In this document: in pieces, positions 1 through 64,000 of the stretch
Layout of the letters: each line of letters starts with the position of its first letter
Position numbering within the stretch: position 1 is the stretch's first letter
Virus record (IMG/VR): IMGVR_UViG_3300045918_000146
Location: 1 to 64,000 of that record
Direction: 5' to 3' (one strand)
From: a virus
DNA length: 64,000 bases
Program-made: the position numbers and the translations under genes
Notes under the pieces: generated by a model
What the model was told of the DNA's origin: nothing
Seen by the model: the letters and a program-made list of their open reading frames with translations, nothing else
Databases searched by the model: none

Positions 1-122
1 AGCTGCTAGTTGAATTTAAGGGTCGTATTCACACACGTTATCAAGGCGACGAAAAAGACGTAAATATCGCTTATGGTATGGAAATTGTTTATGATGCACT
101 CACACAGGTATTAACAAGATGA
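1..122 (+). CDS. 3' end of a hypothetical protein truncated by the window edge
   Basis: Open frame LLVEFKGRIHTRYQGDEKDVNIAYGMEIVYDALTQVLTR ending in TGA at 120-122. Confidence 0.5.
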   Translation, partial: LLVEFKGRIHTRYQGDEKDVNIAYGMEIVYDALTQVLTR

Positions 123-236
123 GTACCTGAAAAGTAACAAAAGCAGGTAACAGTTTTTACTGATCGATTGCCATCGAAGAAGTAAACATGTATCTTAGTT
201 TAGGATACATTGTAAAAATTTGTAGATAGATCTAAT

Positions 237-416
237 ATGCCCGACGATTTGCTAGATCTAGAAGATCTAGAAGATCTAGAAGATATAGTTTTAGAAAGAC
301 TTGATTCTGTTAAATATAAGTTAAAGACCGATCAGGCTTTTAAGAAACAGTATTTTGAACAAACAAATATAGAAAACAACCATAATATTCCTTCTGTGAT
401 CGAGGCCTGCTTATAA
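237..416 (+). CDS. small acidic hypothetical protein (59 aa, not in ORF track)
   Basis: ATG 237; MPDDLLDLEDLEDLEDIVLERL...; TAA overlaps next ATG (TAATG); contains a 9-bp tandem repeat (agatctaga). Confidence 0.6.
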   Translation: MPDDLLDLEDLEDLEDIVLERLDSVKYKLKTDQAFKKQYFEQTNIENNHNIPSVIEACL

Positions 417-697
417 TGATTAGTGAACAAGCAATAATTGGAGATACTCTTTACGATAGCAAACTTTGTACAAAAGTTATCGCAATAACTCAATGTAAAA
501 GAGGAGACTGTATTTATTGGTGTGACGACGGTAGTGATTGGCACCACTACTTGTTTGATGAAAAAAGTATATTGCGTACTACAGATAGCAATCGTATAAA
601 AGCAGCTAAGATAGTTAGTTGGACAGATTTTGCTTGGGTGAAATACCGACGGTTATGGAAACTTGCCGTTCAAAATCAATTCGTATGCAATGAGTAA
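416..697 (+). CDS. hypothetical protein
   Basis: 93-aa ORF coupled to the upstream gene. Confidence 0.55.
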   Translation: MISEQAIIGDTLYDSKLCTKVIAITQCKRGDCIYWCDDGSDWHHYLFDEKSILRTTDSNRIKAAKIVSWTDFAWVKYRRLWKLAVQNQFVCNE

Positions 698-723
698 TAT
701 TCGCCCTATTACACGGAGACAAA

Positions 724-1137
724 ATGATACAGTTAAAGTACGCTAGTTTAAGTTCAGCTGAACAAAAATGTCTAACAGACGCGAGTATCGTCCTAATGAA
801 AGTAGTAACTGAAATATATGGTTCTGAAAAAGGGATGGATTTGTGGGCTACAATTGTAGATACAATAGATGATAATCTAAAGGGCGATATTTTCTTTGGC
901 ATGATTAGTGGAAAATATGTAGCAAACAGTGTTACAATTACAAAATGCAGCCCGACTGATTTCGTACAAATGATTAAGGTTGTTCGGACTTATACTGGTA
1001 TGGGATTAAAAGACGCTAAAGATCTATGTGACCTTCTAAGAAATAACGGTACAATAAGTAGTGTAAGCGTAATAGAAGGTAAAAAAGCTTCAGACTTTAT
1101 TCGTAATATTAAAATGTGCGGCGGGGATGCCTTATGA
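724..1137 (+). CDS. protein with ribosomal protein L7/L12 C-terminal domain
   Basis: VQMIKVVRTYTGMGLKDAKDLCD matches the bL12 CTD motif (IKxVRxxTGLGLKEAKxLV); GGAG RBS. Confidence 0.8.
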   Translation: MIQLKYASLSSAEQKCLTDASIVLMKVVTEIYGSEKGMDLWATIVDTIDDNLKGDIFFGMISGKYVANSVTITKCSPTDFVQMIKVVRTYTGMGLKDAKDLCDLLRNNGTISSVSVIEGKKASDFIRNIKMCGGDAL

Positions 1138-1376
1138 AGCCATATACATTAAAACTATTGCCAGATAGTCCTATCTTAAAATATATATTAAAAGAAACTA
1201 GTAATAAACTGATGTTTGGGTTCAAAGGCGTTAAACAGTATATGATGTCGATGCATAATGCTTCTATCGACTTTCAGATTTTAGGTGATTTGACATTAAT
1301 CTCAATCTCGTGCAATATAGACTTTGAAGATAAAAACCAGATGTTACTATTTCTAATGAAGGTAGATCATGTTTAA
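1134..1376 (+). CDS. hypothetical protein, F-x-D...F-x-L/M-K C-terminal family
   Basis: ATGA overlap; ends IDFEDKNQMLLFLMKV. Confidence 0.6.
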   Translation: MKPYTLKLLPDSPILKYILKETSNKLMFGFKGVKQYMMSMHNASIDFQILGDLTLISISCNIDFEDKNQMLLFLMKVDHV

Positions 1377-1704
1377 ACAGAATATTAAAGATATTACAAT
1401 AGCAGATACTGACAAAATCGAAGAATATAAAGATATTGCTAAAGATTTCTTAAATAACATCTGTAATACAGATTATAACGAATGTTTTATTAGTGACGAA
1501 TCATGTTTATCTGATTTTGCAGGCTGTTGTTTTCCTGAAGACTTTGATTCTGTGGGTATGACACTCACAGAATTTTATGCACGTGGTAAGGAATTTGCAG
1601 TAGCAAAAGTAAAAGAAAAATATGGAATAGATGTAGATGTTAATGACTATTTTATTACTATCTTTGAGAAAATTAAACAGCAACAATATATGAGATCTCA
1701 ATGA
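1369..1704 (+). CDS. hypothetical protein
   Basis: 111-aa ORF overlapping its neighbours. Confidence 0.65.
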   Translation: MFKQNIKDITIADTDKIEEYKDIAKDFLNNICNTDYNECFISDESCLSDFAGCCFPEDFDSVGMTLTEFYARGKEFAVAKVKEKYGIDVDVNDYFITIFEKIKQQQYMRSQ

Positions 1705-2219
1705 GAAACATTAATTATAATTGGGTTCCGCCGACATACACCGAGTTAAGAACACTTGTTTTTAAAGATCATCCTTTTCATTGTGCAGATTGTAATGCTG
1801 AATTAACATTTAAGCACCCTAATTATGAATATAAGGCAGAAAATAAAAAACGTGTAATGATCTCTTCTCATTACACAGATGCATTATGTAGGACATGTTT
1901 TGCTAAACGGCTTAAACTTTGGTTTGCTACGCCATTAAAATCACTTACTAAACATGGAAAATATAAATTAACTAAATCCGACCGTAAAATAGGAACGTGT
2001 GACACTTGTTATAAAACACGTAAAAAAGTTGCATCTATAATTTGGACAGATTGGTGTAACAGTAGGTTTGGGTCAGACTGGTGGAATGGATTTTGGATAT
2101 GCCGAGACTGTTTGTGTGAGTGTGTATTACTAGGTAAAGATAGTCATACGATGGTAGATTATTCTATCAAAGGAGAGAAGACAACTTATAATGAGGTCGG
2201 AGCTAGAATATTAATATGA
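1701..2219 (+). CDS. Cys-rich putative zinc-binding protein
   Basis: Four CxxC pairs (CADC, CRTC, CDTC, CRDC). Confidence 0.65.
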   Translation: MRNINYNWVPPTYTELRTLVFKDHPFHCADCNAELTFKHPNYEYKAENKKRVMISSHYTDALCRTCFAKRLKLWFATPLKSLTKHGKYKLTKSDRKIGTCDTCYKTRKKVASIIWTDWCNSRFGSDWWNGFWICRDCLCECVLLGKDSHTMVDYSIKGEKTTYNEVGARILI

Positions 2220-2497
2220 CATCAATGTTGTTTAGGGAAATTAATCCAGATTCTCCATTCTTTAACAGGTATATATCCAAAAGTATAAAAGAGCGTTGCT
2301 TACGTCTATCGTGTTTATTGGATAAGAGGATAAAGATTATTTATAATGGTTTAGTACCAATTCAGTTTAAAGAGTGGTACGGTTGGCTATTAGAAAATAA
2401 CGGTGGGATAATAGCAAACAATTATGCATTATGTTTTCTGGATATGCAAACAAAAGTTATGTTCCTACTTAAATTTCAACGGGAATATTTTGATTAA
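2216..2497 (+). CDS. hypothetical protein, F-x-D...F-x-L-K family
   Basis: Ends LCFLDMQTKVMFLLKF. Confidence 0.6.
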   Translation: MTSMLFREINPDSPFFNRYISKSIKERCLRLSCLLDKRIKIIYNGLVPIQFKEWYGWLLENNGGIIANNYALCFLDMQTKVMFLLKFQREYFD

Positions 2498-2557
2498 TCA
2501 TTACTTGCGGTAACTGTTGCATTCTGTTATAGTTAATATTAATAGAGGAATAGAAAT

Positions 2558-2905
2558 GTGGAAACAAGTGTAGATGATACAGTAGAGAATGAGCTATTAG
2601 ATCTTATAGCAGTATTAGATACTGCATTAATAAGTGATCATCCTGCCGTTAAAGATCAGCTAACCAAGTTACTTACAATATCAGCACTTATACGATCATA
2701 TAAAGATATACCTAATAGTTATGGTCCATTTAGAAGATTATTTGAAGATAGTAAAAATCTTAAAAATCGTGTTAGAGATCTAGAAGAAAAAGATCTTAAA
2801 CGCAATATAATAGACACGCATAAAACATTATTTCGAGATGTAAATAAAACAGCATCTATAATTCCATTTACCAAATACGCAGACAAGCAACCAATTAAAG
2901 AGTAA
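2558..2905 (+). CDS. hypothetical protein
   Basis: GTG start with GAGG RBS; sigma70-like TTGCGG-17-TATAGT upstream. Confidence 0.65.
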   Translation: METSVDDTVENELLDLIAVLDTALISDHPAVKDQLTKLLTISALIRSYKDIPNSYGPFRRLFEDSKNLKNRVRDLEEKDLKRNIIDTHKTLFRDVNKTASIIPFTKYADKQPIKE

Positions 2906-2920
2906 CATAAGGATCTCATA

Positions 2921-3754
2921 GTGAATAGACATTATAGTAGTTCAAACGTAGTTAACTGGTTACGCGATCGTGTATTTCGCATAGAGAAGCCAACAGCTTT
3001 AAGTTGGGGACAATGGGATGTATGGGAAGACGAGTTAAAGAAATCTAAACCAGTTGCATATTTCTTTACTGAAGTATTACCTGATTGGATAGAGTATATT
3101 CCGAAGTATACCATAGATTACGTGTATGATGCAATTTATTATATTCGTAATAGGTTAGAAGGATCACATAGATTAAGTTCTGAATTAAAAAAAGGTACCT
3201 ATCACGAACTTAGCAGTAGATTACTACATAGCTGTTTTGACTCATACGTAGAATTCATTGAGGTGGAGGAGGCAAATATGCATGTTGCTTTTAGTAGTAA
3301 AGAAGATAGAGAAAAGTATAACGTGCCATGGTGGAGATGGAATAGATTATTTAGGATAAAGACATGGAGAAATGAACAAGCGGCAATCGATCACCTAAAG
3401 TGGGAAATGACTTTAGATAAACCAAATCCAAATGATCCAAATCATCAGTTAAGTGAACATCAAGCAATTAGTGCTAGAGAAAAAATGGCATTATATACCT
3501 GGTGGAAACATATAAGACCCGCAAGAGGTGACGCATGGGATGATTCGGGTTTTGGTGCTTTTTGGATAGAAATGGATAAGTTGCATGGAGAAGATTGGCT
3601 TGGATTGGGCGGAAAAGGTAAAATGACACCCGCACAAAAACGTAAATACGATAAGCTGTGTAAAATAAAAGACGACCTAGATGTTCAACGCGAACAAGAA
3701 GATGAGGATATGCTTATTAGGCTCATCAAGATCCGTAAATCACTTTGGACATAA
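2921..3754 (+). CDS. Trp-rich hypothetical phage protein
   Basis: 277-aa ORF ending EDMLIRLIKIRKSLWT. Confidence 0.75.
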   Translation: MNRHYSSSNVVNWLRDRVFRIEKPTALSWGQWDVWEDELKKSKPVAYFFTEVLPDWIEYIPKYTIDYVYDAIYYIRNRLEGSHRLSSELKKGTYHELSSRLLHSCFDSYVEFIEVEEANMHVAFSSKEDREKYNVPWWRWNRLFRIKTWRNEQAAIDHLKWEMTLDKPNPNDPNHQLSEHQAISAREKMALYTWWKHIRPARGDAWDDSGFGAFWIEMDKLHGEDWLGLGGKGKMTPAQKRKYDKLCKIKDDLDVQREQEDEDMLIRLIKIRKSLWT

Positions 3755-3773
3755 ATCAAATAGGGGAATCAGA

Positions 3774-4145
3774 ATGAATTTTATATTTTGGGCTGCCATA
3801 GCAGTATATTTAAGTTTATACATAGGTATAGTATGGGCATTCTTAACGACGATAGGTATTATAGTTAGTATTGATTTGGTTAATAAGTATTTAGAAATTC
3901 GTAAAGAAGAAAGAATTAAGAAAATCCGAGAAGAAAATGTTTTATTGTCAATAGAAGTAGCTGAGCACAAGGATCAATGGTATTATTTAATTCATGACGT
4001 TACTAAAAACGTAATGGTTAAACAAGCTAATACTTTAGATGAAATAGTTGAATTCTTAGTATTTAGTTATAAAGGTAAAATGGTATTAGTGCAAAAAAGT
4101 AAAGACGATATCGTAACTCTAGCAGACCTAACAGGAGTAGTGTAA
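3774..4145 (+). CDS. membrane-anchored hypothetical protein
   Basis: ATG 3774 after GGGG RBS; hydrophobic N-terminus. Confidence 0.65.
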   Translation: MNFIFWAAIAVYLSLYIGIVWAFLTTIGIIVSIDLVNKYLEIRKEERIKKIREENVLLSIEVAEHKDQWYYLIHDVTKNVMVKQANTLDEIVEFLVFSYKGKMVLVQKSKDDIVTLADLTGVV

Positions 4146-4147
4146 TT

Positions 4148-4573
4148 ATGGATATACAAATACCAGCAGAAGGAATATCAAAAAGAAAAAGTTGGCCAGA
4201 TGCAGATTATTACCAAGTACCATGCGAATGCGGGTGCAATAATTCAATTGATTTTAGTATAGAAATAGATGAGGGTAGTATTGTAACTACCTTTTGTTCT
4301 ACAACTAAAACAAATTACTGGTATAATCTAATAGATGTCAAATATAGCGAAAACTGGATGTTACTAAATACCAAGCTATTCATAAATGATTGGTACAATA
4401 GATTAACTATAGTATGGCATGCGATTGTCCATGGATACTTTAAAACTGAGTCGTGTGTGTTATTAACTCCACAACAAGCTTTGAATTTTTCCGAAGTATT
4501 AAAAGAAGGAATTACAAAATATGAAAAACTCAACGAATCCGGAAAAAAAGAGGTTAGTAACAAGTTTGTGTAG
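4148..4573 (+). CDS. hypothetical protein
   Basis: AGGAG RBS; CECGC motif. Confidence 0.7.
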   Translation: MDIQIPAEGISKRKSWPDADYYQVPCECGCNNSIDFSIEIDEGSIVTTFCSTTKTNYWYNLIDVKYSENWMLLNTKLFINDWYNRLTIVWHAIVHGYFKTESCVLLTPQQALNFSEVLKEGITKYEKLNESGKKEVSNKFV

Positions 4574-4850
4574 ACCACAAGATTATCAAGTTGATAGATC
4601 ATCACTACGGTCTCGTTACGGTGGTAAACCATCAAAAATGGTTTACGCTGGCGGCGGGTATGGTTGGCATAAATCTTATGCTCCTGATACTAGACCGTTC
4701 ATGAAAGATTGGTTAGTTAGATTATTTGGACATCTACATTATTTAACGTCTCATGCTCCTAAAAAAGTTAATAGCCGTTGGAAACAAGCAGATATAAGAA
4801 TGCATAATAGAATGAAGTATAGAAAAAGTGCGTTACACGAAAGATTTTGA
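4521..4850 (+). CDS. basic hypothetical protein (start uncertain)
   Basis: 109-aa ORF filling the gap between neighbours. Confidence 0.5.
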   Translation: MKNSTNPEKKRLVTSLCRPQDYQVDRSSLRSRYGGKPSKMVYAGGGYGWHKSYAPDTRPFMKDWLVRLFGHLHYLTSHAPKKVNSRWKQADIRMHNRMKYRKSALHERF

Positions 4851-5314
4851 TGAATCACTGGAACTATTCAATAGCAGAGTTAGCAGACATTGGGTTAACT
4901 AATACAGATCCTTTGGTTCGAGAACTTGCTAGATTAGTAGGAAACATTGTAATTAGTTATCATAGCGTCAAATTTAATAACAACTATACATTAGACGAGT
5001 TCTTCGAAAATCCGTATAAAATGATTATTGATATAGAAGATGATTATAGAATTATCCAAACAGATTTTACGGATTTGAAAGTTGACTACAAAATATTATC
5101 TGAACGTTTAGATGCTTTTAAGTTGGATTTAGATGCTGACGAACAACAATACCAAATCAACAGTTTAAAATCTAGATTACTTGACAAAAACATAATCTTG
5201 AATGATTTACGTACAGATTTGCATGTTAAAGAGCATGAAATATTACGGTTACAAGATAAGGTTAAAGAGCTTGAGGGAAAATTCTCGATGTGGAAAATCT
5301 TAGAAAACGGATAA
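4847..5314 (+). CDS. coiled-coil hypothetical protein
   Basis: Heptad-rich C-terminal half; ends MWKILENG. Confidence 0.65.
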   Translation: MMNHWNYSIAELADIGLTNTDPLVRELARLVGNIVISYHSVKFNNNYTLDEFFENPYKMIIDIEDDYRIIQTDFTDLKVDYKILSERLDAFKLDLDADEQQYQINSLKSRLLDKNIILNDLRTDLHVKEHEILRLQDKVKELEGKFSMWKILENG

Positions 5315-5339
5315 ATAACATACTATTTAAAGGAATCAA

Positions 5340-5552
5340 ATGAAAGAAGAAGCAATGGTTTTTGAAGGTGTAGTCACCGAACTATTACCTAACGCAACTT
5401 TTAGGGTAACATTAACAAATAACATGAATATTCTTGCATATCTAGGAGGAAAGCTACGCAAGAATACTATCAATATTCTACTAGCAGACAAAGTTCGTGT
5501 AGAAGTTTCTGGGTATGATCTTACACGCGGGCGTATTACTTTTCGCCTCTAA
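5340..5552 (+). CDS. infA: translation initiation factor IF-1
   Basis: [50 protein letters not shown]; 70 aa. Confidence 0.95.
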
Positions 5553-5621
5553 GATATCATAGACTTAACAAGTTCTAATAACTAGTTAATGATTTCAATA
5601 GCATATATCTAAAAATATGTC

Positions 5622-5650
5622 TTGACTTTTCAACCATTCTCCTGTATAAT
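5622..5650 (+). promoter_or_regulatory. sigma70-type early promoter
   Basis: TTGACT-17 nt-TATAAT with TG extended -10. Confidence 0.8.
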
Positions 5651-5684
5651 GTCTGTATTAAATATAACAGCGGAGTTAATATAC

Positions 5685-6389
5685 ATGAAATCTTTCACTT
5701 ACGCGAAATCTTCTAATAAACACTCCGAAGTGGTTAAGACATTTAATACTATTAATGCTGTTGCGGCAATCTTAATTGCTTTCAATAATGCTAATAACCA
5801 GATTGAGAAAAGAGATTACTGCGACGAGACTGGTAATAAAATAGTTTCAAATAGATCGTTTGCGATACATTTACTTGAACAACCACAATTAATAACAGAA
5901 GAAGATAAAAGCAAAGCAAAAGAAATCATCCAGTATATCCAAGGAGTAGTTACTATGGGTATATTATCTAATAGAAAAATATCACCTTTTACATTAGATT
6001 TAGCTAAACTGTTAGATGAAGAAACAGTTCCGGAGTTCAAGATTGGATTACTTGTATATGCAGCAAACATATACTATCAAGGTAAGAAACGAGAAGAATT
6101 AGATGAACAGACACTCGAAGTACTATATACTTCTCAGCCACTAGGCGAAGAAGGTGATAAAGTAGCAGTTAATTTTAACTGCATTGAATACCGGTTTGTA
6201 TCACAACTAAGTTGTTTTAATGCTTATGGAAAGGATGAGAAAGGTAACCTAGTTAGTTTTCTTACAAAAAAAGAAGAATTATGTAAATCACAAGTATTAA
6301 CAGGGAAGATAAAGAAAGCCGGGCTAGATCAATGGCATAAAAATGCCTGTGTAACTCAGTTGAATTATGTTAAGGGTATTAAGGATTAG
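5685..6389 (+). CDS. hypothetical protein (possible C-terminal OB fold)
   Basis: ATG 5685 after GGAG, downstream of promoter; GEEGDKVAVNF...GNLVSF C-terminus. Confidence 0.7.
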   Translation: MKSFTYAKSSNKHSEVVKTFNTINAVAAILIAFNNANNQIEKRDYCDETGNKIVSNRSFAIHLLEQPQLITEEDKSKAKEIIQYIQGVVTMGILSNRKISPFTLDLAKLLDEETVPEFKIGLLVYAANIYYQGKKREELDEQTLEVLYTSQPLGEEGDKVAVNFNCIEYRFVSQLSCFNAYGKDEKGNLVSFLTKKEELCKSQVLTGKIKKAGLDQWHKNACVTQLNYVKGIKD

Positions 6390-6882
6390 ACTTATTATCG
6401 GAGCGACGAATAGACGGTACTGCTGAATGTAATCGTTTATCTGATGTTTGTTCTATTATTTCTTCAAGATAAGACACATGGGCAGCAAGTTTTGCGTTGT
6501 CAACGGCAAATCTATGCATTTCTTCACGCGCTAAATCTAAACTAGTGCTTAATTTCTCAACTAAACCTTTAAGTTCTACAACTTGCGAAGATAAAAATTC
6601 TACTTCGGCAGATAATTTACCTACTTTACTCACTGCTTCGTTACGCTCTTGTTCAATAACAAACATGCGTTCCACAACACGATCTCGATCTAATTTAGTT
6701 TCGTCTCGTTCTTTCTTATATGACTCCAACATGTTTTGGTAAGAAGAATCTTCGTGTAAGGCTTTTTGATCAGACGAAACTTTACGTCGTATAATAGATA
6801 TACCGTATGCAATAACTACACTTATCGACGGTAATCCTACTGCCCATGTTACTAGTTCTGTACCGATAGATTCTATTACCAT
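6379..6882 (-). CDS. membrane-anchored coiled-coil protein
   Basis: One N-terminal TM segment plus long coiled coil; GAGG RBS; TAAATA late motif upstream (6961-6967, minus strand). Confidence 0.7.
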   Translation of the reverse strand: MVIESIGTELVTWAVGLPSISVVIAYGISIIRRKVSSDQKALHEDSSYQNMLESYKKERDETKLDRDRVVERMFVIEQERNEAVSKVGKLSAEVEFLSSQVVELKGLVEKLSTSLDLAREEMHRFAVDNAKLAAHVSYLEEIIEQTSDKRLHSAVPSIRRSDNKSNP

Positions 6883-7084
6883 ATTTTGTCCTCAGTCTGT
6901 TAAGTTTAATATTAAAATACCCTATTATTAAACATAATATGTTTAGACTGTAATAACATATATTTATGCTCTGTTAATCTAGAGTTATAACGTATGTATA
7001 TTATCAATTACTGGCCACAACCTAAAGTGGTTAACTAAAGACTATGCATTAAACATGCTGGTCTTATTTATCATGCCTAGTATT

Positions 7085-7124
7085 ATTGGCGGAAGTGCTC
7101 TATTGTATTTCGTCTTCCGCCAAT
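7085..7124 (-). terminator. hairpin downstream of phoH
   Basis: ATTGGCGGAAG...CTTCCGCCAAT 11-bp inverted repeat. Confidence 0.55.
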
Positions 7125-7146
7125 TAGATAATATTACAACATAATA

Positions 7147-7995
7147 TCACTCTTCCCCATATAATTTCAATACTTCTGAAACTAACGGGTGTCTTTGTAC
7201 ATCAGAATGCCCAAATTCCAATGTTACGATAGAATTGCCACGATAATTCTTAAACCGTTTAAAAAAGTCAGATAAACCATTCTCGGTTACAAATTTCTTA
7301 TCCATCTGTTTTAAATCGCCGGTAATAACCATCTTAGAGCCTTCACCTATACGTGTCAATAACATTAAAGTCATGTTAGAACTTGCTGACTGCATTTCGT
7401 CAGCAACAACAAAGGTATTTTTGAAAGTTCTACCACGTAACATAGATAACGCAGCTAATTCTAATACTTCTTCTTCCAATAAACGGTTCAATTCTTGAAT
7501 GGTATAATATTCTTTAAATATTTCCATTATTGGTACTGCCCATGGTAACAGTTTTTCGGTTAACGTTCCAGGTAAGAAACCATGATTTTCGTTATCTACT
7601 GCAACTGCTGGTCTAGTTATTACAATCTTACTTATTTCACCCCCTTTCAGTGCTTTTATAGCTGCCAATACCCCAAGCCAGGTCTTGCCAGTACCCGCCG
7701 GGCCAGTAGCAAATATAACTAATTTATCTGGGTCCATAAGGTAATCTACATATTCTGACTGTTTTTCTGATTTTGGTGTAATAGATACTGTTTTCCTTTG
7801 TTCAACAAATGATTTAAAATTAAAAACATTATTACTTATTGTGCTACTTCTTGGATTACTACTTTGTCTTTTTCCCCCTTTGTTTGAGATTCTATGTTGT
7901 GGTACTTCTGCTACATCATCAAATGCTACTTTACGGGTAGTTCTACGTTTGGACAAATTTGTTACTCCTTTTCTGAAAGTGAGTTTAGTACTCAC
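7147..7995 (-). CDS. phoH: PhoH-family ATPase
   Basis: GPAGTGKT Walker A, ITRPAV, GFLPG, LRGRTF, DEMQ, TRIGEGSK, GDLKQ, RHPLV. Confidence 0.95.
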   Translation of the reverse strand: MSTKLTFRKGVTNLSKRRTTRKVAFDDVAEVPQHRISNKGGKRQSSNPRSSTISNNVFNFKSFVEQRKTVSITPKSEKQSEYVDYLMDPDKLVIFATGPAGTGKTWLGVLAAIKALKGGEISKIVITRPAVAVDNENHGFLPGTLTEKLLPWAVPIMEIFKEYYTIQELNRLLEEEVLELAALSMLRGRTFKNTFVVADEMQSASSNMTLMLLTRIGEGSKMVITGDLKQMDKKFVTENGLSDFFKRFKNYRGNSIVTLEFGHSDVQRHPLVSEVLKLYGEE

Positions 7996-8154
7996 AATGT
8001 ATTTAACAGTTTAACTTTCCAATTTTAACTAGGTGTGATTTTTTTGGTCGATAGACTAAATAAGAACCTTTAGTGAATTACCGAAAATATGTAAGAACAT
8101 TTTAATGTTCTGCTCTAAAAGGATAAATAAAACATATAGTATAAGGTTATATTT

Positions 8155-8706
8155 ATGACAGTGTCAATCAAAACAGCAATAGAAAACGTAAAAGAAATAA
8201 ATACATCAGATGCAGCGTTATCTACTCTACTAGATATAGAACGAGTTATAGATAATTTAGACATATATGTATTCAAGCACTGGAAACTAGGAGAACTAGT
8301 AGAAGGGCCAATTTTCGAAAAGTATTTCGTAACTACAAAATGGATGTGGGCATACAAGCAAATGCCAGACCCGAGAGGTGGAGAGCAATTACTTAGTTAT
8401 AATTGCGTAGTAACATATAAAAAAGAAAAATTAGAGCATCCAATTAAAATAAAATCCTCTTCGGACTTTAAAGAAGGAACAAAGATCGCAAAGACTACTA
8501 AAATCCCAATTTGGGTCGTAACCATAGTAATGCCTAGAAAATTAATATCTGACATTAGACAAGGTACTATAGAAGTTGAAGGTGAAAAACTAGATATGGC
8601 AGAAATATCTAATTCTTTTGAAGTAGGAATAGACGAAAAAGAATTCAAACAAAACCAAGATAGTATGGAAAAAAATGATACCAATACTGATCAAGGGGGA
8701 TTATAA
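8155..8706 (+). CDS. hypothetical late protein
   Basis: 183 aa; ATAAATA late motif at 8123-8129. Confidence 0.75.
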   Translation: MTVSIKTAIENVKEINTSDAALSTLLDIERVIDNLDIYVFKHWKLGELVEGPIFEKYFVTTKWMWAYKQMPDPRGGEQLLSYNCVVTYKKEKLEHPIKIKSSSDFKEGTKIAKTTKIPIWVVTIVMPRKLISDIRQGTIEVEGEKLDMAEISNSFEVGIDEKEFKQNQDSMEKNDTNTDQGGL

Positions 8707-9318
8707 ATGCATAACTTACAGGAAGGTTTAAATTCTGGCGATCTTGTTAGACTTATAGAACCTAAATTAGCTATTGATGAATTTCGTTCAAAAATGGGCG
8801 AAGATAAAGATATTGTAGTTGTTGGGTTCACAGTATTTGGTAAAGAACCAGGCGAAGACGTAGTTAACTTTATAGAGAAAAGTTACGATTGGGTATTAGA
8901 TGCTGATCTTAGTTCAGGAGAATTATCTGACGGTAATTATCTAGTTTTTGTGGAATTAAGAAGGGATAACACAGCAGCTAAAAAAATATTCTCTATGTTA
9001 CAGGATATTTTACACTTAACAAAACAAAAGATGACAGACTGGAAGTTTACTTATTATAATAGCAAAGATATATATCAGGTAACAGAAGAAAACTTATATA
9101 AAAAGATTATTAAAACTCCTATAGAGTATGATAAAAAAATAGAAAAAGATACAGCTATAGATAAAGTTGTTAAACAAGCAGAGAAAAACAAAGATAAGAA
9201 CGTTGAGGAAAGTAGAGAATTAAACAAATTACGTGCGTTAGCGAATGTATATGTACAGCCAGTAAAAGTTACAGATCTACCGTTATTAGCACTACAAGTT
9301 GTAGCAGGTATTAGATAA
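8707..9318 (+). CDS. hypothetical, probably virion/head-associated protein
   Basis: 203 aa; begins MHNLQE-G (L-x-E site); ends LQVVAGIR. Confidence 0.7.
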   Translation: MHNLQEGLNSGDLVRLIEPKLAIDEFRSKMGEDKDIVVVGFTVFGKEPGEDVVNFIEKSYDWVLDADLSSGELSDGNYLVFVELRRDNTAAKKIFSMLQDILHLTKQKMTDWKFTYYNSKDIYQVTEENLYKKIIKTPIEYDKKIEKDTAIDKVVKQAEKNKDKNVEESRELNKLRALANVYVQPVKVTDLPLLALQVVAGIR

Positions 9319-9327
9319 AGGTATATC

Positions 9328-9957
9328 ATGACAATAACATTAACGGTTGAACAAATAAAAGAGATAGTTCCAACAGCTACACAAGTAGAAGAATGGTGTG
9401 AAGTATTTAACAATAACTTTTCAGATGCAGAAATAGACACTAATGAACGCATTGCGGCATTTATTGCACAATCAGCAGTAGAATCTCAATGCTTTACACA
9501 CTTACACGAGAACTTAAATTACAGAGCTGAATCTTTATTAAAATTGTGGCCTAAACATTTTACCGTGTCTCAAGCTAATGAATGTGCTCATAATCCAGAA
9601 AAAATAGCTAATCGTGCTTATGCGAATAGGAATGGTAATGGAGATGAAACATCCGGAGATGGTTATAAGTATAGAGGTAGAGGATTATTGCAAATTACAG
9701 GCAAAGCAAATTATGCACTGTGTAGTCAATATATGTATGGAGATGATACTTTAGTCCAACAACCAGAGTTACTAGAAACAGATATGGACGTGGCGGTATC
9801 TAGTGCTCTTTGGTTTTGGAGTACGCATAAGTTAAATAATCATGTGGATGCAAATAACTTTAAAATGGTTACACAAAAAATAAATGGCGGACAGACAGGT
9901 GCAGCAGAAAGAGAAGAGTACTTTCATATTGCACTAACTGTATTACAACAAGGATAA
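9328..9957 (+). CDS. glycoside hydrolase family 19 endolysin
   Basis: AAFIAQSAVES, ENLNY, DGYKYRGRGLLQITGKANY, TQKINGG. Confidence 0.92.
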   Translation: MTITLTVEQIKEIVPTATQVEEWCEVFNNNFSDAEIDTNERIAAFIAQSAVESQCFTHLHENLNYRAESLLKLWPKHFTVSQANECAHNPEKIANRAYANRNGNGDETSGDGYKYRGRGLLQITGKANYALCSQYMYGDDTLVQQPELLETDMDVAVSSALWFWSTHKLNNHVDANNFKMVTQKINGGQTGAAEREEYFHIALTVLQQG

Positions 9958-9961
9958 GGAT

Positions 9962-10519
9962 ATGGCACTAATAGATTTAATCCCAACAAATTTACAAGCT
10001 AAAGTTACTGAGTATGCAATATTATCATTTATACTACTAATAGTATTAGTTGGTACTTGGTATTCCGGTTTTCATTATGAAAGTGATAAGTGGAAAGATG
10101 CAATTAATGCTGCAAACATTAAAGGTGTTAAAATAAACTCAGCAGCGTCGGCCATATCTGCAGAAGTTAGAGTAGTATATCTTGATAGAATTAAAACGAT
10201 TACATTGAAGGGGAAGGATATTATTCGTAACGTACCAGTATATGTAGATAATAAATCGGATGCTAACTGTATAATAAATGAAGGAACTGTTACTATTTTA
10301 AATAATGCTGCAAAGAACGAAAATGTAAACGCAGATATATCTGCGTCGGGCATTGCAGCTAATGAAGCACCTGCAAATATTAAACTTAGCGAGCTAAATG
10401 CTGAAATTATAAATAATTATAATACATATAATAAAGTTAAAGAACAACTAATAAGTTTACAAAATTGGGTCATTGAGCAAGAAAAAAATAACCCCCAACC
10501 AAAATCTTTTCTCCCATAA
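9962..10519 (+). CDS. Rz-like inner-membrane spanin
   Basis: N-terminal TM, periplasmic helical region, ends QLISLQNWV; follows the endolysin. Confidence 0.7.
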   Translation: MALIDLIPTNLQAKVTEYAILSFILLIVLVGTWYSGFHYESDKWKDAINAANIKGVKINSAASAISAEVRVVYLDRIKTITLKGKDIIRNVPVYVDNKSDANCIINEGTVTILNNAAKNENVNADISASGIAANEAPANIKLSELNAEIINNYNTYNKVKEQLISLQNWVIEQEKNNPQPKSFLP

Positions 10520-10530
10520 AGGACGATAAC

Positions 10531-10713
10531 ATGTATAAAATAATCTCAACCATAGTATTGCCGTTACTATTACTTGGATGTAAAACTAATCCAGTTATGA
10601 CACCGTTTCCGATTCCCCCAGCTGAACTCATGGTAAGACCACCTGAGTTAAAATTAATTGACGTACGACCTACATCATCTGTATTAGTATCTATTAATAA
10701 ATCTCCCAAATAA
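10531..10713 (+). CDS. Rz1-like outer-membrane spanin lipoprotein
   Basis: Lipobox LLLLGC, Pro-rich PFPIPPAELMVRPP. Confidence 0.75.
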   Translation: MYKIISTIVLPLLLLGCKTNPVMTPFPIPPAELMVRPPELKLIDVRPTSSVLVSINKSPK

Positions 10714-10728
10714 CAAAATATAACTATT

Positions 10729-11235
10729 ATGACAGGGCATAAGTATAACAATCCACAACGTAAAGATTATGATAATCATATTATCCAACGTTTCTGGAGA
10801 CCAATGATGGCGTGGATGTACGGTATTGTGTGTTTATGGGATTTTTTATTAGCACCTATATTTTTTGCATGGTATGCATACTTTACGCATACCAATTTAG
10901 TAGTCTGGGTGCCGCTAACAACACAAGGCGGTGGTTTATTCCATCTTTCAATGGGAGCTATAGTTGGTGTAAATAGTTATTCAAAAACACAAGAAAGAGT
11001 AGCTATAACTAATAACCAATCTTCTAATAGTTTTGGACAATCCGGAGGGCTTAGTCAATTTAATCAACCTAGTGGTTTTGGACAATCCGGACAAGTAGTA
11101 GATACAACTACAGTTGAAACATTTAGTCAAAGTGGCAGTAGTCAACAGAGCTCAGTTAATAACTCACCATTGAAGACAGCTACTAAAAAAGTGCGTCCAA
11201 TTCAGCAATCAACCGACCCTGATCCAATACTATAA
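10729..11235 (+). CDS. putative holin (GTA 3TM-holin-like)
   Basis: WRPMMAWMYGIVCLWDFLLAP...GGLFHLSMGAIVGV; low-complexity Q/S/G tail; sits in the lysis cluster. Confidence 0.65.
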   Translation: MTGHKYNNPQRKDYDNHIIQRFWRPMMAWMYGIVCLWDFLLAPIFFAWYAYFTHTNLVVWVPLTTQGGGLFHLSMGAIVGVNSYSKTQERVAITNNQSSNSFGQSGGLSQFNQPSGFGQSGQVVDTTTVETFSQSGSSQQSSVNNSPLKTATKKVRPIQQSTDPDPIL

Positions 11236-11251
11236 TTTGGTTAACAAAAAC

Positions 11252-11280
11252 TTGACTGAATGATTATAACAGCTTATAAT
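11252..11280 (+). promoter_or_regulatory. sigma70-type promoter
   Basis: TTGACT-17-TATAAT. Confidence 0.75.
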
Positions 11281-11432
11281 TAATTCATGCATAGTAGAGT
11301 ATACAAAAACTTACTAATACCTGGTTTGAATAAAACAGGTTACTAAACCAAGATACAGAGGAGTAGATCTATTTGAAAGTAGCTCCCCAAAAATACAAGA
11401 AACATTTAATAAGATTTTACGTAGGATAGAAA

Positions 11433-12290
11433 ATGACAAATCATTATGAAACTCTAGGTGTTGATAAAAATGCCTCCACAGAAGAAATTAAAAAAGCTTA
11501 TCGAAAGCTAGCATCAACATATCACCCCGACAAAGCAGGGGGAGATACCGAAAAATTTAAGTCAATTCAGGTAGCATATGACACAATAAGTGATCCACAA
11601 AAAAAGAATCAATATGATCAAGAGTTATCAGGAGTAGGGCATAGACAATTCCATTTCCATGCTAGCGGAATGAATCCAGAAGATATGATGGGCGGAGACG
11701 TATTTGAACATTTACGTAGACAATTTGGGTTTGATCCTTTTGGTCATCATCAACAACAACCTCAACGTCCTCAAAATAGAGATATCCGAGTTATGGTAGT
11801 AGTCGATCTAGTAGATACTTTAAAAGAACAGAAAAAAACATTAAACGTTTCTATTGGAGGTACACATAACGAAACAATTGAGATTACTATTCCAAGAGGA
11901 ATCCATAACGGTGCAACTATAAAGTATCCTGGATTAGGAGATAAATCTATTTCTAATTGTCCTAAAGGAGACTTGTATGTTCAATTTCAAATTAATTCGC
12001 ATCCTAACTTTGAACAATACGGTATTGACTTATATACTAAAACTACAATAAACTGTATTGATGCTATGATAGGATGTGAAAAAGAAGTCGTTGGTATAGA
12101 TGGTAAGGTATTTAAATTAACTATACCTTCTGGTACTCAAGCAGGTACGAAAATGGGAATACCTGACGAAGGCCTATATGCTCCACAACAAGCTATCCGT
12201 GGTAAGTTGATCGTGCATATTGAAATCTTTGTTCCATCGGTAACAAATGAGCAAATATCTATACTTAGAACAGTTCAATCACTAGTGTAA
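11433..12290 (+). CDS. dnaJ: DnaJ/CbpA-type co-chaperone (no Zn finger)
   Basis: J domain with HPD, G/F-rich linker, C-terminal GDLYV domain. Confidence 0.92.
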
Positions 12291-12334
12291 TTATTTTTGT
12301 CGAATTAAAAGTTAACTAACTGTAGGAAAATAAT

Positions 12335-14635
12335 ATGATCAATTCAAATCCAGAAATTGAAGTTATAGTATCTAATGCAACTAATAGTGCTAAAAGTTCT
12401 TACCACGAGTATGTAACGTTAGAACATCTAACACTAGCATTGATTAACTATAAACCATTTAACCAACTAATAGTTGATTTTGGTGTAGATGTTCTATCCT
12501 TACAACAAGAATTAAATACATATTTAGCATCTCAACAATATTTAATTAGTAAAAACCCAGATTACGAAACACCACGTAGAACACATGCACTAGAAAGAGT
12601 CTTTAATCGTGCATTTACGCAGGTATTGTTCAGTGGTCGAAATACTATGCAAGTTATAGACGTATTTGTTAGTGTAGCTGGAGAACAACATAGTTTTACA
12701 CAATATCTTTATGCAAAGTATGGACTTGATAGACAAGGGCTAATTGATTTCTATAAGAAAAATTATAACGAAGCAAAAAGTTCAAAAACTGCTATGTCAT
12801 CAAAAGCTGACCAAATACTCGAAGAGTACTGTACTGATCTTAATAAGAGAGCAATTGAAGGTAAAATAGACCCTGTTATCGGAAGAGATAATGAGCTTGA
12901 AGAAATATCAGAGACATTGGCACGTCGAGGTAAAGCTAACGTTCTTATTATAGGTTCCGAAGGCATAGGTAAGACTGCGATCGCAGAAGGCCTAGCACTA
13001 CATATAGTAAATAAGCAAGTTCCTGATTATCTATACGAGTATACAGTATATAATCTTGATATTGGGTCTCTACTTGCAGGTAGTAAGTATAGAGGTGAAT
13101 TTGAAGAAAAGCTAAAAGACGTTTTAAAGGCACTTGATCAAAAAGGAAAAACGATCTTATTCATAGACGAAGCACACCAAATGCGTGGAGCAGGTGCTGG
13201 ATCTGGAGGATCTTCGGTAGACTTTGCAAATATGATTAAACCTGCTTTAACAAAAGGTAATATTAAAGTTATTGCGTCTACTACATGGGCTGAATATACA
13301 CAATCCTTTGAAAAGGATCGTGCTTTAATGAGACGGTTTCATAAACTGGTTATTGAAGAACCTACACCAGCAGTAGCAAAAGACATTTTACGTGGGTTAA
13401 AAACACACTTTGAAAAATTCCATAATGGTACGATAGATGATACAGCAATTGAAGCTGCTGTAGATTTGTCAGTACGCTATCAAACAGATAAGCGTTTACC
13501 AGATAAGGCAATTGATTTGATAGATACCGCATGTGCTAAGATGCGTATTAAGAATGCACCATTTACCATTACAAGATCAAACATTGTTGATACTATTAGC
13601 AAATTTACGAAGATACCAGCCGACCAAATAGGGTCAGAACATACAACAACTTCCCTCGAAGGCTTAGAAGAAAACGTAAAATCACAAGTGTTTGGACAAG
13701 ATAAAACAATAGATGAAATCTTAGAGAAAATCTACGTTGCTAGGGCAGGATTAAAGTCTATTAATAAGCCAGTTGGATGTTTCTTATTTACAGGCCCAAC
13801 AGGAACAGGAAAATCATTGACTGCAAAGGCACTAGCAGAAAACTTAAATATGAAGTTGATCAGGTTCGACATGGGAGAATTCCAAGAACGTCATTCGGTT
13901 GCAAAGTTAATAGGTGCTCCTCCGGGGTATATTGGTTATGAGGACAGTAACCTAGGTGGTGGATTATTAATTAGTGAAATTGAGAAAAATCCTAATTCAA
14001 TTATCTTATTTGACGAGATAGAAAAAGCACACCCTGACGTATCTAATATCTTATTATCGTTAATGGATGAAGGTGTTGTAACTAGCAGTAATGGTAAAAA
14101 AGCAGACGCTAGAAATACAATTATTATATTAACATCTAACCTCGGCGCAGTTGAAAGCGAAAAGCACTCAATTGGCTTTGGACATAATGTAAAAACAGAC
14201 GAAGATGATAAGGCACTCAAGGAATTTTTTAAGCCAGAGTTTAGAAATAGGTTAGATGGTGTGTGTCGTTTTAATAAATTAACGACTACCGATATAAAGA
14301 AAATTGTAGATAAAGGTATACACGAAATTAACGACTTATTAAGTGATAAACATATTAAGATTACACTTACTGACATCGCTATAGAGTATCTAGCCGATAA
14401 AGGATTTGATGCTAAAATGGGTGCAAGACCAATGGCACGTAAGATCAATACGTTAATAAAAGTTCCTTTGAGTAAGAAGATATTATTTGATCACATATCT
14501 AATGGTTCAAGCATAGTAGTAGACATTGTGAACAACGAAGCAACATTTGTAGTTACTGAACCTTTAGTGTCACAAATATTGTTAGGTAATAACACTAAAC
14601 CAACAGTTGATGTTAATGGATATGTGGTTGTTTGA
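12335..14635 (+). CDS. clpA: ClpA-like AAA+ unfoldase
   Basis: Clp N domain; two NBDs (GSEGIGKT/FIDEAH; GPTGTGKS/FDEIEKAHP); SIGFG ClpP-docking loop; no ClpB M-domain. Confidence 0.9.
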   Translation: MINSNPEIEVIVSNATNSAKSSYHEYVTLEHLTLALINYKPFNQLIVDFGVDVLSLQQELNTYLASQQYLISKNPDYETPRRTHALERVFNRAFTQVLFSGRNTMQVIDVFVSVAGEQHSFTQYLYAKYGLDRQGLIDFYKKNYNEAKSSKTAMSSKADQILEEYCTDLNKRAIEGKIDPVIGRDNELEEISETLARRGKANVLIIGSEGIGKTAIAEGLALHIVNKQVPDYLYEYTVYNLDIGSLLAGSKYRGEFEEKLKDVLKALDQKGKTILFIDEAHQMRGAGAGSGGSSVDFANMIKPALTKGNIKVIASTTWAEYTQSFEKDRALMRRFHKLVIEEPTPAVAKDILRGLKTHFEKFHNGTIDDTAIEAAVDLSVRYQTDKRLPDKAIDLIDTACAKMRIKNAPFTITRSNIVDTISKFTKIPADQIGSEHTTTSLEGLEENVKSQVFGQDKTIDEILEKIYVARAGLKSINKPVGCFLFTGPTGTGKSLTAKALAENLNMKLIRFDMGEFQERHSVAKLIGAPPGYIGYEDSNLGGGLLISEIEKNPNSIILFDEIEKAHPDVSNILLSLMDEGVVTSSNGKKADARNTIIILTSNLGAVESEKHSIGFGHNVKTDEDDKALKEFFKPEFRNRLDGVCRFNKLTTTDIKKIVDKGIHEINDLLSDKHIKITLTDIAIEYLADKGFDAKMGARPMARKINTLIKVPLSKKILFDHISNGSSIVVDIVNNEATFVVTEPLVSQILLGNNTKPTVDVNGYVVV

Positions 14636-15396
14636 TAACTATGGAAGATATTAAATGGCACAACTTAGTAGAACCTATTAAGTTACTTAATACCAATAAG
14701 ACTTATTTTGGTAAGTATCTATACAGGGTTGAATTTAAGTCACCCGGCGTTTATTGGCTTAGATACCCATTAGAACATAAGTTAAAGTTCAACACACCTA
14801 AGTTATTTGAAGATTATATTGCAAATAAGCAAACAGTAGTTAAACAACAAATTAAAATTAATAATTATGGCAATGTTTCTTATTATGGTACTAAGGCTTT
14901 ACTGTCGGTAAACATTAGTTTCTTACATGATCTGTTTCAAGTGAGATGCAAATTAGATAATATTAGACATAGAATCGAAGGGGAAAGATTTCAGATCTAC
15001 ACTGAAACAGAAGACCAGCTAACTAAGATTTTAGAAATTTTAAGTCAATATAAAGATACTATAATTTCTGTACATCGTCCTGTATCTGACCATGTTAAAT
15101 TAAAATTAGAGAATAATGTTATCTTCATAAAATATCCTAAGTTTAACTTTAGAGTTCATGTTAAAAGTGAATCATATTCGTTAACCACTAGAAAACAAAT
15201 TTTAAATTACATAAGTAATTTCCCAGATAGTATATCTGTATCTGGAAAAATAGAAAAGCAACTTAATTCAACGAAAGAGAAAGAATATATACGTGGTTAC
15301 TATTATACTAACGATACAGAAAATTTAATTTTTCTTAGGTTAATATCTCATCAATTTGTAGGGAAAATATTTCGCCTGGAGTCGAGCAACGAATAA
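14632..15396 (+). CDS. hypothetical protein
   Basis: 254-aa ORF coupled to clpA. Confidence 0.7.
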   Translation: MITMEDIKWHNLVEPIKLLNTNKTYFGKYLYRVEFKSPGVYWLRYPLEHKLKFNTPKLFEDYIANKQTVVKQQIKINNYGNVSYYGTKALLSVNISFLHDLFQVRCKLDNIRHRIEGERFQIYTETEDQLTKILEILSQYKDTIISVHRPVSDHVKLKLENNVIFIKYPKFNFRVHVKSESYSLTTRKQILNYISNFPDSISVSGKIEKQLNSTKEKEYIRGYYYTNDTENLIFLRLISHQFVGKIFRLESSNE

Positions 15397-15424
15397 ATAT
15401 ATACATATATTTAAGGATACGTAT

Positions 15425-15598
15425 ATGGCACAAATAATTGAAGAAAATATTATTATTAAAATTAGTCAGATTGCTAAAGATGGTATAAAAGCACAAACGG
15501 TTGTTAGTGACGAGTTACTATCTACACTTGAATCTGTAACGCAAGAATTACTAGGAAATAGTGCAGTGGTTGAAGTTGAACAGGTACCGTTGCAATAA
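15425..15598 (+). CDS. small late protein (57 aa, not in ORF track)
   Basis: ATAAATA at 15393, AAGGA RBS, MAQIIEENIIIKISQIAKD..., TAATG overlap. Confidence 0.7.
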   Translation: MAQIIEENIIIKISQIAKDGIKAQTVVSDELLSTLESVTQELLGNSAVVEVEQVPLQ

Positions 15599-15978
15599 TG
15601 GCTAATATTGCTCTAACACTAATACCAAGTTTAACTCCTGTATCGACAATATCTACCGGACAAACTATTACTTTTCCATATTATGGGGATAAAGTTAAGG
15701 GATCTGGTTATTATGGTCAAACAGACCCGGTTCATACTGTACAATATTCGTCTAGTAACAATTTTACCGGGATGATTAATATTCAAGGTACATTGGAAAG
15801 AGAGCCAACAGATGCAGATTGGTATAATATTCAAGGTACATCATTAGGCAATGGTATTACGCCGGTATTTAACCAAACATTATCTGCAAATTTTTATGGT
15901 AACCATGTATGGGTTAGAGCAGTAATTAATTCGTTTATCTCTGGTGCTATAAATTCAGTACTACTCACACACAATTAA
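15598..15978 (+). CDS. putative virion structural protein
   Basis: Beta-rich composition high in G/T/N/S; in a late operon. Confidence 0.6.
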   Translation: MANIALTLIPSLTPVSTISTGQTITFPYYGDKVKGSGYYGQTDPVHTVQYSSSNNFTGMINIQGTLEREPTDADWYNIQGTSLGNGITPVFNQTLSANFYGNHVWVRAVINSFISGAINSVLLTHN

Positions 15979-15996
15979 TTTACAAAAGAGGGAACT

Positions 15997-16890
15997 ATGT
16001 CAACAAAAAAGAAGTCAAAAGGAAACAACGCGGCAGCAACACAAAATACAGCACCAATAGTATTACCTAAATCTGATTACCGGTTAAGTGGGGAATCGAA
16101 GACGCATACTGACGTAGTAGGCGAAATTAGAAAAATCCAAGCAGAACAAGCGGTAGCAAGTGCTAATGCTGCTCCGGGAGTACCATTTGATTTTTCAAAA
16201 GTTCATCTTCATCTTGGAATGCCGTGTTATGGCGGGTTAGTACTCGAATCTACTATGACTTCGTTCATTAAATTTATACTAATGGCAAATAAGATTGGAC
16301 TCTCCTGGTCATTTGATACTATGGTAAATGAGAGTCTTATTACACGTGGTCGTAATAACTTAATGGCAAAGATGATATATAATAAAGCTGCTACGCACTT
16401 TATGTTCATTGATGCAGATATAAAATTCGATCCGGAATCAATATTTCATATGATTGCCGCAGATAAGGATATCATAGCCGGAGCTTATCCTAAAAAGTCA
16501 TTGCCGATCCAAGTGAACCTAAACTTAAAGCAACAAACAAAAATTCAAGGTCCACTATTTACAGTAGATACAGCAGCCACAGGGTTCCTACTTTTCAAAC
16601 GTAAAGTATACGAAGACCTAATCGCTGCACATCCAAATACAAAATATGTAGACGACATTGGTCTCGGCAAACAATACGAACCTTTTATGTATGCAATTTT
16701 CGATTGTTATATCGACGAGAAAGGTCATTATTTGTCGGAGGATTGGGCTTTCTGTCGTAGAGCAGATAAGTTAGGCTATGACATTTGGATGGATAGTCGA
16801 GTTAAACTTGATCATGTAGGAACCTATACATTCTGTGGTGATCTAGATTTAATAGGAAGTCAATTAGGAGGAGCAATACCTAAAGTTTAA
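15997..16890 (+). CDS. GT-A fold glycosyltransferase
   Basis: GMPCYGG, ESLITRGRN, FMFIDADI (DxD), AGAYPKK, LSEDWAFCRR, LDHVG. Confidence 0.85.
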   Translation: MSTKKKSKGNNAAATQNTAPIVLPKSDYRLSGESKTHTDVVGEIRKIQAEQAVASANAAPGVPFDFSKVHLHLGMPCYGGLVLESTMTSFIKFILMANKIGLSWSFDTMVNESLITRGRNNLMAKMIYNKAATHFMFIDADIKFDPESIFHMIAADKDIIAGAYPKKSLPIQVNLNLKQQTKIQGPLFTVDTAATGFLLFKRKVYEDLIAAHPNTKYVDDIGLGKQYEPFMYAIFDCYIDEKGHYLSEDWAFCRRADKLGYDIWMDSRVKLDHVGTYTFCGDLDLIGSQLGGAIPKV

Positions 16891-16903
16891 AGAGTAATTA
16901 GTT

Positions 16904-16930
16904 AAATGCGGGTTTGAAATCCCGCATTTT
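16904..16930 (+). terminator. rho-independent terminator
   Basis: AAATGCGGG-loop-CCCGCATTTT. Confidence 0.8.
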
Positions 16931-16972
16931 CACGTCGAGAAGAAATATAATGTTAAAGAATGAAAATAAGAC

Positions 16973-17001
16973 TTGACTTTTGCTAGCAACTAATGTATTA
17001 T
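16973..17001 (+). promoter_or_regulatory. sigma70-type promoter
   Basis: TTGACT-17-TATTAT. Confidence 0.7.
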
Positions 17002-17056
17002 AACTATATTAATTACGTTTGGGTTTAAAGATGTCACAACAGTATTTTCAGAATAA

Positions 17057-17839
17057 ATGAGCCTACAATACTTACATAAACCAGCTTATAGTAATTGGTT
17101 AATGCTAGACCCTAATGGTATAGAAATGTGCCGTTGTGCAGATAAACGAGCAAAATGGTACTTGGATCGAAATCTTGCAGATATAGTAAATGAAGATCCC
17201 CCAACCTTTAAACTTAAATTTGCACCAAATGGAAATGGGAATAAAGACGATGCTTATAGTTTGGCTCAAAAGTTTAATAGATGTGCAGTCTGTGGTACAG
17301 AGGACGAATTAACTAAGCATCATATCGTTCCGTATATGTATAGGAAGTGGTTTCCTACTAAATTAAAAGGACGATCAGCACATGATGTAGTCGTTATATG
17401 TGTAACATGTCATGAGAATTACGAAACTAGTGCAATGATATTAAAGAAGCAGATTAGTTTAGAAATCACAAATAACACACAATTAACTACTAAATTAACA
17501 GCTATACAATCACATAATAAGCGTATAGCACGTTTATGCTCTGCACTGTTAAAAGATAGCGGTTCTATTCCAAACAGTAGAAAAGATGAAATTATTTCAA
17601 ATATAACAGAACATTTAGGTTATAAGCCATCTATAACAGATCTTAATAATCTTATAGAAATAAGTAAAGCTCATACTAAATGTAATCAAGATCCAGGTAA
17701 AGAGATTGTTGAATGTGTGATAAAAGATAATAATCTTGACTGTTTCATACGAAGATGGAGACAGCATTTTATTGACATTGCATGTCCAATGTTCATGCCG
17801 GAACATTGGAGTATAGAAAGGAGAAGTAAAATTGAGTAA
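17057..17839 (+). CDS. HNH-like protein resembling the EXD2 C-terminal domain
   Basis: KRAKWYLDRNLA; CAVCG...TKHHIVP..YR; HDVVVICVTCH; FIRRWRQHF. Confidence 0.7.
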   Translation: MSLQYLHKPAYSNWLMLDPNGIEMCRCADKRAKWYLDRNLADIVNEDPPTFKLKFAPNGNGNKDDAYSLAQKFNRCAVCGTEDELTKHHIVPYMYRKWFPTKLKGRSAHDVVVICVTCHENYETSAMILKKQISLEITNNTQLTTKLTAIQSHNKRIARLCSALLKDSGSIPNSRKDEIISNITEHLGYKPSITDLNNLIEISKAHTKCNQDPGKEIVECVIKDNNLDCFIRRWRQHFIDIACPMFMPEHWSIERRSKIE

Positions 17840-18308
17840 ATATGTATTGTTTTGGGGTGGTAATTTCAGCAATTGGGCAAAGAGCGAGTTCACCTATAAA
17901 GGTATAAAGTTCTATACAGCAGAAGGTGCATTTATGTGGGAGAAATCTGTCTGTTTTGGCGATGTTGAAAACGCAAATGCAATATTAAAGATAAAGCAAC
18001 CAGATGTTCAAAAACAACTAGGTAGATGTATATCTGGCTATAACGAAGAAGTTTGGGCAAATGTTAGGTATAGAGTAATGTTAGACGTATGCCGGGAGAA
18101 ATTTACACAGAATAGAAAATTACTAACTGAATTACTTAATACAGGAAGTAAAATTATCGTTGAAGCGAGTCCATATGATACAATCTGGGGAATAGGACTT
18201 GGTGTAGAAGATCCGCGTGCATTAGACGAAACACAATGGCTGGGTCAAAACCTATTAGGTAAGGTTTTAATGGAACTAAGATCTGAATTTGTTACTAGCT
18301 TAGAGTGA
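17832..18308 (+). CDS. NADAR (YbiA-like) family protein
   Basis: FSNW, KQLGR, KFTQN, LLNTG, IVEASPYDTIWGIG, GQNLLGKVLMELR. Confidence 0.92.
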   Translation: MSKYVLFWGGNFSNWAKSEFTYKGIKFYTAEGAFMWEKSVCFGDVENANAILKIKQPDVQKQLGRCISGYNEEVWANVRYRVMLDVCREKFTQNRKLLTELLNTGSKIIVEASPYDTIWGIGLGVEDPRALDETQWLGQNLLGKVLMELRSEFVTSLE

Positions 18309-18327
18309 TTAATATTTAGGATCAACA

Positions 18328-18540
18328 ATGAAAAAAATTAATGAATTAAACCTTAAAAAAAGTAATGAAGTCAATTTAACTGATTGCTCTAAAGGGCAAA
18401 TCATTGATTGGTATCATACTCATACATCAGGGTCACATATACCTAATGAGATATTGGCTCCAAGCCATGCTGCTTTTAAAGAATGGTTCAATGATGTGCA
18501 TACTCTCGCGACAGAAATTTTAGAGTCTGTTAAACAATGA
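18328..18540 (+). CDS. hypothetical protein
   Basis: 70 aa, AGGA RBS. Confidence 0.55.
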   Translation: MKKINELNLKKSNEVNLTDCSKGQIIDWYHTHTSGSHIPNEILAPSHAAFKEWFNDVHTLATEILESVKQ

Positions 18541-18881
18541 GAATTTCCGATATAACGAATGAAAAATCTATAGACGAGGTTAATAACGATCTTAATAACG
18601 ATCTTAATATCTTAATTAAAGACTTAACAGATATTAAACAGCATATACCAGAACTTATTAAAGTACATGGCTACGAAGAAGCAAGAGAAATGATTCTATT
18701 ATTAACCAATAAAGTACCTGATCCAATAACTCATTATTATGTATTTTGGTACAAAACAACAGCGAAATTATTAAATAAGTATAGAAACCTTAAAGATCAA
18801 ATAGAAAATAAGATTAATTCTGGCGTCAATGAAGGAATAAACCTCGCACAAGTCAAATATGACGCTCTACAGTGTATTTGA
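18537..18881 (+). CDS. putative internal head protein (CTS-like N-terminus)
   Basis: Starts MRISDITNE; internal SIDE and VNE-G sites. Confidence 0.55.
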   Translation: MRISDITNEKSIDEVNNDLNNDLNILIKDLTDIKQHIPELIKVHGYEEAREMILLLTNKVPDPITHYYVFWYKTTAKLLNKYRNLKDQIENKINSGVNEGINLAQVKYDALQCI

Positions 18882-18905
18882 TGTACAGTTAATCTCTACA
18901 TATTA

Positions 18906-18944
18906 GTGAACTACTACGGCCCTAAAGGGTACTGCGGGCTTGCC
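18906..18944. mobile_element. degenerate IS200/IS605-family terminal hairpin
   Basis: gtgaactac...ccctaaaggg...gcttg resembles the GTCAACTACCC-CTAAAG-GGGCTTG subterminal motif; no transposase nearby. Confidence 0.4.
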
Positions 18945-18947
18945 GCC

Positions 18948-18983
18948 TAAATGACTAAATTCGCATAAATGACTAAATTCGCA
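18948..18983 (+). repeat. 18-bp direct tandem repeat x2
   Basis: taaatgactaaattcgca twice, directly before the late motif ATAAATA (18983-18989). Confidence 0.9.
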
Positions 18984-19010
18984 TAAATAACTAATATGTA
19001 GGGGTTATAT

Positions 19011-20459
19011 ATGCGAATTAAGGAAATATACGAAGCTGTTAGTAAGAAAATATTAGTTATCTACCCTGGGAGATTCCAACCGTTTCATAAAGGACACTAT
19101 GCGGTATATCAACATCTGTGTGAGAAATACGGAGAGGGTAACGTAGTTGTAGTAACATCAAATAAAGTAGATCCACCTAGATCACCGTTTGATTTTGGTG
19201 AGAAAATGACTATGATGACACTAACTGGTGTAAATTCAAATGCTATAGTACAAGATGCACAACCATACCAGGCTAAAGAATTAGTTGCTAAATACGATCC
19301 AGATTCTACGATTTTAATATTTGCTGTATCAGAAAAAGATATGGCCGAAGATCCTAGATTTCAATTTAAACCAAAAAAAGATGGCTCTCCTAGTTATTTC
19401 CAACGTTTACCTGACCAACTTAACAAAGCCAAGCCACTAAAATATCACGGGTACATTGCTACGGTCCCAACATTTAATTTCGAAGTATTGGGTCAACCTG
19501 CTAATAGTGCAACACAAATACGTGCCCAATTTGCTAATGCAGATGAAGCTACACAAAAAGCAATAGTAACTGACTTATTTGGAAAATTTAGTACTAGTGT
19601 ATTAAATATAATGCAACGTAAATTAATTATTCAAATTGAATCTATTTACACAGACTTAGTCACAATGCCCGCTTCGGATCTGCAACAAATTAACAAAACA
19701 TTAACAGAAATAAATAATGTCGCATTGACAGGTAATAATAAAAAACCATATGAATTACTAAAACAGTTAAACACGTATATTAATATCATACCTAATCAAA
19801 GATCTGACCAGTTAACTGAATCAATACTAACTATATTTAATAGAGCTATTAAATGTGCAGCACAACTACAGGTTGAGAATTTTGAAAAAGCAGTATTGCT
19901 AAGTGATAATAGTCAAGTATTTCATCCAACTAATGCACAAAAAGCTCATCATACAGTTAAAGAAGCAATAGACGCAGAAACTAATGATAAACGTCAATTA
20001 TTATATCGTACTAATACAGTTATATCAGGATTCCCTAAAGGTACTAAAGTTAGGCGTGTATCAGGATCAAATCGTATGTATGAAGTAATGCAAGATGGTA
20101 AAGTTATAAAGGTTATTCCATTAAGTTTAACTCAGATAACTCCTATATTAATAAGCGGAAATTTAATTGATGGAGAAGTGAAAAACACAAATATCACGTT
20201 ACCTATAAACAGTGTTCGTGAATCCACTACATCCAGTAAAGTATATTACTTCATTAATGTAGATAACTTATTAACAAAGGATCCAAACTTATCATCGGCG
20301 CATCTTAAAGCAAAAGGACTAAGATGTACACAAACTGGGGAATGGTTTTTACCTACAGATACCGAAAACGAAAATAAAACCCTGTTTTTAAGTCAGTTAA
20401 AGCACATAGAAAATATATGTCAAACAAAAGCAAAAAGATGGCATCCAAAAGCTAAATAA
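19011..20459 (+). CDS. HxGH nucleotidyltransferase (cytidyltransferase-like) with CTS-like N-terminus and extra C-terminal modules
   Basis: YPGRFQPFHKGH, SATQIR; starts MRIKEIYE-A; internal QIE-S, LTE-S, VKE-A, VRE-S sites. Confidence 0.8.
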   Translation: MRIKEIYEAVSKKILVIYPGRFQPFHKGHYAVYQHLCEKYGEGNVVVVTSNKVDPPRSPFDFGEKMTMMTLTGVNSNAIVQDAQPYQAKELVAKYDPDSTILIFAVSEKDMAEDPRFQFKPKKDGSPSYFQRLPDQLNKAKPLKYHGYIATVPTFNFEVLGQPANSATQIRAQFANADEATQKAIVTDLFGKFSTSVLNIMQRKLIIQIESIYTDLVTMPASDLQQINKTLTEINNVALTGNNKKPYELLKQLNTYINIIPNQRSDQLTESILTIFNRAIKCAAQLQVENFEKAVLLSDNSQVFHPTNAQKAHHTVKEAIDAETNDKRQLLYRTNTVISGFPKGTKVRRVSGSNRMYEVMQDGKVIKVIPLSLTQITPILISGNLIDGEVKNTNITLPINSVRESTTSSKVYYFINVDNLLTKDPNLSSAHLKAKGLRCTQTGEWFLPTDTENENKTLFLSQLKHIENICQTKAKRWHPKAK

Positions 20460-20504
20460 GATTAAGACTAAATACATATACATTATTAAGGATCTAATAG
20501 AATT

Positions 20505-23500
20505 ATGAAGTTTACAGATATAATACCCGAAACACAACAACTAGATGAATTAACCGATGCACAAAAGTATCGTATAGCCCAACTTAATGATGTGGGACAG
20601 AGAATGATAGACGTAAATACCACATTTAATGATGCTAAGAAATTTAACGACAAGGATACGCTATTAGCCGCTAAAAGTAAGTTGGCACAGCTTGCAAAAT
20701 TAAAAGCTAGCATAGAATCACAACCAGTTGACGAAGATATAGAAGAAGTAGTAACATTGGATATATATGATCAAAAGATTGATTCTTTAGAAACAGCAAT
20801 AGTTAAAATGAAAAACCAATTAGCAAATCTACAATCTCCGGTGACCGAAGGAATTAACATGACAAGCAAGCAACTATCAGAAGAACTTACACGTATTAAG
20901 TTAACAATGCTGGATTGTAATAAGATAATTATGCAAGCTAAAAAGGATCTAGATGAGAGTTTAGAATTAGAGGCTCGCGAAAAATTAGAAGAATTAACAC
21001 ATGTAAAAAATCAACTAGAAGCAAGTATTACTAATGAATCTGTGGGGCTTACTGGTCCGGTTGATCGTAAGGCCGGCGCAAAGGCATTTGAGAAGCTAAT
21101 TAAAAAATTCCCTAGTTTAGCTCCTATATATAAAAAACAAGCCGCTAATTTAGGTATACAATTAAAAACACCACGTGTCACAGAAGTTAATGCAAAGGCA
21201 GCAAAGAAAGCAGTTTTGGAATATATCACACGATATCCTAAATTGCGAGAAAAGGTTTTAGCTGAAGAAGGTGGACGTTGGGCATATAATCAGTTTGGGG
21301 AACCAAAAGAAGTTCCTGTACATGCAGAAGTTGCTCGTATAGCTGCAAATAAAAACAAGTATAATAACAACGTATTTAACACCGGTGACGAAGATACAAA
21401 CGTATTCTCTCCTAATAGAGAAGAATCGGAAATTGACGAAAACACCGATATTATTAATCAATATTCAACATTTGCTGCATGGAATTTAGCTGTAAAGCAT
21501 AAAGGATTACGTATTGAAGTACATGCAAATTCATATGGTCCAGACGAGTCAGATCCATATAAAACAGCTTATGCTGTAAATAAAGCTGACGATGTACTTG
21601 GATGCTGCACTGTTCACGAAAACGGCGAAACAGAAGCAGTACTATTTGAGTCGCCGAGCGAATTCGAATCATGGATGCATCAAAATGATAACCAGGTTGA
21701 CGAAGGATCAGACGAAGATGTAATGTCATCAGCTAACTTAGTGTCTGGTCCAGGTGCTCGTGCAGATGAGCCAAAATCACGCGATGATCAAATGATGGAC
21801 CAACATTTTAAACATTCGTATCCTGGTAAATGGAATAAAGAAAACAGTGTAGATCAAGAGACCAAAATTACAGAAGGCGAAAATACCAGAGCACAACTCG
21901 ATGTTACTCGACTTGATCGACGCGAATTAGCTCGATTACAAGACGAGTTAGAAAATGTCGGATTAGTAATAGGAAAAGATTTCTTTATTAAATCGGGTGG
22001 CCCAGCTTGGATTACTTATGCTGCATATGATAGAGAACCATTAGAAATTCTAATGGACTATGGGGTTGGAGAGGAAGAATTAAACGAAGCACCCCGAGAC
22101 CACGCAGTGTCATTTAACGATGATCCTTTAAAAACTGATATTAAATGGTCTATTGATCACGCAAAGTCTAAATTATCATCGAGCATAACTTACGAAGATG
22201 TTAAAACAGCATGGTTACGTGTATTCCCTAATAGTTCTGTTCAAGTTAACAAAGCTGCTTTAAGTAAAGATGCTTATACTTTTAAATTCCGTTTAGCTAA
22301 AGATAAAACAGAAGTTTCTAGTCAAATTATGGATAATGATCCATTAAATTATACTGGAATATTAGAAAATAATACATTTAAAGAATGGTCTGGTTCAATG
22401 CTGGTCAAGCCTCCAGTAGGATCCTATTTAGCGTTTGGTAGTGCTAAGTTTATGAAGAAAACTATTAAGGATGTAACAGTAGAAAAATTACTAAAACGTT
22501 TCGAACAAGTGAAAAAATTTGTATCTGATCATGCCGATGAATTACATAATATAAAGTTTGACATTAACGATAAATTAGATAGTATAAACGAGAGTAAAAT
22601 AGATAATCCGTGGATAGGAATAGGATTTGACATAAGATCAACTAAGTTATGGCCAGCGGAAATATTCGAATCTAAACATCCAGACTTTGCTCGGTGGATT
22701 TCAGCTTATAGAAAAAATTTAACAATGCCAACGGCAGGAAAAAAATGTATTCTTGCAATAGCAATTTGTGATACTTCTGATATCACAGTATTACATGGCG
22801 TTGCAGAATATGTAGGAGAAACTAATACAGATTATATATTAATAAATAGCACTGGAGAACACGAGTACTCTAAAAAGGATCAACTAGTATTTAACTCAAA
22901 GAAGGCGTTTGAACATTTTACAACAATGATTGCTCTAAAATTTGGAGAAAGTACATTAGCTGTTAAACAACAACCTGTAATGGAAGCCTATGGTAAACCA
23001 AACAAAGAAGCCGCAAAAGCAAAGTGGATGACAGAATTTGAGAAGAGTGTAACACGCCTTAATTCAAAATTATCAGGTAAGATAGAATGGGATTCTGCAA
23101 CTTATTTCTTTAACAGTGGTAAAAATCCAACTGATGCTGCCGAGCAATATGTAAACAGTAGATTAGATGAATCTATACCAGAAGAAGATTTTCTTGGCCC
23201 AGATATGACAGTCGACAACGACCCGGTAACTTCTTATCCTAGAAAAACCGTCGAGAATTACAGTGATGAGGAATTAGCGATAGAATGGGATAAACCAAGT
23301 TTTCCTAAAAAGTCCGGAGAGCGTAACACATATCGTAACATAGACGACGATGGCGACGATTATACTGAGTGGTCAATGCGTCAGGGAGAAATGGGGCGTA
23401 TAGGCGTTATTGATGAATATACTGCACAGCCTGGCGTATTGAATCCTTCAAGTAAGAAATTAGATGCTATGTTTGCACAACAAGATAAAGATTATAATGA

Positions 23501-24134
23501 ACGTAAAGGTCATAATATGATTCCTAATTTTAAAAAGGATAATAAGAATTTATCTGACGAAGAGGAAATTTTTTATGAAAATGCAACAAGCGGCGCATGT
23601 TCTTCTGGATCAGTTGCTACTGTAGTAGCTCCATTAGGCGCCACACAACGTAGAACTAAAAAATCTAAGAGCACGTATGCAAATTCAGATTCGAACTATA
23701 AATCTAGTGCTATTGGACAAGGTATATACGAAAGTAGTGTCGCAGAGGAAGAGACTAATTGCGTAATGATGGATATCGCAGCAGCATGTAGTAGAGCTTA
23801 CCCAGATATTGAACCAGATACATATTTAATTCAGTACACTAATAATAACAGCGAATTAAATATAAGGTTGCTTGATAAAGCATGTCGTATTAACCATAAT
23901 GTGGACTATCATACATACGTGAATATGTTTTGGCAAGAACAAACAGCTTCGACTGCATTAGATGAGGGTATTGAAAAATCAGATTACGATAAATATATGG
24001 ATCATTATAATTACAGTCACGAAACTAAATCAAAGAAAAAACCACAGCAAAAGAAGCCATGGGATCAAAAGCAAAAAAGTGAAACAGCATCTGATATTAT
24101 AGCAAGACGTAATCTAGAAAAGAAATTAAAGTAG
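20505..24134 (+). CDS. 1209-aa mosaic putative head-packaged polyprotein
   Basis: CTAAATA late motifs at 20452 and 20468; starts MKFTDIIPE; recurrent [ILV]xE-[SGAN] sites between unrelated segments. Confidence 0.75.
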   Translation: MKFTDIIPETQQLDELTDAQKYRIAQLNDVGQRMIDVNTTFNDAKKFNDKDTLLAAKSKLAQLAKLKASIESQPVDEDIEEVVTLDIYDQKIDSLETAIVKMKNQLANLQSPVTEGINMTSKQLSEELTRIKLTMLDCNKIIMQAKKDLDESLELEAREKLEELTHVKNQLEASITNESVGLTGPVDRKAGAKAFEKLIKKFPSLAPIYKKQAANLGIQLKTPRVTEVNAKAAKKAVLEYITRYPKLREKVLAEEGGRWAYNQFGEPKEVPVHAEVARIAANKNKYNNNVFNTGDEDTNVFSPNREESEIDENTDIINQYSTFAAWNLAVKHKGLRIEVHANSYGPDESDPYKTAYAVNKADDVLGCCTVHENGETEAVLFESPSEFESWMHQNDNQVDEGSDEDVMSSANLVSGPGARADEPKSRDDQMMDQHFKHSYPGKWNKENSVDQETKITEGENTRAQLDVTRLDRRELARLQDELENVGLVIGKDFFIKSGGPAWITYAAYDREPLEILMDYGVGEEELNEAPRDHAVSFNDDPLKTDIKWSIDHAKSKLSSSITYEDVKTAWLRVFPNSSVQVNKAALSKDAYTFKFRLAKDKTEVSSQIMDNDPLNYTGILENNTFKEWSGSMLVKPPVGSYLAFGSAKFMKKTIKDVTVEKLLKRFEQVKKFVSDHADELHNIKFDINDKLDSINESKIDNPWIGIGFDIRSTKLWPAEIFESKHPDFARWISAYRKNLTMPTAGKKCILAIAICDTSDITVLHGVAEYVGETNTDYILINSTGEHEYSKKDQLVFNSKKAFEHFTTMIALKFGESTLAVKQQPVMEAYGKPNKEAAKAKWMTEFEKSVTRLNSKLSGKIEWDSATYFFNSGKNPTDAAEQYVNSRLDESIPEEDFLGPDMTVDNDPVTSYPRKTVENYSDEELAIEWDKPSFPKKSGERNTYRNIDDDGDDYTEWSMRQGEMGRIGVIDEYTAQPGVLNPSSKKLDAMFAQQDKDYNERKGHNMIPNFKKDNKNLSDEEEIFYENATSGACSSGSVATVVAPLGATQRRTKKSKSTYANSDSNYKSSAIGQGIYESSVAEEETNCVMMDIAAACSRAYPDIEPDTYLIQYTNNNSELNIRLLDKACRINHNVDYHTYVNMFWQEQTASTALDEGIEKSDYDKYMDHYNYSHETKSKKKPQQKKPWDQKQKSETASDIIARRNLEKKLK

Positions 24135-24135
24135 A

Positions 24136-24609
24136 ATGAGATTCTATGAATTTGTAAGTGATATGCCTATATATGATTCTGAATTAGAACATCTTAAAGA
24201 ATGGTCAGTAGAACATAACAGAAACTTTACTGAATCAGTAGATGACGAAAAAGTTACAGAGATAAAGGACTTCTTTAAAAGATACATAATAGACCCAAGT
24301 AGTTTAACTATAGGTGAAAAATATTTTCCAATTGAACTTGTTACTAGGCCATTCGCTAATTTAATTGAGATGACAATATCAAATCATCCACTTACATACT
24401 TAGGAGATCACGATGAGAAATTTATCTTTAAAGGGGAAAAATTACAAATTAAAGTGCCAATCTATAAAGATTTAGTAAGTGATTTTGGACCCTTTTTAAT
24501 GTTAACTACAATATATACCACCATTGCAGAATGCGAGCATTTTAACATGATATTCTTAATGCAGTTTAAAGGTAGATGGAAAATACAACAGAAGGAGTTT
24601 TTGGTATGA
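24136..24609 (+). CDS. putative internal head protein
   Basis: Starts MRFYEFVSD; FTE-S site. Confidence 0.65.
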   Translation: MRFYEFVSDMPIYDSELEHLKEWSVEHNRNFTESVDDEKVTEIKDFFKRYIIDPSSLTIGEKYFPIELVTRPFANLIEMTISNHPLTYLGDHDEKFIFKGEKLQIKVPIYKDLVSDFGPFLMLTTIYTTIAECEHFNMIFLMQFKGRWKIQQKEFLV

Positions 24610-24944
24610 GATCACATGAATTTATTTTTGAAGATGAAAACGACGAGAACCCGTATGCACGAGTAAACGACGGTCAACCACATTATAAGTTTAATGCTGT
24701 TCCGAAGGAAAAGCCGTCAAAACTACAAGATTTATGCAGACTAAATAATGTAGCAGTTAGAGATATCGTATATAATCCTGATAAAGAAATGTGCCAAATA
24801 ATGCAGATTGGCGAAAAAGGGTTTAAAGTATTTAATTACGAAATACCTGAAGATAAAGTCGAATGGTACGAATTAAAGATGCTAACTAAGCAAGATAAAT
24901 ACGGAAAACTAGTTCCACTAATAGAGAAAACAAATGACAAATAA
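24606..24944 (+). CDS. putative internal head protein
   Basis: ATGA overlap; starts MRSHEFIFE. Confidence 0.65.
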   Translation: MRSHEFIFEDENDENPYARVNDGQPHYKFNAVPKEKPSKLQDLCRLNNVAVRDIVYNPDKEMCQIMQIGEKGFKVFNYEIPEDKVEWYELKMLTKQDKYGKLVPLIEKTNDK

Positions 24945-27900
24945 TACAAATATGAGGAAAATACTTGAGACTATCGACAAGTTTTCTGCTAAGCCAGCTA
25001 TTAATGAGAATAAAACGCCTAGCACTAAACAACTAACTTCTAGGGTTAGTAGGATTAACGAATCCACATCACCACAACTTATAGCAAAATATACAAAAGA
25101 CGAAGATATATATTATCTATGGAGAACAGGAGAATACACTTACCAACTGGATACTAAAGACTTTAAGAAAATAGCTAAATGGACAGAAAAAGATTTAGAG
25201 GATGTGAAAGCAGAGATCAATTCAAAAGGGTATAATGAGGATGAGCTCAGCGAAAACGCAGATAATAAGTTTGTTGGGACAGTATACCATTTAGACGAGG
25301 AAGATAAATCTAACGGCCATATGGAAGACTGCGACTGCGATGAATGTGTACGTAGATACGGATTTAATAGTGAAATAAAAGAAGATCAGACTGATAATAT
25401 TTTAGAACCGTTATCAAAAGCTATCTACATATTAGGTAATAGTAATGCATATTCAAAACAAGCAAAAGATATATTTAGCTTAATTCATCATATGTTAAGA
25501 ACACGTTTAATGAAGAACGATATGGAAGGCTTTACACAGGCGTATAATGATTTACAAGGACGGTACCCAGATGAATTTGATGAATTTATAGATACAGCAT
25601 TTGAAAATGCTGGGCTAACACATCATGCCACAATAGAGGATTTTATAGCACTTATGTCTGAAAATAACGGAATAAGTAGTTCTGGAGACGTTAGTATCGA
25701 AGAATCTATCGACGATATAAAAGAATCGTTAGTAGCTGCATTTGAAGATTATGTAAGCAATGAAAAGTACGACTATCAAAAACTGTACCCAAAGAAAGTT
25801 ACTAAACCGACAACCGATAAGAAAAAACCTAAAATAGAAAAAGCAGTTGATCCTAAATTAATTCAAGATAACTTAACTGAAAGTAGGTCAGAATTACTAG
25901 CTAACTCAATTATTGACCATATTATGGTTGATCATCCAGATCTTATTTCGTATTACGGCAAAAAATATGTAGATGCAGCTATTAAGCGTATAGCAGATAC
26001 TTACGCAAACGCATCAAACCAAATATCTAAAGATATTAATAGTTTAGTAGATCAAGTAAAACATGAACTACAATGTAATATGAAACAAATAGACGAAACG
26101 GGTGCATTAACAACACTAACACCGTCAGGGGAGCGTCCTTGGAAACCATCTTTTGACGTACCTAAAAAGAAAAATCCTGCTATAGGATCTCTTGCGTTTG
26201 AAAAATTATCCAAATATGAGCAAGATAAGTTACGTAAGATAAGTGATGCTCGTGCCGAAAAACGTTATAAAATAAAAGAAGGTGCTGGCGCAAGTACAGA
26301 AGCTGTAGCGAATGCTATAGCAGCACGTTTAGATAGTAGACATCCTGAAATATTCACACGATACGGAGTAGAATATGTTTATACTGCAATTGAAGAAGTA
26401 GCATCTTTTCATGCAGGAACAGAAGAATTAGGTACTAGTGATATTAGCATTATGGTCCGCGAAGTTATTAAAGAGTTAGAGAGTAAGACAGACGCATTAG
26501 ACGAATCTATTAAGGAATATACTGTATATTGTTCGCAGTGCGGTGGGGAATTTAAAAATAATGTACCAACAGGTTTCAGTCACTGTAGAGATCATGCTGG
26601 TCAACAAAACTTAGATGGGGGTGTCTATAAAGGCGACATGGATTTAGATGAGATGTCAATCAATAGAACAAAAAAGCCATCAGAGAATCGCGATCTGTGG
26701 GACAAAATAAATCGTAAGGGCGTGGTACCAAGCATTGATCGTGTCCGCTATACTGATCTATCTCATGAAGGATTAGAAGGTCCGTTCCGCGCAAAGAATG
26801 GCCAAGTATTATATTACGATCCAAAAGAAGGTAAGTATTACGATCGAGATAAAGATATGTATGTTGATCACGGATTAGACGAATCAACAAATAAAAAACC
26901 TAAATCAGACATATTTAATTTACCCATTGCATATACAGAAGATAAAGTTACAGGCGTAAAGCAAACAGATACACCATTTTTCGTTTATCAAAATCGCAAA
27001 GTTGGTTTATCTGGAAGATCAACTAAATCATTAAAAGAAGCAAAAGAATTTATACAGAATCAAACTACTCCAACTAAACATGCAGCAATACAACGACCAA
27101 ATAAGCGTTTTGCAACACGAGACATAGTTGATTCGCGAGAGTTCATTGAATATGTCACCGAATTTCGTAGAAAATTAGGAAACAGTGTTTCTAATAGATA
27201 TGAATCCACTGACGTTAAAAAAATATGTTCAAGTATATTTGCTAGGGCAGAACTAAGAGAATCGGCAAATCTAACTACTGCAAGGAAACAATTTATTGAC
27301 AAATTTACGAGTCGTGATCAATTTGACCAAATGAATATTGCAAAAGGAAAAATGGCTTCTGTTATCGAAACTATGGTTGTTGGCAATTATATAGAATTAT
27401 GGGGGTTTGTAAAGCCCAAAAAGATAACTCAAATTGAATATAAAGATAATGGCGAAATTGAATTTATTATATTTAACAATGATACATCGACTAGATATCC
27501 TAGGATTGATGCTGCATCTTACCAAGGAGAATCGATTGATCATAGTATTTTTCTTAAGGATCAACCTTCTGCAGAGCAAACTATTGTTATGCTCATGCTG
27601 GCAATACCGCACGGATTTAAACCAAAATATAACATTACCGATTACGCTGATCCAACCGATTATTCTAAAGATAATTCTAAAAAGTTAATTCCATCAAAAA
27701 TCAATGAAACAAAAAGTTTATCCAAAAAAGTAAAAATCGTTTCTGGCCAATATTCCGGGCAAACTGGTTGGATAAGAGAAATCAAACACGGCGCCTTTAA
27801 AGGCGCACCAAAGAGATATTATGTCGACTTGGATAACGGAGATCAAGCAAATAACTTGTTAGGAACAGCTCTACGTCTAATTAAAGAGCCTAGCAATGAA

Positions 27901-28629
27901 CCTATTGTCAACGAAGAATCAATTGCTGACGAGTTGTACCGTTTGAAAAGACAATTAAATTCTGCATACGATAAAGCAGTAAGAAGTAAGTTTGAGAACG
28001 ATGTAGAAAATGAACAAGTTCGTATATTAAGAAGAAAAATTCAAGAGTTAAAAGGTGATATAGAACTTCGTGCTCGTGACCAAATGCAAGAGGGCGCACG
28101 TGATATTATCTCTCAAAAGTTAAAACAAATTAATGACAGAAAGAAACCGTGGCCTACACGCCAGCATAGCTCGATGCAATCTGCACTTGATAAACTGGGC
28201 GAAAAACTTGCCGATATTAAGATCGACTTTAATATGGATGATAAAAAGCCAGTTGAAGAAGATGCTCCTATTGATCAGCAAGTTGCACCATTAGTAACTA
28301 CAGGAGCACCTACGCAAACAACTGCCACTAAGCCTACAGGAACTATACCGCCAGGGTCTCCGGCTACTACGCAAACCCAACAAAGTAACACGTCTACTCA
28401 ACCACCGGCAGCAGGATCTACAACACCTAACCCAGCAACCAATGCTAGTACTACACCTACAAATGCTCCTGCAGGAACAACGCAAGCTCCTGCATTAACG
28501 CCAGGGCAATCTCTAGTAGCAGGATTACAAAAAGTAGCAAGCACTTATACTGGTGCTGACTCTAGTGCTCTTAAATCAGGCATAAATACGTTAGCAAATC
28601 AAGTAAAACTACCGCCAGGAATAAAATGA
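24934..28629 (+). CDS. 1231-aa mosaic putative head-packaged polyprotein
   Basis: Recurrent [ILVM]xE-[SGNTD] sites; duplicated helical module; KOW/SH3-like module; CxxC module; P/T/A-rich tail. Confidence 0.75.
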   Translation: MTNNTNMRKILETIDKFSAKPAINENKTPSTKQLTSRVSRINESTSPQLIAKYTKDEDIYYLWRTGEYTYQLDTKDFKKIAKWTEKDLEDVKAEINSKGYNEDELSENADNKFVGTVYHLDEEDKSNGHMEDCDCDECVRRYGFNSEIKEDQTDNILEPLSKAIYILGNSNAYSKQAKDIFSLIHHMLRTRLMKNDMEGFTQAYNDLQGRYPDEFDEFIDTAFENAGLTHHATIEDFIALMSENNGISSSGDVSIEESIDDIKESLVAAFEDYVSNEKYDYQKLYPKKVTKPTTDKKKPKIEKAVDPKLIQDNLTESRSELLANSIIDHIMVDHPDLISYYGKKYVDAAIKRIADTYANASNQISKDINSLVDQVKHELQCNMKQIDETGALTTLTPSGERPWKPSFDVPKKKNPAIGSLAFEKLSKYEQDKLRKISDARAEKRYKIKEGAGASTEAVANAIAARLDSRHPEIFTRYGVEYVYTAIEEVASFHAGTEELGTSDISIMVREVIKELESKTDALDESIKEYTVYCSQCGGEFKNNVPTGFSHCRDHAGQQNLDGGVYKGDMDLDEMSINRTKKPSENRDLWDKINRKGVVPSIDRVRYTDLSHEGLEGPFRAKNGQVLYYDPKEGKYYDRDKDMYVDHGLDESTNKKPKSDIFNLPIAYTEDKVTGVKQTDTPFFVYQNRKVGLSGRSTKSLKEAKEFIQNQTTPTKHAAIQRPNKRFATRDIVDSREFIEYVTEFRRKLGNSVSNRYESTDVKKICSSIFARAELRESANLTTARKQFIDKFTSRDQFDQMNIAKGKMASVIETMVVGNYIELWGFVKPKKITQIEYKDNGEIEFIIFNNDTSTRYPRIDAASYQGESIDHSIFLKDQPSAEQTIVMLMLAIPHGFKPKYNITDYADPTDYSKDNSKKLIPSKINETKSLSKKVKIVSGQYSGQTGWIREIKHGAFKGAPKRYYVDLDNGDQANNLLGTALRLIKEPSNEPIVNEESIADELYRLKRQLNSAYDKAVRSKFENDVENEQVRILRRKIQELKGDIELRARDQMQEGARDIISQKLKQINDRKKPWPTRQHSSMQSALDKLGEKLADIKIDFNMDDKKPVEEDAPIDQQVAPLVTTGAPTQTTATKPTGTIPPGSPATTQTQQSNTSTQPPAAGSTTPNPATNASTTPTNAPAGTTQAPALTPGQSLVAGLQKVASTYTGADSSALKSGINTLANQVKLPPGIK

Positions 28630-28663
28630 AAAAAATAATAAATACACAACAAGGAGTTAAATA

Positions 28664-29302
28664 ATGTTTCTTTTTGAACTGTTTGAGACACAAACTACTA
28701 AGAATAATTTTATAAATATTACGCCAAATACGTTGCGTACATATACTCCTCTAATTAATCAATATAAGAAAATGTACGATATTCAAGATGATATTGACTT
28801 TGCGTATGATGCAAGCTCTCACCAGTTAAAAGCCATCACAGACAAGGCAAATCCTTTTATATCAGATTTAAAAATTAGAACATCTCCTGAATATATGAAT
28901 AGAAGTCGTCTATCCGAAGATGAACCTGTTGTTTCTTTAGATCCAGCAGTAGATACATTAGTTGATCAATGGATTGCCAAGTTATCTGCACAAACACCAA
29001 CACCAACAGCTCGTTCAGTGTCTAGTACTATAGCAAGTGTATTACATCTGAAAGCTAAAATCTCATATAATTCTGCATTAACTGTTGTTGTACAAAAACT
29101 AAGAGATTTAGGAACTGATATATTAGAGGACGAATTAAACGAAACAATAGACTACCAAAAATCTTATAGGTCAGCAATAGCACGGGCGTCTGTTGCAAAG
29201 TCGGAAGCAGAAAAGATACATTGGCGCAAATTAGCTGATAGTTATAAGATGATAGCAACTAAACAGCAACAAAGATTAAAAGAACATTACCTGGACCGTT
29301 AG
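28664..29302 (+). CDS. putative internal head protein
   Basis: ATAAATA at 28638, AGGAG RBS; starts MFLFELFE-T; LSE-D and LNE-T sites. Confidence 0.7.
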   Translation: MFLFELFETQTTKNNFINITPNTLRTYTPLINQYKKMYDIQDDIDFAYDASSHQLKAITDKANPFISDLKIRTSPEYMNRSRLSEDEPVVSLDPAVDTLVDQWIAKLSAQTPTPTARSVSSTIASVLHLKAKISYNSALTVVVQKLRDLGTDILEDELNETIDYQKSYRSAIARASVAKSEAEKIHWRKLADSYKMIATKQQQRLKEHYLDR

Positions 29303-29371
29303 GATACGGTGGTGTAGGCGGCTCCGGCCTTTGAAACACGATTCGCTACCGTAAATTTCAAAAACCGAGCA
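29293..29371 (+). ncRNA. candidate structured RNA (family not recognised)
   Basis: GC-rich island; stems ACCGT/ACGGT, AGGC/GCCT, TTGAAA/TTTCAA plus possible pseudoknots. Confidence 0.5.
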
Positions 29372-29387
29372 ATAATAAGGAACCGTC

Positions 29388-29816
29388 GTGAATGACTATA
29401 TAGCTCAAGGGAATAATTTGTACGTTAAAATTAATTCGGACGGACATATAACGTTGAGTTATGACGGAATTAACTGGCCTACATATACTTGGCCTCAAAA
29501 TGCACCTGCTCCATTTAAATCTCGAGATGCACACTGGCAATATTATGGAATCGCTTTTGCACAAGGACACTTTGTAGCGTTTGGCAATCACATCGTTATT
29601 ACTAGCACTTGTTTACCAGGTAGCGAATGGTCATCTACACTAACTACTGGTGGAATATGGCAAACAGCCTCATTTAACGGTAGTAATTGGGTATTACAAG
29701 ATAATGAAGGCAGGATTGCAACCTCGGCTGGTGCTTATCCTGCTAACTGGTCGATTACAGCAGCAACTATACCAATACAAGATCTATCCGAAACAGACCC
29801 ATCGACTAATTTCTAA
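29388..29816 (+). CDS. hypothetical beta-repeat protein
   Basis: GTG start with AAGGA RBS; SYDGINW and similar Asp-box-like repeats. Confidence 0.6.
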   Translation: MNDYIAQGNNLYVKINSDGHITLSYDGINWPTYTWPQNAPAPFKSRDAHWQYYGIAFAQGHFVAFGNHIVITSTCLPGSEWSSTLTTGGIWQTASFNGSNWVLQDNEGRIATSAGAYPANWSITAATIPIQDLSETDPSTNF

Positions 29817-30130
29817 ATACTTATTCTTGGATAAAACTGTAATACGTTGTTATCATCAACAATAATAAACTTATCTTGAATTTGTTCATTTAGATATTCA
29901 ACTATGTCAGATGTTGCTTCAAACCATTCTCCATTCGACCGAACTTTCTTAAACCGTTTATGTAATTCCGATTCTAACTCAAAGCCGCCAGGAAAGTAAC
30001 CAAGTAATATCAACTTCTTTGCATTACCAGTAGACAAATTACTTTTTCTTTTATTTGGTCGAACAGATACCCCTATCTTAATATATTGTCCGTCCGTCAT
30101 TGCATAAACAAATGGTTTATTCATAATCAT
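29813..30130 (-). CDS. GIY-YIG superfamily T5orf172/MUG113-like protein
   Basis: VYAM..YIKIGVS..P.KR..LSTGN, ESELHKRF, GEWF. Confidence 0.85.
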   Translation of the reverse strand: MIMNKPFVYAMTDGQYIKIGVSVRPNKRKSNLSTGNAKKLILLGYFPGGFELESELHKRFKKVRSNGEWFEATSDIVEYLNEQIQDKFIIVDDNNVLQFYPRISI

Positions 30131-30221
30131 ATTTATGATGATTTTGATATAAAGAAAATAATTTAGTCTTGATCTAACAGACTAAGTAATATACAATAAT
30201 TACTTATTAGGAGAAAAATGT

Positions 30222-30482
30222 ATGTCCAATAGAATGTTTTCGGCTGAACAACGTGCTAAATTAACTCAATTATTCAACGAAGGAATTGCCATATCACAGG
30301 AAATAGAGGATTTGTCCGGTGGGTTAAATGATACGATTGCCGCTGTTGCAGAAGAAATGGAGTTAAAACCAGGCTTGCTTAAAAAGGCAATCAAAATTGC
30401 TCAAAAGAGCAAATGGACCGATACACAATCAGCACATTCAGATCTTGAAGATATATTAACCTGTGTAAATAGAACACTTTGA
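30222..30482 (+). CDS. small dsDNA-binding protein (T4 DsbA/GapR-like)
   Basis: 86-aa helical protein, IAAVAEEMELKPGLLKKAIKIA; promoter TTGATC-17-TACAAT at 30169-30197. Confidence 0.55.
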   Translation: MSNRMFSAEQRAKLTQLFNEGIAISQEIEDLSGGLNDTIAAVAEEMELKPGLLKKAIKIAQKSKWTDTQSAHSDLEDILTCVNRTL

Positions 30483-30790
30483 TAAAAATTAAAGATGTGC
30501 TGTCTAACATCTTTAATTGGATCAAGAAAGATTATTACTCATACCCGTTACGGTTCACGCTAGAATTAATAGCGTGGATTTTTGGGTTAAGTTGTAGTCT
30601 CACTGTAGCATTAACTATACCAACCTCGCCCTTTGTCATACTTTATCCTATATGGATAATAGTAGATGCCATTTTTTCTTGGTCTGCCTGGTCAAGAAAA
30701 AGTTTTGGTATAATGGTTAATTGTTTGGTATTAGTATCTATTGACATTATAGGGTTGATTCGCGTAGTATATTTACATACAGTGTTTTAA
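30479..30790 (+). CDS. three-TM membrane protein
   Basis: Three hydrophobic segments. Confidence 0.7.
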   Translation: MIKIKDVLSNIFNWIKKDYYSYPLRFTLELIAWIFGLSCSLTVALTIPTSPFVILYPIWIIVDAIFSWSAWSRKSFGIMVNCLVLVSIDIIGLIRVVYLHTVF

Positions 30791-30848
30791 TAGTAATTCA
30801 CTATTGATAAGAAAGGTTCCCCAGCCATAAGTGGGATAAGGAGAAGTT

Positions 30849-33599
30849 ATGAGTTATATAGATGCGTTTTTAGAAAAAGATAAAGATGTTATTCACATCG
30901 TTGAACGAGATAAAACAGGTAAAAGAATATATAAAGATATATCGGCGCTGTATGAATTTTATTACGATGACCCAAAGGGAAAATATCAAACTATTTATAG
31001 AACATCAGTAAGCAAAATTACCACTAATAGTAATAAAGAATTTCGTAAAGAATTAAAGATGCAAGGAAATAAAAAAACATGGGAAGCAGACTGTAATCCT
31101 GTGTTTAAGTGTTTAGAAAAAAACTACTTGGGAGTAGAGTCTCCCAAGTTACATACGTGTTTTCTGGACATTGAAACAGACTGGAACTCTGGAGAAGATA
31201 CCACGAATCCGATTGGTTATGCCCCAACGGATAATCCATACAACAAAATTACTGCAATTACCATTTACTTAGATTGGATGGATAAGCTAATTACGCTAGC
31301 ATTACCTCCCAAATCATTAACCCGGGAATCTGCTGCAGAAATAGCAGCTAAATTCGATGATACTTATTTATTCCAAAAAGAATCTGAGATGCTTGATACT
31401 TTCTTAACTCTTATTGAGGATGCAGATGTATTAAGTGGCTGGAACTCTGGAGGTTACGATATACCATATATAGTAGGGCGTATCATACGTACCTTAGCTA
31501 AAAACGATTTACGAAGATTATGTTTATGGGATCAAATGCCCAGAGAACGGAAATTTGAGAAATATGGTGCAGAACAAATCACATATGACCTAATAGGCCG
31601 TGTGCATTTAGACTATATGGACCTTTATAGAAACTATACATATGAAGAACGTCATAGTTATTCACTAGATGCAATCGGAGAACACGAACTAGATGAACGT
31701 AAAGTATCTTATGAAGGATCATTAGATCAACTATATAATCAAGATTTTTATAAATTTCTTGATTATAATAGACAAGATGTAGTGTTACTAGCAAAATTAG
31801 ATAAGAAGTTAAAATTTTTAGATTTAACAAACGAAGTAGCACATAGTAACACCGTACTATTACCAACTACTATGGGTACTGTTGCGTTAGTAGATCAAGG
31901 TATTACCAACGAAGCACATCAACTAGGTTATATTGTACCCAATAGACCACAACATAAATCTGTTACGACGTTTGATTCAGACGGTGAAGAAACAACTCAA
32001 CAAGATCGTGCAGCCGGTGCGTATGTTGCATACCCTAAAGTTGGTATGCATGAATATATAGGTGCTATAGACATTAATTCACTATATCCTTCTACTATAC
32101 GTGCATTAAATATGTCACCTGAAACTATCGTAGGTCAATTAAGACCTATAATGACAGATCAATATATTGCCAATAAAGTAGATGCTGGTGCATCTTTTTC
32201 CGGAGCATGGGAAGGTTTATGGGGGTCGTTAGAATATACAGCAGTAATGGAAATGGACCGTAATACAGAGGTTACTATAGATTGGGATAATGGAGATAAA
32301 CCGTCTGTTCATTCAGCTAAAGAGGTATGGAGCATCATCTTTGAGAGTGGTCAAAAATGGATGCTTAGTGCTAACGGTACTATTTTTAAATATAACTACG
32401 AAGGTATTTTACCGTATATGCTTGCTAAGTGGTATTCAGAAAGAAAAGAACTTCAAGCTAAGAAAAAAGCTGCCACCGAAAAAGAAGAAATATTATTTTG
32501 GGACAAAAAACAACACGTAAAAAAAATTCTATTAAATTCGGCATATGGAGCCGCGTTAAACGCACATTTTAGATACCACGATTTTAGAATTGGGCAAAGT
32601 ACTACATTAACTGGGCGTATTATTACTAAACACATGACGTCCTTTATTAATGAATGTTTAACTGGCGTCTATCAATATGACGGCAACGCCGTCATATATT
32701 CGGATACTGACAGTGCATATTTCTCAGTGTGGCCAATTATTAAAGATGATGTTAAAGCAGATAAAATGGAATGGAATAAAGATATATGTGTTCAACTGTA
32801 CGATGGAATAGCTGAGCAAGTAAATGAAAGTTTTCCAGCTATAATGGAAAAACAATGTCATTGTCCAAAAGATCGCGGGTCATTGATTAAGGGTGGACGA
32901 GAACTTATTGCAACAAGTGGAATATATGTAACAAAAAAACGTTATGCTGTGTTAGTATACGATTTAGAAGGTACGCGATTAGATCAACTAGACGAGACAA
33001 CAGCAAAGAAAAAAGGTATTCATTATGGCTTAGGAAAAGTAAAAGCTATGGGTCTCGATTTAAAGCGTAGTGATACTCCGAAGGTAGTACAGGAATTTTT
33101 AAGTCGCATCTTACTTGATACTCTATTACACAAACCGCGAGAGAAAGTAATAGAACATATTATTGAATTCAAATTATCATTTGCTAAACTCCCAGCGTGG
33201 GAAAAAGGTACGCCTAAACGTGTAAATAACTTAACTAATTATATCGAAACAGAAGAGCGCGAAGGTAAGTCGGGTATGCCAGGGCATGTCAGGGCAGCAT
33301 GGAACTGGAATAACTTAAGAAAAATGTATAATGATAATTATTCTCTTAAGATAGTAGACGGAATGAAGATCATCGTATGTAAGTTGAAGAATAATCCACT
33401 AGGATATACAAGTGTTGCTTACCCAATTGATGTCTTGCATATACCAGATTGGTTTAAAGACTTGCCATTTGATAATGCTTTAATGGAAGCAACTATTGTA
33501 GATAAAAAAGTGGAAAACTTATTAGGCGTATTAAAGTGGGATTTGGCAAATTCAACACAAACGAATTCAACGTTTGATTCTTTATTTAGCTTTGTGTAA
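30849..33599 (+). CDS. family B DNA polymerase
   Basis: Exo motifs DIET, GWNS.GYDIPY, YNRQD; pol motifs DINSLYPS, KILLNSAYG, YSDTDS, KKRYA. Confidence 0.97.
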   Translation: MSYIDAFLEKDKDVIHIVERDKTGKRIYKDISALYEFYYDDPKGKYQTIYRTSVSKITTNSNKEFRKELKMQGNKKTWEADCNPVFKCLEKNYLGVESPKLHTCFLDIETDWNSGEDTTNPIGYAPTDNPYNKITAITIYLDWMDKLITLALPPKSLTRESAAEIAAKFDDTYLFQKESEMLDTFLTLIEDADVLSGWNSGGYDIPYIVGRIIRTLAKNDLRRLCLWDQMPRERKFEKYGAEQITYDLIGRVHLDYMDLYRNYTYEERHSYSLDAIGEHELDERKVSYEGSLDQLYNQDFYKFLDYNRQDVVLLAKLDKKLKFLDLTNEVAHSNTVLLPTTMGTVALVDQGITNEAHQLGYIVPNRPQHKSVTTFDSDGEETTQQDRAAGAYVAYPKVGMHEYIGAIDINSLYPSTIRALNMSPETIVGQLRPIMTDQYIANKVDAGASFSGAWEGLWGSLEYTAVMEMDRNTEVTIDWDNGDKPSVHSAKEVWSIIFESGQKWMLSANGTIFKYNYEGILPYMLAKWYSERKELQAKKKAATEKEEILFWDKKQHVKKILLNSAYGAALNAHFRYHDFRIGQSTTLTGRIITKHMTSFINECLTGVYQYDGNAVIYSDTDSAYFSVWPIIKDDVKADKMEWNKDICVQLYDGIAEQVNESFPAIMEKQCHCPKDRGSLIKGGRELIATSGIYVTKKRYAVLVYDLEGTRLDQLDETTAKKKGIHYGLGKVKAMGLDLKRSDTPKVVQEFLSRILLDTLLHKPREKVIEHIIEFKLSFAKLPAWEKGTPKRVNNLTNYIETEEREGKSGMPGHVRAAWNWNNLRKMYNDNYSLKIVDGMKIIVCKLKNNPLGYTSVAYPIDVLHIPDWFKDLPFDNALMEATIVDKKVENLLGVLKWDLANSTQTNSTFDSLFSFV

Positions 33600-33681
33600 A
33601 ATATTTACCAAAAGTATTGCTTTTACGTAAGCAAGAAATGTATTATTAACAACATAACATAACATATTTAAGGAGAAGTTA

Positions 33682-34419
33682 ATGAGTATTAGAGATTACT
33701 TGCAGGATATAGTTCAACATACGTTTGTATTAGGGAATATTGTATTAGTTAAAATAACAGGAGACGAGAATGAAACTGTCATTTCTGCTCTAGCAGACGA
33801 TCGAAGCGTACTTGTATCTGCAACCACAAAGAAAGTTGTACCTGAGTTTATTGGGCAATTTGGTATGCCCAATCTCAATAAATTAAATGTTATATTAGGT
33901 ATTCCGGAATATAAAGAAAATGCCAAAGTAACAGTAACAAGCCAAGAACGTAACGGAACATCTGTATTATCTGGGTTACATTTTGAGAATAAATCAGGCG
34001 ACTTTAAGAACGATTATCGTTTTATGAGTGCGGAATTGGTTAATGAACAACTTAAAACAGTTAAGTTTAAAGGAGTTAAATGGGACGTTGAGTTTGCACC
34101 AGCAGTACAAAATATTAATAGACTAAAGTTCATGTCTTCAGCTAATAGCGAAGAAACTACGTTTATTGCTAAAACAGAGAAAGATCAACTAAAGTTTTAC
34201 TTTGGTGATCATAGTTCTCATGCTGGCAATTTTGTATTTGCAGACGCTGTTTCGGGAGCTGTATCTAAAGGATATCATTGGCCAGTAGCTGTTATACAAA
34301 GTATTCTTAACCTCCCTGGAGATAAAGTATATCGTATTAGTGACGAAGGTGCAACACAAATAACTGTTGATAGTGGGTTAGTAGATTATTGTTTCACATT
34401 ACCTGCAATGCAAAAGTAA
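33682..34419 (+). CDS. putative DNA polymerase sliding clamp (gp45-like)
   Basis: 245 aa alternating beta/alpha pattern, directly after the polymerase; inferred from size and synteny. Confidence 0.55.
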   Translation: MSIRDYLQDIVQHTFVLGNIVLVKITGDENETVISALADDRSVLVSATTKKVVPEFIGQFGMPNLNKLNVILGIPEYKENAKVTVTSQERNGTSVLSGLHFENKSGDFKNDYRFMSAELVNEQLKTVKFKGVKWDVEFAPAVQNINRLKFMSSANSEETTFIAKTEKDQLKFYFGDHSSHAGNFVFADAVSGAVSKGYHWPVAVIQSILNLPGDKVYRISDEGATQITVDSGLVDYCFTLPAMQK

Positions 34420-34422
34420 ATC

Positions 34423-34560
34423 ATGATCCATATTAAACAATGGGGTAAAGAGTTTGTGCATAACTGTGTATGTCACCCGTTACTACCGTTCCTGCCAAGA
34501 AAGTTTGCTTATGAATGGCATGACAGGAATGGTAAATGGGCCTTTAATATAAAGGAATAA
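34423..34560 (+). CDS. small hypothetical protein (45 aa)
   Basis: MIHIKQWGKEFVHNCVCHPLLPFL... Confidence 0.5.
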   Translation: MIHIKQWGKEFVHNCVCHPLLPFLPRKFAYEWHDRNGKWAFNIKE

Positions 34561-34563
34561 TAA

Positions 34564-34820
34564 ATGAGTAATTTAGATTTGCTTAACCCAATAACCGACT
34601 ATAACTTCATAGAAAAGAAAAAGACTTATATGATAAGTGGGATATATTTCAAATTATGATAACAGAGTATATTGCTGACAAAAGTTATTGTCAAACGATT
34701 ATGCTTTGATCGGTGAGATTTATGCTGCAATATCGGACTATGTCTTACAAACCCAAGATACTGAAAATATCAAAACTGGTTAGAAGAGCATAGGATACGT
34801 ATTATGGACGCACATGAATA
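34564..34820 (+). pseudogene. frameshifted ORF remnant
   Basis: AAGGA RBS and ATG, then protein-like stretches in alternating frames. Confidence 0.4.
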
Positions 34821-34848
34821 AGTTACAAAACAATAAAGGTAAAGTAAT

Positions 34849-35124
34849 ATGCCAAGTATTTCTACATACGTAGATGTTGAGTTTGAATTACATAATATTG
34901 ACGTAGATGATTTAATTGATGAGCTTGAATCACGTGGGTTTACTGTGATGGATAAAGATGACAAATTAAAACAAAATGTAATTCCTCTTTTTTATGATAA
35001 AACCGGTAAACCAATGGGCGACTTACTTGAGTTATTGTATTATGCTTACACCACCAAAAAACACGACGTAACAGACGAGCTATTAAAACAACTATTTTAC
35101 GAAACACTAGGACGTATAGCTTAA
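34849..35124 (+). CDS. hypothetical protein
   Basis: DDLIDELESRG motif; ends TLGRIA. Confidence 0.7.
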   Translation: MPSISTYVDVEFELHNIDVDDLIDELESRGFTVMDKDDKLKQNVIPLFYDKTGKPMGDLLELLYYAYTTKKHDVTDELLKQLFYETLGRIA

Positions 35125-35125
35125 T

Positions 35126-35731
35126 ATGATAAGTTATCGAAAAATTTACGAACATCATTTCGGTCATATACCAAAAGAAGCAAACGGAAGAACGTATGAA
35201 ATACATCATATAGATGGTAATCATTATAATGATCTACCTGAGAATTTAATAGCAATGACTATTCAAGAACATTATAACATACATTATGCTCAAGAAGATT
35301 GGGCAGCATGTCTTGCCATTTTAATGAGAATGGATAAAACACCTGAAGAAATATCAAAAGAGTGTAGTGTTTTATCCAGCAAAAATGCACAAAAAAGAGT
35401 TGAAAATGGAACGCATAACTTTTTAAGAGACAAAAATCCTAACAGTAGACGTCTTGCAGACGGAACAAGTTATGCTTTTGACAGAGTTAAGAATGGCACT
35501 CTTCCTTCGTTACGTAGGGCCGACGGTACAAGTTTAACACAAGAACAAGTCGCTAAGGGGATTCATAACTTTCTTGGCGGAGCGTACCAATTAGCTCAAT
35601 TAGAATCTGGAACACACACAACTCAAATAATAAAAACTTGCCCATACCGTAATAGAGAATTTAATGCGCCAATATACGGTCATTTGCACGGCGAAAAATG
35701 TAAACTAAAAGGATTAAATAATGGTAAATAA
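35126..35731 (+). CDS. free-standing HNH homing endonuclease
   Basis: YRKIYEHHFG, YEIHHIDGNHYNDLPENL, EHYNIH; repeated GTHNFL DNA-binding motifs. Confidence 0.85.
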   Translation: MISYRKIYEHHFGHIPKEANGRTYEIHHIDGNHYNDLPENLIAMTIQEHYNIHYAQEDWAACLAILMRMDKTPEEISKECSVLSSKNAQKRVENGTHNFLRDKNPNSRRLADGTSYAFDRVKNGTLPSLRRADGTSLTQEQVAKGIHNFLGGAYQLAQLESGTHTTQIIKTCPYRNREFNAPIYGHLHGEKCKLKGLNNGK

Positions 35732-37355
35732 GAATATTGCACAAGTTGATTTAACAGCAAGACAAGAAAGGCCAGACGGGCTACCAAACACTGCGATTTA
35801 TCTGCCAGCTTTGAGCTCATTTTTTTCATCCACGTTAGCAAAATATACTGATGCTATAAATGCAGATCCAAAAAGGATGCCTATCGCTTTTAATAATGGG
35901 TACGAAGGTCTAAATTGGTTAGATAAATCTCAAGGCTATTTCCATTATAAATGGTTACTTTACAGCGCGGGACATGCCAACATTGATATAACCGAAATAA
36001 GCCCAAAAGAAAGTATGATCAGAGATCGTGATAGACAGCATAGCTTTGTTTTGGGCGATAGTGGGGGATTCCAAATAGGTAAAGGAGTATGGGAAGGTAA
36101 ATGGAAAGATCCATCTTGCCCTAAAGCATTATCTAAACGCCAACAAGTATTATCTTGGTTTGACAAATATATGGATTATGGTATGTGTTTAGATATTCCT
36201 GTATGGGCGTGTAACGTACCAGGAGTACCTGAAAAAATTGGAATTTATTCATATCAAGATGCAGTAGATGCAACTATTATTAACAATGACTATTTTATAC
36301 AGCATAGGACCGGAGAATGTAAATTACTTAATGTTATGCAAGGTGAAAGTTTAGATGAAGCCAATGCATGGTATGATACCTTTAAAAAGTACTGTGACCC
36401 AATACAATACCCAGAAAAACATTTTAATGGGTGGGCAATGGGTGGGCAAACTGTAACTGATCCCGAACTAATGTTAACTAGGTTAGTTAACATCGTATAT
36501 GACGGATTATTACAACAAGGAAAACATAATTGGATACACTTTTTGGGTTTAGGTAAATTACCCTGGGCATGTTTTTTAACTGATGTCCAAAATTCATTAC
36601 GTAAGTACCATAATCCAGATGTTACTATTAGTTTCGACTCAGCTTCGCCATTCTTAATGGTAGCTAACGGCGGAATTTACATTAACATGGTTACACATGA
36701 TAGAGGTAAATGGTCAACTATTATGGATAGATCTATTGATGATCGTAAATTTTCGTCAGATACTAGACTCTTCAGCGAAGTATTAAAGGAAGAGAAAAAA
36801 TATAAGCAATTTGATGAATCTCCAATTAGTTTAAGATGTAAGTGTAACGACATCTGTTACTATAAACCAGGAGATGTTAATAAGTTAGGAAAAGTAGGAC
36901 GAACTAGTTGGGATATGATTAGTTATGCAGTACAAATGTGTCATAATGTATTTGCACATGTTGACTCTGTACAACGTGCTATCGTAAAATATTTAACCGA
37001 AGATATTTACCCATCTCAACTAATGCATGAAAAATTTCATTCTAAGGAAATGGTATTTAGAGATGTAGTTGATACTATATTTGCGTGTAAAACTAAAGCT
37101 GAAGCAATGGCTATTGTTAAACATAATCAACCATATTGGATGAAATTGAGTGGTAGCAGAGGGTTTAGGGGTAAAAGGACAATCAACGCCACTACTAAAT
37201 TTAAAACATTATTTGAAGTAATAGATGAATCGCCAAAAGTAAAATCATTATCCTCTGCTGAGGAGTTTGACAATATTGGAGAAGAATCTGATTATAATGG
37301 TGTTTTTGATCAGAATTTGGACAAACTAGAGCATGACTTATTTGAAGAAATGTAG
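35721..37355 (+). CDS. dpdA: DpdA / tRNA-guanine-transglycosylase-like DNA transglycosylase
   Basis: GDSGGFQ, MCLDIP, LNVMQG, GWAMGG, IHFLG, SFDSASP, HN motif; linked to que genes. Confidence 0.8.
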   Translation: MVNKNIAQVDLTARQERPDGLPNTAIYLPALSSFFSSTLAKYTDAINADPKRMPIAFNNGYEGLNWLDKSQGYFHYKWLLYSAGHANIDITEISPKESMIRDRDRQHSFVLGDSGGFQIGKGVWEGKWKDPSCPKALSKRQQVLSWFDKYMDYGMCLDIPVWACNVPGVPEKIGIYSYQDAVDATIINNDYFIQHRTGECKLLNVMQGESLDEANAWYDTFKKYCDPIQYPEKHFNGWAMGGQTVTDPELMLTRLVNIVYDGLLQQGKHNWIHFLGLGKLPWACFLTDVQNSLRKYHNPDVTISFDSASPFLMVANGGIYINMVTHDRGKWSTIMDRSIDDRKFSSDTRLFSEVLKEEKKYKQFDESPISLRCKCNDICYYKPGDVNKLGKVGRTSWDMISYAVQMCHNVFAHVDSVQRAIVKYLTEDIYPSQLMHEKFHSKEMVFRDVVDTIFACKTKAEAMAIVKHNQPYWMKLSGSRGFRGKRTINATTKFKTLFEVIDESPKVKSLSSAEEFDNIGEESDYNGVFDQNLDKLEHDLFEEM

Positions 37356-37390
37356 TACAATAATTTAATAACTTTTAAAGGATTAACGTA

Positions 37391-38008
37391 ATGGCAAAAC
37401 GATTTGAAACAACCATGTTTGGACTCCCTATTATTATGCGCCACGATTATGAGGATAAGGTTCTCCAAGAAAAACTTAAAGAATATCAAGGAAAGTCTTA
37501 TAACGCATTTACACATTTCTTAACCAATGTACCAAATTTTAAATATGATAGTTTTTTGGATGTGGGTTGCGGAGACGACTGGGTTGTTAATATGGCAAAA
37601 AACGAGTTTAAGGTGTCAAAAGGTATTGACCTTTTTATCGAAGATAACGAATATGACAACGTAGTGAAGTCGGATTGGAACACTATGTCAAAGGACGTAT
37701 TCAACAGCAATAGGTTTAATGCTATTTTTATTAATCATAGCATGGAACATGCTGCTAATGTATATCAATTAATGGAGCAAGTAACTTCATTACAGAAGAA
37801 GGGCGATAGCTTATTTGTTGCAGTACCTGATGGTAATACACCATTTGGCTATGCTATTACTAGCTCAACGACACATTTTTCGTGTATTACTGAAGGTTAC
37901 TTACGCACTACATTGCAACGTTTTGGGTATATGGTAGAAGTAGAGGTTAAAGAGCTACGCCCAGGTGCTCGAGAACTTTGGAGTTATGCGATTAAGATGA
38001 CAGATTAA
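37391..38008 (+). CDS. class I SAM-dependent methyltransferase
   Basis: FLDVGCG motif I, GIDL, INHSMEH, FVAVP. Confidence 0.85.
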   Translation: MAKRFETTMFGLPIIMRHDYEDKVLQEKLKEYQGKSYNAFTHFLTNVPNFKYDSFLDVGCGDDWVVNMAKNEFKVSKGIDLFIEDNEYDNVVKSDWNTMSKDVFNSNRFNAIFINHSMEHAANVYQLMEQVTSLQKKGDSLFVAVPDGNTPFGYAITSSTTHFSCITEGYLRTTLQRFGYMVEVEVKELRPGARELWSYAIKMTD

Positions 38009-38077
38009 TAACCAATTATCTTGTAATTTAATACTATAAACTTGTAATATTAACTATATAACTAATTGGAGTAACGA

Positions 38078-38827
38078 ATGAGCAACACCACAGTATCTCT
38101 TATGTTTTCTGGAGGTTTGGATTCTTTAATTTCTTATCATTTTGCGTTAAAAACTGGACATATACCGCAAGCAATACACGTAGATTTAGGGCATCCGTAT
38201 TCAAGTTTTGAAAATGAAGCTATTAAGGTAGCAGAAGAGAAATTTAAAATAGATGTCACACGTATTGATATGAAGTCGCTGTATCCTGCTATTGAAAAAA
38301 GGTTATCTAATCAAATAATTCCGAGTCGTAACGTATTACTTGCTACTATAGGATCTATGTTTAATTCTACAGTATGGATTAATGCTCTCGACGGCGAAGC
38401 CAATGGTAAGGAGCATGATAAATCTTATCGTTTTTTTGCAGATAGTTCAGAACTACTTAGCTTTACTAATTCGTTTTTTCAAGATCATACTAATGTAACA
38501 AGTCCATTCTTACATCTATCTAAAGCAGAAACGATTAAGTGGGCTTTAGAAAATAGTTTATCTAAAGAAGATTTATTTAATACCGTAACTTGTTATTCAG
38601 GAACACATAAGAAATGTGGACGTTGTCTTACTTGCGTAAAACGGTATATGGCATTTAAATTAAATGGTGTTGAAGAACCAGGTTATGATTTTAACCCTTT
38701 AGAATCTCCGTATGCAGAAGAACTTGCTATAGAAATGCAAAAAGCAATTGATAATAATGACCATAGTAGGTTTAATCAAAAACGTATTGCTGAATGGTTA
38801 ATGTTAAAAAATAACCAAGTATATTAG
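38078..38827 (+). CDS. queC: 7-cyano-7-deazaguanine synthase
   Basis: SGGLDS, PSRNVLL, SKAETI, TCY...CGRCLTC. Confidence 0.85.
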   Translation: MSNTTVSLMFSGGLDSLISYHFALKTGHIPQAIHVDLGHPYSSFENEAIKVAEEKFKIDVTRIDMKSLYPAIEKRLSNQIIPSRNVLLATIGSMFNSTVWINALDGEANGKEHDKSYRFFADSSELLSFTNSFFQDHTNVTSPFLHLSKAETIKWALENSLSKEDLFNTVTCYSGTHKKCGRCLTCVKRYMAFKLNGVEEPGYDFNPLESPYAEELAIEMQKAIDNNDHSRFNQKRIAEWLMLKNNQVY

Positions 38828-38828
38828 T

Positions 38829-39047
38829 ATGGAAAAAGTATTATACATTACTATTCCTTTAGATATTTCACATGCAAATTCAGAAATAATACTTAAATTT
38901 ACAAAAGAGATAAACGAAGAATATTGGATATGTAAAGCAACCGACGAATGTATAACTGATATGAATAGGTTATTAACTTTTGAAAAACAAAAAAGAGAGA
39001 TAGAGTTTAATATTAAGAGTGGTCAAAGTAAAAATAAGTTCATTTAA
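38829..39047 (+). CDS. hypothetical protein
   Basis: 72-aa ORF. Confidence 0.5.
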   Translation: MEKVLYITIPLDISHANSEIILKFTKEINEEYWICKATDECITDMNRLLTFEKQKREIEFNIKSGQSKNKFI

Positions 39048-39083
39048 CGTGTAATAATTTAACCAAGTAATAGGAGAGTAACA

Positions 39084-39317
39084 ATGAATGACAAAACAGT
39101 GCATCGTGCAAAAGTAGCAAGTTATAATGTGAAGTACTTACGGATGAAACCAGAAGTAAATCAAATTTTTAACGATCTTGAGGAATTTAGAGATTTTGTG
39201 CGTATGCAATACCCACAAATTGCATTTAACGAAGCAGACTTGTATCGAAATTCAAGTCCGGTTTGGCAGAAGTTTATCCGTCGGAAAAATAAACCAGCTC
39301 ATCTACTTAGAAAGTAA
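39084..39317 (+). CDS. hypothetical protein
   Basis: AGGAG RBS; IFNDLEEFRDF...FNEADLY. Confidence 0.7.
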   Translation: MNDKTVHRAKVASYNVKYLRMKPEVNQIFNDLEEFRDFVRMQYPQIAFNEADLYRNSSPVWQKFIRRKNKPAHLLRK

Positions 39318-39319
39318 GT

Positions 39320-39775
39320 ATGGCAGGAACGTATGCTAAAGTTATACCTGATGTAGCAACTACTCATCGAATAGCTGCTATATTAGATCTATTTAATATA
39401 GAAAATGCCGCAGCTCCATGCGATCTACATGTTACCGTTGTCTATAGTAAACAGGAATGTGCATCAGTTAAAGATATTAGTGTGCCAACACCAATAAAAG
39501 CATCTGGTGCATCTCTTCAATTATTTCCAAATGCTGATGGATCAAAATGTTTAGTGGTGGAATTAGATAGTCCTGCATTGCAGGAATTACATTGGTTATG
39601 TAGAAATGAACATAATGCATCGCACGATTATCCAACTTATAGGCCACATATTACACTAAGTTATGACTATTCTGGCGAAATAATACCAAATAGTTCTTTA
39701 CTTGGACACTTTCATACATTATACTTTAATCAATATGTAGTAGAACCATTAAATGTAGACTGGGAATCATATTGA
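39320..39775 (+). CDS. 2H phosphoesterase, Acb1/T4 gp57B-like anti-CBASS candidate
   Basis: GTYA start; two HxT motifs LHVTVVYS and PHITLSYD; HDYPTYRPH. Confidence 0.8.
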   Translation: MAGTYAKVIPDVATTHRIAAILDLFNIENAAAPCDLHVTVVYSKQECASVKDISVPTPIKASGASLQLFPNADGSKCLVVELDSPALQELHWLCRNEHNASHDYPTYRPHITLSYDYSGEIIPNSSLLGHFHTLYFNQYVVEPLNVDWESY

Positions 39776-39852
39776 AGTTATGCGAGGTTCGCCTGTGATG
39801 GAGAGAATGACCAACCAAGTGTTTAAGAATAATTTTTATACTAAGGAATAAC

Positions 39853-40542
39853 ATGTTAATATCAGATCAAATTAAAAATAGGATTATAGAAGCAGGTGCA
39901 GACTTCCATGCTAACAATAACATATCTGCTTATATTAAAGATGGAGAACTTGATCAACTAAAGCACGAACTAACTGAAAAATTTCAAGCGGTATTAAAAA
40001 GTTTGGTTATTGATGTCGAAAATGACCCTAATTCCAAAGGAACAGCAAAGCGTCTTGCTAAAATGTATGTTGATGAAATTATGTCAGGACGTTATAATGC
40101 CCCGCCAAAAGTTACATCATTTCCAAATACCGAAAAACTCAAATATGAAGGTATGCTTGTAGTTAGGTCAGAAATAAAATCAATGTGCAGTCATCACCAT
40201 CAACCAGTAACTGGGATTGCTTATATTGGAATTATCGCAGCTCATAAGTTAATTGGACTTTCAAAATACACACGACTAGCACAATGGTGTGCAAGACGCG
40301 GAACATTACAAGAAGAATTGTGTAATGATATTGCAGATGAGATTGCTAAAGCAACAGGAAGCGAAAATGTTGGGGTATATTTACAACTTCAGCATGGGTG
40401 TTGCTCCAATAGAGGAATTATGGCACACGATAGTACGACTCAAACAACAGTATTGCGCGGAGATTTTTTTAATAGACCAGAGACACGAAAAGAGTTCTTT
40501 GATAATATTCATTTACAAGCAATACATAACAACAAATATTAA
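39853..40542 (+). CDS. folE: GTP cyclohydrolase I
   Basis: TAKRLAKMY, SMCSHHHQP, IGLSKYTR, LQEEL, HGCCSNRG. Confidence 0.95.
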   Translation: MLISDQIKNRIIEAGADFHANNNISAYIKDGELDQLKHELTEKFQAVLKSLVIDVENDPNSKGTAKRLAKMYVDEIMSGRYNAPPKVTSFPNTEKLKYEGMLVVRSEIKSMCSHHHQPVTGIAYIGIIAAHKLIGLSKYTRLAQWCARRGTLQEELCNDIADEIAKATGSENVGVYLQLQHGCCSNRGIMAHDSTTQTTVLRGDFFNRPETRKEFFDNIHLQAIHNNKY

Positions 40543-40550
40543 GGAGCATA

Positions 40551-40934
40551 ATGTTTATTAAGTTACGAAAGAAATTTATTAATTGGTTACGTATATCAGA
40601 TGAATATAACGAGGAAGGATATCGTTATAATATTCGTTCACTTGATGAAGACACTATAAAGAAAGTATCTAAATATAATGTCAAAGTTAAAACTAGATCA
40701 TCGACTCATGGTATGGTTAGTAAGACACAGTCTGACACAGATCAAGTAAACATAGACTCACGAGGCATTACTTTTTCAGTGTATCCTGGAATAGGAGGCA
40801 TTGCAGTTGAATCTAAGACATATAACACACATAGTGATGAATGGGAAACTTCTTTGCATATAGTACCCGACGGTGCAGAATTAAGTGATACACTAGCACA
40901 TATTATTACTATGCAAGCTTTAAGACACAAATGA
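40551..40934 (+). CDS. hypothetical protein
   Basis: AAGGAG RBS, 127 aa. Confidence 0.7.
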   Translation: MFIKLRKKFINWLRISDEYNEEGYRYNIRSLDEDTIKKVSKYNVKVKTRSSTHGMVSKTQSDTDQVNIDSRGITFSVYPGIGGIAVESKTYNTHSDEWETSLHIVPDGAELSDTLAHIITMQALRHK

Positions 40935-41212
40935 GTTGTTACACTGTAACTATGTTTGAATCGATAAAGTTTGATCAAGGCACCGTATTTTGGTTAATTA
41001 ACTCTGGTGCAAAGTTTGATGTAGACAAAGGTAAACTAGAATCTATACCAATATGTACAGGATATGCAACTACCTACGTTTGCGGGAAAGTAAATCCAAC
41101 CCGCGTAACTATATACGATGAACAAGTTTCTCTATTATTCCGTTTGAAATATACAGAAGCAATAGTAACAGCTATTCACATTTTTGACGAAAAGATATGT
41201 TATGACCTTTGA
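40931..41212 (+). CDS. hypothetical protein, D...F-x-L-K family
   Basis: VTIYDEQVSLLFRLKY. Confidence 0.6.
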   Translation: MSCYTVTMFESIKFDQGTVFWLINSGAKFDVDKGKLESIPICTGYATTYVCGKVNPTRVTIYDEQVSLLFRLKYTEAIVTAIHIFDEKICYDL

Positions 41213-41558
41213 AGAGTTCGAGAAAATAGTAACAATATGTTATGCCTGTAGTGTAGAGGTTGAGATGAGAAGAAAAAAACGTGTATTGGTAGAAAAACCA
41301 ATAACAGCAGAACAGGCTTTGCATCTTATTGCTGCAGAGTTTGGTTTTGAACTCGTACCCGTTCCAACAGAGGCAGACAAATAATGCACCATCATAGTCT
41401 ACATAACATACCAAAGGACGGCGAATGGCATCATTTTGTTACAACTGTTAATACCACATTTGTACGTTGGGATCTAAAATTATCATCTTGGATTGTTAAA
41501 GAAGTGGATGAGGATAGCAAATTACCATTAATAGCTCAATACTTAGATAAGGAAATAT

Positions 41559-41834
41559 ATGCCAAAAAGTAAACTAATAGATAATAGTATTGACGACGAC
41601 GATGATAAAAATGAAGATTCAACACCAAAGAAAGTTATTTTTGCACCCAATTGTTTTGATGAGTTTGAAGGAACGCAGGAAGAATTAGATAGTTTAATAG
41701 CTCATATTACTCAATTAGCAGAAAGCGGGGAATTAGAAGCTAATTTAGATGAAGTATCAGATGATGTTATAAACGATTTACGTGAGCTCATAGACCAAAA
41801 GTCTTCACTTGATAATAAACGTACAGTACATTAA
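41559..41834 (+). CDS. acidic hypothetical protein
   Basis: FAPNCFDEFEGTQEELDSL. Confidence 0.7.
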   Translation: MPKSKLIDNSIDDDDDKNEDSTPKKVIFAPNCFDEFEGTQEELDSLIAHITQLAESGELEANLDEVSDDVINDLRELIDQKSSLDNKRTVH

Positions 41835-41849
41835 GAAAGGAACACAAGC

Positions 41850-42362
41850 ATGAATGTTAAAAAAGAATATATTTCATTTGATGAAGTAAAAGGTTACTGC
41901 CTTGATATCGCAGTACAAATGATTGAGGACAACTGGAAACCAGAACTCATTATTGGTATAACTAGAGGGGGAGCATTACCGGCTGTTTTACTTAGTCAGT
42001 TTTTTAAGTGTAAAATGATAGGACTCGATGTTTGTTTAAGAGATAATGCAGACTTTGATATGGGTCCTGAATCAAATTGCTGGGCAGCAGAATTAGCTAT
42101 GGATAGCAAGAAAATACTTATCGTCGACGACATAAACGATACTGGGGCAACTATTAATTGGATTATCAACGACTGGGATTACGATAAATCGTATAATGCC
42201 ATGTGGGGAGACAATGTTCGTTTTTCTACTATTGTACAAAACGAGAGTAGTAAAGCAATGGTTACTCCGCAATATTACGGGTACGAGGTTAATAAAGCAG
42301 AAAATGATGTTTGGATTGAATTTCCTTGGGAAAATTGGTGGAGAGTAGATCAAAAAGTATGA
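41850..42362 (+). CDS. purine phosphoribosyltransferase (Gpt-like)
   Basis: GITRGG, ILIVDDINDTGAT PRPP motif, WIEFPWE. Confidence 0.9.
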   Translation: MNVKKEYISFDEVKGYCLDIAVQMIEDNWKPELIIGITRGGALPAVLLSQFFKCKMIGLDVCLRDNADFDMGPESNCWAAELAMDSKKILIVDDINDTGATINWIINDWDYDKSYNAMWGDNVRFSTIVQNESSKAMVTPQYYGYEVNKAENDVWIEFPWENWWRVDQKV

Positions 42363-42553
42363 TTTCCGCAGATTATTATGCTAAACGGCTAATGTGTGCA
42401 GTAAATAAAACATTAACACCCACAAAACAAGAACAAATGTGGTTAGTGTTAAATGGAAAATGCCCGCATAATAAAGGTTGGAAGTATGAAGGTCATAGCC
42501 ATAACGACGATGCATATAGATGTAATAGATGTGGCGAAATAGAATGGTATTAA
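42359..42553 (+). CDS. small Zn-finger protein
   Basis: CPH...CNRCG. Confidence 0.55.
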   Translation: MISADYYAKRLMCAVNKTLTPTKQEQMWLVLNGKCPHNKGWKYEGHSHNDDAYRCNRCGEIEWY

Positions 42554-42575
42554 AAGTATATCGAGGAGTTAATAT

Positions 42576-43172
42576 ATGTCAAATAGAATAGTTGTGGGTA
42601 AAGAAGTATCTAAATTAACAACAGAACAAAAAAAAGCAAAAACATTTATACAAAAGGTTATAGGAAGTGCCAAAGAAGAACTCTGTGGCGATGAATATAG
42701 TGCAGTATATAAAATGCTTGAATTAATAGAACCAATAGAAGTATCTAATAATCAACGAAATATAACATCAAAGTACCGTATAGGAGATATTGAATACCAT
42801 TTATACGATTTATCCGACGGCAGTAAAGAAATATATAAGATTATCTCAGAAGAAGCTAAAGAAGAACGAGAAGATGAATTACCTAGAACACTAGCTGATG
42901 CTATAGAAAACAACTTAGTGCCGTGGACAGAGTACTTACGTAAAGACTTTCATGTAGCAGTCTTCATAGATAATAAAAAAAATAATAAACTTATCTTTGC
43001 ACCGCAATATAATACGTATGGTGTATTACGTGACTGCTTTAGTGATGCTACTAATATGGGTCAAGCCAAAGTTGAAAGTAAAGAATGGAAGTCATTTAAG
43101 ATTAAACATGGGGTTACTCCAGGGAAAAAGAATATTGATTGGCCACATGTTGTATTGACATGGAAAGATTAG
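42576..43172 (+). CDS. two-domain protein with degenerate HIT-like C-terminus
   Basis: PWT..RKDFHVAVF.D...IFAP; ends WPHVVL, lacking the full HxHxH triad. Confidence 0.5.
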   Translation: MSNRIVVGKEVSKLTTEQKKAKTFIQKVIGSAKEELCGDEYSAVYKMLELIEPIEVSNNQRNITSKYRIGDIEYHLYDLSDGSKEIYKIISEEAKEEREDELPRTLADAIENNLVPWTEYLRKDFHVAVFIDNKKNNKLIFAPQYNTYGVLRDCFSDATNMGQAKVESKEWKSFKIKHGVTPGKKNIDWPHVVLTWKD

Positions 43173-43173
43173 T

Positions 43174-43470
43174 ATGATTACACCTTATCAAGATGAAGTT
43201 CTAACTATATTAACAGAAGAGTGTGGAGAAACTATTCAAGAAATATGTAAAATTAAACGTTTTGGTTTATCTAATCATAGTCATCATGTAGAAGGAAAAA
43301 CTCATTTAGAGTGTCTCACACAGGAATTGGGAGATCTACTAGCAATGATACAGATGATTAAGGAATCAAATATTGGCATAACAGACGAAGGACTAGCAAT
43401 ATGTAAACAGAAGAAATTAGATAAAGTAGTTAAATGGATGACGCATAAAAACCAATTAATCCAATTTTAG
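43174..43470 (+). CDS. MazG-like NTP pyrophosphohydrolase
   Basis: EECGE...QELGDLL. Confidence 0.75.
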   Translation: MITPYQDEVLTILTEECGETIQEICKIKRFGLSNHSHHVEGKTHLECLTQELGDLLAMIQMIKESNIGITDEGLAICKQKKLDKVVKWMTHKNQLIQF

Positions 43471-43573
43471 ACGAAATACATCGATCAAAGGTACATTACG
43501 GTGAAAATAAAGTTGCATTGGCCATAGAAAAACGTTATACTTAGCACAACAACAGTTAGGTAACTACAAAATT

Positions 43574-43975
43574 ATGACAAGAATAAACGCTGATATAGAT
43601 CCAACCACATTAAAACGCCCACATTTGTTAGCAGAGTTGCGTGAAATAACTATGATCCCTGCTTCGTTACGTAGAAGTTTAAGGACAAAAACTATACAAA
43701 AAATATTGATTAGTATTCCCGATAAATTCACACTAGGAAGTGGGCATGTCCTTTATTTCTATAATAAATTAAAATTTTTACAGAAAAGATTTAATAGATT
43801 AGCAGATGAAATGGAACGTAGAGGCTATAATCCGGATAGATCTCGCATTGCTGCTTTCGATGGGTTTGATAAAATTTGGTATGGTGTGTGGATCGCAACA
43901 GATGAGGATAATGCTATAATTGTAAAACGTATAGCCGAAAGAATAGCTGCAAAACCTCATCTATATAAAGACTAA
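43574..43975 (+). CDS. denV: pyrimidine dimer DNA glycosylase (endonuclease V)
   Basis: MTRIN, HLLAELREI, FTLGSGHVLYFYNKL, EMERRGY; promoter TTGCAT-17-TATACT at 43513-43541. Confidence 0.93.
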   Translation: MTRINADIDPTTLKRPHLLAELREITMIPASLRRSLRTKTIQKILISIPDKFTLGSGHVLYFYNKLKFLQKRFNRLADEMERRGYNPDRSRIAAFDGFDKIWYGVWIATDEDNAIIVKRIAERIAAKPHLYKD

Positions 43976-44094
43976 ATAATGATTTCTTCAGAAAACATAC
44001 ATAAGTTCTGTCGGAACTACTATGTTGCGACGTTCGATATAGATTATTCAACCTATAAACAAAGCCAAGTCTCATATCAATGAGAAGCGAAGGT

Positions 44095-44253
44095 ATGGAT
44101 AAGCTTATTAACCAATTAACGACGGTAGATCTAGTGCTAGCGAAAAAAGAAAAAGAAAAAGAAAAAGAATTAAGGAACTTATATACTGCGGTGCAAAAAG
44201 CGTATGACGAGTATCAATTATTATTAGCAATTACAATTAAGGAGAATATATGA
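44095..44253 (+). CDS. small hypothetical protein, possibly the 3' half of a split gene
   Basis: (gaaaaa)n repeat encoding KEKEKEKE; AVQKAYDEYQLLL; overlaps the queD start. Confidence 0.45.
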   Translation: MDKLINQLTTVDLVLAKKEKEKEKELRNLYTAVQKAYDEYQLLLAITIKENI

Positions 44254-44801
44254 GTTACAAATGGGTTATTGATAAATCATTTACGTTTGAGGCCGGACAC
44301 AGAGTTTGGAGCCAACAGCTAAATAATCCCGAGTTAAGTATTAGTACAGAATGTGCCTGTAAACATTTGCATGGACATTCGTATGTGATTAAGGTATTCT
44401 TAGGTGCAAATAGACTTGATGATAGTCAAATGGTTACAGATTTCAAAAACTTAAACTTTATGAAAGAATTTTTAGATGACGTATTGGATCATAAATTTAT
44501 AATTGATGTGAACGACCCACTTTTTAAGAGGATAACTGGTAAGATAGCACCAAGTAGTATTAAAGACTTTACAAATTTTGGCTCTTTCTTAAGAGGTAGT
44601 ATAGATGAAGATGGTACTATATGCTTACTCAATGAAGATCAACTATTAGATAGTTTTGTATTAGTAAATTTTGTACCCACCTCTGAAAATATTTGCAAAT
44701 ACCTGTTTGACTATGCACGCGATATTATTGGTAATGTAGCTACAGTAACAGCAGTTGAATTATGGGAAACCAAAAAATCGCATTGCAGATACGAAGTGTA
44801 A
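44250..44801 (+). CDS. queD: 6-carboxytetrahydropterin synthase
   Basis: FTFEAGHRV, CKHLHGHSY, DHKF, PTSENI, LWET. Confidence 0.93.
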   Translation: MSYKWVIDKSFTFEAGHRVWSQQLNNPELSISTECACKHLHGHSYVIKVFLGANRLDDSQMVTDFKNLNFMKEFLDDVLDHKFIIDVNDPLFKRITGKIAPSSIKDFTNFGSFLRGSIDEDGTICLLNEDQLLDSFVLVNFVPTSENICKYLFDYARDIIGNVATVTAVELWETKKSHCRYEV

Positions 44802-44829
44802 TTGTGAACAAGTATATTAACACATACGA

Positions 44830-45130
44830 AACCTTTTATCGTACTTTCTTAGTGGCGATGATACATTAAGTAATGACGGTGAGCGTTTATGGCAAGGGTT
44901 AGTGAACAGAGGAAACACTGTATCTGTATTTGATACCATGCAGAACCAATACGTATTAGATTATGTAAAAGATAAACAAGAACTAGAACAGTATTTAGGC
45001 AATGCTGATAAAAGAGGTACGTATTTGTATTATCAGAAACAGTATTATCGTCTAGAGAAATATTTACAACCTTTGGAATAATGGAAATTAAGCGTAAAGC
45101 AAATTGGCCGTTATTTGATCATCTGTTAGA
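44830..45130 (+). pseudogene. remnant of a GNAT-like phage gene
   Basis: Startless frame reading LSGDDTLSNDGERLWQGLVNRGNTVSVFD, continuing in another frame. Confidence 0.4.
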
Positions 45131-45141
45131 AAGGAAATAAA

Positions 45142-45381
45142 ATGTTTGGATTAAGAATAACAATATCTGGACCCGGGCAAACGTTTGATGTTGAAATAGA
45201 ATACATTAAACGTGTGCTAGAAGAAATGGGTTGGGAAGTAAGTGTAAAAGATGAATTTAGAAAATCTTTGTCTGATGTAGAATTCGAACACGGAATTTCA
45301 CTTAGAAAAGACATTAACGTAAATTCAACAATAGAGCATCATGCAGAGATTATAGCAGATCATTGCTGCTGGGGAGGATAA
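45142..45381 (+). CDS. hypothetical protein
   Basis: AAGGA RBS; ends HCCWGG. Confidence 0.6.
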   Translation: MFGLRITISGPGQTFDVEIEYIKRVLEEMGWEVSVKDEFRKSLSDVEFEHGISLRKDINVNSTIEHHAEIIADHCCWGG

Positions 45382-45384
45382 CTA

Positions 45385-46266
45385 ATGAGTAAAATAAAAG
45401 TATCAGAAATTTTTCGTGCACTTCAGGGTGAAGGCAAATATATGGGGGTTCCAAGTGTATTTGTACGAACGTTTGGATGTAACTTTCGATGTAGGAACTT
45501 TGGAAGATCAGGTGTAGATTACTTAGATGATACAGTTAAACGGAATCCAGAAGTAAACAACATAATAAAGAATATTAATATATATAAGTCATATAGTGAT
45601 CTACCTTTAGTTAAGTCGGGATGCGATTCTTACCCTGCTGTATATCCAGAATTTAAGAATCTAAGTCCGTCTTTTACAACAACAGAATTATCGGAGAAGA
45701 TAGTTGATATACTTCCAAATAAACAATGGAAAGACGAGCATTTAGTTATTACCGGAGGAGAACCATTACTTGCAGGATGGCAGAACTCTTATATAGATTT
45801 ACTAGAAGAGAAGACGATGCTATCTTTAAAGGAACTCACATTTGAAACTAACGGAACACAGGGTTTATCAACAAACCTACGTGACTATTTAATTAACTGG
45901 GGTAGAGATAACGAGTATAGAGGTATCAATGCTATGACCTTTTCGGTAAGTCCAAAACTAAGTTGTAGCGGCGAAAGTAAGATAGAAGCTATAAATCCGG
46001 ATATCGTATGTTCTTATGAAGAAGTTGGTGCTACTTACTTAAAGTTTGTTATTGCCACTAATTTAGACGCGGAAGAAGCATTAGAAGCAGTTTATATGTA
46101 TAGACAAGCAGGTTTTGAAGGTCCGGTATATTTTATGGCTGTGGGCGGAGTAACAGACGTATATAACTTAAATAATAAAAATGTTGCAGAGTTAGCATTG
46201 AAACTTGGAATTAGATATAGTTCTAGAATTCAAGTTGAGCTATTCAAGAATGCATGGGCAACTTAA
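45385..46266 (+). CDS. queE: 7-carboxy-7-deazaguanine synthase (radical SAM)
   Basis: EIFRALQGEG, FVRTFGCNFRC...GCDS, ITGGEPLL, FETNGT, SVSPKL. Confidence 0.93.
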   Translation: MSKIKVSEIFRALQGEGKYMGVPSVFVRTFGCNFRCRNFGRSGVDYLDDTVKRNPEVNNIIKNINIYKSYSDLPLVKSGCDSYPAVYPEFKNLSPSFTTTELSEKIVDILPNKQWKDEHLVITGGEPLLAGWQNSYIDLLEEKTMLSLKELTFETNGTQGLSTNLRDYLINWGRDNEYRGINAMTFSVSPKLSCSGESKIEAINPDIVCSYEEVGATYLKFVIATNLDAEEALEAVYMYRQAGFEGPVYFMAVGGVTDVYNLNNKNVAELALKLGIRYSSRIQVELFKNAWAT

Positions 46267-46289
46267 TTTAATACAAGGAGTTAATCAAA

Positions 46290-46463
46290 GTGCTTAAATT
46301 ATCATATGACGAATGGCGTAAACATTATACTGTCGATATAACAGAGGATGCTATTGAAGACTTGCAACGTCTACATAAAGTCGACGCAAAATTTGAAATA
46401 GAAAAAGCAATGCAATTTGAGTATGACTTATATCTAAGTAAACAACAAAAGGATTCTAAATGA
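46290..46463 (+). CDS. small hypothetical protein (57 aa, not in ORF track)
   Basis: AAGGAG RBS, GTG start, EDLQRLHKVDAKFEI. Confidence 0.6.
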   Translation: MLKLSYDEWRKHYTVDITEDAIEDLQRLHKVDAKFEIEKAMQFEYDLYLSKQQKDSK

Positions 46464-46696
46464 AAACACTAAAGTTTGTAAAACCAGAGTTAGTTACAAC
46501 AGAGTTTCGATGGCCAAACGACGTAACACGTATCGTAAATATATGTGCTAACCAGGGATATATTATCTCACGTGCAGATGCACAAGCAGCATGGGAAGAA
46601 TACTCAGATGGATTAGCGGCATGTTGGCTTATGTTAGACGATAGCGACAATGCTGTTTTAACTACTGTAATGGAATACTGTAAGGCGGAGGGATAA
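46460..46696 (+). CDS. hypothetical protein
   Basis: AWEEYSDGLAACWL. Confidence 0.7.
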   Translation: MKTLKFVKPELVTTEFRWPNDVTRIVNICANQGYIISRADAQAAWEEYSDGLAACWLMLDDSDNAVLTTVMEYCKAEG

Positions 46697-46697
46697 A

Positions 46698-47165
46698 ATG
46701 GGTTTATTTGATAAAATTTTTAAAAAGAAAAATGTAACTCCTATCATACAAACGGAGCCTATATTACCTGTACCAATAAAAAAACCTCGGGCTAAAAAGA
46801 AAAAAGTTTCTACCGAAACTACTGCTAAGGCTAATAACAAGCAAAAGAAAAAAGTAGAGTTTGATCCTATACCAAAGCTAACAAGCAAGGAAATTGAAAA
46901 AGCAGAAGCTACACAAAAAGGGGAACCGTGGGTAAGTGTATTGGACTTTGAAATTAACATAGATAATTTATCAGACGGGTCATTTGAGCTTGATTGGAAT
47001 GAAATTTTTATTGCAAAGTTGATTAGAGCAGGATATGCAGGAAAAACTGATCACGATATTGTTGACCTTTGGTTTTCTGACGTATGCCGTAATATAATTC
47101 AAGAGAATTTCGAACAAGCAATGAGCGACCCACTTAATCGGTCCGAAAAAGGGCGCGAATACTAA
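46698..47165 (+). CDS. hypothetical protein
   Basis: GEPWVSV...GSFELDWNE.FI..L..AGY. Confidence 0.75.
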   Translation: MGLFDKIFKKKNVTPIIQTEPILPVPIKKPRAKKKKVSTETTAKANNKQKKKVEFDPIPKLTSKEIEKAEATQKGEPWVSVLDFEINIDNLSDGSFELDWNEIFIAKLIRAGYAGKTDHDIVDLWFSDVCRNIIQENFEQAMSDPLNRSEKGREY

Positions 47166-47169
47166 CAGA

Positions 47170-47465
47170 ATGAGAGCGCACGAATTTATTGACCCATACG
47201 ACTTCCGACAACGTATCAAAGATAACTGGAAATTCCTCACTGCACCCCAAATTGGATCTGTCATCTATGGGCAATGATCCGGTCTAACTGTTTATGATAC
47301 TAGTGTGCGAACAAGAAAGAAATGGGTCAAATAAGTAAGATGTGGAGCGATCATCGTCACGAATATGTATTTGTTGCATTAAATGGGGATGTGTCCACAA
47401 ACCGAAAAGCAGAAGGCCGAACGTATCGTGAAGTGTTGGACGAAGCGATAAGTGAATACCCATGA
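47170..47465 (+). pseudogene. broken CTS-bearing gene
   Basis: MRAHEFID... stops at 47277; second fragment MWSDHRHEYVFVAL... at 47340-47465. Confidence 0.4.
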
Positions 47466-47601
47466 GGGAACGACCCCAAGGGGGAGGTTGCGCCGTACTA
47501 CCTGACAACGGTACCGCCGAAAGAATGCAGTATTTAGATACCGAGACATATTAATAACCAATCCGCTTGCCCTTTACCTGATTTCTTACTACAATTATAA
47601 T

Positions 47602-48600
47602 ATGACACAACGATACTTACTCATCGACACGATGAACACTTATTTTCGCTGCCTCCACATATCAAATCATTCAACTGATATTGAAGAGCGCGTAGCTTAC
47701 GCGATACATTCTATGTTGCAATCTATAGCAGCAGCATGGCGTGACCAAAACGCAAACCACATAATTTGCTGTTTGGAGGGACACAGTTGGCGTAAAGGTT
47801 TTTATCCTAGATATAAAGCACATCGAGAAGTTGCAAGACAAGCTACTACGGTCAAGGAACAACAAGAAATGAGGGCTTTTCTCGACGGATACGCAACACT
47901 TGTAACTTTTCTAGAACAAAAAACTAATGTATCTATGTTACAACATGATCAATTAGAAGCAGACGATCTTATTGCAGGTTGGATACAAAACCATTTAGAT
48001 GACCATCATACTATCGTAAGTTCAGATTCCGATTATCATCAGTTACTAGCAGATAATGTCAATCAATATAATGGTGTTGCGAGCGAACTTCATACTATTA
48101 CTGGTATTTACGACAAGAAAGGTAAGTTAGTTATTGACAAGAAGACGAAACTACCTAAAAAAGTACCTAACCCTAAGTTTATACTGTTCGAAAAACTGGT
48201 TAGGGGAGATCCAGGAGACAATGTGTTTGCTGCTTATCCTGGTGCTAGGATAAAAGGTTCTAAGAATAAGATAGGTATCACAGAAGCATTTGAAGATAGA
48301 GATAATAAGGGTTTTAATTTCAACAACTTTATGTTACAACGTTGGGTAGATCACGAGGGTAACGAGCATAAAGTAATTGATGATTTTTATCGTAATGAAA
48401 TTCTTATTGATTTAACAAAACAACCAATTGAAATAAGAAAAATTATCGACGATACAGTATTATCAGTGAGATCAAAGAGTAACCCCATGATAGGAGCACA
48501 GTTTCTTAAATTTTGCGGAACACATAATTTAACAAAGTTGTCAGAGCAAGCAACTACTTATGCTACGATATTAGGATCTCCATATCTAGGGAATAGATAA
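47602..48600 (+). CDS. rnh: T4 RNase H-like 5'-3' exonuclease
   Basis: LIDTMN, SWRK, YKAHR, EADDLI, SSDSDY.QL, RGDPGDNV. Confidence 0.9.
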   Translation: MTQRYLLIDTMNTYFRCLHISNHSTDIEERVAYAIHSMLQSIAAAWRDQNANHIICCLEGHSWRKGFYPRYKAHREVARQATTVKEQQEMRAFLDGYATLVTFLEQKTNVSMLQHDQLEADDLIAGWIQNHLDDHHTIVSSDSDYHQLLADNVNQYNGVASELHTITGIYDKKGKLVIDKKTKLPKKVPNPKFILFEKLVRGDPGDNVFAAYPGARIKGSKNKIGITEAFEDRDNKGFNFNNFMLQRWVDHEGNEHKVIDDFYRNEILIDLTKQPIEIRKIIDDTVLSVRSKSNPMIGAQFLKFCGTHNLTKLSEQATTYATILGSPYLGNR

Positions 48601-48684
48601 CTATAATGATTAGAGCTTTTCTCTTAGGTAGTGAAGATTATTTAGGTTTCATTTGTTCGAAAAGCAAGATAAAAGGAGTTCAAT

Positions 48685-48900
48685 ATGAGAGTAAATGAAA
48701 TAGTTCAACCGTTAGACGAGTATAAAATAGTTGTTACGCTAGAAAAACCTTAGAAGAAAAAATTTATCATTGCGGGAAATATCCCGTAAAGTCGAAACTG
48801 GAGAAATAGTGTTATCTGAAGAAGATATAAAAGAAGGACAAAAATCATTAGGTGAATTAAATCAAGCACTATATAGCGATATGTGAAAGCCTTTATCATA
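48685..48900 (+). pseudogene. broken CTS-bearing gene
   Basis: AAGGAG RBS; MRVNEIVQPLDE-YK stops at 48753; fragments continue in other frames. Confidence 0.45.
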
Positions 48901-48944
48901 AGATTGATACCCTTAAACGACAATTAGACAACGATAATATTGCT

Positions 48945-49256
48945 TTGGTTGAAATGTATTTAGGAAACCTGTTACTTACCGCTACCGAAGATGAAATAAT
49001 ACGAGATGCAAACTCAAGTGATGCTGAGACTATTATTAATTTGAGAAAATATCACAGTAGAATGAAAGCAAACGTAAAAGATGTTCGCTTATATGTTTTA
49101 AAAAAGAAAGAATGTAGCGGATTATCAAATGTCGATCTGTTAAAAAGACTTAGTCATATTGAAGCTAAAATACTACAAATGTGTGAACAAGCATGTGTTC
49201 AGCATTACCAAGATATGACCGGAAGGGTTAGTTTTCCAGGAAAGAAACAAGGATGA
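48945..49256 (+). CDS. hypothetical protein (possibly the 3' fragment of the preceding pseudogene)
   Basis: 103-aa ORF with a weak start. Confidence 0.4.
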   Translation: MVEMYLGNLLLTATEDEIIRDANSSDAETIINLRKYHSRMKANVKDVRLYVLKKKECSGLSNVDLLKRLSHIEAKILQMCEQACVQHYQDMTGRVSFPGKKQG

Positions 49257-49368
49257 AAATAGTGCGTAATTAGTTGACTTACGCTAACCAAAATAATTGA
49301 CATACAATAACATTAGTGTTAATATATTATTATCAAATTTAACAGTAACTTTAAGAAAGGATTTTAAA

Positions 49369-50064
49369 ATGAAACTTAACGAGTTTTTGTCTGTGTCAAA
49401 TAGTCAAGTGTGCGGCGGCTCTGATTATTTATGGAATTGCTACCCAAATGCACGTTATATGGATATTGCCGATATCGATGGTGCCGAGATTGGATCTTGT
49501 GTGTTTAATACCAACACACAAGAAGTATACGAAGCAGAAGCCTATGTATATAACGACGATATTGCATTTAGGTGGCAAAATGCAGCGTATACTAATGCTT
49601 ATTTTGAAGAATCTAACAAAAGAGAATTAGATCCGGACAACGCATACGACGATGTACAATTTACAGATATTGATGATGAACAAGACTTCTTAGCTGTTTT
49701 ATTTAAAATCGTACATAAATCGTATGTACATACACATTATCACGACGTAGAGACAACGGATACATGTTGCGGGTCATGTACTGGTAAATGTGATAATTCA
49801 AAAAAGGATTCCAACGAAGCAGACGCTATCCCAGTAGTATTAAAAGACGTTACTAATTATACAAAATACGAAGTTAAGTTATCCGTTACACATCGTTTTA
49901 GTATTCTCGCATGTAATATGGAAGAAGCTCTTATTAAAGCTAGAACATTTACAAATAGTATGTCTCCTGCTAAAGATTGGGGTTCCAGAGTATGTTGGGA
50001 AGATAAATACATATCAAAAGAAGAAGTAGCTCGTACTTTAGCATACGATCATATTGAGGAATAA
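49369..50064 (+). CDS. hypothetical protein
   Basis: AAGGA RBS before ATG 49369; GGSDYLWNCYPNA; CCGSCTGKC. Confidence 0.75.
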   Translation: MKLNEFLSVSNSQVCGGSDYLWNCYPNARYMDIADIDGAEIGSCVFNTNTQEVYEAEAYVYNDDIAFRWQNAAYTNAYFEESNKRELDPDNAYDDVQFTDIDDEQDFLAVLFKIVHKSYVHTHYHDVETTDTCCGSCTGKCDNSKKDSNEADAIPVVLKDVTNYTKYEVKLSVTHRFSILACNMEEALIKARTFTNSMSPAKDWGSRVCWEDKYISKEEVARTLAYDHIEE

Positions 50065-50495
50065 GATATGGATAGGCGTAAAGGTCCATGTTCAACGTTA
50101 TTTTATATAATAATCGCTATAATTGGTCTAGTAGTTGCTTTAGCAGCAAGTTTTATTCGTAATGGGATAGTATGTAATTAACAAAACACGGAGATGAACA
50201 TTGGGGAATATTTTTATTCAAGTAATGGCAATGATTCAGTTTATCAGCGTCGTAGTAATATTATTAATATTTGTTAGGGGAAATAAGCGATGAATATAAA
50301 AGATGCAAGTAAGATACTAGGATTTGCAATAGTATTTATTTTGTTTATTGAACCGAGAATTATTGTATCCTCGTTTGCGTTAGATTAGCATGATACGAAA
50401 ATATACAAAACAACAAGCATTACGAGAATGCTACCTCAAATGAAAACGCAAATTTCTAATATGGCGTATATCAAAGAAATAATTACGAGGACATA

Positions 50496-50735
50496 ATGAA
50501 TACCTTTAAGGTTGATATTGTAGTTACTGGTTTAGCAGGATCAGGCAAGTCACGTATTGCACAACTTATTGCAAATACGTTACGAGAACACAAAGTTAGA
50601 GTATTAGTTAACCACGAAGACGGGGAAACTGAAGATATATATTCTGATGGATTAGCTAATAGTGTAAAAAACATTGCAAAACATTCAGTTGTTACTATAT
50701 CAGAACAATCCAAAATTCCTAGGAGAAGATCATGA
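50496..50735 (+). CDS. small P-loop-containing protein
   Basis: VTGLAGSGKS Walker A in only 79 aa. Confidence 0.6.
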   Translation: MNTFKVDIVVTGLAGSGKSRIAQLIANTLREHKVRVLVNHEDGETEDIYSDGLANSVKNIAKHSVVTISEQSKIPRRRS

Positions 50736-51193
50736 CTACAGAGACATTCTATAAAAAGATTGGTGGGAAATATATCCCGTGCAAATATTATGACGATGTT
50801 GTGATGAATGCTTTTCCAATGGGCGCTACGTTAGTAGTAGTCGACAAAAACACATCTAGTAGACGCTACGGTATTAGGCCAGAATTTGCTGCTACACTTG
50901 CGGCTTCAATAGTAATAGAAGATGCCATAACAAAAGTTATACACGATGCCAGTGCGGCTCGTCCAAAAACAACACCGGTTACACAGGAACAACGTGATGC
51001 ATGGGACAAGTGCGAAGAAGCATGGGGCGACGATAGATTTTATGTGGAATATCCAGCATCTGTTGATTCTGCTCATGCCGCGTCAAATGCATTATCAAAA
51101 GAAGTTGAAAAAATGATGTTAAACGAAACAGTGCGAGACGCATACCAGCAGTTTTTAATGGTCTACCAATTATCTAAGAAGCACGAATTATGA
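50732..51193 (+). CDS. hypothetical protein
   Basis: 153 aa; ends VRDAYQQFLMVYQL. Confidence 0.75.
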   Translation: MTTETFYKKIGGKYIPCKYYDDVVMNAFPMGATLVVVDKNTSSRRYGIRPEFAATLAASIVIEDAITKVIHDASAARPKTTPVTQEQRDAWDKCEEAWGDDRFYVEYPASVDSAHAASNALSKEVEKMMLNETVRDAYQQFLMVYQLSKKHEL

Positions 51194-51387
51194 GACGTTG
51201 TAATGGCGAAACTTGGCTATTAGGTACTACGTTCGCATACTTCTTTATCGGGTGCTTCGATCTTTTTGTATATAGATTCACTGATCCTGATTATATATTA
51301 GCTGCTTGGCTAGTAATACTCGGTTTGCCATTATGGATTAACCCGTTAGCACAATATTTAGGTATGAGAACATTTCGGGAGAAATAA
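51190..51387 (+). CDS. small two-TM membrane protein
   Basis: Two hydrophobic segments. Confidence 0.6.
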   Translation: MRRCNGETWLLGTTFAYFFIGCFDLFVYRFTDPDYILAAWLVILGLPLWINPLAQYLGMRTFREK

Positions 51388-51388
51388 T

Positions 51389-51892
51389 TTGAAAAAAGAA
51401 TATGACGAATATTTATGTAGCACTTACCCTAAGCTATATAAAAACAGGAACCTAACTCCTCAACAATCGTGCTTTAGCGTTGGATTTGAGATTGGGAATG
51501 GGTGGTACAACATCATTAAAGGGCTATCTTTATGTATACAGGGAACGATAGACGCTAACACCAAAGAAAGGTGGCGTATTCGTAAAGAGAAACGCTTATG
51601 GGAGAAAATGCCACACGATGATCAAGCTAAAAACCATTGGCTCAATAGAGTAATGCCAGAAAAAATTCCACAAGTAACTGTTGATCAAGTTAAAGAGAAA
51701 TTTGGAACTCTACGCTTTTATTATTCTGGCGGTAACGATGCAATAGAACACTTTGTAAGCTATGCCGATGTTATGAGTTCTCTTACGTGCGAGCGTTGTG
51801 GTGGTGTTGCAGAAACTGACTATAGTAAAAATTGGGTATCTACTATTTGTCCAGGTTGTAAAGATAAACGTCAAGAGGATTACAACTCATGA
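51389..51892 (+). CDS. hypothetical protein with C-terminal Zn ribbon
   Basis: [22 protein letters not shown]...CPGC. Confidence 0.75.
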
Positions 51893-52740
51893 AAGAATAT
51901 TTAGATTTATGTCAGCGAGTTATAAATGAGGGAGAATGGATAGAAAATACTCGAACAAAGAAGCGTTGCCTTACTGTCATTAATGCAGATTTAACCTACG
52001 ATATGACAAAAATAAAGTTACCAGTACTTACTACAAAGCAACTCTATTGGAAACCAGCTATTGCAGAAATGTTAGGTTATCTACGAGGTTATAATAGCGC
52101 AGCACAATTCCGATCTATTGGATGTAATACATGGAATGATAACGCAAACAAAAACGAAGCATGGTTGAACAATCCATATCGGTCTGGGTTGGACGATATG
52201 GGGCGTGTATACGGAGTACAAGGGCGTAGATGGGCGAGTCCAGAAGGTGCAATAATAGACCAACTTAAAAAAATCGTAAATGATTTAAGCAAAGGGATTG
52301 ACGATAGACGTGAGATATTAACGTTCTGGAATCCTGGAGAATCAGATAGAATGTGTTTGGCAGCATGTATGCATACACATACCTTCAGTATTCTCAATGG
52401 TAAATTATATTTAACAAGTTATCAAAGATCTGACGACTTACCACTTGGGCATGGATTCAACCAAGTTCAAGTAGCATGGTTACTAGCAATTATGGCACAA
52501 ATTACTGGGTTAGCACCAGGTAAAGCATACCATAAGATAGTAAATGCCCATATTTACGAAGATCAATTAGATTTAATGCGCGATATACAATTAACACGTA
52601 CACCATACGAGTTACCTACATTGGTCATAAACCCAGATATTAAGACACTAGAAGATTTAGAAACTTGGGTAACAGTTGACGATTTTGAGTTACACAATTA
52701 TATCCATCATCCTGCAATTAAATACCCATTCTCGGTGTAA
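51889..52740 (+). CDS. thyA: thymidylate synthase
   Basis: [21 protein letters not shown], catalytic Cys (AACMH), YQRS.D.PLG..FN, HIYEDQ. Confidence 0.95.
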
Positions 52741-52762
52741 TCTATACAAAGGAAAATTAGAA

Positions 52763-53026
52763 ATGTGCAAAGTTCGATATTTATTAAACGACGAAGAAAA
52801 AGCAATAGTAGATACGCATACGGGGAAATTGTCTAGACCAAGTTGCTATGATACATTGGCGCCATACCATTGTTACTTATATGGTTTAAAGGGACATAAA
52901 AAAGATGCTCAACACTTATTACGTGATATATTTAATGGTGAACAAGTCATCTCCAACATGATTAGAGATTCGCAACAATTAAATCAAGAAGGCTACATAT
53001 CAACACGCGAGGATAACGATGAATAA
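52763..53026 (+). CDS. hypothetical protein
   Basis: ATG 52763 after AAGGA. Confidence 0.55.
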   Translation: MCKVRYLLNDEEKAIVDTHTGKLSRPSCYDTLAPYHCYLYGLKGHKKDAQHLLRDIFNGEQVISNMIRDSQQLNQEGYISTREDNDE

Positions 53027-53651
53027 AACCAATATATTTGTACTATTACTAGTATCTACTGTATTATCAAGTTGTGCTTATGTTAATAACTTAAAGATGC
53101 CTAATAGAACATATGACCCCGTTGAGTATAATTACGCAATTCAGCTTACAGTAAATGCAACTCATGCCGTACATAGATGTAATGCTATGGAAACTACAGA
53201 ATTTGATAATTATGTACAAAAATTGAACTCAGACAGTTTTACGTTAGTTGAATATGTTAGTAATAAATCTAACGCTGGGCAAATTCTGCCAGAGGCAAAA
53301 CAATTACGTATGTTAGTTGAAGAATTTACAAGTAAAGATGCAAAAAGCGAAATGTATTGTAAGCATAAGTTAAGTAACATTCAAGCTGGTTCTAGAATAT
53401 TTGCAAGAGTAGATAATAACAATACTGGGGGTTTTAATTACTGTCAAGATGACCTAAAGAATAGGTATGTTTTATTTGAACAAAGTTTTAATAAACAACT
53501 AATAAGTCAAACTGAATTTAAAGAATTATCCGACGATTTACTTAAACTGAAAACAGTAGATACTAGAGGCTGTGTTATTCAAATACGTAACAAAATGCAA
53601 GAAGATATTAAATATATAGAAAAAGCATTATCAATAATTAAATTACTTTAA
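53019..53651 (+). CDS. lipoprotein
   Basis: Signal peptide with lipobox VLSSC; paired Cys. Confidence 0.75.
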   Translation: MNKTNIFVLLLVSTVLSSCAYVNNLKMPNRTYDPVEYNYAIQLTVNATHAVHRCNAMETTEFDNYVQKLNSDSFTLVEYVSNKSNAGQILPEAKQLRMLVEEFTSKDAKSEMYCKHKLSNIQAGSRIFARVDNNNTGGFNYCQDDLKNRYVLFEQSFNKQLISQTEFKELSDDLLKLKTVDTRGCVIQIRNKMQEDIKYIEKALSIIKLL

Positions 53652-53666
53652 AACATAAGGAGTGGT

Positions 53667-54029
53667 ATGGATACATTAGACTTAGAACATAATGAAATGG
53701 TTAAAGCTTTGGCAAAGCCTGGCGATGATATACTAGTGTCATTGACAGCTTCGCAGTGTCATTTATTACATATGGCTATTGGTGTTAGCGGAGAAGCGGG
53801 AGAGTTGATTGACGCCATAAAGAAAAATGCAATATATGAAAAGCCGCTCGATTTAGAAAACGTAATCGAAGAATTGGGGGATTTAGAATTTTATATGGCA
53901 GGTTTGAGACACGGGCTTGGTATCACTCGAGAGCAATGTCTTAACGCTAATATAGAAAAATTAGCAAAGCGTTACTCAGATAAAAAATATAGTAACGCAC
54001 AAGCACAAGATAGAGCAGATAAACAATAA
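53667..54029 (+). CDS. MazG-like NTP pyrophosphohydrolase
   Basis: GEAGELIDAIKK, EELGDLEFY, NIEKLAKRY. Confidence 0.9.
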   Translation: MDTLDLEHNEMVKALAKPGDDILVSLTASQCHLLHMAIGVSGEAGELIDAIKKNAIYEKPLDLENVIEELGDLEFYMAGLRHGLGITREQCLNANIEKLAKRYSDKKYSNAQAQDRADKQ

Positions 54030-54469
54030 TGAACATTAATGAGCCAGTAGAAATTGAAATCAACAATAAGAATCTTATTGTATCTATTACAGACGAAGAT
54101 GTTGCTAACGTAATTAAGAATCACAAACAAGCAACGTTAGATTCTATGTCTGATGCAATTGATCGTGTAAAGGTTGATACAATTAAAAACGACATGCTTG
54201 ATAAAATTCAAGATATGTTTAATAAACGTACTGAGGTAGATACAGTAAAAGTTCCTGAAGTTATACCTCCTCTTGAAGAAGCATTAATACGAGCATTGTA
54301 TACATTAAATGAAATTGTTATATATGCATCATATAATAGAACAGAAGACGTACAACGCGAAGCTAAGGAAGCGTTTGATGTTCTATGTGAACTAAAAACT
54401 AAACACGACAATCAAGTTAAAATGTGGGATGCACTTAAAAATACACCTAACGAAGAGGTAAAACCATGA
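54029..54469 (+). CDS. hypothetical protein
   Basis: 146 aa; KMWDALK near the C-terminus. Confidence 0.65.
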   Translation: MNINEPVEIEINNKNLIVSITDEDVANVIKNHKQATLDSMSDAIDRVKVDTIKNDMLDKIQDMFNKRTEVDTVKVPEVIPPLEEALIRALYTLNEIVIYASYNRTEDVQREAKEAFDVLCELKTKHDNQVKMWDALKNTPNEEVKP

Positions 54470-54708
54470 ATACTGACGGCATGAGTTATACGTTTATACT
54501 TAAAGATATAGATCCTTTGGAATCAGACCCTGATATTGCTGTTAGGAGAGAAATCAAGCATGTTGTTTCTAATGAGCAAACGTGGGACGAGTTATTATGT
54601 CACTTTGAGGAATGGCTAACAAGTTGCGGATACATCTTACCGGAAGGTCATCTAAAATTTGTTGAAGGAGAACAAACAATAACATGTATAACAGGACACC
54701 ATGAGTAA
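54466..54708 (+). CDS. hypothetical protein
   Basis: TWDELLCHFEEWLTSCGY. Confidence 0.65.
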   Translation: MNTDGMSYTFILKDIDPLESDPDIAVRREIKHVVSNEQTWDELLCHFEEWLTSCGYILPEGHLKFVEGEQTITCITGHHE

Positions 54709-55177
54709 CTTATATTCATTAAATCCAGAATTTGTCGTGTGTAGTAATGTGTCAAATTGTTATGTTCCTGCGGGTTCTTCAAATACAACAGGGTCTGTAC
54801 GTTATAATTTTAACTATCAAGCATTTGAGGTTGATAACGGGTGTTCATGGACAGTGTGTTATCCTACAGTGCAGAATATCTCATTAACTACGGAGGCCCA
54901 AAATATATTATATTGGGCACGCACCAAAATGGTAGAAGAAGCACGTGACGAACTATTATGTTCAACTAATCCAGAACTAAAATCTGCAAAAGAACAATAT
55001 GATGCTATTAGGTTGCTTGCTATTCGTAACGAAGAAGACAGATGTAAATATGTCGAAAAACTAAAAGTAGAACAAAGCTTCGTTAAATCGTTAACTACAG
55101 AGTTAGAAAAAGTCAAAGTTGAGTGTTTGGATGCTAAAAATAAACTTAATATGTGGGGCATATTAGCTACAGAATAA
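54701..55177 (+). CDS. hypothetical protein
   Basis: GSVRYN, NPELKSAKEQY, ends MWGILATE. Confidence 0.7.
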   Translation: MSNLYSLNPEFVVCSNVSNCYVPAGSSNTTGSVRYNFNYQAFEVDNGCSWTVCYPTVQNISLTTEAQNILYWARTKMVEEARDELLCSTNPELKSAKEQYDAIRLLAIRNEEDRCKYVEKLKVEQSFVKSLTTELEKVKVECLDAKNKLNMWGILATE

Positions 55178-55179
55178 CT

Positions 55180-55503
55180 ATGACATTTAATAATTTCGCA
55201 ACTTACATGGGACAACAATTTACTTATTGTATCTCAAAACCAACAAACCCAACTATAGGGATGTGTTATGTTGATTCTGTCGATTATATACCATACATAT
55301 TTACTGCGTCGGGCTGGACTACTTTATCTTCGGTATCAACGCATATACCTCCATTACCGTACAGTACAGTTAGTAATATAAGAGAAGAAGAGTTATGTAA
55401 GCAACATCCAGGCCTAGCAGATCTTAAAAAGGAATTAGACAAAGCAAAAGAAAGATTTGATATGTATAAGGAGTTATGCAATACATATTATGATATACGA
55501 TAG
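55180..55503 (+). CDS. hypothetical protein, paralog-like to the upstream gene
   Basis: EELCKQHPGL...AKERF. Confidence 0.65.
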   Translation: MTFNNFATYMGQQFTYCISKPTNPTIGMCYVDSVDYIPYIFTASGWTTLSSVSTHIPPLPYSTVSNIREEELCKQHPGLADLKKELDKAKERFDMYKELCNTYYDIR

Positions 55504-55527
55504 CACGCCTAAAAGGGGAAAGAATTT

Positions 55528-56007
55528 ATGAGTAACTTATTAGCAAAACCCATTGTTAAAAATAAATATTGGATTGTTGAACAAGATGGAGAACAAGTAG
55601 GCACACTACAGGCATCTCCATCCGGAATTTCATTTGTTAAAGGTAACGACCGGGAGAAGTTTGTGAGTATTAAATTATTAAGAACTAAGTATAATATTAC
55701 ATTTGCAAAAGAACAAAGATTAAAGAAAATTTCGGATATATCGTTTGATGTATATGGGTTTCCGTGTGATCATAAGCCGTTCAACGTGTTAATAGATATT
55801 ATTAAAAAAATACCAATTTATACAAAAGCTAATAGAAGTAAGAGTTTTTTTTGTGCTGGACATTATTTAGTTCATAATGGTGTTAATTACGCATACACAT
55901 TTTGTCCTAAATTAATAACACTAAATAGGTACGACTTCTTTGGACCTTTTCAAACAAAGGTTGCAACAAAATCATACGAAAAAACTCTAAAGAATATTAA
56001 AGTATGA
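55528..56007 (+). CDS. hypothetical protein
   Basis: AKPIVKNKYWIVE, SKSFFCAGHY, CPKLITLNRY. Confidence 0.75.
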   Translation: MSNLLAKPIVKNKYWIVEQDGEQVGTLQASPSGISFVKGNDREKFVSIKLLRTKYNITFAKEQRLKKISDISFDVYGFPCDHKPFNVLIDIIKKIPIYTKANRSKSFFCAGHYLVHNGVNYAYTFCPKLITLNRYDFFGPFQTKVATKSYEKTLKNIKV

Positions 56008-56130
56008 TATCTTCAACTGCTATATTTCTAACAGGTATGGTATGCGGTTATGCCTGGTATTCGGTTTGGGGAGTTATTTGCAAAATCTATACTAGTGCGT
56101 ATAACAAAACTTACGGAAAGCCTCCTACTT

Positions 56131-56349
56131 ATGACTTATAATATTACAGCATTTGCTGAAAAAGTTCGTGTAATGAACCAATCTAATAGTAAATCTCTTA
56201 CATTAAAAGCAGAAGAAGCACGTAACTTAGAATCGGATATATTAGAGTTATTAGCTAAATCTTTTGAATTATCCACTAAAATTATCGAATCTACGCTAAT
56301 ACAGTCACAAACACCATCTAACATAGAGGTCGATGGCGGTACATTTTAA
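56131..56349 (+). CDS. hypothetical protein
   Basis: Ends IEVDGGTF. Confidence 0.65.
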   Translation: MTYNITAFAEKVRVMNQSNSKSLTLKAEEARNLESDILELLAKSFELSTKIIESTLIQSQTPSNIEVDGGTF

Positions 56350-56436
56350 CGAAACGGCAACATTAAATATATAGTTAATTCTTATTTTCTTGCATAAAGG
56401 ATAAATAAAGTATAACTATATCGTAGGAGTATTAAA

Positions 56437-56724
56437 ATGAGTCGACCTAAACCACAAATTTTATTAGAGCACATTAATAAGACGACTTATGTCTCAGAAC
56501 AAGTTTTGGCCTCCGAAGGTGTTTGGGCTATATTATATGACAACAAACCTATAAATCTACGTACACAAAATATACTAGTTAGTTATCCTGGACCTAAATA
56601 TAAATCAAGTAGCTATGCAAATATTGGACATGCTATTAATCATTGTAAGAAATTAAACGCATTGTATAAAACTGATAAGTTTACTGTGGTTAAATTCTCT
56701 GAAAGCATCATAGTCTATCCATAA
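56437..56724 (+). CDS. hypothetical late protein
   Basis: ATAAATA at 56401, AGGAG RBS; MSRPKP...YPGPKY. Confidence 0.75.
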   Translation: MSRPKPQILLEHINKTTYVSEQVLASEGVWAILYDNKPINLRTQNILVSYPGPKYKSSSYANIGHAINHCKKLNALYKTDKFTVVKFSESIIVYP

Positions 56725-56727
56725 ATT

Positions 56728-57096
56728 ATGTTCGGTAAGAGAGAATTAACGGCTTTATTTCTTACTCAAGCAGGTATTGATACATCAGAGTTAAATATTA
56801 AAACTCATATGCAACAATTATGGGCAACTCCTTACAGTCCAATTGGTTATCGCCTTAGTTCAGAAGGTAACCATTTCTTACATGATATACTTAAACTTAA
56901 ACGCTATACATATAAAGTAAAAGTAGATACAACAAGAAGCTTAAAGTTATATTTACAACTTAACCAAAACATACAGTATCCATATTATCTTCAAGGGCAA
57001 AATAGCATTGTGCTATATGGCGAACAAGAAGCAATGATGATCGCTTTAATGGATGGAGATATCCAACAATATATGAATAACTTTTGTCGAAGCTAA
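56728..57096 (+). CDS. hypothetical protein
   Basis: 122 aa. Confidence 0.7.
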   Translation: MFGKRELTALFLTQAGIDTSELNIKTHMQQLWATPYSPIGYRLSSEGNHFLHDILKLKRYTYKVKVDTTRSLKLYLQLNQNIQYPYYLQGQNSIVLYGEQEAMMIALMDGDIQQYMNNFCRS

Positions 57097-57133
57097 TCAA
57101 ACAGTTACATACTTCTAAAAATCATAATATACC

Positions 57134-57162
57134 TTGACTTTTGGTTAAAATACATGTATAAT
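57134..57162 (+). promoter_or_regulatory. sigma70-type promoter
   Basis: TTGACT-17-TATAAT with TG. Confidence 0.8.
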
Positions 57163-57518
57163 GCATTTATTAAATAACATTACGGAGTAAGCTAAGATGG
57201 ACGCAGACAAAATAAATAAACTTGACAAGCAAGCCGGATGCTATCAAAATCAAAAATTTGACGGTACAAGTTTTTTATCAATAGGTGCAAGAAAACCCAC
57301 GTGATCTTTAGACGTGCGGCAGTTGACTGTACAGGAATGCAATAAAGTTTTAGATCGTGAACAATGGAATAAAGGCCAAGATTGGGTTTGCGAGGACGGC
57401 ACTAGAATTATTGCGAAGATTAACGAACACTTTGGAACAGGGGATTAAAGTGACACAGGAAAGATGTTTGACATTAATTTTTCCAAAGATGTAAAATAAT
57501 ACTAAATTAGGGGAACTG

Positions 57519-57719
57519 ATGAAAAAAGATACTATGCTAGTTAAAATGAACAAGAAAGCAATGATTGCACGTAAAAAGGCTTTAGCTCATGACATACGTA
57601 ATCTAAAAGACGATTATAGCGGAGTATTGCTAGAAGATTTGCCACAGGACGTGATAGACGAAGTAAATATTATGATGACAGAGTTAAAAGAACTACGCGA
57701 ACTATTAGGCAATGTTTAA
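57519..57719 (+). CDS. hypothetical protein
   Basis: AGGGG RBS, 66 aa. Confidence 0.6.
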   Translation: MKKDTMLVKMNKKAMIARKKALAHDIRNLKDDYSGVLLEDLPQDVIDEVNIMMTELKELRELLGNV

Positions 57720-57730
57720 CATGGTGGATT

Positions 57731-57938
57731 ATGCAGTTAGACTACACAGCTATCAATACAGACTGGTCTAAAAGAACCGAGGCTGTTAATTGGTGCAAAG
57801 ACACATTTGGAGAACCACAACAGCCTGTGGTATTTCCTAGAGGGTCAGGGCGCTGGTGTTTTAGCTTGAACGAATTTTCGGTTCAAAGATAACAAAGATG
57901 CCATCTTATTTGCATTGAGGTGTTATGATGGGCATTAG
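57731..57938 (+). pseudogene. frameshifted member of the F-x-D...F-x-L-R family
   Basis: WCKDTFG...GRWCF in one frame, FRFKDNKDAILFALR in another; shift at the TTTT run 57875-57878. Confidence 0.55.
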
Positions 57939-58221
57939 AGTTGATGTCTTACAAAAACATGAGATTTTCACATTATCAAGACATACTAATGTTAAAACAG
58001 ATAAGAAGCATTACAGTATTAAACTTACCGTTTGGAGTAATACTACGATACTAATAGAAACTCGAAATCTTATGGACCCATTTAGAAAATGTAAAAGTAT
58101 GTATTATATCACTACGTGGAAATTCAAAACACGAAAAGAAGCTGTACAGATGCTAACAATGACAACATTAAATGTTGTTGAAGTTACAACCTCAAGAAAG
58201 AGGCAAAACAATGTTAAATAG
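57925..58221 (+). CDS. hypothetical protein
   Basis: 98 aa. Confidence 0.55.
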   Translation: MMGIRVDVLQKHEIFTLSRHTNVKTDKKHYSIKLTVWSNTTILIETRNLMDPFRKCKSMYYITTWKFKTRKEAVQMLTMTTLNVVEVTTSRKRQNNVK

Positions 58222-58567
58222 TGATGATCAATCTCCAGCAAATAACTTTATTATAATGTTTTGCTGCGAAGGTTTAGAAAGTATAGTTCATGTAACCGAA
58301 CTAGAACACCAAAGAATATTAAATATTTTAGCTGGTAAACCTGCATCACAAACAGTACCCAGAATAGTACATTTTTTAGAACTACGAGCAAGATATAATC
58401 CTCAACGTTTCTATGAAATTTGGGCTATAAATGCAGTTGAAGGAATCACTACAGAAGATATTTCTGAAATGTTTGAGAACTGTCCACAAACTGCCGCTGA
58501 TACTATACGAGGAATTGGGACACTAATATTCGGCGAGAAAAGATCCAAAAAGAATGCCATAGTATGA
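58211..58567 (+). CDS. hypothetical protein
   Basis: CCEGLE, LRARYNPQRFYEIW. Confidence 0.75.
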   Translation: MLNSDDQSPANNFIIMFCCEGLESIVHVTELEHQRILNILAGKPASQTVPRIVHFLELRARYNPQRFYEIWAINAVEGITTEDISEMFENCPQTAADTIRGIGTLIFGEKRSKKNAIV

Positions 58568-59409
58568 TGTGGGCAGTATGTGATAATAGAAGTAACAAAA
58601 TAGTCGGCAAATATTGTTTAACAAGACATGCTATAGATTCCACATATGGAGTAAGTAAGAAAACGTTCACTATAGATAAGATTGATGTTAATAAGATCGA
58701 TGAATATAATGTGAAAAATTCTACAGACAAAGGATCCGGTATAACACAAATTATTGCATGGGAATGTAATTTAACCGGCGAAATATTTAAATCCAAAGAA
58801 AAATACAAGAGGCATTTGTGCGGAATCGCTTCAAAAAGAAGACAAGATAAGGTACTTATAGAACATGCACGCCAAAGAGATGTATTCTTCGCTACTATGC
58901 GAGAAACGTGTCGTTCTACAGACGATATCACGCAGTTTATTATTAATAACTGGACGAAATTTTGCAACAATGCAATTGACAACAGTTGGCAAGCTAATGC
59001 ATATACAAAACCCTACCCTACTTTAGAGGCAATTGAAATAAATGCTAGATGGAGGGAAAATGTAAGTAATTCTCATTGTTCTCCATTAACCGGTGTTACT
59101 AACTGGTCAGGAGAAGTTAAATCAGCACCCACATCATACTCTGGGTGGTATGGTAAAATCACGTATCAAACATCCGATACTAATACTTATGAATATGAAT
59201 TCGATAGCAAGATGTGGAAACACACTGGAATAAATACTGGTACTGGAGGTTATGCTGGGGGTTATTATTACGAGTTTAGCATATTTGAGGATGACTGGCC
59301 TGCTATGGCAGAGATTAACAACAAAGCACGAGTATGGAAACAGTTAAAGAATGATACCCGCAGTATTGAAGAGATAGCAAGAGACTTAATTAAGGAAGAA
59401 AATGAATAA
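58564..59409 (+). CDS. hypothetical protein
   Basis: SNSHCSP..GVTNW, SGWYG, GINTGTGG. Confidence 0.75.
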   Translation: MMWAVCDNRSNKIVGKYCLTRHAIDSTYGVSKKTFTIDKIDVNKIDEYNVKNSTDKGSGITQIIAWECNLTGEIFKSKEKYKRHLCGIASKRRQDKVLIEHARQRDVFFATMRETCRSTDDITQFIINNWTKFCNNAIDNSWQANAYTKPYPTLEAIEINARWRENVSNSHCSPLTGVTNWSGEVKSAPTSYSGWYGKITYQTSDTNTYEYEFDSKMWKHTGINTGTGGYAGGYYYEFSIFEDDWPAMAEINNKARVWKQLKNDTRSIEEIARDLIKEENE

Positions 59410-60004
59410 GAAAGGAAATAGACGAGAGTATTACTTTACATCAGATCTTCACCTGAGTCACAGAAATATTATCAAATACTCAAATAGACCGTTTGCCAAC
59501 GCCGCCGAAATGAATGAGGTTCTAATTAAAAATTGGAACAGTGTAGTCTCTCCAGATGACATAATTTATATACTAGGGGATGTAGCTTTTGAAAAAGATA
59601 TTGAAAAACTTGATTGGTATTTATCTAGACTTCAAGGAGAAAAACATATAGTTTGGGGTAATCACGACACCTTATTACAAAATAACATTCCTCTTCGTAA
59701 GAAACACTTCAAGACAACACATGACTTAGTAAGGATTTTTGTTCCTCCAGAATCCAATAATGACAAAGGTCAAGGTATTACATTATGTCATTATGCTATG
59801 CGCACCTGGCCTAGTTCGCATTGGGGGGAATTTGCGCTTCACGGGCATTCGCATGGTACATTACTAGATGATCCGAATCTATTAAGTGTAGACGTAGGGG
59901 TTGATTGTTGGAACTACACGCCAGTATCAATGAAACAGATCAATGAAGTAATGAGTAAGAAAACATTTAAACCTATAGATCACCCTGTTAATTCTAGAGA
60001 GTGA
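59402..60004 (+). CDS. calcineurin-like metallophosphoesterase
   Basis: TSDLHLSH, LGDV, GNHD, CHY, HGHSH, DVGVD. Confidence 0.92.
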   Translation: MNKKGNRREYYFTSDLHLSHRNIIKYSNRPFANAAEMNEVLIKNWNSVVSPDDIIYILGDVAFEKDIEKLDWYLSRLQGEKHIVWGNHDTLLQNNIPLRKKHFKTTHDLVRIFVPPESNNDKGQGITLCHYAMRTWPSSHWGEFALHGHSHGTLLDDPNLLSVDVGVDCWNYTPVSMKQINEVMSKKTFKPIDHPVNSRE

Positions 60005-60010
60005 TACTTA

Positions 60011-61303
60011 CTATTTTAAGTCATGTAAGTACATCTTTTGAGCTGACATTTTATCAAGTTCAACTATCTTAGCTTCTATCTTAACAATTTCATTCTCTAA
60101 ATCTTGTATTTCTTCAAACTGTAAATTATAGATCCGTATAGATAATAAATCTGTAATATTTACAAATTTTTCTTTCTCTAATCGTAAAATAATATCTGCC
60201 TTTTTAGTCTCACTAAACCATTTAGTGTTCTTCAAGAAAAATTTAATAAACCTAATTTTTTCTTCGGCCCACGCATACTCTTCTGCTAATATATCAAGCT
60301 GTTTTAATCTACGATCTTCATATTTAGCTAAACGAACAGCAACAAAATGTTCTATTAATTCTTCTGGCTGTTCAAAATATTTAATCTTGTTATTCTCTGT
60401 CCATACTGTTATGTTTTCTGACTCTCTCGTTACTAACTTTAATTTGTCAAGTAAAGTATCGTCGTCTTGTGCAATCCATGCTCTAGATGCATAAATTAAT
60501 ATCTCCCATCCCTGATCTGTTGAGTTATCGTCGTAGTCTTTAATTTCATCCTTATCGATTAACTTAGCTAATTCTACTTTATACGACTCAATGTTGTGTC
60601 CTATAGGTAATGCTGTTATTTTAATAGTAGTTGAACTATTACGAATAAATTTTCCTATAAAGGTAGTTTGACAGTTTTCTTTACTTACGGTGCCCGTGTA
60701 ACCGTTATACCAAGGAGTCATCTTCTTTTGTTTCTTATTAGCTAACACTAATTTTACGTTAGCTACTATATCGTCTGGATTATAGTTTAGTATTTTACAT
60801 GCGTATCCCGTAGCAATACCTGATATGCCATTAAATAGAATAGTAGGTACTATAGGAATATAAAACTTCGGTTCTATTTTTTCTCCATCTTCGTATTCAT
60901 ATTCAAGTATTAGATCATCTTCTTTCTTAAACCATTTACGAAAATTTGGGTTTGACTCAACAGAAATGTAACGTCCTGATGCTGCCGAAGCATTTAATAA
61001 GTTTCCAAACTGCCCAATAGGTGTAATAAAATTTACGTTATTTGATGTAGGAAAATCCTGTGCTAACCCAACTAATACTCCTTCTAAATTCACCGATCCA
61101 TGATGGAAACAAGTAAACCCTGCTATCTCACTTGCGTAACGTTCAACGGTATTTTTCTTATTCTTAACAATAAGAGTATATATTGCTTTGCGCTGACTTA
61201 TTTTAAATCCATCCATAAGGTTTGGTATATTAATTTTACAGTCATACGTTGAAAATGACTTAAACCCTGTATTTAAAAAATTCTTAATCTGTAACTTATT
61301 CAA
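60011..61303 (-). CDS. type IIA DNA topoisomerase, GyrA/ParC-like subunit (T4 gp52-like)
   Basis: DGFKISQRK, HHG, GQFG, SGRY active Tyr, GIATGY; TTG start with GGAG. Confidence 0.92.
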   Translation of the reverse strand: MNKLQIKNFLNTGFKSFSTYDCKINIPNLMDGFKISQRKAIYTLIVKNKKNTVERYASEIAGFTCFHHGSVNLEGVLVGLAQDFPTSNNVNFITPIGQFGNLLNASAASGRYISVESNPNFRKWFKKEDDLILEYEYEDGEKIEPKFYIPIVPTILFNGISGIATGYACKILNYNPDDIVANVKLVLANKKQKKMTPWYNGYTGTVSKENCQTTFIGKFIRNSSTTIKITALPIGHNIESYKVELAKLIDKDEIKDYDDNSTDQGWEILIYASRAWIAQDDDTLLDKLKLVTRESENITVWTENNKIKYFEQPEELIEHFVAVRLAKYEDRRLKQLDILAEEYAWAEEKIRFIKFFLKNTKWFSETKKADIILRLEKEKFVNITDLLSIRIYNLQFEEIQDLENEIVKIEAKIVELDKMSAQKMYLHDLK

Positions 61304-61319
61304 AATTAGTTCTCCAATA

Positions 61320-63185
61320 TTATTCTAAATCTAACCATACCTTACGTTTATCGCTAAATCCCGTATCTTTAAGGAAACACAAATCTAAAGTTTCCCCGTC
61401 TTGATCATCTTTATATTCAAACTGTACTAAATATTGATCAATATTTTTCATGTAATTTTTAAACATAGCTGTAGTAGATGAACCCAATCCTTTCAAAAAA
61501 GCATATTCGTATTTTTCTCCTGGATGCTTATTGCGCCATTCTTCAAACTCATGTTCTGTGAAAAACTCAAGATTTTGTTTTTTATACTGCACCGAGACTA
61601 CAGGTGTAATTAACCTATATAGTTTACCGGACGATATTATTTCAGGCCATAGACGATAAAACATATTAATAATTAACCCTGCAATAGAATGCCCAAATTC
61701 GTCTGCATCAGACGCAATAACAATAGCACCAAAGTTTAAATTATTAACATCTGCCTTCTCTCCATACTTTAGGCCAATTAACATTCTTACGTTCTCAAAT
61801 TCTTCGTTTTCTTTAACTTTTGCAAAGGTAGTCGCTGATACGTTAATTGGTCTACCACGTAAAGGAAACGCTGCATGTAACTTTGGATCTCTTGCACCTA
61901 GTATAGAACTACACGCCGAGTCTCCTTCTGCAAGTAATAACATAGTTTTACTGCGATCTTTCTCTGTTGCATCATGAAACTTCTTAACTTTCTTAAGATT
62001 AATCTTGTCTGTATCTTTGTTTAGTTTCCTCATATCGGCTAATTGTACGGCATGTTGTTTAGCTTCTACCCAGTCTAATACGGATTGTATTATTGGGGAT
62101 TTAATAATCTTATTGACGATACGCTCAGATACTTCATATGTAGTACCAAATGATTTTGATTCAGTAATTAGATCTTCTTTTGTTTGCGAAGAATATCTAG
62201 GTCTAATGATAGTTGCATTAATAAACAGCATAAAATGTTGACGAATTTGACTTGGCGTAATATCAATTTTATTCTTTTTCTTAAAATACTCACGTAATTT
62301 AAGAGTAATTTGATCTGAGATATACGATACATGATTACCGCCTATGCTTGTTTCCGTCCCATTTACAAATGACACATGCTCGAACCCATCTGACGCATGT
62401 GAAATACCAATCTTCCAATTATCATTCTCGTCATATACGAACTCGTTAGTATACATAGAAATATAATCTTCAAATGCTTTAATTTTAATATGTGTACCAT
62501 TCAAATATACTTTGAGATTAGGATTACATCCCGCAACATCATATACACGCTTAACTAATTTGTCATAATTTCCAGTATCTAACTTAGTTAGGCCAAATTT
62601 AGAATAATCGGGGGTCCAAGTAATCTCTGTATAATGTTTATCAGACAGTTTAATTTTTGGTGTAGTCTTTTTACGTGAATTTTCTAAATGTACTTGATCA
62701 AATGAATTCTTTCCGTCTGCTGTTTTAACATGGAACGACGTACTAAAAATACAAGTAAGTCCTGCACCCTCCCCGTTCTGACCCGTGGTAACTGAATCTT
62801 CATCGTCGTTAAAATTAGAGCCTGCACGTAGCTCAAATATCATCTCTGGAATCCATTGATCGTGTTCTTTATGTTTCACAACATGTATTCCACCATTATC
62901 CCATATAGACATTTCACCAGTTGCTTGGTTTAATGTTACTTTAATAGTATTTAGATGTTTACCGTCTGTTGTTTTTGCGAAGTCAACTGAATTAGAAATG
63001 ATTTCGTCAAACGTTTTAATTAATGCAGGACACCAAGTAGCATCGCGCTTTGAGATTGTGTTATCTGAATTCACCAAATAAGTATTAGCTGTATGCGGGG
63101 CAATAGACCCTAGATACCTGCCTGGTCGTAATAAGCAATGTTCTATTTCGTCTAATTTTTGGAAACGTTCTTCTATAGTTTTCAT
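61320..63185 (-). CDS. type IIA DNA topoisomerase, GyrB/ParE-like subunit (T4 gp39+60-like)
   Basis: EIISNSVD, DNGGI, GQNGEG, AEGDSA, PLRG, DADEFG, KGLGS. Confidence 0.95.
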   Translation of the reverse strand: MKTIEERFQKLDEIEHCLLRPGRYLGSIAPHTANTYLVNSDNTISKRDATWCPALIKTFDEIISNSVDFAKTTDGKHLNTIKVTLNQATGEMSIWDNGGIHVVKHKEHDQWIPEMIFELRAGSNFNDDEDSVTTGQNGEGAGLTCIFSTSFHVKTADGKNSFDQVHLENSRKKTTPKIKLSDKHYTEITWTPDYSKFGLTKLDTGNYDKLVKRVYDVAGCNPNLKVYLNGTHIKIKAFEDYISMYTNEFVYDENDNWKIGISHASDGFEHVSFVNGTETSIGGNHVSYISDQITLKLREYFKKKNKIDITPSQIRQHFMLFINATIIRPRYSSQTKEDLITESKSFGTTYEVSERIVNKIIKSPIIQSVLDWVEAKQHAVQLADMRKLNKDTDKINLKKVKKFHDATEKDRSKTMLLLAEGDSACSSILGARDPKLHAAFPLRGRPINVSATTFAKVKENEEFENVRMLIGLKYGEKADVNNLNFGAIVIASDADEFGHSIAGLIINMFYRLWPEIISSGKLYRLITPVVSVQYKKQNLEFFTEHEFEEWRNKHPGEKYEYAFLKGLGSSTTAMFKNYMKNIDQYLVQFEYKDDQDGETLDLCFLKDTGFSDKRKVWLDLE

Positions 63186-63231
63186 TCGTCGTTAATCCTT
63201 TAATGCTAATATATATTATTTACTCGAAAGA

Positions 63232-63560
63232 GCAGAAAGCCCAAATAATCTTTAGTCCTTGGGATGAATGCGACAGGTTTTTTAATCAAATTATCTCACA
63301 ATTGAATTGTTAACCATTTGAGTTGATTATTACGGTAACCAGTAGTAATATAATACTACTTAGGGATAGTTACAGCAATTAAAAACCTACTCAAATGCTA
63401 TAGACGGTAGATAGAGATATCGTGTAATCTACCAATAGAATAGCTATTGTTAGCCAGAAGAACTAGCGGTGTGGGTGACTCAAACCCAATAGTGTTCAGG
63501 CGAAAACTGAACTATAGCGGCAGGGATGATGAAAGCCGCAAGAAACAATAATTAAAACAT
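63232..63560 (+). mobile_element. possible internally deleted IS200/IS605-like element
   Basis: End-like hairpin gaaagccc...ctttag...gggatgaatgcg; GAT AGA GAT ATC (DRDI) remnant; multi-hairpin 3' region. Confidence 0.35.
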
Positions 63561-63643
63561 TTACCCTAACCTAACCTATCCTATCCCGCACATTATGATT
63601 TAGAAAGGCCTACTATGTTTCAATGGGTTAAAAAACTTATACC

Positions 63644-63688
63644 ATCAAAGAGATCAAAGAGATCAAAGAGATCAAAGAGATCAACGAG
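63644..63688 (+). repeat. 9-bp tandem repeat x5
   Basis: ATCAAAGAG x4 plus ATCAACGAG. Confidence 0.9.
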
Positions 63689-63903
63689 TTAGCGTTAGGC
63701 AAAAACGAGATACACGTAATTAAACTTAAAAGTAATAACATGCCAAACAGCACATGGCAGGAACATGCAACCGATGTTAAAAATATGTTCCAACTATTAC
63801 TGTTGTCATAACAAATAATAGTTATTAGCGAAGATGTGGAATTATCAACAATTAAGAAAGATAAGTTACCAGGTAATTTACATCCAATTGGTTAATTAAT
63901 GTA

Positions 63904-63932
63904 TTGACACACAGACATTATTAATGTACTAT
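63904..63932 (+). promoter_or_regulatory. sigma70-type promoter for a gene beyond the window
   Basis: TTGACA-17-TACTAT with TG. Confidence 0.75.
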
Positions 63933-64000
63933 TAATACACTTAAACAACAGCTTTAAGTTTTAAGAGTGGTTACAGCAACAAATACATATTAGAGTCAGC

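Follow-up and report, generated by a model that had tools for sequence, protein, structure and literature searches.

The run of leader-bearing genes and its two long ORFs

The window analysed, a stretch of 64,000 nucleotides, corresponds to positions 1 to 64,000 of the virus record IMGVR_UViG_3300045918_000146. It contains a run of eight adjacent genes (18328-29302), each of which opens with a leader similar to the capsid-targeting sequence (CTS) of phage T4. Two of them, ORF A (P0001) and ORF B (P0002), are far longer than the others, and both are open, real ORFs under translation table 11. The genes and the parts of the two ORFs are the following (the bar stands after the Glu of a cut-type site).

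18328..18540 (+), 70-aa gene that opens the run, leader MKKINE|L
18537..18881 (+), 114-aa gene, CTS-like leader MRISDITNE|K
19011..20459 (+), 482-aa protein, CTS-like leader MRIKEIYE|A, then a cytidylyltransferase-like nucleotidyltransferase domain (PF01467, E 1.8e-9)
20505..24134 (+), ORF A (P0001), 1,209 aa, 137 kDa, putative cargo chain of about 15 pieces
20505..20549 (+), ORF A leader, residues 1-15, MKFTDIIPE|TQQLDE|L
20550..20735 (+), ORF A, N-terminal helical 'chassis' module, residues 16-77, conserved, ending in QPVDE|D
21441..21704 (+), ORF A, module 1, residues 313-400, from IDE|N312 to VDE|G400, with P0127 (84 aa) as stand-alone relative
21705..21875 (+), ORF A, linker, residues 401-457, disordered (pLDDT 31-46), with the recurrent VSGPGA motif, ending in ITE|G457
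21876..22088 (+), ORF A, module 2, residues 458-528, ending in LNE|A528, with P0091 (90 aa) as stand-alone relative
22089..22592 (+), ORF A, module 3, residues 529-696, folded core 561-691, ending in INE|S696
22593..22985 (+), ORF A, module 4, residues 697-827, ending in VME|A827
22986..23171 (+), ORF A, module 5, residues 828-889, pLDDT 84-98, ending in LDE|S889
23580..23732 (+), ORF A, basic 51-aa peptide module, residues 1026-1076, from FYE|N to GIYE|S
24136..24609 (+), 157-aa gene, leader MRFYEFVSD
24606..24944 (+), 112-aa gene, read from an inner Met of ORF 24576-24944, leader MRSHEFIFE|D
24934..28629 (+), ORF B (P0002), 1,231 aa, 139 kDa, putative cargo chain
24952 (+), Met7 of ORF B, where its leader MRKILE|T begins
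26653..26883 (+), ORF B, module, residues 574-650, from LDE|M573 to LDE|S650
27709..27888 (+), ORF B, KOW/SH3-like module, residues 926-985, behind INE|T925
28664..29302 (+), 212-aa gene that closes the run, leader MFLFELFE|T

Leaders of this type were found in all eight genes of the island and in 3 of the 87 genes elsewhere (Fisher p 1e-9). As far as sequence goes, MKFTDIIPE|T, MRKILE|T and the leaders of the six neighbours resemble the T4 CTS propeptides, which end in a gp21 site; the T4 leaders used for comparison were translated from NC_000866 (MKTYQEFIAE|A for IPIII and IPII, MKTFKEF...ITE|A for IPI). The Q-L-x-E| site of the ORF A leader is kept in the relatives P0085, P0098, P0118 and P0131. 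The chassis module is common to these four and to P0099, P0102, P0110 and P0048, and all eight carry V-x-E| at the same end of it.

The island is surrounded by replication and metabolism genes, not by head genes, which was counted against a role as head cargo. The equivalent islands of the related genomes G001 and G002 likewise lie among non-head genes, as do T4 ipI-III and gene 61.1. The T4 late promoter TATAAATA was found 4 times vs 17.9 expected, never upstream of island genes, and a weaker [CA]TAAATA[CA] motif is present upstream of four genes only; this too was counted against head cargo.

Cut-type sites at the joints of shuffled modules

The initial annotation had described both ORFs as strings of unrelated segments separated by prohead-protease-like sites, and all 27 sites that it listed are present. 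The Glu residues are 15, 115, 151, 312, 400, 457, 528, 696, 827, 889, 1025, 1076 and 1154 in P0001, and 25, 43, 107, 150, 257, 316, 388, 449, 524, 573, 776, 925, 1053 and 1109 in P0002, to which an additional LDE|S at 650 was added. The motif [ILVMF]xE[SGANDT] occurs 20 times in P0001 (9.8 expected from shuffles) and 19 times in P0002 (8.0-8.3 expected). In the comparison with shuffled sequences, as proposed at that time, it is above background (z 3.4-4.0, p ~0.001 or less). P0001 and P0002 rank first and second in enrichment among the 95 ORFs of the window, and the observed/expected ratio over the remaining 93 is 0.98. As positive controls, the same motif was enriched in the multi-cut gp21 substrates of T4 (z 3.3 for gp22, 3.8 for gp68 and 4.3 for gp21) and in the scaffold homologues of relatives (z 6.4 and 6.9); single-cut gp21 substrates showed no enrichment. 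The phiKZ-type motif [SAG]xE was not enriched in either ORF (21 vs 20.7 and 18 vs 17.5 expected, z 0.1).

The segments proved to be unrelated, as had been proposed: P0001 and P0002 have no mutual similarity, and each module has a separate set of relatives. The modules are also shuffled between phages; those of ORF A recur as single ORFs of 60-145 aa and, in different order, within other proteins of 400-1,500 aa, P0004 combines modules of ORF A and ORF B, and at least 22 independent long chains of the same design come from other samples. Module 3 (pLDDT >90) is related to more than 60 stand-alone ORFs of 120-145 aa and, in structure, to GAP32_011, the relatives of module 4 include P0003, ending in SVME|G, and the stand-alone P0068, and the stand-alone relatives of module 5 are 59-71 aa long. 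KVP40-like vibriophages have the ORF B module at residues 574-650 as a separate gene of 83 aa (KVP40.0154, with the leader MQGFKDYF...LQE|T), and the KOW/SH3-like module is also found behind QGVSE|A in P0005 and P0006.

Joints defined by homology carry 11 sites of ORF A and at least 10 of ORF B. When the C-termini of stand-alone relatives were projected on the chains, a site lay near 23 of 28 vs 10.8 expected, and the stand-alone forms terminate ahead of it. Downstream of module 3, 12 of 13 architectures contain [ILV]-x-E|small in the next 2-9 residues, which show no other conservation: P3 and P1 are constant while the length and the remaining sequence of the linker vary. Sites falling inside folded domains had been named as evidence against the proposal; the AlphaFold2 model, which covers ORF A residues 300-900, places the joint sites within or bordering stretches of pLDDT <50, and the non-joint matches within folded parts. 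About 6 of the 20 matches in P0001, inside folded modules, are probably due to chance, and the joint sites account for the excess over background. On the other hand, the motif is short and about one third of the [ILV]xE occurrences are internal, not at joints, which counts against the cargo reading. No common DNA motif beyond the codons was detected at the joints, and the idea that they are recombination scars was rejected on this basis. The predicted pieces measure 36-168 aa (P0001) and 12-149 aa (P0002), a range that overlaps that of the T4 internal proteins; many of them are acidic, whereas T4 internal proteins are basic, a further point against cargo.

Database searches and links to the phage head

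In a Pfam scan neither ORF had a match above threshold (best KOW, E 0.006), and PHROGs returned families of unknown function only. No protease domain was detected in the chains by Pfam or PHROGs, with the structure model covering ORF A 300-900 only, or in the island by family scans. Among 50,697 phage records, megablast found no DNA matches and megablast and tblastn no match to ORF A; the sole match of ORF B to cultured phages was one 44-aa module. Protein matches to these records were thus confined to single modules, and no close cultured relative was found. The related-locus search with P0001, P0002 and P0009 gave no relatives, Foldseek found no PDB match at E <= 0.001, and the ESM Atlas provided no usable match. 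Fold-based functions suggested by VIA-align (Med17C, Z 8.3; TriTu immunity protein, 7.1) were rejected, as these scores are within the noise range of the tool. No module function was assignable from Pfam, PHROGs, Foldseek or VIA-align, and no paper on such chains was found in the literature.

The 79-kb contig (21% of the estimated genome) encodes no protease, capsid or other head genes, a point against the cargo reading. Genes for Peptidase_S77 and for gp23-type capsid proteins are present in the relatives G001, G002 and G004; in these capsid proteins the expected maturation site reads LAE|A or IAE|S. Of the relatives with head genes, G001 is the closest, with a DNA polymerase that is 55% identical and a syntenic island. 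These data support the assignment of the phage to a lineage with a gp21-type protease. For the genomes with QGVAE|G-type chains, head genes are absent from the sequence examined.

A conserved peptide module of about 50 aa (51 aa in ORF A) is recurrent in many chains; over its first half it is similar to gp23-type capsid proteins at their maturation site and N-arm. By eye, the 54-aa product of T4 gene 61.1 shows a similar arrangement, with the leader MKTFKEFIKE|D followed by TTSGAV...GP...KKKK, a pattern that on inspection parallels gp23 TSGAVTQIGPAVMGMVRR. The profile of the peptide module fails to reach T4 gp61.1 or T4 gp23 (E 47), so that the link to T4 is one of resemblance on inspection. 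Gene 61.1 appears to combine a CTS-type leader with a capsid-like stretch, in parallel to the basic peptide module of ORF A, but it is a stand-alone mini-gene.

Interpretation and comparison with known systems

The internal proteins of T4, encoded by a single small gene each, are the textbook example of proteins injected with the phage DNA against host defences. Both the CTS and the L/I-X-E cut rule of gp21 are established; when fused to a CTS, proteins up to the size of beta-galactosidase enter T4 heads (PMC9026906). Since the two ORFs combine a T4-style head-loading tag with a T4-type protease motif at the joints, the chains are probably loaded into the capsid and cleaved inside it. The sequence evidence partly supports the cargo-train interpretation of the initial annotation, and ORF A and ORF B are, in our opinion, rather likely to be head-cargo polyproteins of an uncultured giant phage of the T4 superfamily.

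We infer targeting, cutting, retention, ejection and a role in the host as follows. Each chain would consist of about 15 small, independently folding modules that are separate small genes in other phages, and its N-terminal capsid-targeting leader would carry the whole 137-139 kDa protein into the prohead scaffolding core. The activated gp21-type prohead protease would then cut after Glu at exposed linker [I/L/V/M]-x-E|small sites, freeing the leader and pieces of ~4-19 kDa, similar in size to T4 internal proteins, which would remain with the DNA and exit together with it at infection.

By analogy, the chains can be regarded as a variant of the T4 internal-protein system. They share with IPI, IPII, IPIII and Alt a short M-K/R-x-aromatic-x-E-F leader ending in hydrophobic-x-Glu, and with the T4 internal proteins in general sites that fit the L/I-x-E| cut rule, small (in the chains, predicted) products (~8-20 kDa in T4), gene content that is hypervariable between related phages and a location outside the head cluster (PMC9026906, PMC3012670). 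The T4 proteins have one module per gene and a single cut (two in Alt), whereas here a single leader precedes about 15 modules with cut-type sites at all the joints, and none of the modules is related to IPI-III or Alt.

The polyvalent proteins of phages and conjugative elements (Iyer et al. 2017) are likewise long, with 2-15 unrelated domains shuffled between elements; their delivery with the DNA has been predicted, and processing into domains by a built-in peptidase proposed (PMC5512222). They are defined by conflict domains such as MuF, ART, zincin-like MPTase, ParB-like and primase (PMC5512222), none of which was found in either ORF by the Pfam scan. The chains also differ from them in that Pfam and PHROGs revealed no built-in protease and that their joints carry sites of the prohead-protease type.

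The third comparison is with the prohead core proteins of T4 (gp22, gp67, gp68) and with the inner-body/ejection proteins of the phages phiKZ, 201phi2-1 and SPN3US, which are internal to the head and cut at multiple Glu residues by a gp21-type protease (PMC9026906, PMC5694885). The motif is enriched in them as in the chains; unlike the chains, they are single proteins fragmented or trimmed of long propeptides, not series of modules that are separate genes elsewhere, and the S/A/G-x-E motif of the phiKZ type is the one at background in P0001 and P0002. A first alternative is that the chains are packaged and cut but have no host role, serving, like T4 gp22, gp67 and gp68 or the phiKZ inner body, as core or filler material that builds or fills a large prohead core and is then chopped for clearance or left as packing material. 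We give this a small but appreciable probability. T4 cuts its own core proteins at multiple sites (PMC9026906), the motif density pattern is like that of multi-cut substrates, acidic pieces are numerous, and a 'chassis' of N-terminal helical module, VSGPGA linker and capsid-like peptide is recurrent across many chains. Nevertheless, the motif density is 1.5-1.7 per 100 aa, far below the 4-5 per 100 aa of scaffolds, and the pieces correspond to folded domains, with pLDDT >90 in modules 3 and 5, and have stand-alone relatives among small early-type phage genes (GAP32_011, KVP40.0154). The rapid shuffling of modules also suits conflict-driven cargo better than a structural role.

It is unlikely that the ORFs encode uncleaved cytoplasmic multidomain proteins in which the motif simply belongs to linkers or helix ends, with a CTS resemblance that is a coincidence. 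The shortness of the motif, the position of the genes among replication genes and the absence of the T4 consensus late promoter would agree with this explanation. It does not account for a background proteome free of motif excess (observed/expected 0.98), the conservation of P3 and P1 in 12 of 13 architectures despite variable linkers, stand-alone forms that stop short of the site, leaders limited to eight adjacent genes (p 1e-9) and a phiKZ-type S/A/G-x-E control that stays at background (z 0.1).

Quite improbable is a third possibility, that of polyproteins cut in the cytoplasm by another host or phage protease, as a device for co-expression, and never packaged. The polyprotein architecture would fit, and a gene for a ClpA/B-type ATPase is located 6 kb upstream; but Clp ATPases lack site specificity, family scans of the chains and the island gave no protease domain, the site rule is the same as that of gp21, and the leaders and the capsid-like peptide indicate the head. 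A fusion of adjacent small genes by assembly or frameshift errors, conceivable for a metagenomic contig, is extremely improbable in view of module starts devoid of Met or ribosome-binding sites, the recurrence of the design in other samples (at least 22 independent long chains) and joints marked by a specific peptide motif with no common DNA motif.

If the chains are loaded and cut as head cargo, giant T4-like phages would deliver a dozen or more proteins per gene and address tag. The cargo would be swappable at standard joints, which would explain the variable filling of large capsids, and a big pool of uncharacterised small proteins would become candidate first-minute effectors. A leader with [ILV]-x-E joints would then be a natural design rule for packing multiple foreign proteins into phage heads, and the capsid-arm-like peptide, if it is a signal, a second packaging determinant.

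More tentatively, and as a possibility that we put below an even chance when taken as a whole, leader, protease-site joints and capsid-copy peptide may form a plug-in packaging code in giant T4-like phages. Insertion into a chain would shift a small early protein from expression after entry to a pre-loaded, injected form, the chains would amount to an arsenal of pre-made effectors that evolves fast and can be expanded, and the copy of the capsid arm might be a new signal for address or anchoring that extends as far as T4 gene 61.1. Additionally, the 482-aa nucleotidyltransferase-like protein of the same run is a candidate packaged enzyme.

Cleavage-type motifs in ORF A and ORF B

The two proposed head-cargo polyproteins of a giant T4-like phage were as follows:

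20505-24134, ORF A, 1,209 aa, open under table 11
24934-28629, ORF B, 1,231 aa, open under table 11

No relatedness between the two was detected, and a Pfam scan of both gave no family above threshold. The T4 prohead protease gp21 cleaves after Glu, at L/I-x-E (PMC9026906, PMC3012670). All hydrophobic-x-E sites listed in the initial annotation were found in the two proteins, and the enrichment that it proposed to check was confirmed: the motif [ILVMF]-x-E-[SGANDT] occurred 20 times in ORF A and 19 times in ORF B, versus 9.8 and about 8 in shuffled sequences (z 3.4-4.0). The observed/expected ratio was 0.98 overall in the other 93 ORFs, and ORF A and ORF B ranked 1 and 2 of 95. As a positive control, multi-cut gp21 substrates of T4 were enriched in the same motif (gp22, z 3.3; gp68, z 3.8; gp21, z 4.3), as were the homologues of the scaffold in relatives (z 6.4 and 6.9). 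Single-cut substrates such as IPI-III or the capsid proteins were not enriched. Among other long relatives, z was at least 1 in 20 of 22. The phiKZ-type motif S/A/G-x-E showed no enrichment in ORF A or ORF B (z 0.1).

Modules, joints and predicted structure

With ORF A as the query, HMMER run in full against 1.8 billion representatives retrieved 239 proteins, each matching one or few modules. Segments between sites recurred as separate genes elsewhere, a check that the initial annotation had suggested: ORF A residues 320-391 as a stand-alone ORF of 84 aa, 455-525 as one of 90 aa, 561-691 as over 60 such ORFs (120-145 aa), 703-829 as one of 161 aa, and 828-889 as ORFs of 59-71 aa. The same modules were also placed differently within other chains of 400-1,500 aa. 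ORF B showed a similar modular recurrence; KVP40-like vibriophages have its residues 574-650 as a gene of its own (83 aa), flanked by nrdC.11 and dda, and the metagenomic protein P0004 is a mixture of ORF A and ORF B modules.

The cut-type sites coincided with the joints of these modules. In ORF A, homology-defined module ends coincided with the sites at Glu 15, 77, 312, 400, 457, 528, 696, 827, 889, 1025 and 1076, and at least 10 ORF B sites lay on homology boundaries (150, 243, 257, 316, 388, 449, 524, 650, 776, 925, 1053). When the C-termini of stand-alone relatives were projected onto all long chains, a site was located from -6 to +12 residues of the projected C-terminus at 23 of 28 boundaries, versus 10.8 expected. 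After the common module 3 (ORF A residues 529-696, folded core 561-691), which ends ...FDINxKL, [ILV]-x-E followed by a small residue was present 2-9 residues downstream in 12 of 13 different architectures, and the linkers were unconserved apart from the site (slash, predicted cut after Glu): DSINE/S, GKNITE/D, GTGAVSE/T, GLGDVAE/S, RVGSLDE/D and others. Stand-alone forms of module 3 terminate ahead of it. The homologues P0003 and P0005-P0008 have a nearly fixed joint (QGVAE/G, GVSE/A or GMAE/A), which aligns with KINE/T of ORF B, both preceding the same KOW-like module. No DNA motif common to the joints was found, which points to selection on the peptide.

In an AlphaFold2 model of ORF A 300-900, modules 3 and 5 (828-889) had pLDDT above 90 and modules 1, 2 and 4 (313-400, 458-528, 697-827) were intermediate. 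On whether sites fall inside folded domains, joint sites coincided with segments of pLDDT below 50 (model residues 98-156, 230-240, 384-402, 511-530 and both ends), and the six non-joint matches (372, 382, 621, 722, 772, 815) were inside folded parts. Module 3 modelled alone was an alpha+beta sandwich (pLDDT 96). Its top PDB neighbours were Med17C (Z 8.3), TriTu immunity protein (7.1), T4 MotA-CTD (5.5) and AcrIIA11 (5.0), scores in the range that the comparison tool calls common, so that no function could be deduced. The top viral neighbour was GAP32_011 (151 aa), which a cultured giant phage encodes amid small genes of early type.

The short motif [KT][PR]V[SA]GPGA at ORF A 411-417 (21735-21755) recurs in disordered linkers of many chains, including the homologues P0085, P0098, P0099, P0110, P0118, P0131 and P0028. 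ORF B 1107-1231 (28251-28629) comprises a low-complexity tail rich in Thr, Pro and Gln and, after it, a conserved C-terminal helix; this region is common to P0004, P0009 and P0011.

Leader-bearing island and its phage

T4 capsid-targeting sequences (CTS), of 10-19 residues, bring internal proteins into the prohead core and are then removed; fused to foreign proteins up to the size of beta-galactosidase, they bring these into the core (PMC9026906, PMC3012670). Translated from NC_000866, they are MKTYQEFIAE/A in IPII and IPIII and MKTFKEF...ITE/A in IPI. Between 18328 and 29302, CTS-like N-termini were found in eight genes in a row, two of them read from inner Met codons. In gene order:

MKKINE/L, MRISDITNE/K, MRIKEIYE/A, MKFTDIIPE/T, MRFYEFVSD, MRSHEFIFE/D, MRKILE/T, MFLFELFE/T

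Such leaders were present in 8/8 island genes versus 3/87 others (Fisher p 1e-9), and also on some stand-alone module-3 genes (MKSSEFIVE/N, MKTFKEYIINLQEE, MRVTEIIKE/D). Upstream of 19011, 20505, 24952 and 28664, at a distance of 20-57 nt, there is a weak [CA]TAAATA[CA] motif. The consensus late promoter of T4 was absent at these genes.

The window spans the initial 64 kb of an IMG/VR contig of 79 kb, 21% complete according to CheckV, and thus from a phage genome of roughly 370 kb. No prohead protease or capsid genes were found on this 21% of the estimated genome, and no DNA-level match to the region among cultured phages. Other genes in and around the island were:

5340-5552, phage-borne homologue of translation initiation factor IF-1 (PF01176, E 1.4e-19)
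12335-14635, ClpA/ClpB-type double AAA+ ATPase (PF07724, E 2.5e-51; phrog_4871)
17832-18308, NADAR-domain protein (PF08719, E 1e-43), directly upstream of the island
19011-20459, 482 aa, leader MRIKEIYE/A immediately before an HxGH nucleotidyltransferase domain of the cytidylyltransferase-like type (PF01467, E 1.8e-9); by analogy with T4 Alt, a candidate head-packaged enzyme
29813-30130, opposite strand, MUG113/T5orf172 (GIY-YIG-related) gene between island and DNA polymerase, which looks like a mobile nuclease insertion
30849-33599, family-B DNA polymerase, sharing 40-47% identity with its counterparts in giant myophages of the T4 superfamily (Phosso, Atu_ph07, 121Q, XaC1 and Vibrio phage 2.275.O) and 55% with that of G001, an uncultured relative (327-kb contig)

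Head genes of three relatives (G001, G002, G004) include Peptidase_S77 (the family of T4 gp21), gp23-type capsid proteins and a scaffold resembling gp22. The leader-bearing island of G001 has a syntenic location, with the ClpA/ClpB-like gene (L008 6654-8927) upstream and the DNA polymerase on the other side. That of G002 adjoins the replicative helicase and contains a 666-aa multi-module chain and a GH19 muramidase-like protein (L016 10319-11275, 318 aa, leader MRAHELTE/Q, PF00182, E 6e-16), which may be a wall-degrading enzyme packaged in the head. Another G002 island protein (L016 7171-8007) has a Pro/Gln-rich stretch similar to the ORF B tail.

Proposed packaging and a capsid-like peptide

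Of the initial proposal of cargo trains, the modular chains with gp21-type sites at their joints are supported by the sequences, to which the present analysis adds CTS-like leaders; cutting, packaging, ejection and a function in the host remain proposals. Most likely, a single leader would bring the entire chain into the head, the protease would next cleave the exposed joints, and the predicted pieces (36-168 residues in ORF A, 12-149 in ORF B) would be of a size that permits travel with the DNA. The internal proteins of T4 are ejected along with its DNA and are very diverse among T4 relatives (PMC9026906, PMC3012670). Alternatively, the chains may be structural "core filler"; many of the predicted pieces are acidic, which counts among the limits of the cargo reading. 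A host role is suggested only in that other phages have relatives of the modules as small genes in regions of early type. No published description of such chains was found in full-text searches on polyproteins together with CTS, prohead protease or jumbo phages. Closest in concept are T4 internal proteins and the polyvalent proteins of Aravind (PMC5512222), from which the chains differ in having many modules per leader and protease sites as joints, without known conflict domains or a built-in peptidase.

ORF A 1026-1076 belongs to a conserved basic peptide module (n = 16 proteins) with a cut-type site at each end, consensus E/DASAGATGSASVATVVSGTPGIIKRTG.KKKGRYGNSV.PKTFSA.GKGIYE/A. Its profile, compared with the 5,602 ORFs of some 80 phage loci, matched additional leader-bearing proteins and, at the same place in each, all three capsid proteins, namely the presumed maturation site and the first ~28 mature residues (in G001, capsid LAE/AATSGATSAGNVATL versus island protein VKE/AATAGATSSANIGVV). 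The E-values are marginal (0.007-0.12), and the resemblance is therefore treated as consistent but weak. The profile did not reach T4 gp61.1 (L083 2967-3131, 54 aa, uncharacterised), in which the CTS-type leader MKTFKEFIKE/D is followed by a TTSGAV...GP...KKKK stretch that parallels gp23 residues TSGAVTQIGPAVMGMVRR (gp61.1, MKTFKEFIKE/D...IGTTSGAVVNKGPEQIPKKKK; gp23, ...AGQTSGAVTQIGPAVMGMVRR). By eye, gp61.1 and the peptide module appear to be of the same design, and gp61.1 may itself be a peptide of the T4 head interior that has gone unrecognised.

What the first reader, a model, noticed from the sequence alone, without database searches (positions are those of the whole stretch)
35721..38827. 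SAM methyltransferase wedged between dpdA and queC: possible new 7-deazaguanine DNA base
Seen: dpdA-like, class I MTase (LDVGCG) and queC are contiguous, with folE, queD and queE within 8 kb. No QueF, ArcS or Gat-QueC is recognisable in the window. Established: FolE-QueD-QueE-QueC make preQ0, and DpdA swaps 7-deazaguanines into phage DNA for anti-restriction. Inference: the MTase may methylate the inserted base or an intermediate (for example a CDG/ADG/preQ1-type derivative), giving a base other than plain dPreQ0. It lacks the NPPY/DPPY or PC motifs of ordinary DNA MTases.
Basis: partly seen in the sequence, partly recalled or inferred. Interest (0 to 1): 0.8.

Follow-up and report, generated by a model that had tools for sequence, protein, structure and literature searches.

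The report
Phage deazaguanine cluster with dedicated methyltransferase
An uncultured giant phage carries the genes that swap guanine in its DNA for a 7-deazaguanine, plus a small virus-only methyltransferase that almost always sits beside the queC gene, so its DNA may carry a methylated base not yet described.

Summary
Window 35721-38827 is three co-oriented genes. The first is a 544-aa protein with no Pfam, PHROG or PDB sequence hit but a tRNA-guanine-transglycosylase (TGT) fold, homologous to phage DpdA2-like proteins. The second is a 205-aa class I SAM methyltransferase. The third is a phage-type QueC. FolE, QueD and QueE lie within 7.5 kb. No QueF, ArcS-type, GATase_7 or DpdM (DUF3109) domain was found in the 79-kb record, which is about 21% complete.

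The methyltransferase belongs to a small, sharply bounded family. No close relative turned up in a pattern-seeded scan of 185,579 prokaryote species or among 50,697 phage records. Of 29 distinct family members with context, 24 have a QueC gene beside them on the same strand; four are cut by contig ends and one is unclear. The pair occurs with two different DpdA types. The window's closest backbone relative lacks the pair, so it moves as a module.

Fold and charge point to a small-molecule enzyme, not a DNA methylase. It is not DpdM. The closest precedent I found is HuiC, which methylates free preQ0.

Which atom is methylated, and whether the methyl reaches DNA, is untested. The scan noted the same kind of operon on another genome (e1-5999595).

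The parts
35721..37355 (+). TGT-fold DpdA-like protein (544 aa) of the type found in Pseudomonas phage PA5oct; candidate DNA guanine transglycosylase
   Evidence: No Pfam or PHROG hit. NCBIfam tgt_general only E 0.0018, below its cut-off. AF2 pLDDT 84. Foldseek matches Z. mobilis TGT at probability 1.00; VIA Z 17.8. BFVD hits include Vibrio phage nt-1 R9TGF0 at 1.4e-10. hhalign against DpdA2-like phage proteins gives 99.8%, E 3.5e-28. D113-SGGFQ, D158 and D306 are invariant in 27 of 27 sequences; the CxCxxC zinc motif is not conserved.
37391..38008 (+). Class I SAM-dependent methyltransferase (205 aa), small-molecule type, of a virus-only family linked to queC
   Evidence: PF13489, E 1.9e-10. 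AF2 pLDDT 91. Foldseek neighbours are MtmC, KijD1, TcaB9, NovO, CouO and BioC. 35 columns are invariant in 26 sequences, including D57, G59, G61, D80, N115, H116, E119, H120 and H162. Adjacency to queC is shown.
38078..38827 (+). Phage-type QueC (clade 'QueC-A', 249 aa); ATP-dependent enzyme acting on 7-carboxy-7-deazaguanine
   Evidence: PF06508, 1.8e-19; phrog_1550, 8.8e-30. SGGLDS, IPSRN and C(x)7CxxCxxC are present; EHDKS stands where canonical QueC has YPDC. The clade holds 21 rows with SH-aLRT 100 in a quick tree.
39853..40542 (+). GTP cyclohydrolase I (FolE)
   Evidence: PF01227, 1.4e-37; NCBIfam NF006824, 2.1e-42.
41850..42362 (+). Purine (xanthine/guanine-type) phosphoribosyltransferase; possible accessory of the pathway, role unknown
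   Evidence: PF00156, 9e-11; NCBIfam NF006613 xanthine PRTase, 5.5e-13, below its cut-off. tblastn relatives lie in 12 of the 89 viral-contig loci (some are second cuts of one contig). A PRTase also lies in the PA5oct cluster.
43174..43470 (+). MazG-like NTP pyrophosphohydrolase; possible accessory
   Evidence: PF03819, E 2.2e-4, near its cut-off; phrog_4856, 5.6e-16.
44250..44801 (+). 6-carboxytetrahydropterin synthase (QueD)
   Evidence: PF01242, 1.2e-27; phrog_2389, 2.9e-36.
45385..46266 (+). 7-carboxy-7-deazaguanine synthase (QueE, radical SAM)
   Evidence: phrog_2076, 2.4e-44. NCBIfam QueE models reach 8e-13 on the N-terminal motif only. The Radical_SAM Pfam hit is weak.

Best explanation
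This is a phage 7-deazaguanine DNA-modification cluster.

FolE, QueD and QueE make 7-carboxy-7-deazaguanine (CDG) from GTP. That is the established pathway, and the genes are shown here.

The phage-type QueC converts CDG with ATP and ammonia into the amide (ADG) and/or the nitrile (preQ0). This is inferred from family membership.

The 205-aa class I SAM methyltransferase is a dedicated tailoring enzyme of this pathway. It most likely methylates the free 7-deazaguanine base made by QueC, before insertion, in the way HuiC methylates free preQ0. The linkage is shown; the substrate and the atom are inferred.

The TGT-fold DpdA-like protein then exchanges guanine in phage DNA for the (methylated) base. 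This is inferred from fold, homology and context.

The predicted outcome is a +14 Da 7-deazaguanine deoxynucleoside in virion DNA that blunts restriction. A methyl on the C7 side chain (N-methyl-ADG, or a CDG methyl ester) or on N2 would leave base pairing intact.
For: Pathway genes.

DpdA-like fold and homology.

[quoted passage not shown] Its authors take this to mean modified G (PMC12191111, passages).

Linkage:
- 12 of 12 IMG/VR loci with the MTase have a QueC gene (49-63% identical to the window's) next downstream.
- Over IMG/VR plus metagenome loci there are 29 distinct MTase sequences. 24 have a same-strand QueC within about 1 kb, 4 are cut by contig ends, and 1 (L114) has none in the 1,060 nt upstream.
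- In a 36-40%-identical subgroup the order is QueC-MTase-QueD-QueE.
- Four still more distant Methyltransf_23 genes also sit just upstream of a QueC.

Module behaviour: the pair occurs with PA5oct-type and with DpdA2-like TGT genes. The closest backbone relative, L054 (polB 71%, DpdA-like 65%), has another QueC (29%) and no MTase in its 20-kb record. The window's QueC is nearest to L103 (62%), whose TGT-like gene is only 26% identical to the window's.

Family range: no close relative in a pattern-seeded scan of one genome per 185,579 prokaryote species; best match 26%, partial. None in 50,697 phage records. Only 11 representatives at E<=1e-30 among 1.84 billion.

Small-molecule character.

SAM-motif residues are invariant.

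Precedent: HuiC O-methylates free preQ0 (bioRxiv 10.64898/2026.04.15.718813, passages).
Against: - No chemistry was measured. No cultured phage carries this MTase.
- Gene adjacency shows linkage, not the substrate.
- 4 of 16 IMG/VR contigs with QueC-A have no MTase in the part held. The MTase is therefore dispensable for a working pathway.
- QueC-A pocket motifs look the same with or without the MTase. They give no clue to a changed substrate.
- The correlation of MTase and QueC identities (r 0.94; 0 of 5000 permutations reach it) would also arise from shared descent of whole genomes.
- A purine phosphoribosyltransferase and a MazG in the cluster leave room for a nucleotide-level route in which the MTase acts on a nucleotide.
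- The DpdA-like family lacks the TGT zinc motif and has never been assayed.
Confidence: 0.5

Rival explanations
1. The MTase methylates the 7-deazaguanine after DpdA has placed it in DNA. This would make it a functional analogue of DpdM, which methylates dPreQ1.
For: In the window and in several relatives the gene lies between the dpdA-like gene and queC. Cui et al. 2023 propose that DpdM acts on the base in DNA (PMC10516641, passages).
Against: - Only 205 aa, with no target-recognition or DNA-binding domain.
- No (D/N/S)PP(Y/F/W) or PC motif.
- The family is acidic: median pI 5.4, net charge -7.
- Nearest folds are small-molecule MTases.
- The constant neighbour is queC, not dpdA. In L012, L009 and L110-L113 no TGT-like gene abuts it.
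Confidence: 0.15
2. The MTase acts before or instead of the QueC step and the methyl never reaches DNA. Examples: a transient methyl ester on CDG (a BioC-like disguise), or methylation that diverts or inactivates host queuosine precursors.
For: BioC, a carboxyl methyltransferase, is among the fold neighbours. Several invariant Arg and His residues (R17, H18, R177, R190) could bind a carboxylate.
Against: QueC needs the free carboxylate (established mechanism). I searched for no esterase and recognised none in the cluster. QueC is kept in every assessable locus, so the MTase does not bypass it.
Confidence: 0.12
3. The MTase has a job unrelated to 7-deazaguanine (tRNA, protein or another metabolite) and merely travels with queC.
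For: Class I MTases are common phage accessory genes; the Atlas lists many viral clusters of similar fold. The function of this family has never been tested.
Against: Adjacency survives a change of gene order (QueC-MTase in the distant subgroup), a change of DpdA type and a change of phage backbone. Unrelated ORFs insert between the two genes in some loci without separating them.
Confidence: 0.1
4. The QueC-like and TGT-like pair does not modify DNA. Instead it conjugates a deazaguanine to a protein, as Cap9 and Cap10 do in type IV CBASS, or it makes a free nucleoside or nucleotide.
For: The best PDB sequence hit of the window's QueC is Cap9 (9nto_B, E 1.3e-5), slightly better than QueC 2pg3 at 5.2e-5. 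A purine PRTase, a MazG and an Acb1 anti-CBASS gene lie in the same stretch.
Against: - A full FolE-QueD-QueE set lies next to the DNA polymerase in a lytic T4-like phage.
- The TGT-like protein is homologous to DpdA2-like proteins of the type in phage nt-1. nt-1 DNA holds dPreQ0, dADG and dG+ (PMC6884629, passages).
- PA5oct DNA resists G-site restriction enzymes.
Confidence: 0.05

Closest known systems
Phage DpdA / preQ0 DNA-modification clusters (DpdA1, DpdA2; e.g. Vibrio phage nt-1, Enterobacteria phage 9g, Escherichia phage CAjan; Hutinet et al. 2019, PMC6884629)
   Same: FolE, QueD, QueE and QueC plus a TGT-family transglycosylase, in a phage. The window's TGT-fold protein is homologous to DpdA2-like proteins (hhalign 99.8%; BFVD hit to an nt-1 protein).
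   Different: - No amidotransferase (ArcS, Gat-QueC or QueF-L) was found.
- The TGT-like protein is a longer form (544 aa) with no Pfam TGT hit and no conserved zinc motif.
- A class I MTase is built in next to queC. The main text of PMC6884629 holds neither 'methyltransferase' nor 'methylase'.
[quoted passage not shown] 2023, PMC10516641)
   Same: A methyl-adding enzyme inside a phage 7-deazaguanine cluster. It yields a methylated DNA base (mdPreQ1).
   Different: DpdM is a DUF3109 metal-binding protein with a CxxxCxxCC motif and needs preQ1, hence QueF (passages). The window enzyme is a class I Rossmann-fold SAM MTase. No DUF3109 or QueF is present. The substrate must therefore differ.
HuiC, the SAM-dependent preQ0 O-methyltransferase of huimycin biosynthesis in Kutzneria albida (as described in bioRxiv 10.64898/2026.04.15.718813)
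   Same: A SAM-dependent MTase with a glycine-rich SAM motif that methylates the free 7-deazaguanine base made by FolE, QueD, QueE and QueC (passages).
   Different: HuiC belongs to a bacterial secondary-metabolite pathway without DpdA. O6-methylation would disturb base pairing, so another atom is likelier here. I could not obtain HuiC's sequence, so homology beyond the shared superfamily is untested.
Wroclawvirus PA5oct 7-deazaguanine region (MK797984.1, EST35_0311-0325)
   Same: Same synteny: DNA polymerase, structural protein, 541-aa homologue of the TGT-fold protein (35.5% identical), PRTase, QueE, RNase H. Its DNA is reported resistant to several G-site restriction enzymes.
   Different: No MTase of this family. 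The slot after the TGT-like gene holds other genes, with weak glycosyltransferase-like and epimerase-like hits.

Membership tests
Class I SAM-dependent methyltransferases (Pfam clan of PF13489/PF08241) | Rossmann-like fold with glycine-rich motif I, plus acidic residues that hold SAM | tested here: met
   PF13489, 41 bits against a cut-off of 27. Foldseek probability 1.00 to SAM/SAH-bound MTases. D57, G59, G61, D80 and D95 are invariant or nearly so in 26 sequences. The roles of these residues are recalled, not tested.
DpdM (phage dPreQ1 methyltransferase) | DUF3109 fold with the CxxxCxxCC metal motif | tested here: not met
   No DUF3109 hit for the protein or in the 79-kb record. The MTase has 2 Cys in all.
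Orthodox DNA methyltransferases (N6A/N4C and C5) | Catalytic (D/N/S)PP(Y/F/W) or PC...ENV motifs, plus a target-recognition domain | tested here: not met
   Neither motif is in the translation. The protein has 205 aa in a single domain. No DNA MTase appears among the 42 Foldseek rows shown. This is a listing, not an exhaustive exclusion.
HuiC-like preQ0 methyltransferases | Sequence homology to HuiC, and activity on free preQ0 | not tested
Only the shared superfamily and the pathway context are known.
DpdA / TGT superfamily | TIM-barrel TGT fold | tested here: met
   Foldseek E 7e-7, probability 1.00. VIA Z 17.8, 299 residues aligned, rmsd 4.2.
DpdA / TGT superfamily | Match to the curated TGT sequence models | tested here: not met
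   No PF01702 hit at E<=0.01 or in the record. TIGR00449 reaches E 0.0018 with 17 bits against a cut-off of 47.6.
DpdA / TGT superfamily | Homology to a named phage DpdA subfamily | tested here: met
   hhalign of A2 against 12 DpdA2-like and related phage proteins: 99.8%, E 3.5e-28 over 339 columns, with DSGGFQ aligned on DSGGxQ. Two rows of that set hit nt-1 and Stenotrophomonas phage 'queuine tRNA-ribosyltransferase' genes. A third, L017, hits Pfam TGT at 1.9e-7. The other nine rows were not checked one by one.
DpdA / TGT superfamily | CxCxxC...H zinc site (recalled from TGT structures) | tested here: not met
   Only C379 is invariant. C373 occurs in 5 of 27 sequences and C375 in 2 of 27.
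DpdA / TGT superfamily | Guanine-for-7-deazaguanine exchange in DNA | not testable with these tools
   Indirect only: PA5oct DNA resists restriction enzymes.
Canonical QueC (PF06508 cluster 1 of Libby et al. 2026, PMC13329287) | SGGxDS P-loop and VPxRN motif | tested here: met
   SGGLDS at residues 11-16 and IPSRN at 81-85, invariant in the clade. Pfam score 70.5 bits against a cut-off of 22.
Canonical QueC (PF06508 cluster 1 of Libby et al. 2026, PMC13329287) | YxQxHxxE and YPDC substrate-pocket motifs; C(x)8CxxCxxC | tested here: not met
   The window protein has LGHPYSSFE and EHDKS instead, and C(x)7CxxCxxC. The QueC equivalog TIGR00364 scores 53 bits against a cut-off of 150. Most phage QueCs in the 81-sequence set share the D(K/R)(N/S)-type replacement. 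This is therefore a trait of phage QueCs in general, not only of the MTase-linked clade.

The most novel reading that the evidence does not exclude
The MTase-QueC module makes a natural 7-deazaguanine DNA base that has not been described: a methylated ADG, preQ0 or CDG, +14 Da. The base is inserted by an unnamed, zinc-less DpdA subfamily. Relatives of that subfamily number more than 5,500 in metagenomes. In related giant phages the slot between dpdA and queC holds alternative tailoring enzymes (this MTase, or an inositol-phosphate-synthase-like enzyme; PA5oct has weak glycosyltransferase-like and epimerase-like hits). If so, this phage group may hold a whole series of undescribed guanine hypermodifications.
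Probability: 0.4. Interest if true: 0.78.

Novelty: new variant of a known kind. Interest (0 to 1): 0.62.

Why it matters
Eight 7-deazaguanine derivatives are known in phage DNA, and only one methylating enzyme (DpdM) has been tied to them. A second, unrelated methyltransferase, wired to the QueC step and working without QueF, would add a new base and a new enzyme chemistry to this anti-restriction toolkit.

Such a base matters for three reasons:
- It affects how phage DNA is read by sequencing.
- It affects which restriction, CRISPR and modification-dependent nucleases can cut the DNA.
- It widens the enzyme set for making modified DNA.

The claim is directly testable with three or four synthetic genes in E. 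coli. The accompanying TGT-fold family is large, unannotated and linked to the cultured jumbo phage PA5oct, which offers a laboratory entry point.

Tried and rejected
- Looked for the MTase in cultured phages by tblastn of 50,697 records. No match, so no isolate is available for a test.
- Megablast of the 6-kb region against the same records: no match.
- Pfam, PHROG and PDB sequence searches of the 544-aa protein, alone and as a profile, gave nothing. Only fold and profile-profile comparison placed it.
- Considered that the MTase is DpdM-like. Rejected.
- Considered an orthodox DNA MTase. Rejected on motifs, size and fold neighbours.
- Considered that QueC-A has a pocket special to the MTase. 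Rejected: most phage QueCs share the YPDC replacement, and QueC-A motifs do not differ between loci with and without the MTase.
- Considered that the ORFs inserted between the MTase and QueC in some relatives belong to the module. Rejected: they are unrelated to each other and occur elsewhere, in either orientation. None of the three that I scanned (L002, L008, L009) has a credible Pfam hit.
- Looked for a hidden MTase elsewhere on the four MTase-less QueC-A records and on L054. None found, but these records are 6-25% complete.
- A weak QueF hit in one MTase-bearing record (E 0.002, 14 bits) falls, by my coordinate conversion, on its FolE gene. I dismissed it.
- The careful tree search did not finish within 300 s. 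The quick IQ-TREE tree is used.
- The match of 'longest contig' lengths between MTase and QueC-A clusters (32 of 52 MTase clusters of 2 kb or more) is only a rough proxy. I give it no weight.
- Supplementary tables of PMC10516641 and PMC6884629 list all phage genes found by their authors. I could not see them. They may already list PA5oct-type proteins or this MTase.
- Literature searches for a class I MTase tied to phage queC or dpdA found none. 'DpdA5' and 'DpdA6' occur in no paper held.

Full report
WHAT IS THERE.

The window is the first 64 kb of a 79,029-base IMG/VR virus record that CheckV rates 21% complete. It is a fragment of a large T4-like phage. It encodes a family B DNA polymerase at 30849-33599, a DenV-like glycosylase and a 5'-3' exonuclease, and Acb1. 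GC content is about 34% throughout and no tRNA gene was found.

At the finding's coordinates lie three + strand ORFs separated by 35 and 69 nt: 35721-37355 (544 aa), 37391-38008 (205 aa) and 38078-38827 (249 aa). Purine-rich ribosome-binding stretches precede the second and third. The scan places no terminator-like site in either gap. Co-transcription is therefore plausible but not shown.

An HNH homing-endonuclease gene (35126-35731; PF13392, phrog_12324) overlaps the start of the first ORF by 11 nt.

THE THREE GENES.

(a) The 544-aa protein.
- It has no Pfam, PHROG or PDB sequence hit, alone or as a 27-sequence profile. It has only a sub-threshold NCBIfam tgt_general hit (E 0.0018).
- It carries GDSGGFQ.
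- Its AlphaFold2 model (27-row alignment, pLDDT 84, pTM 0.85; the tail 481-544 is disordered) matches tRNA-guanine transglycosylases. Foldseek gives probability 1.00 at E 7e-7. VIA gives Z 17.8 to T. maritima TGT (299 residues aligned, rmsd 4.2) and Z 17.5 to archaeosine TGT.
- Among viral models it hits unnamed proteins best. It then hits Achromobacter phage Motura 'tRNA guanine transglycosylase' (5e-11), Vibrio phage nt-1 R9TGF0 (1.4e-10) and, weakly, Cellulophaga phage phiST M4SLA5 (7e-4).
- A profile-profile comparison with 12 TGT-like proteins from other phage que clusters gives 99.8% probability and E 3.5e-28 over 339 columns, with DSGGFQ on DSGGxQ. Of those 12, two hit DpdA2-type genes of nt-1-like and Stenotrophomonas phages and one hits Pfam TGT.
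- D113, D158 and D306 are invariant in 27 of 27 relatives. The TGT-type CxCxxC zinc motif is not conserved: only C379 is invariant.
- The family is very large in metagenomes: 5,582 proteins at E<=0.001 among the 8,000 candidates scored, all unnamed and without Pfam domains in the 120 listed.
- Among cultured phages the best homologues (35.5% identity) are 'hypothetical proteins' of PA5oct-like Pseudomonas jumbo phages, in the same synteny behind the DNA polymerase.
- Only bDpdA and DpdA1-4 are named in papers I could search.
- My reading: a DpdA-like DNA transglycosylase of an unnamed subfamily. The activity is inferred.

(b) The 205-aa protein.
- It is a class I SAM methyltransferase (PF13489, E 1.9e-10), with LDVGCG at residues 56-61.
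- Its model (pLDDT 91) is closest to small-molecule enzymes. These include the sugar C-methyltransferases MtmC, KijD1 and TcaB9, polyketide O-methyltransferases, NovO and CouO, and BioC.
- The family is acidic: median pI 5.4, net charge -7 over 26 members.
- It lacks DNA-MTase motifs.

(c) The 249-aa protein.
- It is a QueC-family enzyme (PF06508, 1.8e-19) with SGGLDS, IPSRN and a four-Cys motif.
- It has LGHPYSSFE and EHDKS where canonical QueC has YxQxHxxE and YPDC. The canonical motifs are taken from PMC13329287, sections 6 and 8.
- That replacement is shared by most phage QueCs in my 81-sequence set. It marks phage QueCs in general.

THE REST OF THE PATHWAY.

FolE (39853-40542), QueD (44250-44801) and QueE (45385-46266) are present. 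Between them lie Acb1, a xanthine/guanine-type phosphoribosyltransferase (41850-42362), a MazG-like pyrophosphohydrolase (43174-43470) and DenV.

No QueF, Pfam TGT, GATase_7, DUF3109 or DUF5591 domain is found in the 79-kb record. No QueF above cut-off is found in 4 other MTase-bearing records of 37-125 kb, one of them 70% complete. All these records are fragments.

IS THE MTASE TIED TO THE PATHWAY?

Size and range of the family:
- 74 clusters at E<=0.001 in the 5.8-billion-protein index, at 37-100% identity to the query and all from metagenomes.
- An exhaustive profile search of 1.84 billion representatives finds 11 at E<=1e-30 and 54 at E<=1e-10. Below that comes the generic class I background.
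- No close relative appears in a pattern-seeded scan of one genome for each of 185,579 prokaryote species. The best match is 26% identity over part of the protein.
- None appears in 50,697 phage records.

Gene context:
- In IMG/VR, 12 of 12 loci have a QueC 49-63% identical to the window's next downstream, and FolE and/or QueE within the flanks.
- In metagenome contigs, 18 loci hold an MTase at 49% identity or more. 15 have that QueC downstream, and the other 3 end within 250 nt of the MTase.
- Pooled and de-duplicated, there are 29 distinct MTase sequences including the window's. 24 have a same-strand QueC within about 1 kb (23 by HMM; L105 as a partial tblastn hit). 4 are cut by contig ends (L098, L107, L108, L115). 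1 (L114) has no QueC in the 1,060 nt upstream and only 165 nt downstream.
- In the 36-40%-identical subgroup the order is reversed, QueC-MTase-QueD-QueE. Pfam confirmed this in the 3 loci I scanned of the 4 that the HMM places in that order.
- Four still more distant Methyltransf_23 genes (24-27% identity by tblastn for L041, L043 and L074; L052 only by HMM, 41 bits) also sit just upstream of a QueC.

The converse is looser:
- The window's QueC clade ('QueC-A') is cut off from other phage QueCs by an identity gap: 49% or more against 36% or less. It is a 21-row clade with SH-aLRT 100 in a quick tree.
- It sits on 16 IMG/VR contigs. 12 have the MTase and 4 do not, either in the flanks or in the rest of those fragmentary records.
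- The protein index shows about 112 QueC-A clusters at 47% identity or more, against about 72 MTase clusters at 46% or more.

A MOBILE MODULE.

The pair is found next to PA5oct-type TGT genes (window, L007, L008, L010, L100, L101). It is also found next to DpdA2-like ones (L001, L002, L006; L003 and L009 nearby).

The window's closest backbone relative is L054: polB 71%, TGT-like 65%, PRTase 56%, QueE 58%, Acb1 about 50%. It keeps the synteny. But between the TGT-like gene and queC it has a 402-aa Inos-1-P_synth-like gene (PF01658, 1.5e-19) plus a 140-aa ORF. Its QueC is of another clade (29% identity), and it has no MTase. L075 and L072 carry the same alternative set. PA5oct has weak glycosyltransferase-like and epimerase-like hits there.

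Conversely, the window's QueC is nearest to that of L103 (62%), whose TGT-like gene is only 26% identical to the window's.

On the QueC tree the label 'MTase-adjacent' needs at least 5 changes.

Pairwise identities of the MTase and its QueC correlate across 21 loci (r 0.94; 0 of 5000 permutations reach it). Shared descent of whole genomes would give the same result, and the deep split of the distant subgroup drives much of it.

HOW IT MOST LIKELY WORKS.

Shown: the genes, the folds, the linkage and the module behaviour.

Established knowledge: FolE, QueD and QueE make CDG. QueC turns CDG into ADG and then preQ0 with ATP and ammonia. DpdA-type enzymes exchange guanine in DNA for such bases (PMC6884629 and PMC10516641, passages).

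Inferred:
- The MTase methylates a free 7-deazaguanine at or just after the QueC step. Four observations point this way. QueC is its constant neighbour. QueC needs a free carboxylate. QueC-A works without the MTase in some phages, and its pocket motifs do not change with the MTase. The MTase looks like a small-molecule enzyme.
- A precedent exists. HuiC, a SAM-dependent MTase of huimycin biosynthesis, O-methylates free preQ0. Divergent QueC homologues (RoyL) make amides with other amines (bioRxiv 10.64898/2026.04.15.718813, passages).
- For a base meant for DNA, O6 or N1 methylation would disturb pairing. A methyl on the C7 side chain or on N2 seems likelier. This is my inference, and I have no evidence for the atom.

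The phosphoribosyltransferase could recycle the guanine that DpdA releases, or could make a deazaguanine nucleotide. I could not decide which.

KNOWN OR NEW.

The system is a known kind. The MTase is not DpdM, which belongs to DUF3109. I found it in no paper searched. The main text of PMC6884629 holds neither 'methyltransferase' nor 'methylase'.

Within this scan the same stretch was noted again (e1-6098636). Other follow-ups report different MTase families beside DpdA genes. I did not test those.

VERDICT.

I rate it a new variant of a known kind, with interest 0.62.

Noticed in passing
window 35721-37355; L091 (PA5oct) 7968-9590: The TGT-fold protein belongs to a very large unannotated family: 5,582 metagenome proteins at E<=0.001 among the 8,000 scored, with no Pfam domain in the 120 listed. 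The family lacks the TGT zinc motif. In papers I could search it is not among the named DpdA subfamilies. Its cultured members are 'hypothetical proteins' of PA5oct-like jumbo phages, Sinorhizobium phage Phosso and a Vibrio jumbo phage.
   Followed up: partly
L054 8417-10849; L075 8426-10753; L072 7558-10819: In the window's backbone relatives the slot between the TGT-like gene and queC holds a 400-443-aa myo-inositol-1-phosphate-synthase-like gene (PF01658; E 1.5e-19, 1.3e-20 and 7e-9), a 120-140-aa ORF and a QueC of a different clade. This may be an alternative tailoring module.
   Followed up: partly
window 41850-42362 and 43174-43470: A xanthine/guanine-type phosphoribosyltransferase and a MazG-like pyrophosphohydrolase lie inside the cluster. 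tblastn relatives of the PRTase occur in 12 of the 89 viral-contig loci, and a PRTase lies in the PA5oct cluster. It could salvage the guanine released by DpdA, or it could hint at a nucleotide-level route.
   Followed up: partly
window 35126-35731: An HNH / intron-like homing-endonuclease gene is wedged between the structural-protein gene and the TGT-like gene and overlaps the latter's start by 11 nt. Relatives L054 and L072 show no ORF at this place, while L007 and L010 have a 122-123-aa ORF there that I did not identify.
   Followed up: no
L002 8349-8876; L008 2363-2902; L009 10642-11508; L097 5480-6454; L100 3976-4368: In several relatives an ORF of 130-324 aa is inserted between the MTase and queC. 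These ORFs are unrelated to one another. Some have copies elsewhere in other loci, in either orientation. They look like selfish insertions; none of the three scanned has a credible Pfam hit.
   Followed up: partly
window 39320-39775: An Acb1 anti-CBASS phosphodiesterase gene (PF23474, 1.7e-23) sits between queC and folE. The relatives L054 and L055 have it at the same place.
   Followed up: no
protein P0273: One QueC-A cluster (54% identical) has a longest contig of 708,930 bases from an NCBI record. This is either a very large phage or a cellular genome that carries the clade. Context was not seen.
   Followed up: no
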